A stretch of DNA of 51,616 nucleotides from Reclinomonas americana ATCC 50394 (Eukaryota), in the NCBI GenBank assembly GCA_048213135.1, contig PS015032.1, positions 277,409-329,024 on the forward strand, read 5' to 3'. This document shows positions 1 to 51,616 of the stretch, piece by piece (within the stretch, counting starts at the first letter, position 1; each line of letters opens with the position of its first letter). The notes beneath the pieces were generated by a model that searched no databases, had not been told where the DNA came from, and was given only the letters and a program-made list of their open reading frames with translations. The position numbers and the translations under genes were made by a program.

Positions 1-620
1 AATAGCAACACGAGAATGAAAGGTTGTGGATGCCGACGGTGTCACATAGGCGGCCATCTCAATGGGCCTTGCGCTACGTCTGGTCACATATGACATGTGT
101 GCAGACGGTCATCACGGAAGAGCCGGGCACGCGGACGGACGAGAACGGACACCACAACTCTATCATGCACGAGTTGCACTACACGTGCAGAGAGCAGCAG
201 GCAGAGCACAGTATGCACGTTGAATTTGCAGTAAGGAGAACACACAAACATGCAGCAGCACATCGTGAGAGTGAACAATCACTGCTGCCGAGTTCTCGAT
301 CACCACTACCCCACACAACCCGCGCAACAGCGATTATCATCAACCTTCGCGAATCGTGCGAGTTGTGTGGGGTGGAGTGGAGAGCGACGAATGGCAAACA
401 GGTACTGTTGGCTCTCATGAGACGGCACAGGAGGACAGAATGGACAAGAGTACAAATACACGAGAGTGACGAGTCATCGCCACACAATCGCAGCCCCACC
501 ATCTTTGCCCAGCAGCAGTCCACATACAAGTAAAATGATATGACGCAGCAAGCTGCTGGTGCGATGACAGTGGGTGCGATACGGACGAGACCGCGCCACC
601 ATCGTCTAACTCACAGGCAA
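1..620 (-). CDS. Possible 5' part of an unidentified spliced gene running off the left edge
   Basis: Exon-like segments (e.g. YLFAIRRSPLHPTQLARFAKVDDNR followed by a T|GTTGCG donor near 328). No family recognised; boundaries are approximate. Confidence 0.25.
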
Positions 621-655
621 CCACCACTGCCATTGGTCACCATCATCGGTGCCGA

Positions 656-3582
656 TCATGTGCGGTAGTCAGGAACAAACTCCGCCACAATCGATCGAGC
701 CGGCTTTCGCACACGTTTCAGAAGATTCCAGACCTGCCGAGAACATAAATATGTTGAGAACAGCATCTGACTCGGCCAGCAACAGCACAACCCCGAAAAA
801 CCTCATCATCTTAGTTTCACAGTCAGCGACAACATCGCCACGCACGCACGCATACAAAGAGTCCTGGCGCAATCGGCAGCCACTGCACTCGTTGGTAACC
901 GAGCTGTTCAACTCCCCACACACACTGCCATCAAATTTTACCATGCTGGAACACGTACATACCACAGCGCACATGAGAATCGAGTGAACGTGTGGTAACA
1001 AGAGTAAACGCACCTTAGAGAACACGACATGGGAACACAGGCATATCTCCGTTACCTCTCGCCGATGGGCACTGATGAGACGTGGAATGCGAGAACCGAC
1101 AAGTCATGTATCTAGATGACTCGCCGCCCCCCGCACCCGCCAACTCAACACGCTCTCGACGGGAGGTAAAGGAGATCACCAGCCGCCGCTTGAAGGCTTC
1201 CCAGCAGGGGCTTTTCGGTTTCCATTCCGTGAACCCGGCACCATACTGAGTGGAATCGCCAGCGCCAATGGACAAAAAATGGGCGACAGACAGTGATGAA
1301 CGGNNNNNNNNNNNNNNNNNNNNNNNNNNNNNNNNNNNNNNNNNNNNNNNNNNNNNNNNNNNNNNNNNNNNNNNNNNNNNNNNNNNNNNNNNNNNNNNNN
1401 NNNNNNNNNNNNNNNNNNNNNNNNNNNNNNNNNNNNNNNNNNNNNNNNNNNNNNNNNNNNNNNNNNNNNNNNNNNNNNNNNNNNNNNNNNNNNNNNNNNN
1501 NNNNNNNNNNNNNNNNNNNNNNNNNNNNNNNNNNNNNNNNNNNNNNNNNNNNNNNNNNNNNNNNNNNNNNNNNNNNNNNNNNNNNNNNNNNNNNNNNNNN
1601 NNNNNNNNNNNNNNNNNNNNNNNNNNNNNNNNNNNNNNNNNNNNNNNNNNNGGAGAGGGAATGACATGACACGGACCGTTAGTCGCAGGTGCCGTAAGCC
1701 GTGACCGCAAGCACTGCACGTGTGCCACATGATGACACTGCCGCAGCTCGCCGCATTCACCCTCCACCAGAGGATGCGAACAGGCGGGACAGAGGGCATC
1801 GGCATCACCACCGCACTTCTCGCGACATTCGGCACTGGTGAGGCGCCGCCAGAACGCTTCCTCGCCAGGTCGCACCTCCTGGCGCACAATCTTGTGCTCC
1901 ACACCGCTTTCCTCAAAATAGCACACCGACACAGCGACCTCCGCCGGCGGTACGGACTTGAGCGTTGCAAGAATGCTGCAGGCCACAATGAGGCGCAGTG
2001 AACCAACCACACAGTAGCAGCACCCAGATATCGTACAAACCGAACGGGGCGAGAATTCTCGGCGCGGCGTGGCACATATCGCAGAGGGCACGGCTGGCCC
2101 AATTGCGGTGGTGGCCGCGACTCATACCACCGTTCCAGGGTCCATGCCAGGGCACTGTCAAGCGCGCCGTCGGTTCCATCGACCCTGGACCACGACGACC
2201 ACGGCGACAGCAGATACAGCGTTTCCGTGTGCTCGGCACTGCGCGCCAAGTCCGACAGCCGCTCAACGACCAACGCCGACTGTGCCTCCTTCGAAGCATC
2301 CTTGAGCCATTCCACCACGGCTGCGTGACCGCCGCGAACTGCGTGGGTAATGGGAAGCGCTCCCTCCGCATCCGCAACCTCTACACTTGCAGGCCACAGC
2401 TTGACCAGGAACTGAACAACGGCCAAGTGGCCCTCTGCAGCAGCCAAGTGCAGAGGTAGTCGGCGCATGGAATCCGTCATGGACAAAGCGGGCGGCTCGG
2501 CCTTGTGCAGCAGCTCTGCCGCCTCGAGGTTTCCCACAGCGGCGGCAACATGCAACGGGGTTCGTCCGCGATCATCCAGTGAACACAGCAGTTCCTTTCT
2601 TGAGATGAGGTACATGAGAGCCTTGGTCTTGCCGGTCTCCACGGCCTTGTGCAGCGTCGGCAATCCGTCACTCGGTGGTCGATGCTTGCCACTACTCGCC
2701 GGCGAGGACGAACCCTGTCCGTCCATCGAAAAGCCGGGCGGCAGCTTCACGCCAACTGTGCACGAAATCAAGGGTTCTCGTTTCAGATTGCAGCTAAACA
2801 ATAAATGCAACGAAACCAAGAGCAAACGCACCACCACCACCACTTCCACCAGCGCCAATACCACGACTTCCACCAGCGCCAATACCACCACTCCCGCCAG
2901 CGCCACTACCACTACCACCGCCGCCTACGCCACGAACACCATCACCGGCTACAACGCCACGAGCACCAACGCCAACGCCGCCAGACTCCGGAATCAGCTT
3001 GCCAATCAGTGTTCGCCATTCTTGAGCTCGACTGCGTTCTCTGATAAAAGTCGCGAGGGCGCGGACAGCTTCGCGAATGGCGCCAAGCGCGTCCAGCGAT
3101 GACGCCAGTCCTTGCTCTTGCTGGCGCTCACGCTCATTCAGAAACAGTTTCACCAATGCCAGAGCGTCCCGCTAAACAGTGAAACAAGGAAACAGTCGGT
3201 CTCCGTGCCAGCAGTCGCCGCAAAAACGCACAGATGGAGAAAACGCAACAAATCCGCTTTCGTGCACAAGTGGCACAGGTAATAACGGCGGTGGTGAGTC
3301 GCGTCCAAGCAACTCGATCAACTGCACGACGTAGCCCGGAAGTCCCAGCGACGCGTCCACTTTATCCTTGGTGCGACGCCACGGCTGATTCTTAGGCTCC
3401 GACTTGATGGCCCATCTCCACTCACTGTCCACAGGATAGTAGCGGAAATAGACTGGGGATTCCGACGCCGGTGGCAGGTAATACCGGCAGTGTCCATCGG
3501 GACCACGGAGAGCGGCACAGTCGGGAACGCGTCGAGCTGCAGGTTTCAGTAGCTCCTCGAGCACTTCACGCGGAAAATCAAT

Positions 3583-3658
<76 letters not shown>

Positions 3659-4315
3659 CGCTCNNNNNNNNNNNNNNNNNNNNNNNNNNCACTTGCACGG
3701 TGGTCAACTCGCAAGGCAAATGCCTGCGGTCGGTCTACAAGCCGGAGGTGTATCCCGGCAAAGCCAAGGAGAAGTTTGTGTACAAGAAGACGGTGGAGGT
3801 GCCAAGCAGTTTTGCGGAGCTGGGCTTCTCCGCCGTGGCTGAGTCCGCGTCAGCCAAGCTTGCTGCGGAACTGTTGCTTGCGGTGGTGACGGATGACCGG
3901 GACTTTCTGTGGCGCGCCGTCAAGGAATGGCCTGGTGTGCTATACGGCACATTAGACAAATTCGGTCGCACGGCTGTCCATCTGGCCATCATCACCGGCA
4001 ATGAGGAGATGATGAACGACGTGTTGCAGCTGGCGCCTGATTTGATTCGCGCCGTGACGGATTCGCGGCATACGTCGTTGCATTTGGCCGTGGCATCGGG
4101 GTCGCTGCGGCTCGTGCAGGAGGTGGCACGCCGGTGCCCGGAGCAGATGACCGCCGTGGATAGTCTTCGTCGCACACCGCTCCATTTGGCGGCGCAGAAA
4201 GGATTGCTCGACATTGCCGTGTGGCTGGCCCAGCAGCACCCCGAGGTCTTGAAACAGACNNNNNNNNNNNNNNNNNNNNAAGGCATGCATCACACTAACA
4301 AGCGCGCGCTGCCAT
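656..4315 (-). CDS. Multi-exon ankyrin-repeat protein with Gly-rich linker and RING-like domain (candidate E3 ligase)
   Basis: ATG 4315 (MAARA|gttagt). Exon ~3582-3250 splices in frame to 3171-2831 (ESGF|RDAL), then to 2755-~2025 with ankyrin motifs (GRTPLHVAA, RRLPLHLAA). A RING-like CPAC..C.H.AH..C follows at ~1790-1700. The 3' end is uncertain (gap 1304-1651; putative last exon ...FVPDYRT*). Confidence 0.65.
3585..3656. repeat. (CA)n microsatellite in an intron
   Basis: Perfect CA run. Confidence 0.95.
3690..4259 (+). CDS. Ankyrin-repeat exon on a gap-bounded contig, probably an inverted piece of the minus-strand ankyrin gene
   Basis: GRTAVHLA, HTSLHLAV and RRTPLHLAA motifs; open frame with no ATG start or stop of its own between N gaps 3664-3689 and 4260-4279. 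Confidence 0.75.
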
Positions 4316-4394
4316 TGGCTCCTCTGTGAGGACGCACACTGAATTCAGTAATCCACAAACACAGCACCAACAAGTGAGAGAGTGCATGAATATA

Positions 4395-7300
4395 TCACAC
4401 CGACAGTGCCCCCGAGTGTGCCATCAGCACAACCGGTGAGAACAACGGGAACGCCAACGTCGGGAACAGCGATTTCAAGGCCTCATTGGTGTCTTCCACG
4501 GCCGATTGTGTCACTTCAGAGACGCCGGACGTTCCCGACGGCAACCGCGGATGGTGAACGATGACTGGCAGCAACGACGAGAACATCTCCTTGCTGAAGA
4601 TCTGTACAAACTGATTGTAAGAAAAGAATGGCGGATTTGCACCACAGTACAGCATGCATGATCAATAATACCTTGCCGAGCGCAGTGAGAACCGCAGCAT
4701 CCACCTTGGTGATGCGGTGCTTTGGATCGCTAGGGAACCACAGAATCTGCACATCACGGCCATGTAAGCATTTCCTGTGCAGCACATTGCCCACAACCGG
4801 CGCAGATCCAAGTGTAACTGTGTGTGCAACGCAGGGGTGCGGTAAAGATTGGACGATACTGTTGGCCACGGACTCGTCATCTCCGTAGGACGGTGGAATG
4901 ATAAACTGCAAACGGCGCCCGCCCGCCACTGCAACACTCATCGTAGCCGATTCTCCCATCCGTATCTGCAGCGCAACGCAGATGAGTACGACATCACAGA
5001 ACAGACACGCGCAAGTCGTACACTTGTGAGGATACCTGATCGTCGCAAAATTCACGATCGCAGCTCGCTCTGTCACCAAAAAGGTGTTGTGCTGCCAACA
5101 GGAAGCGGAGCCGTTCTGCACGCACACGCAAACAGTAAATCGACATGCAACAAAATACACAACATAAACAAACAACGTACCTGACATTGCACTGCCAACA
5201 CACAAAACCGACACCACTCGGCTCTCTGCGGATTTCAAATCGTGCAGTGTGTCCAGCAGGCGCTCACATAGGTGCAACAGTGTTCGGTCCGCAAATGCCA
5301 CTTGCTGCGGCGATGACATGATCGCATCACGCTCCGCCTCTTTCTCATCCGCGCCCGCGTCCACCGCCACACCAAGAACAGTCTTGCCGGCCGTCGGCTG
5401 AGCCACACTCCCCGACGAAAGTACAAGCAAGCTGGCAGCGCTCTCCACGCTCGAGGCCAAGCCGTTATCTCCGCCTCTGCTGCCAAGTGACCATGCACGC
5501 ATGGTGAGCACGCAGTCACCCTCGCCTTTACCGCCGGCACTGCCATCGACGCCAAGTGTGCTGCGGTCTTTCGGCACCGAAAAGGAACAGCCCAGCTGCG
5601 AGTACGACTGCAGCACAAAGCGTGCCACCGGTGCTGAGACAGACACAGGCGACCTGCCGCTACCCTGCCGCAGTGTCGAGGTCAGGCGCTCAACAAACTT
5701 GAGCTTGTCGTCGTTGGTGCGGCACAGGCTACCGCGGTCGTGAAGCTGCTTCGACATGTCGCGATTCACCGCATCGCAAAACACACGAAAGCGGAAGTGC
5801 AGCACCAGTTGATACTGCAGATCAACGCACTCCTGCTCACGCGGTGACAAATGGTAAGGCATGTGCGTCACAGCAGCACACAAAATCTGATTGCACACAG
5901 GACGTCACCTCAACAAACTGCGCCCGCTCCGCTGCGGTCACTGCCGTTTCCGTCGTCTGTGACGAAAGCACACACGCACACACACACACATTGGTTGTTC
6001 AGTTCAGAGACGTGATCTATAGCTGCACACAGAAAAAAGGGGCGAAACGCACCACATTGTGCAAGAAATCACAGCGATGCATCAAGCAGTGGCCGTCGAT
6101 ACTGGTGGTGGCGATGAACTCGCAGTTTGGTGACACATCAATGCGCACTACAGCAGCAGAGTGCCGCTCCTCGAACTCAAACAATTTCACTCCGTGCTGA
6201 TGCGACCACACCGAAATCGAACCGTCCCGACAGCCCACGAGAATCAAACGCGCCGTCGTTAGCATGAACGCCAGCGAAGTGATACCTCCGGGAACGACAA
6301 GCGTGCGAGGCGGAGCACCCTGCCGCACTCGTGCATTCTTCCACACGACGAGCTCGGAATCCGAGCTGGCGGCAGCAACCCACAACGTGTTGGGCGAGAA
6401 GCACGCGACGGCCAACGATCGCGGCCAACTCGGCCAGCTGTCATCTGGACCAGTGGTCAGGTCCACCATCTCCATCTCCTCAAATGAGATTGTGTCGTCG
6501 TCATCCACGTCCAGTCGCCACACACGCACGCGACCGTCGCTCGTCAAGGCATGCACACGCCGACCCCTCTCCACGTAGCTCAGATTGACCAATGGAACAA
6601 TCGGTGAGTCTGGTGACAATAGTCGCGCCACAGGTTTGCCAGCAAGAGGATCCCACCAACAGACGCGTCCCGCACGACAAGCACACAGGACAAGCCNNNN
6701 NNNNNNNNNNNNNNNNGGAATCGAACATGCGACCAGTGCAGTCGGATGACCACACGCTTGAGGTGCCTGTGGCGCTCTGTATGGTCTCATCGACAGCTGG
6801 CGATGTGGTATTCTCTGGGCACAATTCTGGAGAGATTCGACGTTGGGTTCTGTGCGACGATGAATTCGAGGAGTCTGAAAAGCCAGTGTTGGTCCACGAC
6901 GGCTCTGCGGGAGTCATGGTGAGTGCACTGGCCATCTCTGCCGACGGCGATCGCCTCGTGGCCGGTGTGTGCAGTGCGGATGGCGACGACACTCTTGACG
7001 GCTCACTGTACGTGTACGACACGGAGACCATGACTGTAGTTGATGATGGTGGATCGCGGAGTGTACGGTCATTGGCTGTCGTTGAAAGTGATGTTGTTGT
7101 AGGAGAGGAAAGCGAGAGCCTGGAAGGGCCACTGATTCTGGCAGGCCACCAAGACGGCAGCATTGGCGTGTGGAGGTTGTCAGACTTGCGTGAAGTGACT
7201 GTGGCTTACAGACTGCACTCTGCGCCAGTGACGAAGTTGTGTCCACTTCCTGCGGTCGCAGCGTCGTGAGTGGAGACGAAGCAGGTGCGGTGCTGGTGAC

Positions 7301-9087
7301 CGACTGGGTGCACGGTAAGCTTGAGGCTCGCTTGCCATCGCGCACGAACTGTCCCGTCGTGTCGTTGCTGGCACTGGAGGAGTCGCAGTCTATATTGAGC
7401 AGTGGCTACGATGACACTGTCAGTGTTGTGAGCATGGAGAACTTTGAGGAGATTCACGTGAAGCACTCGCCCGCTGGCGGTGTGGGGCACCTTCTGTGCG
7501 CTGCAAAAGTCGGTGACGGATACTCACCATTTGTGGGCTTGGTGGCGGCCGACTCGGGCGCACTGGACGTGTTTCGCGCCAGCACGGTTGCCGCTGTGGC
7601 GTTTGCCGATAGCGGGAGTTGGATGGTGGTCGCTTTCGGATTCGGCGCGCGAAGTTGCCGCACGTATTCAGTAGGCGAGGAGGACAGCGGAGAGAGAGGG
7701 TGGGTGCCGGGGGAGAACCTGACTGATGTTGGCGATGAAGTCACCGCCTTGGTCGCACTGAATCAGCCTCNNNNNNNNNNNNNNNNNNNNNNNNNNNNNN
7801 NNNNNNNNNNNNNNNNNNNNNNNNNNNNNNNNNNNNNNNNNNNNNNNNNNNNNNNNNNNNNNNNNNNNNNNNNNNNNNNNNNNNNNNNNNNNNNNNNNNN
7901 NNNNNNNNNNNNNNNNNNNNNNNNNNNNNNNNNNNNNNNNNNNNNNNNNNNNNNNNNNNNNNNNNNNNNNNNNNNNNNNNNNNNNNNNNNNNNNNNNNNN
8001 NNNNNNNNNNNNNNNNNNNNNNNNNNNNNNNNNNNNNTTGCCTTGCGCGAGCACTCGAGGTTTCCTCTCGCCAGCAAACCAAGCCACCACTTGACCACCC
8101 GGCAACGCCACACTGCACGTGACATGTCCAACGAACCGCTGCCGTTCGTGATCCACCAGCTCAGCACTTTGTTCTTCCAAGTTACGCAGCTCATCGCTTC
8201 TTGGGTCGATATCCGATTGGAGGCGCTTTTCAAGACTCTGTATCACTTTGTGAGTCCAGCAGCAGATGCAACGAGGACGGCAGAAAAGAACAGGTGACCA
8301 GACCATGCACACTGCGCGGTCGAGAACCTCCAGAAGATCCGCATTGTCGATCTCCTGTTTGTCATTGCCTCGTGATACCACCCAGCGCTTGTCGGTGTAC
8401 GCGCGGTCCTGTGCTCCGTCGGCCACCTCCACTTCGACGAAACGGCAGTCTTGACGGACAAGTGTGAGCACATGTGTTTGCGACAGGGTGGAGAAAAAAA
8501 AGACGTCAACCGACGCACCAGTGCGACCACGCAGCATTGACCGACATCGCTTGGTGGCATCGCCATCATGGCCATTGGTGTCTCGCCGGCGAATCATCAG
8601 CACCACGGGATCCCCGCAGGTTTCTTTGTCGGCCTTCTGAGCAAGCAGGTGTTGAATGTGGTCCTCCGACGACTCCGCGGTGAACGGCTGCCACAGGCAA
8701 CACGTCGCAGGTGAGCATTTACAATACACCACACACACTACGTCGATGATTTTTTACCTTATCCGCCACATGAACACGGATGTATTCTCCCCGACAGAGC
8801 TCGTCAAACGCCGCTCCGATCTTCTTCCATCCTTCGTGGAACAGGGGACCGAGATTCTCAGCTTCGCCAGCATCCAATGTCGGCTGCATTCGCGAGAGGG
8901 AGAGGGAGAAGGAGGGAGGGTGAGGGAGGGAGAGGGAGGGCGGAGAGGGAGGGTGAAGGAGGGAGAGGGGGGAGGGAGGAGGGAGAGGGAGGGAGGGAGG
9001 AGGGAGAAGGAGAGGGAGAAGGAGAGGGAGAAGGAGAGGGAGAAGGAGAGNNNNNNNNNNNNNNNNNNNNGAGACATAAGGGAAAAT

Positions 9088-9119
<32 letters not shown>

Positions 9120-10997
9120 ATGACAAGAGACAAGTGGGGAAAAATTGGAGGCAGACATGCGTATGAGTGACGTTAGGGAGAGATTGTGTGAGAGACACAA
9201 ACACACATTCGACTGGTCACAGGCCACTGGACTCCTACATGTCCGCACTCTCTGTCTCTGTCTCTCACTCCTCTCTCTCTCTGTCTCACACTTATACGCA
9301 CACTCCAACACCGTCACGCAACTTCATGCACTGCCAACAAAATGACTACGGGACGTTGCTGCGACGGCTTGCCAGTGTCGCGCGCCTGTTTAAAACTCTG
9401 CAGCAGAAATGCTGCGTAGCGGTCAAGGGCCATCTTTGATGACACGACGGGTGCGGTGGCCATTTCTGTGCAACGAGTGAGATACTGAAATGCTCAAACA
9501 CACAAATGAGCAAATCCACACCTGTCACAAGCTGCTCCGTGATTCTCACACTCGGACAATCGGCCACCGGCCGCCCTGTCTCGTCGAGTGCTCGCACGAG
9601 GACGTCGATGGGTTTGCCGTCATGGCGCGTGAGGACGAGTAGCCCGGTCTCCGCCGGGACAATACGAACTGCACGAATTCACCAATGTCAGCAATGTGAT
9701 GCGAAACGATTGGACGACTGCAGAGGGAAGAGAGAGAAAAAGAGAAGAGCAGGAAGGGGAAGGAGGACGAGCCAAGACAGAATATAAGTGGCAGACAGGT
9801 GGAGAGAAGGGATGGAGGGAGAGGGAAGAGACGGAGGGAGGGAGAGGAACGAGAGGGAGCGAGAAAAAGAGATGAGGAGAAAAGGGAACTAGCTGCACGA
9901 CAAAGAGACAGACGGAAAGGAAGAAATAGAAAGAGAGGAAAGGGGAGGGAGGAACAGGGAAGAGACGGCGAGCGACAGCGATAAGAAAGGAAGAGAAAGA
10001 GAAGACGCGCAGACTAGAAAATGAGAGATAAAGCAGGTTTTGAGAACTGTGAACGCACCGTGCGGACTATCCGCAGTGGAGAGTGTGGCAGTGGATGGTG
10101 ACGGTGTACTGGTTGGCTGCAATCGTTTCGAGTTGGCGTTGCCTGCGCGAGTACAGTTGTTTTCATCATGCACATCCGACGTCGCCTCCGAGCTCTCTAA
10201 CATCATGTTCAGACAGGGCAGCGACTTCGCGTCCGTGGATGGCGCCGGCGATGAATCGTTCGAGCCCATAGGATCGCGAAAATCAGGAGTCCGCACAAGA
10301 GATGCAGGCCTATCAGGAGTGATTCCGTGCATGTCACCTCCCGGTGTCGTGCGTTTCTCAGAAGCCACTTCGTCTTGCTCGTCGGCGCCAGGCGTCACTC
10401 GCACATCTGTTCTTCCATGAGGATGGAGCAAGAAACATTCTTTTTTAACACACAGATCACAGACTGACCCGTGACGCTCAGGAACTGTGGGTGACCAGCC
10501 TTCGGCCAGCGCACTTTGATCCCAGCCGAGTCAGTTGCGTTCCACGGAAAGGTGACCTGCGGAAAAGGCGAGTCGCTGTGCGAGGAATTGATTGAAACTC
10601 CGGCAGGGGAGGGGCCGCCAGCCGTGATTGCGGCACGGTGGTCAACAGGCTGAAGAACACGATGGGACATGAATGAGAAAAGCGGGAAAAACATCTTGTG
10701 CGCGCGTTCGAAGACGCACCATCTTCGCATATCCGGCGACGTCACACAAATCACAATCACACATGCAGATGCGAAACACAACGGATGCACAAGCAACGAG
10801 TGCGTGGCACAGACAAAAACACCAGACAACAGAGTGAGTGCGGACACGGTGGCGTGCATTCAAAATAGTGTTGACCAACCACTGGCACATGTGCTCCCTG
10901 CAACACCCACCAGCGCCCAGAACCAGTCAGCAATCGGTCGCCAGGCGCAAGAGAGTGTGGAGAAGCACCCACCGAGTCCGCTGGACGACGCCCCATG
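4395..10997 (-). CDS. Large multi-exon WD40-repeat-containing protein of unknown family; 5' end uncertain
   Basis: WD40 repeats at 6696-6050 (ILVGCRDGSISVWS, HSAAVVRIDVSPNCEFIATTSIDG). In-frame splices AMS|ERL, DDQ|IRM and ALGK|FVQ lead to the stop at 4395. Upstream coding segments at 8040-8880, 9320-9660 and 10040-10650 are on the same strand. It could be two genes. Confidence 0.55.
6717..7770 (+). CDS. WD40-repeat coding segment on a gap-bounded contig (probably inverted part of the minus-strand WD40 gene), with a frameshift near 7240
   Basis: FSGHNSGEIRRW, LAGHQDGSIGVW, VVSGDEAGAVLVTDW and LSSGYDDTVSV; bounded by N gaps 6697-6716 and 7771-8037. Confidence 0.75.
8895..9118. repeat. GA-rich simple repeat ((GGAGAGGGAGAA)n and (GA)n), intronic, containing a gap
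   Basis: Visible polypurine tandem repeats. Confidence 0.9.
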
Positions 10998-11934
10998 GCA
11001 CACAGGGGGACGCCGTCGCCAGGCGAGCGCTTTGCAATGCGAGATTTGTGAGCGATGCTCAAAGAAGCTGCTGAAGGAGGTTGGAGCGTTCTATAGGGTG
11101 ACCCACGCAGTCGATTGTGCGCTTTCTTGTCCTCGATGGAAAAGCGACCGTGTCCACCTCAACAGAGAGTGAAAAATTCGAAAAAAATCTGACAGCGACT
11201 GAAATCGCGTCTCGCCCACTGAAGCCGGATCGTGATGCTAAATTTCACGAGAGCAGGTGCATGCCAATCGCGCCAACTTTCTGCACTGAAAAAGCTGCAG
11301 GGTGTCAAGGTGCTCTATCCACACGCACCAACAAGTTTCGAGGAGGCAACTGAGACGCACTCGGCATTGCGTGCAATCCTGGCAAACCGGACGTGGCGGT
11401 GGGTTTGGGTTCATCTCTCTTGGATCGCAGGGGGCGTCTGTTTTTGAAACCCGGCAAACCCGGTCGTCAGCCAACAACTTCACTTTGGTGCTCTCTCAAC
11501 ACGAGCACGCTTGAGACTGTGTAGCGAAACAGTGGCGATGGTAACCCACACGAGAAGAGAGACTTCCAGCGCCAGCGAAATAGAAAGCGAAACCCACCAA
11601 ACACATTTCAGACGCTGTGATCGTCGACGACTGTCTGACTGTACACAACCCCCAAATGCACTTGGGTCTACACACGCACGAAACACGCCAGTGAAGGCGA
11701 GAACATGCCAGCGAAGGCGAGAACAACCACCAAGAACACATTAGTGTGAATCCCACTCAGAAGATCTTTCTGACGCACGGAGGAGTGGAAAAGTGCGATG
11801 AGAGCTCATCGCAGCGCGAAACAATGAAAGTGCAAGGGTGATGGAGATAGTAACTGAGTATGTTTGTGTGTGAGTGAGAGAAAGAGAAGACATTAGCATC
11901 ACATGCCAGTTGCATCAAATACGGAGTCTATCTT

Positions 11935-12262
11935 TCACTCTCTCTCTCTCTCTCTCTCGCACACGCTCACTCACGCTTTCACTCCCTCGCATTCACTCAC
12001 TGTCTCTCTCTCTCTCTCTCTCTCTCTCACGCACACACACATACACACAACGCAGCCGCAATCATTCATGACAAGAGCACTCTCACTCCTTCTCTCACAC
12101 TCTCACTCTTTCACACTCACTCAAACTCACACACTAGCTCACTCACTCCATCTCTCACTCATACACTCTCTCACTCTCCCTGCAGCTAAGCAACGATTTT
12201 GCAACGGGTCGACCGACAGAATCGTGGAATTCCCTCACTCACACACTCACACACAAACACAC
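11935..12262. repeat. TC/CA low-complexity tract upstream of the proteasome gene
   Basis: (TC)n, (CA)n and CTCA runs. Confidence 0.8.
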
Positions 12263-12892
12263 ATGGAGAGCGCACTCTTCGCCAAGGCGCGTCCACTGGA
12301 CACGCCCGCCGTCGACCCCAAGACGCACACCAAGTTGCGTCTCTCTCTCTCTTTCTCTCTTTGCGCGAGATGGCGCGAGAGTTCAAGTTTGTTCACCCAC
12401 CATGTCGCCAACCCGCGCTGCAGGTCGCCGACCGTCACAGGCTCCTCTGTGCTCGGCATCAAGTACAACGGCGGCGTGCTGATCGGCTGCGACACGCTTG
12501 GTGAGTGGGGGGAATGTCGCGCGCCATATCACACTCACACAACACGCGCGCGCACTTGTCTCTCACTTTGTGTGTGTTGTGCAGCCTCGTATGGCTCACT
12601 GGCGCGGTACAAGGAGATCAGCCGCATTCACAAGCTGGTGAGTCACGCGCGACTGTGTGTGTGAGAGAGAGACAAGTCAAATGCGCACAGTGCTCACATT
12701 GCGCGCGCGTGTTGTTTGCAGAGTGATCGATGTGTGTTTGCTGCCACTGGCGAGTACAGCGACTTCCAGTTCTTGTCGGAGCACTTGGATACTTTGGTGT
12801 TGCGTGCTTTTGTGTGTCGCGCGCGAGTGTTGAGTGCGCTGATTGTGTGTGTGTAACAGTCTGCGTGACTTTACGACGGATGATGGTGCAAC
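12263..12892 (+). CDS. PSMB4: 20S proteasome subunit beta-7 (PSMB4/Pre4), 5' part only (5 exons); remainder not visible
   Basis: Spliced product ...HTK|SPTVTGSSVLGIKYNGGVLIGCDTL|ASYGSLARYKEISRIHKL|SDRCVFAATGEYSDFQFL...LDTLV|LRDFTTDDGAT matches the beta-7 N-terminal signature. Confidence 0.9.
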
Positions 12893-13001
12893 GTTGCGTG
12901 TGAGACGGCGAGGGAAGGGGGATGAAAAGGGGATGAAAAGGGGAGGGAATGGGGATGAAATGGGAAGGGAATGGGGAGGGAAAGGGAAGAGAGAGAGAGA
13001 G

Positions 13002-13375
13002 GGCGTCTTGCAGTTGTTGCTTCTCTCGAGTATCACGTGCGAGTTGTGCCACACCTTCTCTATGTTATGTTGTTTTGCGGGAAAGGGGAGGAAAAGGGGA
13101 AAGGAGAGTGAGAAAGAAAGAAAGAAAGAAAGAAAGAGNNNNNNNNNNNNNNNNNNNNGAGAGAGAGAGAGAGAGCGTCTTGCTGCTGTTGCTTCTCGTG
13201 AGCACCACGTGCGAGTTGGACCGCGCCTTCTCTGTTCTCTTGTGTTGCGGGAAGGGGAGGAAAAGGCGAGGGGAGAGTGAAAGAAAGAGAGAGAGAGAGA
13301 GAGCGCGTCTTGTTGCTGTTGCTTCTCACGATGCGAGTGCCACACCTTCTCTGCTCTCTCTTGTTTTGCGGGAAG
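13002..13375. repeat. Three copies of a ~130-170 bp unit (GCGTCTTG..GTTGCTTCTC..GTGCGAGT..CCTTCTCT..TTGCGGGAA) separated by GA runs
   Basis: Copies start at ~13002, ~13174 and ~13305. Confidence 0.8.
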
Positions 13376-13424
13376 CGCTGGTCGAATCGGCCTTTGGTCA
13401 CTCTCTGGCAAGCTGTCATTGGAA

Positions 13425-14050
13425 TATGTTCTTGCATGTGCCACAGCTCTTTGCTGCACCTCTCCGTGTAGAATCTGCGGCAAGAGGAAAGGGGGGAGAC
13501 AAGGGAATGGGGTGCACAACGTCATGTATCACTCGTCTCTTCAAGCGTAAGGGTGTCTGGCACCTCACGCGTTCGCTCCTGGTCTTTTCTTTCTTTTGCC
13601 GCCCCCCTTGTGGGATGATGTCTGTCCTTAATGGCTTTCTGTCTATTCTTGCATGTACAACATCTCTTGTGACAGAAGGATATCCCTCCTTCGCTTCACC
13701 TGTTGCGGTCGTTCCTGGTCATTCTTGCTTGCGCCACACGTCTCTTGTGGCAGAAAGAGCTGGGTTGCTAGCGTCCACGCAAGTTCATTCCCCTCTCTTC
13801 CTCCTCGTGCCACCACTCTTCGCAGACGTAGCCGTTGTTGTCAGCGCATGCAATCTCGTTCCTGGTTGTTGTTGCTTGCACCACATCTCTTGTGTCAGCA
13901 AGAACCGTGATTGGCAGTTTTTCCTGCGTCTGTTCTGGCGTTGCACCTCTCGCGTTCGTTCCTGGCTTTCGCAGAAGGAACTGTGGTTGGCAGCGTGAAT
14001 GCAAAGTTCATTCCCGGCTTCTTGCTTGTGCCACCACACTTCTGGAGCGT
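13425..14050. repeat. Degenerate ~75-bp tandem array
   Basis: A TCTTGC(A/T)TG..CCAC..CTCTT-like core recurs at ~13430, 13647, 13723, 13801, 13872 and 14020. Confidence 0.55.
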
Positions 14051-15031
14051 ACGTGCACGGCTGCTGTGATTTTTTGTCCTTCTGCTGCAGTGCAAGTTCT
14101 TTCTTTCCTCCATTCAAGTTGCAAGGTGTTTCTCTTCGTATCCACTTGCTGCTGTCCGAGGTCAGCAGGACTGCTCATTCTGCATAAGGCAGTGCCCGTT
14201 ATGGCAGCTGTCCTTCTGTTTATGTTGCTCCATGGAGCTGTGTGTCTTTGCAGCTCCCTATATCTGTTCCTTGGGGTTTGTGTGCACTTTCTCGTCAACT
14301 CAAGCCCGTATTCATGCATATTTTGCTCCTCTTGCGCTTGTGGTGTCATGTCTGCTCCTGTTGTGTATTTAGTTCGTTGTCCTGCATCCCCTGGGTTTTC
14401 GTTCTCAACCCGCTGATGTTGCAACTTCATGCCCTATCCGATCGTCTTGATGCTTCGCTGCTCTTGCTGTGCATTTGATCCCTTCTGCTGTATCTCTCAA
14501 GTCTCCTCCGTTGCTTTTTCGTGGCCCGCTTTCGTCTGTCTTGACTCCTTTGTTGCTCATCTCTCTGCTTCCGTCTGTCTTGATGCTTTGTTGNNNNNNN
14601 NNNNNNNNNNNNNTCTCTCTCTCCTCGTGTGCCAGATGCATTCATTGTGCGCAAGTGCGTGCATGCATCCCTCTGTACTCTCTCTCTCATCCCCCCTCTC
14701 TCTCTCCCCTCCACTCACCGCTTATCACTAAAGGAGATGTAGTGCCCACTAAGCACACGCTTTCCCTGCACACAAGCACACACACAGAGAGAGAGTAAGC
14801 ACACATCATTACTCTTTTCTCATCATCCTTGTGTGCGCACTTACGCAACTGCAAACAGTCCACGCTGTGCTCGCCCAATAATCCCACCTCGTCCCGCAGT
14901 CGACGAGGCAACACGCGCAAAGTGCACAAGTGCCTCGCACATTGTTGTTGCAAAGGGTAGCCGTGACCGCCCGCACTTTCAATTGCGGGTTACCCATTAC
15001 CTTTCACTTTCACACATACACTCAACGCAAG

Positions 15032-16804
<1,773 letters not shown>

Positions 16805-16988
16805 GACGAACCGCGTCAGTGATGGATTCGGTGTATGTGTGTGTGAGAGAGAGGGAGGGAGAGGGGGAGGCGTGTTGGCGATTCCGCGCATAGTGGGGCT
16901 TGTGGCTGTTGCTGTTTGTGCAGTACAACAAACACTCTGCTCAGTGTACACTTTTTGAACTTTTTCCCTCGTCTCTCTCTCTCTCTCT

Positions 16989-19900
16989 CTAGTACCAACT
17001 TGTCGACGCGCCGTCATAGACAAAGAAGCCGGTCGTGTATGGCATTATTGTTGTGGTGGCGGTTCCGACAGTGACCACCATGTTGTTGGTCGACACGTTC
17101 TTGACCCACACGGTGAGGCCGTCGACTGCCGTCGTGATGGTAACGGCGACTGTCACAGGTGCCTGCAAACAAGAAAAGATGAGGCACAAGCGACGAGGTT
17201 GAAGGCAACGACGGTTAAAAAAAACTACGTACAACTCCTCCATTCGACTGCACATTGACAATTCAGGTGAGTAATTTTAAGGCATGCAAGTCAAGCAACA
17301 CAATCTCTTTCGCGCAACTTTGAGAATGACGATGGAGGGATCGGTGACTGTCTGCGATGCCATCATGTCGTCGATGATAATCACAGGCGTCAGCGAGAGG
17401 CCAGCTGTGCTCTTGAGTGTGCCAGCGACTTCAACATCGCCAGAAGTTGTCACTGAAGATCCAGTGATCGCGCCAGCCGAATCGATCGACGCCGCCGTCA
17501 ATNNNNNNNNNNNNNNNNNNNNNNNNNNNNNNNNNNNNNNNNNNNNNNNNNNNNNNNNNNNNNNNNNNNNNNNNNNNNNNNNNNNNNNNNNNNNNNNNNN
17601 NNNNNNNNNNNNNNNNNNNNNNNNNNNNNNNNNNNNNNNNNNNNNNNNNNNNNNNNNNNNNNNNNNNNNNNNNNNAAGCTGACACCCGTGATCGCACCAG
17701 CTGCGTTGATTGCAGCCGCTGTCAATGTCAGTGAATCTGCCGACACGGCGCCACTCGTGCTCACACTCAGGCCGTTAACAGCGCCACTGACACTGACACT
17801 GGCACCCGTGATCGCACCCGTCGCCACAATCACACCACCGCTGGTGATGGTTCCGCCGTTCAACGCGCCACTCGTGCTCACACTGCCGCCATTCACCGCT
17901 CCACTCACGCTCATACTCGTGCCGAGGATGGCACCGGCGGCGTCAATGGACGCGGCAGTCAGCGTGAGTGCACTGGCCGATACAGTCCCCGACGTGCTGA
18001 TGCCGGACGAGTTGATGGTGCCGCTAACACTGAGGCTGGTGCCCGTAATGGCACCGGCGGCGTTGATCGCTGCCGCTGTCAATGTCAGTGAATCGGCTGA
18101 AACCGCACCACTCGTGCTGACGCTCGCGCCATTCACGACGCCGCTGACGCTCATGCTGGTGCCGGTGATTGCACCGGCGGCGTTGATGGCGGCCGCCGTC
18201 AATGCAAGTGCGTTCGCAGACACCGTGCCGCTGGTGCTGACGCTCGATCCATTCACGACCCCACTGACGCTCAAACTGGTGCCAGTGATGGCACCACCAG
18301 AGTTGATCGCAGCAGCGGTGAGAGTCAACGAATCCGCGGACACTGCGCCACTGGTGCTGACACTGGAGCCGTTCACGACGCCGCTGACACTCAAGCTGGT
18401 GCCAGTAATCGCACCGGCCGCATTGATGGCGGCGGCGGTCAGCACGAGAGCATTGCCGGACACCGTGCCACTGGCGCTGACGCTTGAACTCAACACGGCG
18501 CCAGTGGTGGACAGCGTGTCGTCGCCGAACGAAAGCGTTCCTGCGCCGCTCCAGTCAGCAACAAGAGAAAATGGGGAGGCAGATCAGGACACCAGCAGAC
18601 CTCCCACAGCGTCCAGGTCGACAACAAACGGTGCTCCGGCCGCAAAGCGCAACTTGCTGCCGGCGGTGGTGCCAAAGGTCACCGCGTCGGTTACGGCGGC
18701 CAGTGAAGTAGTGGCCGCTGCACACCCCATACACACACACGGTCAGCATTGTTGAAAAGCAGGACGTATAGTGAATGAGCTCCACCACGCAACTAACGGT
18801 GGCCGTGGCGCCGTATACGCTAATGGTGGAAGTTGGAGTCGTGGAATCGCCAATTGTCAGCGTGGTCGCAGCGTCGAGAGTGAGCGAGGTGGCGCGGGCG
18901 ATGGTGGACGCCGCCTGCCCAACAGTGATGGCGGGTGCCGCCACGGCCACGGTATTCTGCAATGGCAATACGCAAGCTCAGTGGAAGGTTATCAACAAAA
19001 CACGACAAGGGCAGCGGCGACATACCGTGCCCAACAGCTGTGTGGCCTGCCCGCCGAGCCGCACGGTGGCGGTGGTGGCCACGGTGCCCACGCGGACCAA
19101 CGTACTGGCATCTGCAGCAGCGTCCACCGTGAGAATACGTGCGCGCATGCACATATACAAATTTCAAAAAGACGACGCACCGACAATGGTCGTCTGCTGT
19201 GCGGCATGAGCAGAATTGCCGATGGTGATGGTCGTGGCGGCCACTGTGCCCATGAGAATGTCGCCCGGAGCAGGCGCAGCGCCCGCATCAATGCTCCTGC
19301 GTGACGTAGCATCACAAGGCGTGAGGATACAACCGTGCGCCTGATTCACAGCACCGGACAAGGGGACGCAACACGTTGCCGCCGGTGCCAGTGGAATCTT
19401 GGCCGAGCAGTTGGGTCGCAGAACCGGCCGTCGCCGATCCGGTGGAGACGCGCTTCAATATGAAAGCCTTGGCTGTACTGTCTCCGAGTTGCACAATGGA
19501 CGAAGCGGCTCCCGCATCGAGACCTGCGCGAAAGCCAATCGTTAGACGGTGGGAGTGAGAGAGAGAGAAAGTCACCTCCACGCTCCTCACCAACAAGGAG
19601 CTGCAAGTCCGACTGCGACTGCACGCTAATGATACCACCTGTGGCACTCGTGGCGCTCTCGGAGCGAATGTTCGTTGTGCGCACATCGCCAACCAAGTGT
19701 GCTTCGCCGTTCACCTCCAACGTGCCCGACATGACAACCGCTCGTTGTGCCGCAATCTGCACCACGTCGTCAGCGTCAGCTGCGTCGACAAGCGTGCGCA
19801 TACATGCGGAGGTCTTGAAACTCACCGGGCTCTGCACCGTCAGACTCGCCGATGTATTGCCAATGACAACGGACTGAGCCGTCGCGCCCATGGTCACCGT

Positions 19901-22900
19901 CTGCGCAAACGGAAAACACATGGTGGGTAAACGGCAGAGCAAATTGTCGACAAGAGTGTGACGCAACGCTCGAAACAGCATCGAGAGTCAAAGCAGCATT
20001 GGTCGATGTGACGCTGACAGTCGAAGTGCCACTTACAGTCAACGCCGATGTGGCGGATATTGACAAGGTGCCATTCGACGACACGGTCGTGTCACCAACT
20101 TGAACAGAGAACTGCGCCAACAAGAGGCGCGTGTTAGTCACACGAAAATGTCTCAGGCGCACTGCGACCAGAAACAGCAAGCTCTCACCCGACCGCGCTG
20201 GCCAATGACAGCTCCCGTTGACACCTCAATGTCGCCATACAGCACGGTGCCCGTGCCAGCGCCATGAATTGCGCTCTCCAGACGAAGTGTTGGCGGCGGT
20301 ACGGTCGACGCCAAAGCAGACGCATGGCGGATGGTGAGCATAGCATTCGGCGCACCGATACGAAGAATGTTGTCCGAGCTACCGAGAGTCGCGGGCGACT
20401 GGAGTGTGACAGACGTGGCCGACAGCGTCATGGTGCTGGCGGCCAAGGCCAAAGTACCGCCCGTGTTGCCGACGGTTGTGGCCGACGTGGGTGCCGTTCC
20501 GAGGAACACGGCCCCGCCAGACGAAGTACCAGCACCACCAACCACATATACTCGGCCGCCGGTGACAGATCCGGTGGAATCTTGTCCGGCCAACGTGAAA
20601 TCGAATGGCGATCCGTTGACTCGTGGTCGTGTCAGCGTCAGATTCACACCAAGGCTGTCCACGTACACAATGCCATTGTTGGAGGCGAGCGAAAGCGATG
20701 TCGCGGCCGCAGATACAATCTGCGACACGGTAACCTTGCCGCCTATCGTCACGTCTTCGGCGACATTGAGCTGGCCAACATTGACGGTAAGCGATAACAG
20801 CATGACGATGGAGTAATTGCAATGCAGCAGGTGACACAACAGCTCCGAGCACGGAGGTGAGGATGCTTGCGCGAGAGATCGACAGTGACGTGAGAGCCGG
20901 GTCGGATGAGCCAACGGAGATGGTGGTGCCCTTGACAGTGACGGTGTCACCGGAAAGCTCCAACGCACTGCCCAAGACAGTGACCTGCGCACGAGCACAC
21001 ATGCGTTTGCGTGGTCAGCCAGGACGCTAATACGACAGGATGGGTAATTGCACAGATATACACACCGTTCCAGTGTTACGACCGCTCTCGCCGAGCTGCA
21101 AGGAAGCAGAGTTGCCCTGCCCTGGTGCAATCTTCAAGCTTGTGGCCGTGCTGCAGGGAGAGACGACACGTGAGTTGCATCGGTCATGATGCTGTGTTGT
21201 CGGGCACACAAATGAACACAAAACTTTCCGGCGCGATCAGGAGTGCGAATGGTAAGCAGCGCCTGGCCGCTGGGGTTCGTGTCGACGATAAGCGTCTGAG
21301 CTGGAGCAACGAGGCTCGACACCAGCGGCAACGGTCCGGTGAGTACAAGCGACCCCACCACCTGAAGAGTCAAGTGCAAGTCAACAATAGCTGTGACAAC
21401 AGCGTGGAAAGCACTCGCAGATTACCGTCAGACTTCCATTGGTCACCAAGCCACCGGAGACAACAGTCGTAGCAGCGGCCAGCGTGGTGGTACCAAAGCC
21501 GGCTCCGCTCTTGTGAATAGTCACCTGCCGACACAGCGAGAAGACAGTCAACGCCACGCAACCAATCGCCGACAATCGCAACCCCAATTGAGAAACGCAC
21601 GTTATTGGTGCTCACGGTTCCAAGAAGCAAGTCACCAGCCGCGCCGCTACTTGACGCGCCGCCATCCAGATACCTGCATTGTGCAACGGCCTAATTAGTG
21701 ACGCGTGCGCACCCTGGAGTCCAATGCATGGGGTCAAGCGCAGACGCAACAGAGGGCCACCATCGCCATTGAGTGCCGTTGACGCCTGGCCGGTCAGGTA
21801 CGTCGCATCGCCAGTACTCGCAGCTTGCACTGGACGCGACAGTGTGAATGCAGTGCCGGCAGCAGCCGTCAACGACAGCTACCAAGATTCAGTTAGCACA
21901 CAGAGTTACCGGCGACACAAAGTCAATGAATGTACGTCGCACCTGGCCGTTGGCGGGAGCGAGCGACAGAGCTCCACCGGCAGGCGACGCAAGGGTGGGA
22001 CAGGTCAGAGACGGTGCGATCACCGCGGCGGTGAATGTAGCCACTTCGTCAACAAGCAACTGCCGCAGCACAAGGCAAATCAAGTCAGCAAATCGGGACG
22101 GCGATGAACAAGCCTAACGAAATTGTTGGCAACTAACATTGCCCTTTACGCGAGTCGGCCGCCCGCTAGCCGCCAGCTGCACCTCAAACGCAGGATTCAC
22201 ACCGTCGGCCACGATGCTGATGTGCGAGCCCGACGAGTGCAACAGCAGCGACGACACGGCAGCCAACTCCACCGCTTGCGCTAGTGCCAGCACCTGCAGG
22301 CAGCAAGTGAGTCCCTCATTTTGCACACACACGTAATGAGTGCTTACAAGCGTTCTCACTTTTGCGCTCGTACGACTGGCTGCGCCGAGGATCAGAGTGC
22401 CGGGACCGGTCGTGCCGCTTCCTGGCTCCAGACTGAGATCGCCACCGACGCCAGTCGCCGACGGACGCTTGATGAAAAACGAAGAGCCCGGTGTGCTTGG
22501 TCCGAGGAGCAGGCCGTTCGTGCTCGGCGCCAACAACTCGCCAGTGCTCAGTGTGAGAGCAGCGCCGAGCACAGCTGTCGATTGGGTCTACGCATGCAAT
22601 GGTCAGCGCATGGGGAATAATGTCGACGATAGGCGTCGACAAACAGGTGACTCACCGACAGCGTGCCGACATTCACCGCACCGGTGGTCGACACTGTCGG
22701 CGTGCTGAAGGTCACCGTTGAGCCGGCATTCCCAATGACCACTGCGCCTCGCTGAGTGCCGATGCGCACTGTGCCATCGGCTCCGACGCCTACGCCGCCA
22801 TCCAGAACGCTGCAATGCGTGTGTGTGTGTGTGTGTGTTGCGCTGTGAATCATTCCGTGGCATGCACGTGCGGTCTGTGCCACTGTAGACGCAACATATG

Positions 22901-25900
22901 ACCGCCGACGCCCGTGCTCGACTGCTGGCCGGCAATTACCATGTTGGTGGCAGCCGTGCCCGAGGGACGCGAGAGCACAAAATCGCTTCCAGCAACGCCA
23001 AACTCCACGAGGTTGTTGAGACTCTTAACAGTGAGCGTGCCGAAAGAATTGGCAATGAACGGAGCCTCGACACCAGCGCCGGCGCTGAGAGGGACTGACG
23101 TCGACAGCGTTCCAGTGACTTGCAGATTTACGATGCTCACATTGCCGACGAACGACGAGGTGGCCGTCACCGTCGTCTGCGACAATCAAAAAAGGCAATG
23201 GTGAGCAGAAAAATAGACAAAATCCAGCCAACTACCCCCATCCTTTCGCATTCACCGTGCCGGCGATAGTCAGTGCACTTGATGAACTGCCAATGGTCAC
23301 CGCTCCACCAACGGCGGTGGTGAGAATACTAACGGTGCTGCCACCGATGAGGTTGGCAGTTGCTCCGAGCAAATTCAGGGTCGAGGTGCTCGCCAAGCCC
23401 ACATTCACGGGTCCGGTGGGTATTCCGAAGCTATCATTACCACCCCGCACGTACGCCGCACCACCGCTGCCAGCAAAACTCGACCCGCCACTAATGTACA
23501 CATCGCCACCGGCGGCGTTGTCGGTGGATGCTCCACCGAGTACCCAAAAGGCGCCAACGCCTGTTCCGCTGGGTGGCGATACTCGCTGCAGTATGAATGC
23601 AGAGGTGTCCTTCTCGCCAAAGTTCAAGCGCGACGACAGCGGATTGCCTGAGAGAGGCACCCGAAAAGCACGTCCGACGTCCAGTCGAATGTCGCCAAGT
23701 ACCGACAACACGGGGGCGTCGATTACGACACCACTCGGTAGCGCCTGACGGCCAATGACCACCTACACGGTCGCGAGACAAATGTGATTCACCGCGACTC
23801 ACGACAGCACTAGAACAGACAACAAAACCGACCTGACTGCCGGTCGCAGTGGCCAAGCGGACAACGCCTTCCGAGGTCACCGGTGTACCGGGGCCGCCGT
23901 CGATTAATCTGCACGCGCGCGCTCACTCATCAACAACTCTCTGCCTTTTTGCTCATGGCGCGTGATTGATGACCAACGCAACACATCACCGCCGACAGAG
24001 CCACCGGCTCCTTGCTGACCCACTATGTTCAGCGCCTGGCCTCCACCCACGACATTGCGCGGTCGGGTCAGCGTCAGTGCATTGGTGTTGTCGCCGAGTA
24101 GAATCGTGCCACTCGACGACGTCAACGAGAGCGAGTTGGCGACTCCCGGCAGCGATTGCACGCCGTTGGTCAGTATCGCCGCTCCGTTGAATTGCAGTCC
24201 AGTGTTGACCACGAGTTGGCCGCCGACTGTGACAGTGGCCGATGCCGTTCCCAACGTCACACTCGACGTCTGCACATCGACCAGAGTGCTGCCGGCGAGT
24301 CGTACCACGGACGCGGTGGCCAGCACTTCCGGAGTGCCCAAGGTGGCTGCGCCAAGCACCAGCCGTCCGTTGGCGCCACCGCCAGCGCCGCTACCGCCTT
24401 GCAAGCGGAGGTCACCACCGTTGACGGGCGCCACGCCGGTGGCTGCGGAGCGCGCAATGATAATTTGACTAGTGTTGCTCGATGGCTCCCCAATGAGGAG
24501 AGTCGCAGAGGCAGTCACCAGTGTGGCGCCTATTTCCAGCTGCAGATTGCTGGACACACGCACAGTCGGCGACAGAAGCCAGGCGGTGGAGCTAGTGGCC
24601 TTGCCAATGTAGACATCCGACGCGCGTGCGGAACCGATGCGCACGGCGCCCGTGGTGGTGGCGCCACTTCCAGCATCGAGATAGCTGCAGGCAATTCACA
24701 AGATCAATAACGCTGGTATGACCACGGAGAGAAAGAGAGAACGAGGAAAAAATGAACGCAACAGAGATCCCGTCGCAAAGCCTACGCTCATCTGATCCTG
24801 TCCCCAAATGTACAAATCCGCAGCCGCTCGCCCACTCACGGACGGTCTCTGCACGACAAAATCGACAGTGCTGCTGGTCGTGCCCAGCACCAATCGGCTA
24901 TTGGAAGGCGACAAAGCAAGACTACCGCCCAGAGTGGCCACGGAGCCCGTGGACACGACAACGTCGCTGTTCACAGTCAGCGACGAAGTGGTGACCATCT
25001 GTAGTGCGCGTCGAAAAGCAATCAGGCAACAAAAAACGAGAGGAGCACCACGGACTCGAATTGAGAGACACAAACACACCTGTGCAGCCACATTGACCGT
25101 GTTGCCGGAGCGTCCGAGTGCGATGTTACCCGACGTGCCTTGCACGCCAATAGCAATCGCCTGCGTGGCCTCGATTGCCGCCGATGCTGCGTCGATGCGC
25201 ACCGCACCCGTGTTGGAGGAGCCCAAGAACAGAGTGCCAGATGCCACAAACGCGCCTGTGCCGGGCGAGGGAGCGACGCGAATGCTGGCACCGGTTTGAT
25301 TCACGCCTGTGGGCGACGGTCGTGTGACTGTCAGCGTGGGTGCCGTGGTCAAATCACCCAGCTCAATCGAGTCGGCAGCAGACGACTGCATTGCCGTTCC
25401 CGAGAGGCGAAGCCGCGTGGTGAAGCGAGCCTCTCCATTCACCACCAGGTCTGTCGACGCCACCGCCAGCGTATCGAAAACGACTTGCGATGTGGTACTC
25501 GTGCCGAGACGCACGGATCCGGCGGTGCCGGTCCCAGAGCCACCGTTGAGAACTCTACATCAAAAGGGTGAGAGGAGCCCGGGATGCAGAACAAAGGGAG
25601 GGCCAACGCAACAAATCGCCACCACTCCCGCCCGTGTTACTCTGGCCAACGATCGTCAACGCGGTCGCGGCGGCGGCAGAGACGGACGGCCGCGTGAGCA
25701 GGACAGTGCCGGTGGCGCCACCAAACTCGAAACGGCCACTGGTGCTCGACAGCAATCGAAGACTGGTCGACCCAGCAGGCGCATCCACAAACGCCGTCGT
25801 CAGGCCGTTGGGTGTCAACAACTGCGCAGCCACAGTGAGTGTGTGCAATACTTGTGTGCGTGCAAACTGCCGCAGTGAGAACGCACATTGCCGACAATCG

Positions 25901-28900
25901 TGGCGGTGAGCGAAGCATTGCCGATACTGAGGGAGGTAGCCGTCGGCGCAATGTTGACTTGTGATTGCGAATCGATGGTGGTGGTGGAGACCGAGTCCAC
26001 AATGACCTGGGACGTAAGCGACGCATATTAGGTTCTCGTGTCTGTGTGACACGAATTCGGGAAACTGTTGCGTACCGCACTGGTGCTACTCCGTGTGCCG
26101 ATCAACAAGCGGCCGTGGACCGCCATGCCACCGTTCCCGCGACCTGCCACCAGCGCGAAATCGACTCCATTGGCTCCAGGCGCGGTAGCACTGGGCCGCG
26201 TCAGCGTAAACACCGACTGTGAGAGTGCGCCGAATGCCACCGAGCCGCCACCCGAGGTGACACTGGCCGTATCGACGGCCGCCGCAAACGTGGCCACTTG
26301 CGTGAACGTGGCGGTGTTGGAGAAGGTACTGGGCGCTTGCACTTGCAACATGCCGTTGGAGTCGCCAACAATGATCGGACCAGGCGTGTCCACGGCGATT
26401 CGCACAGCTCCGCGTGTGCTCAGACCAGTACCACCCTCCAGTCGCCTGCGTTACACTGTGAGCACGGGGAACTCAAAAAAAAAACACAGAGAAAAGAGGA
26501 GACGAGACGCAACAGGCTGCCTCCCACGGCGCCAGCGTTCGTATCTTGACCACGGACAATAAGGCTACTGCCATTGTCGCTGAGGGACACGACGGGCGAC
26601 CGCGATAATAAAAAGTCCTCTCCGTCGGAGCCCACATTCAGGCGATTGGTGGCCGGCGACAAAATCAAGTCCACATCCGTTGCCGTATTGATATTGCTGA
26701 CTTGCAGCGGTGACAGCACTTGCACCGAGCTGCTGGTGCCCGCGGACAATGTCAGTGGTCCGCTGGTGTTGACAAGAGACGCAACACCGGTGGCACCGCT
26801 CAATGCAAATTTGGCGACCGCGCTGACCGCACGGAGCTCCATTCGTGACTCGGCCACTGCGTGAGGAAGAAACAGATGTGTGAGAGAGAAAACCGACGGC
26901 GAGTGGGAAACTAAGTGACGCGGCACCCACCAGCCGAGGAGGTGCGTGCCAACAGGACCGCACTGTCGGAGACTGCGGAAACCTGAAGCTGGCGGTTCAC
27001 GCTGACTGACGAAAGGAACTCGAAGCCATTGTCAATGGAGGCCGGGAAGGAGAACACGAGGCCACCAGACGGATTATTAATGTCCAGTGACGTCGCGGAT
27101 GCCTTGACGGAGAATGCCTCCGAGCCGTCGGCGCGAACCGCCATTTGTAGTTCCGACGTGCGACTTTCGTTGCTGGAACCACTCGGGCGCACTTGGAAGA
27201 AGCGACCGTGAGCTTGCACAAAACCGGCAGTGCTGGGGGACGTGGGGTTGCCGGCCTGCAGATGCACATTACCGCCCCCGCGCCCGCCTGCAATCGCATC
27301 TGCAAACCCCCCCAAGAGAAGAAGAGAGGGAAGGAGAGTGTACATGCATCAGCAGCAGGTGGCTAATAATCACATCCTGGCAAAAAAATGCCAACAGACC
27401 ATCGCCGGCTCGCAGCGTGGCGTCACCGCCGGGGGACCCATCGCCGGCGACCAGCAGCAACGCACCGCCAGAGTACGTGGTACTCCCCTGCCCCCCGAAA
27501 AAACACAGGGAGAACAATGCATGAGTACCAAGAGATACCGCTCGACATGCACTCGCACCGACACACACCCTGGCACTCTGCCCGGTAATCATTGTGGTGC
27601 CGCCGTTACCGGCCACAGCGTCAAGACGCGTGATACTAAAGAGCGACTGTGGCGTGGAGTCACCAATCTCCAGTGAGCTGGTCCCTATTCTGGCGGTGAA
27701 TGCGGTAGTGTCCGTGGACGTTTGTTGGAGAAGGCTGACGAGAGAAGCGGAAGGGTGAGCAGAGTTTTGCCTAGAAGCTCACGACAACGTGTTTCGCACC
27801 TTCGCCGACGAGCCGAGGGCATTGTTTGGGCGCTGCGTGCGGAAGCCGACGGAGTGAATTGGAGAAGAGATATTGTGCCACGTGAGAACTCCAACGTGTC
27901 TGAATCGGTGGACTTGAGCGTGAACCCGGCGCTGGCACTCGCTCCGCCGCCGGCAAACACCAGACGCGCCGCTTGACTCGACGACAATGTTAATTGCGAG
28001 TCGCCGACAGTCGACTGCACAACCACCGCCGGCGCACTGACAGTGTTGGTGGCCACTAGCGTGGTCGTGGTGGCCGCTCCTGCCAAGCAACGAGAAAATG
28101 AGCTGCATGTACCGCGCGCGCACACACAGGAAAGCATCAGCACGAACCGGCCACATTGAGAGTGGTGACCGAGGTCGGCGACCGCGCGATGAGAAACATG
28201 ACAATGCCAAACAGGATCCACATCAGCAGCACGTGCGCCACCACTGTGGTCGACAGGATCACATCTTGCCAGTATGCGCTGCGCACGCCCATGGACAGAA
28301 GCAGACGGCGCCACCAAGAAGGCCGCGGCTTGACTGCCTCTTCCGCCGCTGCGCCAGGAGGAGTGTTGGCCAGCAGAGCTGCGAGCAACTGCTGCTGCCG
28401 GAGGCGCGTCAAGCGCGGATCCATCATCTCCACGTCGGTGACATGCGGCAGCGCATCGAGCGGCATGTCCAGCTGACCCGGATCCATGGGCCGCGGCATT
28501 CCGCCCCCACGCATCGGCGGAACCGAGGAGGCAGACACACTTGTTGACGAGGACACAGACGAGCGCTCATCGCCGGCGACCTCCGCCTCCCCCTCAAAGT
28601 CATCCTCGTTGCCGACAACCACCTTGCGCGGCAGCCGACGTCCCGTGGACGACTCGCTCGACAGCGACATGGCGCTCGCCGACTGCGACGTTCCGGTCGA
28701 CTGCGCATCCGCCACCGACGAGCGACGCAGGGCGGGCGCTGGCGAGCGAGTCTCTCCCGTCAGCATCAGCGGTGTCCAATTTACAGCGCCTGGCAACATT
28801 GGCTGTGGTGGTGTCAAGGCAACCGCAGTAGGCCATGCGGGTGAGAAGCGCGCGGCGATATTCGCGGCGGCGTGCATGGCCTGTGCGGGAGGCAGTGGAG

Positions 28901-29217
28901 GAGGAGGTGGTGGAGGAGGATGCGGCGGATGAGATGATAATGAAGAGATGAAGGTGTCATGGTCATGCTCCTGGGCGGCGCTTGGTCCTCCTGCTAGTGA
29001 GGAGATGGGCGCGGGGAGTGGCTTGAGGCGCCACACTCGACGCGAGTCAATCACTGCGGGTGATTGTGCCACTGCGGCGAACAATACACGCATGTGAGTG
29101 AGAGTCGCGTGCGCGCGAGGGAGAGTGAGATTGCGTGTGACACAGAGCTGTGTGAGTATGTGTGCGTGGGAGAGAGAAGACGCAACACAGCGACGGTGAC
29201 GACTGCGACGACGCCAT
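16989..29217 (-). CDS. Giant (~3000 aa, ~37 introns, hand estimate) type II membrane protein B: Pro/Ser-rich N-terminus, one TM helix, modular T/S/G/A/V-rich fibre-like ectodomain
   Basis: ATG 29217 (aagATGG; MASSQSSPSL|LAQSP). TM segment VVAHVLLMWILFGIVMFLIA at ~28250-28185. Successive minus-strand ORFs join in frame through short GT-AG introns to the stop at 16989 (...GFFVYDGASTSWY*). Confidence 0.75.
17440..18480 (-). repeat. Coding tandem repeat, 120 bp / 40 aa unit (GAVSADSLTLTAAAINAAGAITGTSLSVSGVVNGSSVSTS), at least 7 copies plus a gap
   Basis: GCACC..(G/A)TTGAT-like anchors at 17931, 18051, 18171, 18291 and 18411, with further copies at ~17813 and ~17693; N gap 17503-17676 lies inside the array. 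Confidence 0.9.
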
Positions 29218-29339
29218 CTTTTCTCTTGTCTAGATTTAATTCGTCGTGGTCTCGTCGGTTGGAGGATGAACGATTGGTCGATTGGTTGACATCGTGCATT
29301 GCGACGAGTCTCATTTCTCCCCTCTCTCCCTCCTCTCCT

Positions 29340-32300
29340 CTAAATATACAAGATGGTGATGTAGGCGGTGCCGATAAAGTTCGTCCCCAGCCCCTTGGAC
29401 CACACCGAGATAAAGGTGGAGTCGACGGAGGCCGTCAGAATCGGCAGGCCGTCCAGCCAGCCGCCGCCGACGGAGAAGGGCGGCGAGAAGTTTGTCAACT
29501 CGGTGCTGGATTCAATGGTGCCGCCGTACAGCGTGCACTGCATGACGGCCACAAGGATGAGTAGCAGCAACAACAACGACGACAACCAAGTGCACTGTCA
29601 TTCCCCAGACGAAACTTGCACCGAAATGACTCGCTGGTAGAACGTGGCACCCATATTGTGTGCCACCTGCTGCGGTAATGAGTCGGGGAAGAACAGGCGG
29701 CTGAAGCGAGCCATCAGCGTGCGGAAGCGCGGTGCACTGACGTCGGCACCGGGCTGGAAACCGACTTGCATCGACAGATTGTTGCCGATGTTGGTGGTGG
29801 TCGAGACGATGCTGATGCTGCTGGTTGTGGTGAGGCTGATGGTGGAGGTGCCGGTGGTGACGTTGATGTGGCGCACATAGACACTGCCACCCGTGCCTGG
29901 TCCGTTGCCGCCTTGCAACACGAAATTGCCGCTGCTGGCCGCAAACACGGTGCCGCCGGTGCCGGACGATATGGTCACTGCCGAGCTCGTGCCGCCCACA
30001 ATAACAATGCCCTGCGGGGTGGCGTTGGTGGCGGCCGCACGTGTGAGCGTAAACGCACTATCGGCCTGTCCCAGCTGCAGGTTGGCCGTGTAGATCGAGA
30101 GCGTTCTCGTGCCGGTGGAGATGGTGACGGGCGATGTCAGTGTGCCGACGTACACCGTGCCGCGACCTGGCGCACGCGCAATGTGAGTGAGTGGCGCTGT
30201 TCATACGCAAGTGAGGTGGGGATTCATGGTGGCGCAACTGCTGCTGCCGGCACCGCCGTCAAAGTACACGTCGCCGCCGTTGCCGGTGCCGGTGACTTGT
30301 TGGCCTGCGATTGTCAGGTCGTAGAGGGTGGCGGTCGACGCATTGTTCTGCGTGACGAACAGATCGGTGGCCGACGTGCTCGACAGCGTCAGATCGCCGT
30401 ACACTCGAAAAGAGCCGCGTGCGGTGACCGTGGCACTGCAAAAAGCAAAGGCAAACACGGCGGTGAGGAGCAAGCAGACCAACGCAATTGCAGGATGTGC
30501 TGAAGACGCACGATGTGTTGCCGAGAATGACCGAGTTGGAGCGCGTGCCGACAAACATGTTACCGTTCTGTGTGGTGCCGCTGCCGACGTCGAGAACAAT
30601 GCTGCCGCCGCCGGGAGTGGTGCTCGAATTGGCACCCCGCAGGGCAAGCAGACGCGCTGGTGTGCCCGTGTATCCACTGGGCACGGTTCGCAGCACAGAG
30701 GTGCCGACACTGAGGAGGTTGGTCATGTTGAAGGCGTTGACGGTGGCCGTGCAGAGCGACGTGGCGAACAGTAGGCCAGCCCCCGAAGAGGAAACATCGT
30801 TGAAGGTGGCGGTATTCGTGGCGCCGAACAACGCCGTGCTGGCCGCTGTCGAGGTTATGGTGGTGGCCGAGAGGCCGGCAGTGGTGGCCGGCGACAGCAA
30901 AAAGGTGGTCGGGGCGGTGATGGTGACGGCGGGCGCCACGACCTGGAACAAGGTGGTGGCATTGGCCGTGACGATGCCCGACGCCTGGAACGTGGCGGTG
31001 GCACCCTGCACGCTCACCAGCGGCGTCGGACACGCGCAGTTGGTGACGGGGGCGGAGCTGCAGCGCAAGTGTCCGTTGCCGGTCAGCGACAGATCGCCGT
31101 TGGACGTGGCGGCCGACACGGTCAAGCGCGCCGTCTGCGAGAGAATCAGAGCAACATTGCTCGACTCCACCAGCGTCGACGTGGAGCTGGTGCTGAGGTT
31201 GCGTCCGGCGCTCATGGACAGCACCGTGGCCGTGGATGTGCCGCTGAGCGTAATGTACTTGCTCGTGAACGAGGCGGTGCCGGTGGCCGCCGCCGACAGC
31301 GTGACGGTTCCGGTGGAGGCCGTGGATGAGACCACCAGCGCCGATTCGCCGGTGAGCGCCGCACTCTGTGCGCCCACCAGCTGCAGTGTGGTGGCGGCAG
31401 TGACCACCAGTCCGTTGCCGCCGGTGAGAAGCGCCTGGCCCGAACCACCAGTGGTGCTGGCCGTAATGGTCGCGATGCTGCGTACTTCGGCGACCGACGA
31501 GAGCAGAATGTCGCGCGAGGCCTGCACGTTGGCCGTCGCCGAGGCCGTGATGGTGAACGGGTACGCACTGGTAATACTCACGGTGCCGCCGGTGAGCGTA
31601 AGTGGTTGCGTGGCGTTGATGGTAAGGCGCTCGTTCGCCGTTTGCGTGGCGGCGGCTGTCGAGGTCGCCGACAGAGTCGGCGCCGTCAGCGAGGTCTGCT
31701 GCACGCCACGCAAGTTGACCGTGGCCGAACTCGTCACGTCGAGCTGCGTGCTGGGCGTCACCTGCACCGTCTGGCCGGACGCGCTCACCGCCGTGGTGCC
31801 AGTGACCGTCGCTGTGCCGGCATTGGTGGCCGACGTGCTGCCAATGTACACGAAACCGCCGCTGCTCAGGTTCTGGTTGCCGCCGGTGTTTTGCAGGAGT
31901 ACGCTGTTGAGCGAGCGCACAGTGATAAAGTCGCCCAGTATGGAGGCGTCGATGGAGGCCGCAGCGTCGACTGTGGCCGCAGACTGCGAAATGGTCGACG
32001 AGGTGACGTTGTAGACGCCGTTCACCATGCTTGCACCGATGGTGGCCACGGTCGAAGCCGAAAACGACAGCTGGTTCGCGTCAATGGCGGACGACGATCC
32101 GGCACCACCACCGCCACCGCCACCCGACGGGGCGAATGTAATGGTCGGACTGGTCATCGACAGAGAGGTGGAGGCGTCCATGGTGACATCGACACCCGAC
32201 AGCGTCATGGTGTCGACGGTGGGCGACACGACGACGGACGGCGACGAGATGGTGGTGCTGGTGGTGCCGGCCACATTCACCAGTGCCATCGACGACAGTT

Positions 32301-35300
32301 GCAAGGCGGTGGCGTTCAGGTTGACCTGCGTGCCGCCCAAGCGCACCTCGGTGCCCGCCGTGCCGGTGATGATGGGCGAGGTGAGCTGCAGCAGTTGCTG
32401 CGACTGCAATACGAGCTGGTTGCCGGCCGAAATGTTAAAGGCGGTGCTCGGCGAGATGGTCAGGGTGGTGGCCGAGATGTCGACAGGGTCGCCATTGACC
32501 GTCACCTGAGGCAGCAGCAAAGAAGGAGAGTCAGTGGTGGTGTTTGCTGGTTTCTCCGATCAAGACAAGCGGAGCCATACCGACGTGGCGGCCGACAGGT
32601 CGGTCAGTCCCGTACTGTTGATGTTGATGTTGGGAGCGGTCACAGTGGCGCCTGTCGAGCCGCCGAGCACCAGTGGCAGTGCCGTGTTCACCGTCACCAC
32701 TGAATTGTTCAGGCCGAGTTGAATGTCGTGAGCGGCCAACTGCATGTGCATCAAGAAGGCGAGTGGGCGGCAATGCAAGTGGAGAGGGGGAGGATCGCGC
32801 AAACCTGTACGACTCCTGTTGGTGCGCCGATACTGATGCTGGACTGCGTGCCGACTCGCAAATCGCCCGACGAACCCACGCCGACCATGCTGACCGGACT
32901 GAGGTCGGTGGCACCGGTAAACGACTGGCCGGCATCCACGTACAGGTTGCCACCGGTGCCACCCAGGCTGCGCTGACCGACCACCGCCAGCGGAAACGAC
33001 GCATTGGCACAGGTGACGGACGAAGCAGTGGTGGGAGTGGCTGCAGGAAGCAAAGCAGTGAGGACGACACGACAAAGACGTAGCACGACAGTGGAGGAGT
33101 GTACCGTCCATCTGCAACTGCGAGTGCACCACCCAGTTCGACGCCGCCACGTTCAGCGCCGAGCTCGGATTGCCGAGAGTGATGACATTGGAGACTTGCG
33201 TGCCGATCCACACGTCGCCGGCCGACGTAGTACCGGCACCGCCTTCGAGTTGCACGCTGCCGCCGGTGCCCATGGGAGAGCTCTGTCCGTTGAAGGCAAT
33301 GGTCTGCGGTGCTCCAGTGGGGGCCGGCGCTCGTGTAAGGTTGGGCATGGAGGTGGCGGTGCCGAGGCGAATATTTCCCTCGGCGTACAAGTTGCCGCCG
33401 ATGGCTGTCGGCGCGGTGCTGCTGCCGCTCACCACGCCAGCAGTGGTCGCCTCTGCGATCAAGAGCTGGGCATTGGCACCACTGCGCACAACGAGGTCTT
33501 GATCACTCGACAGGCCCGGTGTGTCAAAGAGCAGTTCGTCGATCTGCAAGCGCACGGGGACGTGTCAGCTCACCGCACACGGAGAAAAAGGACACTCACA
33601 AAGGCGCACCTGCATCGGCTTGAGAAACGTGGCCGGACCGCCGACCTCGATGGTGCCAGTGGAGCTGCCGAGATTGACGTGCGACACCGACGCACCAAGC
33701 TCCACCGCGTCCGCCGACGACACCGAGAGCGCCACCGCCGTACCGCTGGCCATTTCCAGCGAGTTCGCAGCCAGCCGCAGACTCACCGATCCGGTCGTGT
33801 GCTCACCACTGTGGTCGTGAGGGGTGAGCAAGTACAAACACACACAAGAAGCACTCGCTCAAAGTCCACGCACGTCGTCAGGGATCCACCGACGGCATTC
33901 AGTGAGCTACCATCGATAATGGCAGTGCCGAGACGTGCGCCGCTGCTGATAATCATGGTGCCGGTGACGTAGACCTCGCCCGACGTGAAGCCGGCGGGGA
34001 TGCCGGTGAAGTTGCGCGGGAGGTTGGTGCCGACATTTGTGGTCTGCACGATCGTCGCCGTGTTGTTGACCCGAATGTGCGGAAAGACGTTCAGATTGCG
34101 ATCCACGTCGGGCAACACACTCTGCAACCCGATCACCATGCCCAGTGAGAACAGCACAGCATACAGCAGCCAATACGGGAAGGACAGAAACCGGTGCGCA
34201 CCACTGCCGATGTCTGGTTTGTGTGTTGCAGAGTTTGGAACGAGTGCAAATCGAGAGCTCCCTTGACGGTGAGTGCCTTGGCACCGAGCATGGCCGTCAT
34301 GAGCCACACCAGTCCGATGGTCAAGATAATCACGGCGATCACGACGATGATCCAGCCACAGCAGTCGAGACGACGGCGCACAACATTCATTTCGTCCACC
34401 GTCTCCTGTGTCAGCGAGAACCACTTGTCTGCGGACGGAATAAGTACGAAGTTGGTGGTGAGCGCAGTTGAGATGACGTCAGCCACACAGAGAGGATAGA
34501 GGTGACGCGTACCCTTGACCGCAATCGGTGACTCCTCCGTGATGATTTCGACTGGTTTCTCCATGGGAGCTGGTGTCACGCGCCGCGGAAACAAAAGTGG
34601 CGAAGCCTGTGCAAGCGATGCTGTGTGGCAGTGGAGGAGGAGAGGAGGTGAGTAACACGGAAAGACAGGCCGTGGACTTTTCCACGCAACGCAAGGAAAT
34701 CTGGTGGCGACGGCCGCTCTTGTTGGTGGTCGGAAACGCTGCTGTGCGCGTCTTGTCGGGCGCCATGACGTTGGAGGCTAGATAGAGGAAATGATGGTGG
34801 TGAGCTTCTCGACAAGGTGGGAGCGAGGATAAAGCGACAATGAGGAAACCTTCGCCGTCGCGCTCCAGCTTTTCCAGCAGCAAGTTTCGCGTTCCACGCG
34901 CGTGGTTGCCAAAGATCTCCACACTGCGATTGCTCGAGTCGGGTTCCGTGAGCTGGTGTGTCGTCGAGGTGGTCGTTGCTCTGCGCCCATGCACCACTCA
35001 ACATGAGAAGGAATCAACAGCGAGGTCATCATGAGGAACAAGAACAGCACGCAACGTTTCGTCGTCGCTGGGATCCGGCTGTGAGATGCTGCGCCGCTGC
35101 GGCTCGGCAGACGGCAGAATGGTTCGCTGCTGCTGCTGCTGCGGTGACTGCGGTGTGTGCAGCGCGATAGATTCAGGCAGCGGCACGGCCAGCGGCAGCG
35201 CATGCGCACGCGCATTGCGCGGCACATTCGCCGTCGGTGGCACAGGCACCAGGGGCGGCAGAGGTCGATTGGGTGGTGAAAACACCGACGGCGACGGTGG

Positions 35301-35699
35301 GCTGCGTGGATGATTGCCTGCCCTTGTCCGCGTGGTAGCCGCCGCCGCTGCTGCCGAGCCCTGCACCGAGCGGCCTCCCGCGGGGCTGTTCGGCAGCACC
35401 AACAGCTGCGATGGAATGGCTGCCAGTGGCGACGAGGCATCCATGTTGGACAGGAAGGAGTGTCGCTCGGCACTGGCACTGGGTGGGCGCGACGTGCGCA
35501 TGGTGAGGGGCGTGACACTCGACGAGGCCGCCAGACTGTTGCTGGCCGGTGACAGCGGCAACGCTGTGTTGACGGCAATGGCCAGCGGTGGTGGTGGGCG
35601 CCGCGGTGGCGCCTGCAACCTCAAGTCCAGCGGTGGCGGTGGGTTTGGAAGCGGCGCCAGCGGTGGCGGGGGCACACCGTTGGCCGCTCGTCGACTCAT
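29340..35699 (-). CDS. Large (~1750 aa, ~14 introns, hand estimate) type II membrane protein A, same architecture as protein B
   Basis: ATG 35699 and a Pro-rich N-terminus. In-frame splices DDET|ATTT, DGE|ASN, QISL|PSLAQ and IAVK|DKW. RRRLDCCG precedes TM segment WIIVVIAVIILTIGLVWLMTAML (~34360-34290). A T/S/G-rich ectodomain ends ...GTNFIGTAYITILYI*. Confidence 0.75.
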
Positions 35700-35936
35700 C
35701 TTGCCGACACGACACTGTCACACAAGCGCACACACACGGATTTGCTGACTACGGTGATGACGCAAAACGCAAGCGTGCGTGTGGGCGTGTGGGTGTGTGT
35801 GTGTGAGAGAGGGAGACGAATGTGAAAAATGTGGAAATGTGTCCGGCTGCGTGCGAAACAAAGTGATGATGACGCATGATGCGTTTCCAGGACCTCTCCC
35901 AAAAACCGACTGTACGGCTTTCATTGAAAAATCGGT

Positions 35937-37485
35937 CTACGACTGAGGAGTCAGGCGCAACAGCGGGGCAATGGCGGCGTCGTCGTCATCGGCCGCCGCC
36001 GTGGCCGCCACCAGCAGCGAGTAGTGTGCCTGGATGAGCTCCCACTCCTCAAGCTCGTCCATCCACTCGATTTGGCACACTCGCGCCCAATCGTCGCTGT
36101 CCAACAGCGTCGTCACGTCTCTCCTGTGCGGCCGTCGCGGCACTGGCACCGCAAAGCCACTGTGAGCGCGCGGGCTGTGATTGCCGCCTGCGGTGGGCGA
36201 CAGGGGCGCGTTCCGACGCGGTGACGACGGTGGCGAGGGATGCTGCAGGTGGTGCTGGCGGGTCAGCGCCATGACCTCCTCCCCCGAGAGCGGATGCGGT
36301 GGGTGGTCGGTGGCCGGCGCGGCATCATGCACCAGCCGCTGCATGGTCACCGCGGCACACCTGGCGTATCCGTGCTGCAAGTAGCGCTGCCGCTGTGCCT
36401 CCAGCGTGCCGTACTTCTCAAATCCCAGCAGCGGCGCCGATCGATCCTGTGTTTCGGAGGGGTGGGTGAGAGGATGACCACGACCTGCTGTACGGCACGC
36501 ATACCTTGAGATTCTCAATCATGGTGCGACCAAAGGCGTCGTCGGCACCCACTTGCTCATACACAGCAATGGCGGAGCGAGAAAACGTCGACGAGCACCA
36601 GGTCAGCAACTGATCCGCCTCCTCCGGCTCCATGTACACCAAGACGCACTCGGAGAGGAACAAAGTGGGTGCGCTGCACGCACGAGGAAAGGTGAGTGGC
36701 AGTAGCTGTGCAAGGGGAGAGAATGTACGCACCGAGGATCGAGCCCCGCCTTGACCAGCAACGCGTCCTCCAACTGCGGCACATCTCTCAAGTCGGCCGA
36801 CAGCAGCACGTACTCCGACGACGCCCACGGCGACGCAGTCTCCGAGCGCGGCGGTCCCATGGAGCCCACCAACGACTCGAATCCCGGCACCAACTGCGAC
36901 AACTGTCGCTGCTTGCCCAGCACGCGCATCTTGCGCATCACCGTCTCCTCAAAGTCCACCTCCACGTAGCGAAGCTGCACAGAATCCAGCAGCGCTCGCT
37001 CACACACTACACCACTCTGCGCGCGAACTCTCACTGTGTGTGGCATGCGCGCGCGCGAGAGAGAAAACTGCACAAGGAGAGAGAGACCTTCAAGCAAAAG
37101 TACGTTGTATCAGAACCAGCTCCGAGACTGACAATCTGCGCTGGTCCACTGTGCACACACACAGTGTGAGAGACACACACTGAGAGAGGCGGGGGCATCA
37201 GTGTGCACCTGGACACTGCAACGCCTTGCAAGAAGCGACGAATGAGCTCACGCACAGCCGCCACTCGTGTGTAATACCCTGCGAGCTCACACATTGAGCG
37301 ACACTCTCTCTCTCACTCTCACTCTCACTCTCTCTCACACTCACCACGATTGATAATGGGATGTCTGCGGGTGGGTCGCCGCACAAAGAGCCCAACAAAC
37401 GGGTCTTCCCAGTAGCCGAGAGTGACAGCCGATCTGCAGCACAATAAGAGACAAGTGAGAAACACTCACACTCACAGAGACATTG

Positions 37486-37519
<34 letters not shown>

Positions 37520-37584
37520 TGTTTGCTGACTGCTGCATCGTCGTTGGTCTCTCGCACTGCGGCATCGTCGCTCATGGACGCCAT
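35937..37584 (-). CDS. LCMT1: Leucine carboxyl methyltransferase 1 (PPM1/LCMT1)
   Basis: VRETNDDAAVSK, GYWEDPF, PIINRGYY.RV, QIVSLGAGSDT, YVEVDF, PTLFLSECVLVYM, YEQ...DAFG.TM..NL and IEWMDELEEWELIQAHY. Confidence 0.93.
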
Positions 37585-37651
37585 GTAATGCAAGCGTTTG
37601 AGTTGGTCGACTCGACGATCCCTTTTATTTTGCTTCTTGACTTTTTTTGAC

Positions 37652-39418
37652 ATGAGCAGACGCCTGTTCATGCTTTTGTGTCGGGCCAACAGCAACAACA
37701 GCAGTCCGACAGTCGAGATGCGTCGATTACCGCGCGTTCTGGTGCTCGGACCACCAGGTGTGCAGCAGCTGGCAACAAGGGCGATTTCCGTCTCGATTGT
37801 CACTGTTGCAGACTGATCTTTCGTGAACAGGCGTTGGCAAGGGGAGCTACAGTCAGCGACTTGAGCGCTACTATCAGGTGCCACGGCTGTCGGTTGGCGA
37901 AGTCGTGCGCGAGGAGATTGCCGCGCGGACCAAGGTACGACAGCAGTTGTCGGAAAAAAGAAACGACAGGTCAGTGTTGCTCACTGTTAATGTCGCCTCG
38001 CAGTTGGGGCAGGCGTTGGAGCGGCATGCGGCGGCCGGTGCTCTGTGCCCCGACAGCATCATCTGTGACATGGTCGGCGAGCGATTGGAGCAGGCGCTGG
38101 GCACGCGCGGTGGTTTCGGTGCGTACTGCGCGCTGTGTCGAATGGGAGATGAGATCACCAATACGTCTCGCGTGGGGAGGCAGTGCTCGACGGCTTTGGC
38201 AGGAGTCTGCGACAGGCCACGTTCCTCACCGACTTTCTCCACCAGCGACCTCAGCATCAGCTGTTGCGTCTGTGGCGAGGGAAGGGTTGGAGAAATCCGA
38301 CATAGACTCACCGCACGAGACGACGCAGCACGTTCGCGTTGAGTCTGTGGCAGCCGGAGAGCATTCTCGTGCAAAAGCTGACCGGCCGACGGCACTGTCG
38401 ACACTGCGGTGCCAACTACAATGTCACCGGCATTGTGGACATTGGGCTCACGCTGCCGCCGCGACTGCCGAGCAAGAGCGATGAGTGCGACCATTGTGGG
38501 AAGCGAGCAGACGAGAAGGGCGATTGGATGGCGCGAGTTTCGTGCGGCACCGAGCGCCATAGTCTCGTGCACACACACCTTATATCGTACGGTGTGCACA
38601 CACAGAGACCCGACGATGTCGAGGAGGTCGTTCGTGCACGACTGCGACTGTACCACGAGCAAACAAAGCCGGCCATCAAGCATTTCGAGTCGCTGGGCCA
38701 CCTTCGCCGCATCCAAGTGGTGTGTATGGGGGCCGGGGAACACAGAGGGTGTGTGTCATCTGTGTCAGTGTCACTCACCTATTCCCCCACATCTGGCACA
38801 GCGCTTCAGCATGGTGGTGAGTGTGAAGAAAAGAGAAGAGAAGAGAAGAGAGGAGAAGAGAAGGGAAGGGGAGGGAAGGGAAGGGAAGGGAAGGGAAGAG
38901 AAGAGAAGAGAAGAGAAGAGAAGAGAAGGGCAGAGCAGAGCAGAGCAGAGCAGAACAGAACAGAGAAGAGCAGAACAGAAAAGAGAAGAGCAAGGCAGGG
39001 CAGGGAAGAGAAGAGCAAGCAAAGCAGAGCAAGGCAGAGCGGATCAGAGCAGAGCATAGCCAGGCAGAGCATAGCAGAGCAAGGCAGAGCACAGCATAGC
39101 AGAGAAGGGAAATGCAGAGTAGAACAGAGCAGAGCACAGCATAGCAGAGAAGATAAGAGCAGAGCAGAACAGAGCACAGCACAGCACAGCACAGGCACAG
39201 CAGCACACCAGAGGCGGACAGTGTCTCATCCTGCAAACGGCTCGTCACCTGTGTGCTTCCCCTGCTGCAGGCCTGCTCACGAGAGACTCGCTCGCGAACA
39301 CATCCACATCATCTCGGCGTCATCGAGAGCGCCTCGTGCGTGGCAGGCGCCTCGTGGGGACGAGATTTTGTGTGATTGCACACCACACGCACCTCGCCCT
39401 CGACAACAAGACCTGTAA
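37652..39418 (+). CDS. Adenylate kinase (long form, Cys4 LID), possibly organellar; last exon uncertain
   Basis: P-loop GPP|GVGKGSY, GF|VLDGFGRS, LTGRRHCRHCGANYN...CDHCG and RPDD.EEVVRARLRLY; start is ATG 37652 or 37718. Confidence 0.88.
38826..39200. repeat. Pentanucleotide satellite drifting (AGAAG)n to (GGAAG)n to (AGAGC)n to (ACAGC)n, intronic
   Basis: Visible 5-nt periodicity. Confidence 0.9.
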
Positions 39419-39497
39419 CATAATCCTACAAAGTGTACCATAGCATGAGAGAGCAGTCACACGATACCTTGCAATTCGTTTACACACTGCCACCGCA

Positions 39498-40800
39498 TCA
39501 ATGCGGCACCGCGCCGCCGCTCTCTATGTCACCACCGTGCCCATCATCAATATGCACCGCATCTACCTCCTGCTCGTCTGCCGGCGGTAGTGATGGTGGT
39601 GGTCGTTGTTGTTGTTGTGGCGCTGCCGCGGCCGCAGCCACGTTGCCATCCACTCCACCGCGCTTCCTGGCCAGCTCGGCCAGCGACTCGGTCGGTGCCA
39701 CCAACACAAACGACTGCAGGCGCACGGGTTCCACAGGCAAGTGTATCTCCTGGTGCGCCGGACTGCGCACCGGACTGCCCTCCTGCTTTCGCCACACGTC
39801 AGACAAGACCGCACACACACACACACAAAAGACGCATGAGCACAGCAACGCACCCACACCACCGAGTTGGGTGGCGCTTGTCGCACATCCCGCAGCTCGT
39901 CGTGTGCGCCCACCACTGGCGAGTCAACCTTGGCCGCTGCTCTCCCTGCGATCATTGATTGCATCGCTGTCACGAATGGGGACAATGTGGAGACAGAGAA
40001 ACAGGGTGGACACTCAACGGTGATCCTCGGCCTCATGATACCGATCACGCTCACTACGCTTCACGTTCCGCTCATGCTCAATGCGTTGTCTGTGTTGTTG
40101 TCACCCGTTGAGAGTGATCTCGCAATCCATCTCTCACTCGCACACATCCACTTACTTTCTCCTCCGGAATGTGAGGTATATACAGCGACCAGTGTAGTAA
40201 AACGGCAGTGTCAGCAGTGCCACCAGCCACAACTGCGACGCACAGACAGTGAGTGAGTGAGTGAGAGAGTGAGACAATGAGAGACTGTCGCGCGTAACAG
40301 CAAAGACAAACTGCAATGCACACATGATACGCGCAGTGAGTGACTCAGTCTCTCTCTCATACACACACACACTCAGCGCACACACGCACAATGAAGAAGA
40401 TGCCTGTGTGGACGCACAATCAGTCACTGATACAGAGATGACACAGAGAGGTGAAGAAGGCGAACCATCTGATCGATCAAGTGCAGTGCAGATGGCACGC
40501 ATGTAGCCAGGCCCTTGACTGCCCTGACACATGCTGGCACAGACAGAGAGACAGAGAAAGAGAATGTCCTGTGGACGCATGGTGTGTTCGATCTCGTCAT
40601 TGCGTCCACTGTGCTTGTCCACTGGTTGCTGTTTTACCTGAGAGAGGGAGAAGAGAACGCAATACATGCAGTGCTGGCTCAAGCTGCACGACAGCAAGAT
40701 CTGTTGGAGCTCGACGTCGACGTCGGATACCGATCGCAATTGCTCTCGAGTTTCCAGCACGCTGCAAACATTCTCCACTGGCGACACGCAATAGCATCTC
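39498..40800 (-). CDS. Hypothetical multi-exon protein with one hydrophobic segment
   Basis: Exon-like pieces (LWLVALLTLPFYYTGRCIYLTFRRRK|gtaagt; last exon ...ESGGAVPH*) with GT-AG boundaries; no family recognised. Confidence 0.45.
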
Positions 40801-40887
40801 TCTCTCCCCACTCATCACTTGCACGCTTTTCTGCATGCACATCGAGTTCGTCCTGCGATCTCTGTCGACGTTCTTTCGAAACATAAC

Positions 40888-42341
40888 ATGCAAGCGAGTG
40901 GAGACGACCGCCTCGCCGCCTCCAAGGTGATCAACGTGCAGGAGTACGAGGAGCGGGCACGACAAGTGCTGCCTCAGATGGTTTTTGACTATTACGCGTT
41001 GCGTCTCGTACCTTGCATGCATTCTTCCGCATGCACGCTCTCATTGTTGAACAAAGCACTGGCGCCGATGACTTGCACACGTTGCGTGACAATCGTGCAG
41101 CGTTTGCTCGCATTGCAGTGGTGCCTCGCATGCTGCGCGATGTGTCCACGATTGATACGCGGACCACTGTTCTTGGCAAGGTTGCAACAAGACCACTCAC
41201 TGCTCACTCATCGCTCTTCTCCTGCTCACTTTGTGCATCGTGCAGTCGATCGCATCACCGATCCTGATTGCACCAATGGCCATGCAGAGGCTAGCGCACG
41301 TGGAAGGCGAGCTGGCGATGGCCAAGGCCGCGGAGAAGCGGGGTGCGGGCTTTGTGCTGAGCTCGTTTGCCACGTCGAGCGTGGAGCAGGTGCAGGAGGC
41401 GGCGCCTGGTGCTGTCAAGTGGCTGCAGTTGTATGTGCTGCGCGATCGGGCGCTGACGGCGGCGCTTGTGCGGCGTGCCGAGGTCGCCGGTTACTCGGCG
41501 TTGTGTGTCACGGTTGATGCGCCGAAGACCGGCAAGCGCGAGGCCGACTTGCGCAACGGCTTTCATCTGTTGCGTGTGCTGTTCTTGATAATGGCCGGAA
41601 AGCAGCGGTGCTCACTTTGTGTGTGTGTGTTTGCAGACCACCGGATATCACGGTGTGCATTCTGCCTGTCCTCCGTGCTCTCTCCGATTTGCTCACCTTC
41701 TCTTTGCCTGTCGTGCGCAGCTCGCCAACTTTCCCCTGGTCTGTCACCCGATCGCGTTCCCCTCTTGCACTGTGGGTTCATTCTTCCTCTCGCAGACACT
41801 CTCGTCGAACGTGCCGGAGGGAGTGAGCGCCCTGTCGCAGTTCATGGGAGCGCAGATGGACGCCAGTCTCACGTGGGACGACATTCGGTGGCTGGTGGAG
41901 TCGACGACGTTGCCGGTGCTAGTGAAGGGCGTGTTGCACCCCGCCGACGCCGGACTCGCCGTGCATTGCGGCTGTCGCGGGGTGGTGGTCAGCAACCACG
42001 GTGGTCGCCAGCTGGATGGCGCCATTAGTGCGCTGGACGCCCTGCCGGCCATTGTGACCGCCACCAGTGGCCACGACTGCGAGGTGTATATTGATGGCGG
42101 CATTCGTCGCGGCACCGACATTCTAAAGGCGCTGGCCATGGGTGCCCGTGCCGTGCTCGTCGGTCGCCCGCTCCTGTGGGCACTGGCCGTGCACGGACAA
42201 GTCGGTGTGGAGCGCGCACTGCAAATCCTCGAGGATGAGCTGCAGCTGGCCATGGCGCTCTCCGGTGTGCGCACGATCGAGCAAGCCGCCACCGACGTGC
42301 TGCTGACGCCCGCAGGCCAACCGCTGCGGGCGAAACTGTAA
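40888..42341 (+). CDS. Peroxisomal (S)-2-hydroxy-acid/glycolate oxidase (FMN-dependent)
   Basis: FDYYA|TGADD, PRMLRDVS, WLQLYV.RDR, VTVDAP, LPVLVKG, VSNHGGRQLD and DGGIRRGTDI.KALA.GA; C-terminal PTS1 AKL*. Confidence 0.95.
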
Positions 42342-42353
42342 TCATGAATGCCT

Positions 42354-43014
42354 TCAACTCGTCGCACACGCCTTCCATCGAAGCAGTGGCAGCGCATCGC
42401 TTCCACGCATCCACGGCGGCGCACTGCGCAACGCCAGCCCCGAGCACTCAACTGCCGCACACTCACACTCCACCAGATCCATGGTCACCACCAGCGACGA
42501 CGCCAGCATACCAGGCACATCGCGCAACGCAGCCTGCGCGTGCGGATGCACAATCGCCCCCGAATCCATGCACACTCGCAGCTCCTGCGCGTGCAGTGGC
42601 ACACGCAGCGCTCCACCAGCGTACACCAACTGCGGAGGACCTGCTGCATCCGCATGCACAATCTCCGAGAACACAATCGGCGATCGCTCACACGAGACAT
42701 AGTTGATCTCGCCAGCGCACGGGGAGATAAAGGGGAACTTGTCGGTGAATCGGCCTGCGAGAAAAGGGAGTGAGGAATGAACGATGGAGACTGTGAGTCT
42801 TTGCGTCGCTCACCTGTGTCATTTTTTCGCAGGCGCTTGAAGAAGAACTCAAGGAACCGTGTGTCACGCAACCACGACTCTACAATGCACGAGTTGAGAG
42901 AGTGAAAGACAACTCTTTCCCACTTGTCAACGCACGTTTCCCGTCAAACAAGTGAAACAGTCGCCCATCGCGACCGCTCACACTGTAGAACCACTCACGT
43001 CGACGAGTCGACAT
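42354..43014 (-). CDS. UPF0598 (C8orf82-like) protein
   Basis: REWFY...G.LF, D.RFLEFFFKRLRKNDTG|RF...FPFISPC.GE.NYV.CE..PIVF; alternative upstream ATG at 43044. Confidence 0.8.
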
Positions 43015-43099
43015 GCGTGCGGTGCTCAACAACACAGGCAACATGTCTGATTGTGTCCCAGTGCGTGTCCTTTGTTCTTCCACTCGCAGAGAGAGCGTG

Positions 43100-43801
43100 A
43101 TGCCCTCCACCGATCACAGGTTATGGCTGTCTGTTGTTGTCGCGTTTGCCGACTTGGCGCTGGTGACGCAGCAGAGTGTGCATCATGAGACGGCGATCGC
43201 GTTGCATGTGGCGATCATTGCTGTTGCTGCGTGCATGGCCTCCAGCACGGTGAGCCGCGTCTCTCACTTGGCGTCTCTCTTTTGGTGCTCACTGGCTACT
43301 GCTAGCGACGTGCAATGAGCTTGCTGGTGCAGACGATTGTCGCCCTCGTGCCTGTGCTGGTGCTGCTGGGTGCCGGCATCTCCAAGTCGTTGCTTGACAG
43401 GTCTTCTACCACCCTCCGAGTGCAACACAGGTTTTCTTTCGATTCTCATCATGCAAGTTGTCCTTGCCAGAGATCAGCTGGTCGATGTGTTGCTGCTGGA
43501 TGTGGTGCTGAGCGTGCATGTGGTGGCTGCGTTGATGCCTGTGCTGCCGGATGCAGCGGCGCGGTCATTGTCGGAGGCACTGCGTTGGTGCGTCGAGCAG
43601 AGGCGGAAGCAGTTGTGGCTGTGGGTGTGGTTGCTTGCGCCTCTGGCGGGTGCGTGGGTGTCGGCACTGTCGCTGCTGCTGGACTGGGATGCTCCGTGGC
43701 AGCGCTTGTCGGTGGCGTGTGTGATGGCCGCTGCCACGTGCAGCTTTGTCGTGCATGCTATCAGACCGCTGTTCAGACAACGACCGGGACCGAGGGAGTG
43801 A
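43100..43801 (+). CDS. PIGF: GPI-anchor biosynthesis protein PIG-F/Gpi11
   Basis: Multi-TM protein with the GAW....LLDWDAPWQ signature. Confidence 0.8.
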
Positions 43802-43931
43802 ACGAAGAACGGACTGTGCATCGTATAGGTGTGGTCTAACAGTTGCATTACTTTGGAAGTCGTAAAGGAGGAGATGGAGATGGAGACAGGAGAGAGGGAA
43901 TAAGAAAACAGAGGCAGCACCGACACACACA

Positions 43932-46900
43932 TCACTTCCTGGGCTTCTTGGGTGACGAAGCACCACTGGCGGCGCTGGCGGCACCATTGCCCGTTGCCAT
44001 GCCACGCACACTGTCTCGCACCTGCACCACGGTTTGGCGCACCTTACCGGCCACCTTGGCCAGCATCGGTACGTGCTGGCTCAGATAGCCGCGGAAAATG
44101 TAGGCGACCACACCGAGCAGGCCGAGGATCATGGGAATCACGGACGTGCGCTCCACGTCTTGCAGCTCCGCCTTTTGCGTCGCCGAGAACTGCACAACAG
44201 CCATCAGCAAGAAACGCACGGGATTCGGTGGGGGAGAAACGTGAGAAAGAAACGCACCTTGAAGTGCACATTCGCCGACTGGCCATTCACGTCGACCTCC
44301 ACCGGCGCCACCTCGTCGACGGCAAACAGGCGCGGGTTGAGGTCGTTGGTCAGCTGCACGCGGTAACGACCGGTGGGCAGGCGGCTGAACTCAAAGAAGC
44401 GAGTCACCGGCAGCGGCAAGCTGCGCTTCGACACATCCTCGTCGGTCTGCAGCGGCACCAGCTCGACCTACAAGAGACTGAAGTGAGCCAGTGTTCAGGT
44501 GAGAGGATCCGTTGCGCAGCTCACGAAACCTTCACGTGCGAGATCAAATCCCACGGCACATCCACCGTGCCGACCACATCGAAGCGAGTCGGCGGGAAGA
44601 AGGCGACAAAATCGACACTCTCCACATCCTTGTTTCTGTGTGTGCACAGGCGACGTGTGAGATGACACGTGCAATACAATAGAAGTGAATATACCACCGA
44701 CTCAACTGCGTGGTGACAGTGGTGACTGGCGGGCTGGCGCGCACAATCGTCACGTCCTTGGGGGCGCGCGGATTGCCGGCCACACGCACGCGAATGTCGT
44801 AGGTCTTGCCGGGCACGAGACCACGCAAGCGATACTTGCCCTCCGAGTCGGTGACGGTCTCCTCCAGGTCGCCCTGTGCCACCCACGTCGCGTGTGAGTC
44901 TCACACGCACTCACACTCACAATATCTCTGACGTAGTACTACGAGCGCACCTCACGACTCAGAGCCTCGATGCTGACGCGGGACATGGGCTTGCCATTCA
45001 GCGAAAACACCTGGCCAAAGGCCGAGAATGCCACGCGCTTGGCACGGAACGTGGTCTCCACTCGGCGACCCTGCTCCACCTCCAGCGTCTACAGCAACCA
45101 CGGTCAGCGTCACCACTCCCCCATTAGGCCACCTGACATCTCACACACGCACCGCAGTCTCCGGCTTGAAAGTGAACTCCTTCAGCATCGGCTTGATAAA
45201 GTACTGACCGGGGAAGAGGCCGACGAAATCGAGTTCGCCATTCTCCGGCACCACCGAGTTGTTGCGGTAGCGCTCGGCGCCACTGAGCGAGATGAGCACA
45301 CCGCCCACGGCCGAGTCGTTTTCCTCGTCGCGGATCTGCGGCACGATGTTAGCAGACAAGTGAATCACAAGAATAGTGGACTCGACACGCACCCGCACAA
45401 CCACATGCGACAGCTGCTTGGCCGAAAAGTCAGTCTGTGAGCCGTCCACCAGCTTCAGTTGGTAGCCACGCTTGTCGGCGCGCTGTCGATCGACAAAGTT
45501 AGCAAGCAAGTACGGGGAGGAGAGGAGAAGACGAGCAGCAACCGCACCACTTCGTACTTGCGATCGTCGTAAAGAGGACCGGCCGAGTACGAGCCGGTGT
45601 CGTCTGTCTGCACTTCGGCAACCACACTGTGGCCGGCACTGGCCTCGACAATCGACACGCGCACACCGGCAATGCTCGGCGACACGCGACCAGACAGGTA
45701 GAGACCGGGGCGAGCGGTGAATGAGACCGGCTCGTCCGAGCAGCGATCCTTCGGCACCGTCACACGCTGGTGGCGCGGGTAGAACAGCAAGGCCGGTGAC
45801 GAGGGCACGAGTTCCAGGCGCTGCGTGCACATGTTGAGTGAGGATGAAGGATAAGGGAGATGGAGAACAGGGGAATGATTGTTGAAGAAGAATCGCGAAA
45901 GATGAGAATAAAAGGAAACACACATGCTCCCTCTGTGTTCCCTACCTCTCCAGGGGCCGCCCAGTACGTGAATTCGTACACGTGGCGCTTGCCCGAGTGC
46001 TCGGCCAGCTTGGCTGACACGGCTGTAACGCAACACAGAGTGAGTGTGCACAGTCGTCGAACACCCCAACAGCATTGCATCACACGCAACATTCCTCGGC
46101 GGCATTGCCGACCTTGGAGCTGCCGGCACTGCCGAGGTGCGAGCTGCCCTGCAGTCCAGGCGCCGCATTCTGATCGTACGGCCTGCGCAAGTGACACGAA
46201 TGTGAGATCATCGATGACACGAGAGATCGAAATTGCTCGACGCAACTTGATGCCAATGACCACATTGGCAGGCAGATCAGGATCGTGAGTGGCCTGAATC
46301 ACACCGCGCACCAGGTACGCGCGAGTCTCCAGCACAATCGTACGCGGCTTCCTGCAAATGGAAGAAGGGTGAGGAGTGCAGTGTGTGGAAGACCAGGGCG
46401 ACGGCGGCGCCGGCACGAAACTTGGTGTCGTGAGTGAAGCTCTCGGCCTGGAACTGCACGCAGCCGCTCGGCGTGACCACGTACGAGCCTGGTGGTGTCG
46501 GTGAGTGGTCAGGTGAGGCGCGATGCGCAACAGAAAAAAAAGCTACAAACCTGCGGTCTTCAAACAGAACGCATTCTTGCCGCGCTTCAACTTTGACTCG
46601 ATCACCGGCTCCGAGTCGGCGTTCGAGGTCACCACCAGCGACGCCTCGTGGCTGGCATCAATCTCCAGACTGAAGCCGAGCTGCTTGAACGTGACTTTGG
46701 TGTCCGAGTCCTTGAGCTGTCAATGTCAAGAGACAAATGAGAGAGCGTCCAACAGGCGTTTCAGTATGACAAGTCACACACACCGTGACCGACTGCTTCT
46801 GCTGATCCCAGCACAGGAAACGGCTGAGCACCGATACTTCGTAGGTACCAGCCAGCAGGTCCGACACTTCAAAAGAGCCTGCGAACACAATACAGTCGGA

Positions 46901-49170
46901 TGAACAACCAAAGAAAGGCATGCTGTGCATCAGGAAGCACACACACCATGCTCGTCGAGTGAGACCTCCTTGGAAAAGCTGGGTGCTGACGACACCTGCA
47001 CCGTCACCTGCGGACCACACTCGCGCTGCAGGCACTTGACAGTGCCGCGGATGGAGTGCAGGTCCTGGCTGAAGATGATGCCCGACGCCGGGCCGTCCTT
47101 CACCACCGCGGTGCGAACCGACGGCGCCAGTTGGAATCCGGCCTGGCGCTCCGAGTCCGAGATGAATGGCGACACCTCGTACTCGTCCTCCGGCAGCATC
47201 ACACAGAAGACGCCATCCTCGCGCGCCAGCGTGCGAATCGGCTTTTCACCAGAAGCAATGCCCTTGCGCTGCTCCGCGAAAAAAAGTGTTAGAAGCGGAG
47301 CTGCACAGGAACACACGGGTTGCATATTCACCGAAAAGAGAACAGGCTTGCGGTTCACGTAGGTGCGCATGCTGTCGAGCGACACGACGATTTGACCGCA
47401 CGCCTCGAACTTGGAGACGAGAATGTCGGGCGCCGACGACATGGACGGCGCGATCTTTCACCAGGCACACAGTGAGCCACAAGCTTCTTCCCAGGCGAGA
47501 AAGGAATAACAACGAGACACACCTGCACATTCTCCAGGGTCGCAAACTCCGCACCACTCTTGGTGGCATGCAGGCGGTACACGCCAGCGGTGATGCTCGG
47601 CACCACGTACGCACCATTCTCGTCGGTGGTCGCCACCAGATCATTGTTGAGGAACACCTCGGCACCGGCCACGCCGAGACCCTGGAAGAGAGAGAGAGAG
47701 AAAGAGTGAGAGGTTGGAGAGAGAAAGAGAGAGAGAGAGAGGAAGTGGGGCACAGAGACATGCCACGAACCGAACGAGTCTTCACGTGTCCGGGCAGCGA
47801 GAAGCCAGTGACTTCAAAGTTCTGCGGCAGCACCAGACTGCTGTGCGACAGAGTGAACGGCAGCGACTGCGGGTGAATGTGGAAGCGTCCGTGCTCCGCC
47901 TGTTGCACTTGTCAGCACTCCACACCATCAGCGTCCGCATCATCATCATCAACATCACCTCATAGTCGGCCTTCAGCACGTACTTGCCCGCCGGCAAGTT
48001 GGCGAACTTGAACGAACCATCGCGTTGCGACACGGTCTCACACACCACGCCTGCACGACAAGTGAGACACGGAGTCGCAAGCATACACCATGCATGGCAC
48101 ACACAAACACACAGGCGCACCCTTGGCAGTGGACGTGATAGCCTCGGGGCACTGGAACGACTTGGGCATCTTGGTCTTCTTGCTCGACCCGCGGAACAGC
48201 AGCACTTTCACACCCTGCAGCGGCTTGTCACCAGCACCGACCTGACCACGCACATCGTAGCCGAGCACCGCCAGATCACCAGCCACTGTGTTGTCACCCT
48301 CCACCGTCACCGACACACCATCCTCCGGCTGGAACGACCACTGCGAGTGCGAGGCCACCACAATGCGGTGCTCGCCCGACGGCACTCGAGAGAACAAGTA
48401 CGCACCAGTGGCATCCGTCACCGCCTTCTTACTGTGCACACAACGATGGAGACAAAGGGTGAGGAACGCATCACTCAACCCCGAAATGCAGCAGTGTCTG
48501 CGTGTGCAAGAGAGCAACAAGGGTGCACGCATGAGCATGATTTACGCAACGTGTCACCCCCCGCCAGCTCCAGTCGCACAGTGACTCCAGCAGGGCCCTC
48601 CTTGTCACCATCACACTCATCGTCGGCGCCACCCAGGCATGCACCACGCACACGGCCAGTCACCGTGTACCCAGTGAGCACAAAGTCGACATCGCCAGTG
48701 CACGAGCCACCAGAGGCGTCCACAGTCACGCGCTTGCTCGGCGGGTCTGCAAGAGAGAGTGAGTGTGAGAGACTGTATGTGTGTGTGTGTGCAAGAGTCT
48801 GCAAGAGTGAGTGAGTGCGTGTGCGTGTGTGTGTCCATGGCTCACCGAAATGCCAGCCTGCAGGCGCCGCAATGGCCAGCTCATAGGTTCCGTAGTCGTA
48901 GATGGGGATAAAGTAGTAGCCGGAGGGCGCACAGCTTGTGCTCTCGCGCACCACGGGCTCGCTCGAGGCCGACGACGCCGAGGAGGGCACTCGCAGGAGC
49001 ACACGCACTCGCGACAAGTCGGTCTTGGTGGAGGCGCCCGAGCCGCGCACAAAGCCGCCGCAGCCGACAAAGTCGGCGGAGTTGCTGGAGCTCGCGCTGG
49101 CAAGGCCAGAAATGGCGGCGACTGCAAGCAGCAGCAGCAGCAGCAAGAGGGGGGCGGCCTGCGCTCGCAT
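43932..49170 (-). CDS. NOMO1: Nodal modulator (NOMO) family type I membrane protein, many exons
   Basis: Signal peptide, GCGGFV, CAPSGYYFIPIYD.G.Y......P.GW.F, repeated beta-sandwich units (G.Y.L.GL.PG..Y), C-terminal TM and basic tail KKPRK*. Confidence 0.9.
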
Positions 49171-49321
49171 TGCGGGTGTGCAAAATTGAACTGTGCAGGA
49201 CGGAGATAGGCGAGGAGGATGGGAGGGGTGCAGCCTTGTTGGTGTGATGGGCGTGGGTGTGTGATGAAGGAGCTGCGGGCGATTGACGTCGACGTCCACC
49301 AGCGACGTCGAGGAAGAAGCG

Positions 49322-49900
49322 TCACGACGTCGAACGCGTGCGAAACAGCGTGACGACGAGCACTGACATGCGGGGTGGGAGTCGAAAAGCAATGTTGCAG
49401 CAACGGCGGCGAGAGGGGTTGCACTGCTGCCTGATCCACATCGTACTCCAGATCCACAGCTTCGCCAACACGTCCACGAGAACCTCGCTCAGAAACTCCC
49501 ATGCAGCGTGCTGATCGCCCTTTCTGTTGCAGCTCGTCGAGGTACGGTGCACGGAACCCTCGACACCGGCAGTGATAACTCGAGACCGCACCTGGCACAT
49601 GTGCTTGCAAAGTGTGATGCTTTCCCCTGAGAAGACAATTGCAAAGCGAGAAGTTGCCATCGTTCCTCGCAGCGATCTCCACAAACCATGCACTTGCGAT
49701 GCCTTCCTGACAGCCTGCAAGACAGGGAGCGCAGCGACACACAGAGCTCCCACAACCAACGTCGTTGCAGCGATCGCAAGCCCTGCACCTGTGATTCTAT
49801 CCACCGAAGAGATATGCAACGAAGAGCAGCACTCGGCAGTGTCCCTGCCGTCACCAAGATCCTCGCACCGATCTCTGCACATCCATTGACCTGCCGAACA
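49322..49900 (-). CDS. Possible small hypothetical membrane protein
   Basis: ORF with hydrophobic GLAIAATTLVVGALCVAALPVL segment lying between SMIM7-like and NOMO; exon structure unresolved. Confidence 0.25.
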   Translation of the reverse strand, partial: CSAGQWMCRDRCEDLGDGRDTAECCSSLHISSVDRITGAGLAIAATTLVVGALCVAALPVLQAVRKASQVHGLWRSLRGTMATSRFAIVFSGESITLCKHMCQVRSRVITAGVEGSVHRTSTSCNRKGDQHAAWEFLSEVLVDVLAKLWIWSTMWIRQQCNPSRRRCCNIAFRLPPRMSVLVVTLFRTRSTS

Positions 49901-49957
49901 AGATCCTTTCTCACCCTCACCACCCACACGTTGTAACCCTTCATCCTCCACCGTTTA

Positions 49958-50444
49958 CTATGACGAAAACACGCTGCACAAAAAGAGTGAGGACAACTCG
50001 AAGCCAAGCAAAGCAAACAATATCCAACGCAACAAGGCCATGGCCAGCAGCGTGACCACATTCCAACAGGCGATCAAGTAGCGCATGTAACGAATGTGCT
50101 CCAGCGTCTCCGACAACTTGGCGCGAACCTCATGCAACATTCCCGCCACACCACCGCTACCACCATTGGAGCCAGGCATTGCGGCATTGAAGCCGTCACT
50201 GTGTTGACTACATGCACGACAAGTGTCACAAAAACACGAGGAGAGGGCGTTGATTGAGTGAGAAAGAGAGAGTGACGCACCCTGGTGGTGGCGCATCGAA
50301 ATTGACCAGCATGCCCAGTGCGTTGATCAGCAGTGTGCTGTGCATGAACAAGTGGGTGAGTGAGTGACACAAGCAAGGAGCGCACTCTGACAGACAACGA
50401 AGAGCAAACCTGGCAATCCACAAATCAGAAAACCGAAAGCCCAT
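49958..50444 (-). CDS. SMIM7/Yos1-like small integral membrane protein
   Basis: Spliced MGFRFSDLWIA|STLLINALGMLVNF...IRYMRYLIACWNVVTLLAMAF|VFSS*, resembling SMIM7 TLLMNAGAVLNF...LRYFRIFIALWN as recalled. Confidence 0.75.
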
Positions 50445-50477
50445 TCTCGAGTTGTCTTGCAGTCTCCTTTGCACTCT

Positions 50478-50510
<33 letters not shown>

Positions 50511-50596
50511 GACACAGACACCACCACGCTTCCTTCGCGCGCTGTGTTATGAGTCGCTGCTCGCCTCGTCGTCGTCTGTCCACTGTCCCGATTGCA

Positions 50597-51567
50597 ATGC
50601 TGCTCTCGCGCGTTCGCCTCGGCGCCTCTGTCGCCACTGGCGCACAAGTCCGCTTCTCCTCTGTTGCGTAGACACACACGCACGGGCACGCATAAGCCAC
50701 CGCAGTCATTGTTTGTTTGTTGAGCGCGTGGCCATTTTCCTCACACGCACACGCACGCACACGCGTTGTGTGTTCTGCACACGTGCGATTCCTTTGCATT
50801 TGTCGTGCATTTGTCTTGTGCTTGATTCTATATCGCGCGTGCCTGCATTGATTATGTATCGGAGATCAAGCATCTCCGTGTCTCGTTGTCTGCATCAGTG
50901 TGCATTCGTCATCTCTCTTTCGCCACCACTGCATTTCCTGTGTGTGTTGCACACATCGTCGTGTCAAACGATGGGAAGAGTGAGAGAGAGCGTGCGAGAG
51001 AGAAACGACACATGACCGACATGTCGCGTGCTGTTTGTTTTTTGTGTTTTTTACAGGAGCTGAAGAAGCGCATGAATGAGATCATCCCGCGTGAGCAAGC
51101 ACGCATCAAGGATGTGAAGCACAAGTACGGCAACAAGGTGCTGGGTGAGGTGACTGTCAACATGTGCTACGGTGGCATGCGCGGTATCACTGGCCTGGTG
51201 TACGAGACGAGCCTGCTCGACGCCAACGAGGGCATTGAGTTCCGCAACTACACCATCCCCGAGTGCCAGAAGCTGCTGCCCAAGGCCCCTGGTGGCGACG
51301 AGCCGCTGCCGGAGGGACTCTTTTGGTTGCTGTGCACGGGAGAGATTCCGACCACGGCCCAGGTCCGCGGTCTGACTGCCGAGCTGCATGCGCGCGACAA
51401 GCTGCCGTCGCACGTCGAGCCGCTCATGCTGAGCCTGCCGTCGGACATGCATCCGATGACCCAGTTCTCCATTGGTATCCTCGCCCTTCAGAAGGATTCG
51501 GTGTTTGCTCAGGCCTACTCCGATGGTGTCAACAAGAAGGAGTACTTCAACTACATGTTTGAGGACG
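50597..51567 (+). CDS. CS: Mitochondrial citrate synthase, 5' part (continues off window)
   Basis: Presequence-like exon 50597-50662 spliced to 51057: YGGMRGI.GLV.ETSLLD..EGI.FR, LPKA.GG.EPLPEGLFWLL.TG.IP and MHPMTQFS. Confidence 0.95.
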
Positions 51568-51616
51568 GTTGCGTACTCTCCCTCTCTCCTCTGTGCGCGT
51601 GCGTGGCGCTCACGCG

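Follow-up and report, generated by a model that had tools for sequence, protein, structure and literature searches.

A repeated module shared by two adjacent protist genes predicted to encode giant type II membrane proteins with putative three-chain beta-helix ectodomains

Phages and bacterial secretion spikes are the typical setting of fibres in which three chains wind into one beta-helix. The triple-stranded beta-helix spikes of this kind, i.e. T4 gp5, the T6SS protein VgrG, the contractile-injection-system spike and the fibre of streptococcal phage HylP1, are among the known systems closest to the locus described here. At the surface of eukaryotic cells a single example of a triple beta-helix was found, the sarcoglycan core, whose components are about 300 aa in size. 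According to PMC13294987, beta-, gamma- and delta-sarcoglycans are type II transmembrane (TM) proteins whose chains fold together as a triple beta-helix. Here we analyse two neighbouring genes, A and B, which share a repeated module, and the reading that we favour, with moderate confidence, is that both encode type II proteins whose ectodomains form three-chain beta-helix fibres at the cell surface.

Ab initio spliced models place the two genes side by side on the minus strand of the window (the whole 51,616-nt stretch of DNA that was analysed), and all gene features given below lie on that strand. An ATG at 35699 and a stop codon ending at 16989 form the exact bounds of the region. Gene A (29340..35699) comprises about 17 exons and roughly 1,700-1,800 aa, that is, a proline-rich N-terminus predicted to be cytoplasmic, one TM helix and a 1,430-aa ectodomain, and its stop codon occupies 29340-29342. 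The first five exons are the uncertain part of this model; in the most parsimonious version, which uses introns of 75, 72, 70 and 84 nt, a tentative exon 1 (35056..35699) begins with the ATG at 35699 and continues as one open frame, rich in proline and without a signal peptide. Gene B (16989..29093), taken from the first in-frame ATG at 29093, comprises 38 exons and about 3,136 aa, including an assembly gap of 173 N (17503..17675) that falls within its repeat region and across which copy number and frame are provisional. A spacer of 246 nt (29094..29339) separates the stop codon of A from the start codon of B. The head-to-tail arrangement of two genes with one architecture, as given in the first-pass annotation, therefore stands, but the distance between the coding regions is about twice the 120 bp quoted there. 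A single gene reading from A into B is less likely, since it would require a 17-nt exon flanked by introns of 278 and 316 nt, compared with intron sizes of 58-100 nt elsewhere. Furthermore, homologue alignments run without gaps across the junctions at aa 1394 and 1460 of A and at aa 960, 1197, 2357 and 2405 of B, and these six crossings support the splice models.

Among the first 233 codons of A (35699-34998), 20% specify proline, and of the 283 residues ahead of the TM helix of B 13.8% are proline; sequence inspection revealed no N-terminal hydrophobic signal in either protein. In each of them one hydrophobic 19-mer stands out. That of A, IIVVIAVIILTIGLVWLMT, follows RRR in the TM exon (34202..34428) and scores 2.96 in hydropathy, with 1.58 for the runner-up; that of B, VVAHVLLMWILFGIVMFLI, lies downstream of WWRR in exon 1 (28148..29093), a continuous ORF with a proline-rich, acidic and presumably cytoplasmic region, and scores 2.75, with 1.83 for the runner-up. 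That is, both sequences combine the lack of a signal peptide with a single TM helix and basic residues on its N-terminal side, which points to type II single-pass proteins with the N-terminus in the cytoplasm. The ectodomain of A (1,430 aa) contains 15.6% T, 13.3% S, 11.2% G and 11.1% A, with 6.6% charged residues (DEKR) and six cysteines, and that of B (2,768 aa) contains 8.5% DEKR and a single cysteine. All three elements that the first-pass annotation had recognised, i.e. the proline-rich N-terminus without signal peptide, the basic residues followed by a single type II TM helix, and the long ectodomain of T/S/G/A/V composition poor in cysteine and charge, are thus borne out for both genes. 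Pairwise similarity between A and B is slight (best BLASTP E 0.011).

The two proteins share a module of 63 residues, for which an HMM was iterated from one copy. Its consensus, NGSLELGSATSAFTLTRPSAVAGTGAALLIAGQASTGGVVGGSLLLDGGSGTTAEGAVRLGTA, with the pattern FTLxRP...GQ...GGDLxLxGGxG...GxVxIG, agrees with the one noticed in the first pass, and so does its presence in both proteins; the counts given at that time, about 16 in B and about 4 in A, are replaced by 14 and 6, respectively (domain E<0.01, two of the copies in A overlapping). The HMM matches in A span 29871..33513, with single-exon copies at 33196-33378, 30541-30723 and 29871-30089, and those in B are spaced by 92-298 aa over the putative fibre region at 19242..27682. 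When the whole window was scanned in six frames, a procedure independent of the splice models, the module appeared on the minus strand exclusively, at 19366-33513. The profile goes beyond chance, as it matches unrelated proteins in the database with E values as low as 1.4e-41, and its hydrophobic and glycine positions are conserved across organisms. Other parts of the ectodomains have periodicities of their own. Exon 14 of A (30512..32505) encodes 664 aa rich in T and S, which end in one module and show a hydrophobic period of eight residues (lag 8, z 4.1). Exon 35 of B (17747..18548) encodes at least seven tandem 40-aa repeats, GAITGTSLSVSGVVNGSSVSTSGAVSADSLTLTAAAINAA, seen by TRF as a period of 120 nt and in the protein, whose register was determined, as a hydrophobic lag of 40 (z 12.8). 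The C-terminal end of B (16989..17501), which would be the membrane-distal one, consists of three exons that contain the last repeat and a non-repetitive domain of about 95 aa ending in FVYDGASTSWY.

The introns bear on the status of the genes. Forty-six confident introns of 58-100 nt were predicted, with GTGCGT or GTTGCGT donors and GCAG acceptors, and the flanking FMN-dehydrogenase gene has the identical donor and intron size; a database search with this dehydrogenase gave a best identity of 61%. In six of the 14 modules of B an intron lies at the same profile position (HMM position 44) and in the same phase (phase 2), indicating that the repeats multiplied after the intron had been gained. 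These shared positions, together with the host-type introns, show that the genes are resident and eukaryotic, in keeping with the eukaryotic setting assumed at the outset, and in the favoured reading A and B are nuclear genes of a protist.

Among 1.84 billion protein representatives, the module profile matched 79 proteins at E<=1e-3, of which 17 reached E<=1e-10, with 1-24 modules in each protein. Among them are hypothetical proteins of giant size from Kipferlia bialata, one protein from Balamuthia mandrillaris, two proteins from metagenomes and secreted proteins known from marine metatranscriptomes. Thirty of the matches were looked up and eight carried a source label, among these five from K. 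bialata, one from B. mandrillaris and one EukProt entry. The K. bialata proteins (GIQ84642.1, GIQ80334.1, GIQ80846.1, GIQ81530.1 and GIQ86732.1) and the B. mandrillaris protein (KAL6072603.1) are genuine homologues, each carrying 6-17 modules, and in GIQ80334.1 a cytoplasmic N-terminal stretch precedes a TM anchor, as in A and B. They are more highly charged (DEKR 10-18%, versus 6.6-8.5% in A and B), and since every one of them is annotated as 'hypothetical protein' they offer no explanation of A and B. The closest identity of any database protein to A or B is at most 47%, over any alignment, and the C-terminal regions of A and B do not resemble those of the homologues.

No characterised family emerged from the domain databases either, in agreement with the first pass. 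Pfam gave no match on 20 exon pieces, including exon 14 of A and the C-terminal exons of A and B (the three of B being searched exon by exon), and no family at threshold for exon 1 of B. NCBIfam gave no family above threshold on the window exons searched. With PHROGs, five of six window exons matched no family and none reached E 0.001, the one marginal match (E 0.0086) being obtained with the 40-aa repeat exon; the C-terminal end of B had no PHROG match. Searches of PDB sequences with two profiles, A1 and A2, gave nothing better than E 0.14, and a word-based search with alignment A2 returned four matches, two of them already known. No description of the module was found in the literature searched. 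On these sequence comparisons, the module belongs to a family that is not named in Pfam, NCBIfam or PHROGs.

Structure prediction was centred on exon 26 of B (20189..20770), i.e. one 194-aa exon out of about 4,200 ectodomain residues. Three copies of it were predicted as an intertwined trimer with ipSAE 0.93 in each of three runs and pLDDT 90, against ipSAE 0.00 for the best of three controls. Partner pLDDT was at least 89, the runs shared at least 97% of their contacts, and about 1,300 contacts were distributed along residues 2-183. The inter-chain offsets ranged from +14 to +16 (e.g. 45 with 59, 60 with 76 and 76 with 90), so that in the prediction consecutive strands of the module pair between chains, which is the geometry of a triple beta-helix; the exon 26 prediction shows the three intertwined chains, with strands paired between them along the axis, that distinguish such a helix. 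Of the proteins solved as same-chain pairs, 21 of 30 had attained the ipSAE mark, as against none of 23 solved single chains, and for eukaryotic proteins the counts were 17 of 29 pairs and none of 30 single chains, in a calibration that used two copies where the exon 26 job used three. However, the score is the model's own confidence and not a measurement, and of seven eukaryotic pairs that lack an older solved relative only one passed, which means that the pass of exon 26 may reflect memory. Taken together, the model supports a three-chain assembly of the ectodomain, and the trimeric beta-helix, fibre-like fold proposed in the first pass gains from this prediction as well as from two metagenome proteins, described below, in which the module precedes a Peptidase_S74 domain.

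The same exon bears on the possibility that the module instead forms a parallel beta-helix or solenoid within one chain, in a monomeric surface adhesin comparable to autotransporter passengers, HMW1 or pectate-lyase-like adhesins. This is unlikely, because the AF2 monomer of exon 26 (pLDDT 64 overall) contained almost no DSSP secondary structure, and hence almost no intrachain strands, despite a pLDDT of 74-81 in the module, whereas three copies raised the confidence to the values given above. The absence of strands in the monomer would fit strands that pair between chains only. A Foldseek comparison, which had been suggested along with the homotrimer prediction that yielded the intertwined trimer, gave 0 PDB matches and a best BFVD match with E 2.1, all fold matches being below noise level.

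We consider it very unlikely that the ectodomains are mostly disordered, O-glycosylated Ser/Thr-rich chains of a mucin-like glycocalyx, the module being a mere pattern of composition. Serine and threonine do amount to 27-29% of the ectodomains, exon 12 gave an uninformative pLDDT of 41 in a single-sequence AF2 run, and exon 14 of A found no match in longer proteins, although the latter search was word-based and constitutes weak evidence. In contrast, proline accounts for only 3.2-3.5%, the hydrophobic residues follow a period-2 alternation, individual positions of the module are conserved between distant organisms, and the trimer model is confident. Mucin-type (PTS) domains are Pro/Thr/Ser-rich repeats without conserved hydrophobic positions, and both the low proline content and the conserved hydrophobic and glycine positions set A and B apart from them.

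If three-chain fibres are formed, A and B could either build separate homotrimers or combine in a single hetero-oligomeric fibre, in the manner of the paralogous sarcoglycans. Adjacency on one strand, the common architecture and the sarcoglycan precedent (PMC13294987) speak for co-assembly, to which we nonetheless attach little weight: the ectodomains differ twofold in length and can hardly be aligned, and a trimer of B alone is predicted with high confidence. A role as part of an extrusome, or of some other organelle ejected to capture prey, was put forward in the first pass, and the fibre-like prediction and the phagotrophic habit of the protists with named homologues, K. bialata and B. mandrillaris, might point to it. 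It is highly improbable given the plain type II TM anchor, which suggests a membrane-surface protein, and given that no extrusome marker was found in the window.

Under the favoured reading of three-chain surface fibres, the proline-rich N-terminus would lie in the cytoplasm, the single TM helix would anchor the chain, and the long ectodomain would join two further chains in an intertwined beta-helix. Each module would contribute four to six short strands in steps of about 14-15 residues (e.g. F-T-L-T-R, L-x-I-x-G-Q, G-G-D-L-x-L and G-x-V-x-I-G), every strand pairing with its successor on the neighbouring chain, with the conserved glycines at the corners of the helix and the alternating hydrophobic residues facing inward. 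The C-terminus would be the end farthest from the membrane, like the tip of a phage fibre, and in B this distal end would consist of the 40-aa repeats and a small tip domain. Such fibres may stand out from the cell by tens of nanometres, reaching roughly 100 nm at most, and could serve in adhesion, in binding of particles or prey, or as a protective coat. A broader proposal, tentative and unlikely as a whole, is that phagotrophic protists of several supergroups (Metamonada, Amoebozoa, the window organism and marine plankton) share a family of phage-fibre-like three-chain beta-helix proteins that serve as cell-surface 'tail fibres' for recognising bacterial prey or particles, those of the window being anchored in the plasma membrane by the N-terminal part and free at the C-terminal tip. 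The module would have been exchanged with the prokaryote/phage world, in which it precedes the S74 chaperone, and expanded in eukaryotes by duplication of intron-containing units.

Giant proteins with the module occur in three or more distantly related protist lineages, and marine transcripts that carry it are abundant. Should both the fold and the surface location be correct, the family would amount to a new type of appendage on protist cells and a candidate for roles in adhesion or in recognising prey, and it would offer a clean case of repeat expansion through duplication of an intron-containing unit. Even if the trimer were wrong, the family would still be a large uncharacterised set of surface proteins.

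The link to phage tail fibres, tailspikes and related bacterial surface proteins is provided by the metagenome proteins P0041 and P0045, in which one canonical module directly precedes the Peptidase_S74 chaperone (E ~2e-12); P0041 also matches PHROG tail-fibre families. Both are encoded among bacterial-type surface-protein genes, those around P0045 being giant and not phage genes. With exon 26 as tblastn query, nothing was found at E<=1 in 50,697 phage records, and P0056 likewise found nothing in this collection; with P0041, the S74 part alone matched, in 240 records. Three queries (P0041, P0004 and P0005) found no relatives in IMG/VR, and P0005 and P0013 found none in prokaryote genomes, in scans that detect close relatives only. 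Phage-fibre-like N-termini had been considered for P0005 and P0056 and received no support from PHROG or phage-collection searches. The phage origin that the first-pass annotation had hinted at is therefore not sustained by these searches.

Compared with S74 tail fibres, A and B differ in that Peptidase_S74 (PF13884) was not found in their C-terminal exons or in 18 other pieces. The orientation would be alike: phage fibres are attached by the N-terminal end and have a free C-terminal tip, and the same is predicted for A and B from the intertwined trimer and the putative topology. With respect to the sarcoglycans, no match to Sarcoglycan_1 (PF04790) was obtained on the 20 exon pieces, and the build is different: sarcoglycans are short paralogues that form a heterotrimer with disulfide-bonded C-terminal loops, whereas A and B have ectodomains of 1,430 and 2,768 aa with almost no cysteine and a repeated module. 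The sarcoglycan core of the animal dystrophin-glycoprotein complex and the predicted products of A and B would nevertheless share a type II TM anchor and, beyond it, three chains wound into an extracellular beta-helix, as suggested by sequence topology and the trimer prediction, a resemblance in mechanism rather than a sign of membership.

The window is eukaryotic: domains of NOMO1-like, FMN-dependent dehydrogenase and adenylate kinase proteins were matched by flanking ORFs, and no prokaryote-style long ORFs cover the region of the two neighbouring genes, A and B. There, the minus-strand open frames (GC3 0.73-0.83), with translations rich in T, S, A, G and V, are broken every few hundred bases. 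Exons were chained by dynamic programming, with retraining on the chainer's own output; the scoring combined codon log-odds and splice-site matrices with GT..AG introns and a prior on intron length. On the minus strand this predicted two genes. Gene A begins with an ATG at 35699, its stop codon lying at 29340-29342. Gene B, with 38 exons and ~3,136 codons including a 173-N gap, opens at 29093, the first ATG in frame, and its stop codon ends at 16989. Exon 1 of A (35699-35056, minus strand) was predicted with a less biased codon model and is followed by introns of 75, 72, 70 and 84 nt; the length of A, ~1,800 aa with that model of its Pro-rich 5' end, is uncertain. The confident predicted introns (n = 46) span 58-100 nt, with mostly GTGCGT or GTTGCGT donors and mostly GCAG acceptors. 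The ten N runs of the window (20-348 nt), one of which breaks the B repeat region, all fall within its first 18 kb (1304-17675), where GC content is 0.46-0.58 compared to ~0.60 elsewhere.

Raw six-frame translations matched the HMM of the module, a repeat unit common to A and B, on the minus strand only (19366-33513), and many of the matches are interrupted at a single position of the profile. Once spliced, the model has a predicted phase 2 intron at HMM position 44 in 6 of the 14 modules of B; each of these introns, called separately from the others, restores the conserved motif. Furthermore, BLASTP alignments to homologues cross junctions A 1394 and 1460 and B 960, 1197, 2357 and 2405 without a junction gap. 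The neighbouring FMN-dependent alpha-hydroxy-acid oxidase gene (40933-42269, plus strand), mapped with a homologue, has at least three short introns of ~60 nt, and the one donor read there is GTTGCGT, as in A and B. Together, these four lines of evidence indicate that A and B belong to the genome as ordinary residents, as opposed to contamination or a recent insertion. The best database identity of the oxidase is only 61%, to metagenome proteins. Other neighbours are ordinary eukaryotic housekeeping genes, namely a NOMO1-like first beta-sandwich domain (48475-49488, minus strand; E 1.1e-13) and a partial adenylate kinase match (38306-39418, plus strand). The ORF directly downstream of B (15456-16625, plus strand) weakly matches SF-assemblin/beta-giardin (E 5.5e-6, below the Pfam cut-off), a hint that the host may be a flagellate.

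Both proteins start with a Pro-rich stretch, without an N-terminal hydrophobic signal, and contain one strong hydrophobic segment with Arg residues just before it. By the positive-inside rule, this position of the Arg residues ahead of the sole strong hydrophobic segment suggests a type II orientation. The predicted ectodomain comprises 1,430 aa in A (DEKR 6.6%, Pro 3.5%, 6 Cys, 22 N-x-S/T sequons) and 2,768 aa in B (DEKR 8.5%, Pro 3.2%, 1 Cys, 19 sequons). The best pairwise BLASTP match between A and B has an E-value of 0.011; judged by sequence, they are not recent duplicates, and what they have in common is their architecture and, at the profile level only, the module. Starting from one copy, iteration of the HMM converged at 14 module copies in B and 6 in A, where two overlap; the consensus is NGSLELGSATSAFTLTRPSAVAGTGAALLIAGQASTGGVVGGSLLLDGGSGTTAEGAVRLGTA. 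The gene models, topology and module HMM thus bear out the first-pass annotation, which had described giant, paired, membrane-anchored genes with a common module, except that the coding regions are 246 nt apart instead of ~120 nt.

In B, the starts of the module copies are spaced by 92-298 aa, and 10 of the 14 units have a length of 92-145 aa; after the 63 conserved residues of each unit come short strand-like segments in a variable stretch. At the C-terminal end there are at least seven exact-register 40-aa repeats, then the assembly gap and a ~95-aa non-repetitive tip. The large exon 14 of A (30512-32505, minus strand; 664 aa) contains the module at its end only, and its hydrophobic residues recur with a period of 8 residues (lags 8, 16 and 24; z 4.1 at the first of these). 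This period resembles that of the T4 gp5 helix with its octapeptide repeat.

Structure prediction gave a pLDDT of 41 for exon 12 alone. The monomer of exon 26, a 194-aa exon of B (20189-20770), reached 64 overall and 74-81 across the module with a 27-row alignment, with almost no secondary structure according to DSSP. A Foldseek search, as suggested by the first-pass annotation, found no match in the PDB or BFVD. VIA-align matches were all weak, below the noise level of the tool; those ranked highest were spikes and fibres with a triple beta-helix, namely a contractile-injection-system spike (9gtr_q, 3.9), VgrG (6sjl_A, 3.0), sarcoglycan (9c3c_g, 3.0), the T4 gp5 helix (6p20_C, 2.8) and HylP1 (2c3f, 2.4). 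When folded as three copies, exon 26 gave an ipSAE of 0.93 in all three runs, compared to 0.00 for the best of three controls. Unlike this job, the ipSAE mark was calibrated with two copies: it was reached by 21 of 30 solved pairs of one chain and 0 of 23 solved single chains (17 of 29 and 0 of 30, respectively, for eukaryotes), and by only one of the seven eukaryotic pairs that lack an older solved relative. Partner pLDDT did not fall below 89, and contact agreement between runs was at least 97%. The inter-chain contacts listed join residues 45-46 with 59-61, 60 with 75-77, 74-76 with 88-90, and 89-90 with 99-100, which are the consecutive conserved module strands LTLTR, FTLAG, RVYVV, AVFLG and TTVG; each strand would therefore pair with the one that follows it in the adjacent chain. 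The predicted geometry is a three-chain beta-helix, which would explain the conserved pattern, alternating hydrophobics pointing inward and Gly lying at the corners. This controlled homotrimer prediction and the homology context support the earlier reading of a trimeric fibre.

Profile A1, built from nine single-exon units, was scored against 1.84 billion representative proteins and found 79 relatives at E ≤ 1e-3 (17 at E ≤ 1e-10 and 2 at E ≤ 1e-30), with 1-24 modules each by local count. Identity to A or B does not exceed 47% for any of them, which means that the proteins of the window themselves are absent from that library. Among the 30 relatives whose source was looked up, eight had a source label and six an organism: five 'hypothetical proteins' of Kipferlia bialata and one protein of Balamuthia mandrillaris. 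The others were one EukProt entry and metagenome or metatranscriptome sequences. Kipferlia GIQ80334.1 has a cytoplasmic N-terminus followed by a TM anchor, as in A and B, and Balamuthia KAL6072603.1 (P0031) combines six modules with a Bactofilin beta-helix domain (residues 1452-1541, E 2e-28). A class of 450-860-aa module proteins has signal peptides, contigs of about transcript length and cluster members from a marine metatranscriptome catalogue, and probably represents secreted proteins of marine protists. Five of them (P0009, P0012, P0016, P0023 and P0030) have in common one N-terminal motif that comes immediately behind the signal peptide and another at the C-terminus, QCGHGL, which contains Cys; A and B lack both. 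No family or entry in Pfam, NCBIfam, PHROGs or the PDB sequences recognizes the module, and no description of the family was found in literature searches, which covered main texts.

In two metagenome proteins, P0041 and P0045, one canonical module immediately precedes a Peptidase_S74 chaperone domain, and P0041 also matches PHROG tail-fibre families. The P0045 locus and a related locus consist of rows of bacterial-type genes for giant surface proteins (FG-GAP, VWA, fn3, PKD, BACON, cohesin). In metagenome loci L001 (1-15070) and L002 (1-23912), the S74-bearing module proteins are embedded in rows of giant ORFs (1,320-2,346 aa) that are uninterrupted, lie on one strand and also encode cadherin-like and thermolysin domains; the locus resembles an island of bacterial surface-protein genes. 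A search of 50,697 phage genomes matched the S74 part of P0041 only, with no match for exon 26 or the module relative P0056; scans of IMG/VR and of prokaryote genomes turned up no close relative of four proteins that have several modules or an S74 domain. The link between module and tail fibres is real, though indirect, since the module and the tail-fibre chaperone domain co-occur in proteins while the module was not found in known phage.

We propose that three chains would be held by their N-terminal TM helices, with the ectodomains intertwining into a stiff fibre and the C-terminal repeats and tip lying farthest from the membrane, while the Pro-rich tails could dock cytoplasmic partners. If each ~14.5-residue step forms one 4.8-Å rung, the ectodomains would measure ~47 nm (A) and ~92 nm (B). 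The fibre form, and the occurrence of homologues in phagotrophic protists, suggest that the proteins may serve in adhesion, in binding prey or particles, or as a protective coat. The polarity proposed for A and B is the same as that of phage fibres. Among named Atlas neighbours, the nearest to A exon 14 is a DUF2345/Sarcoglycan cluster (score 0.84), to be read as a lead only. The closest characterised eukaryotic analogue of A and B is the beta/gamma/delta sarcoglycan core, whose type II TM subunits fold together as a triple beta-helix (PMC13294987), with no membership at the sequence level; given this resemblance, an A/B heteromer is also a possible assembly.
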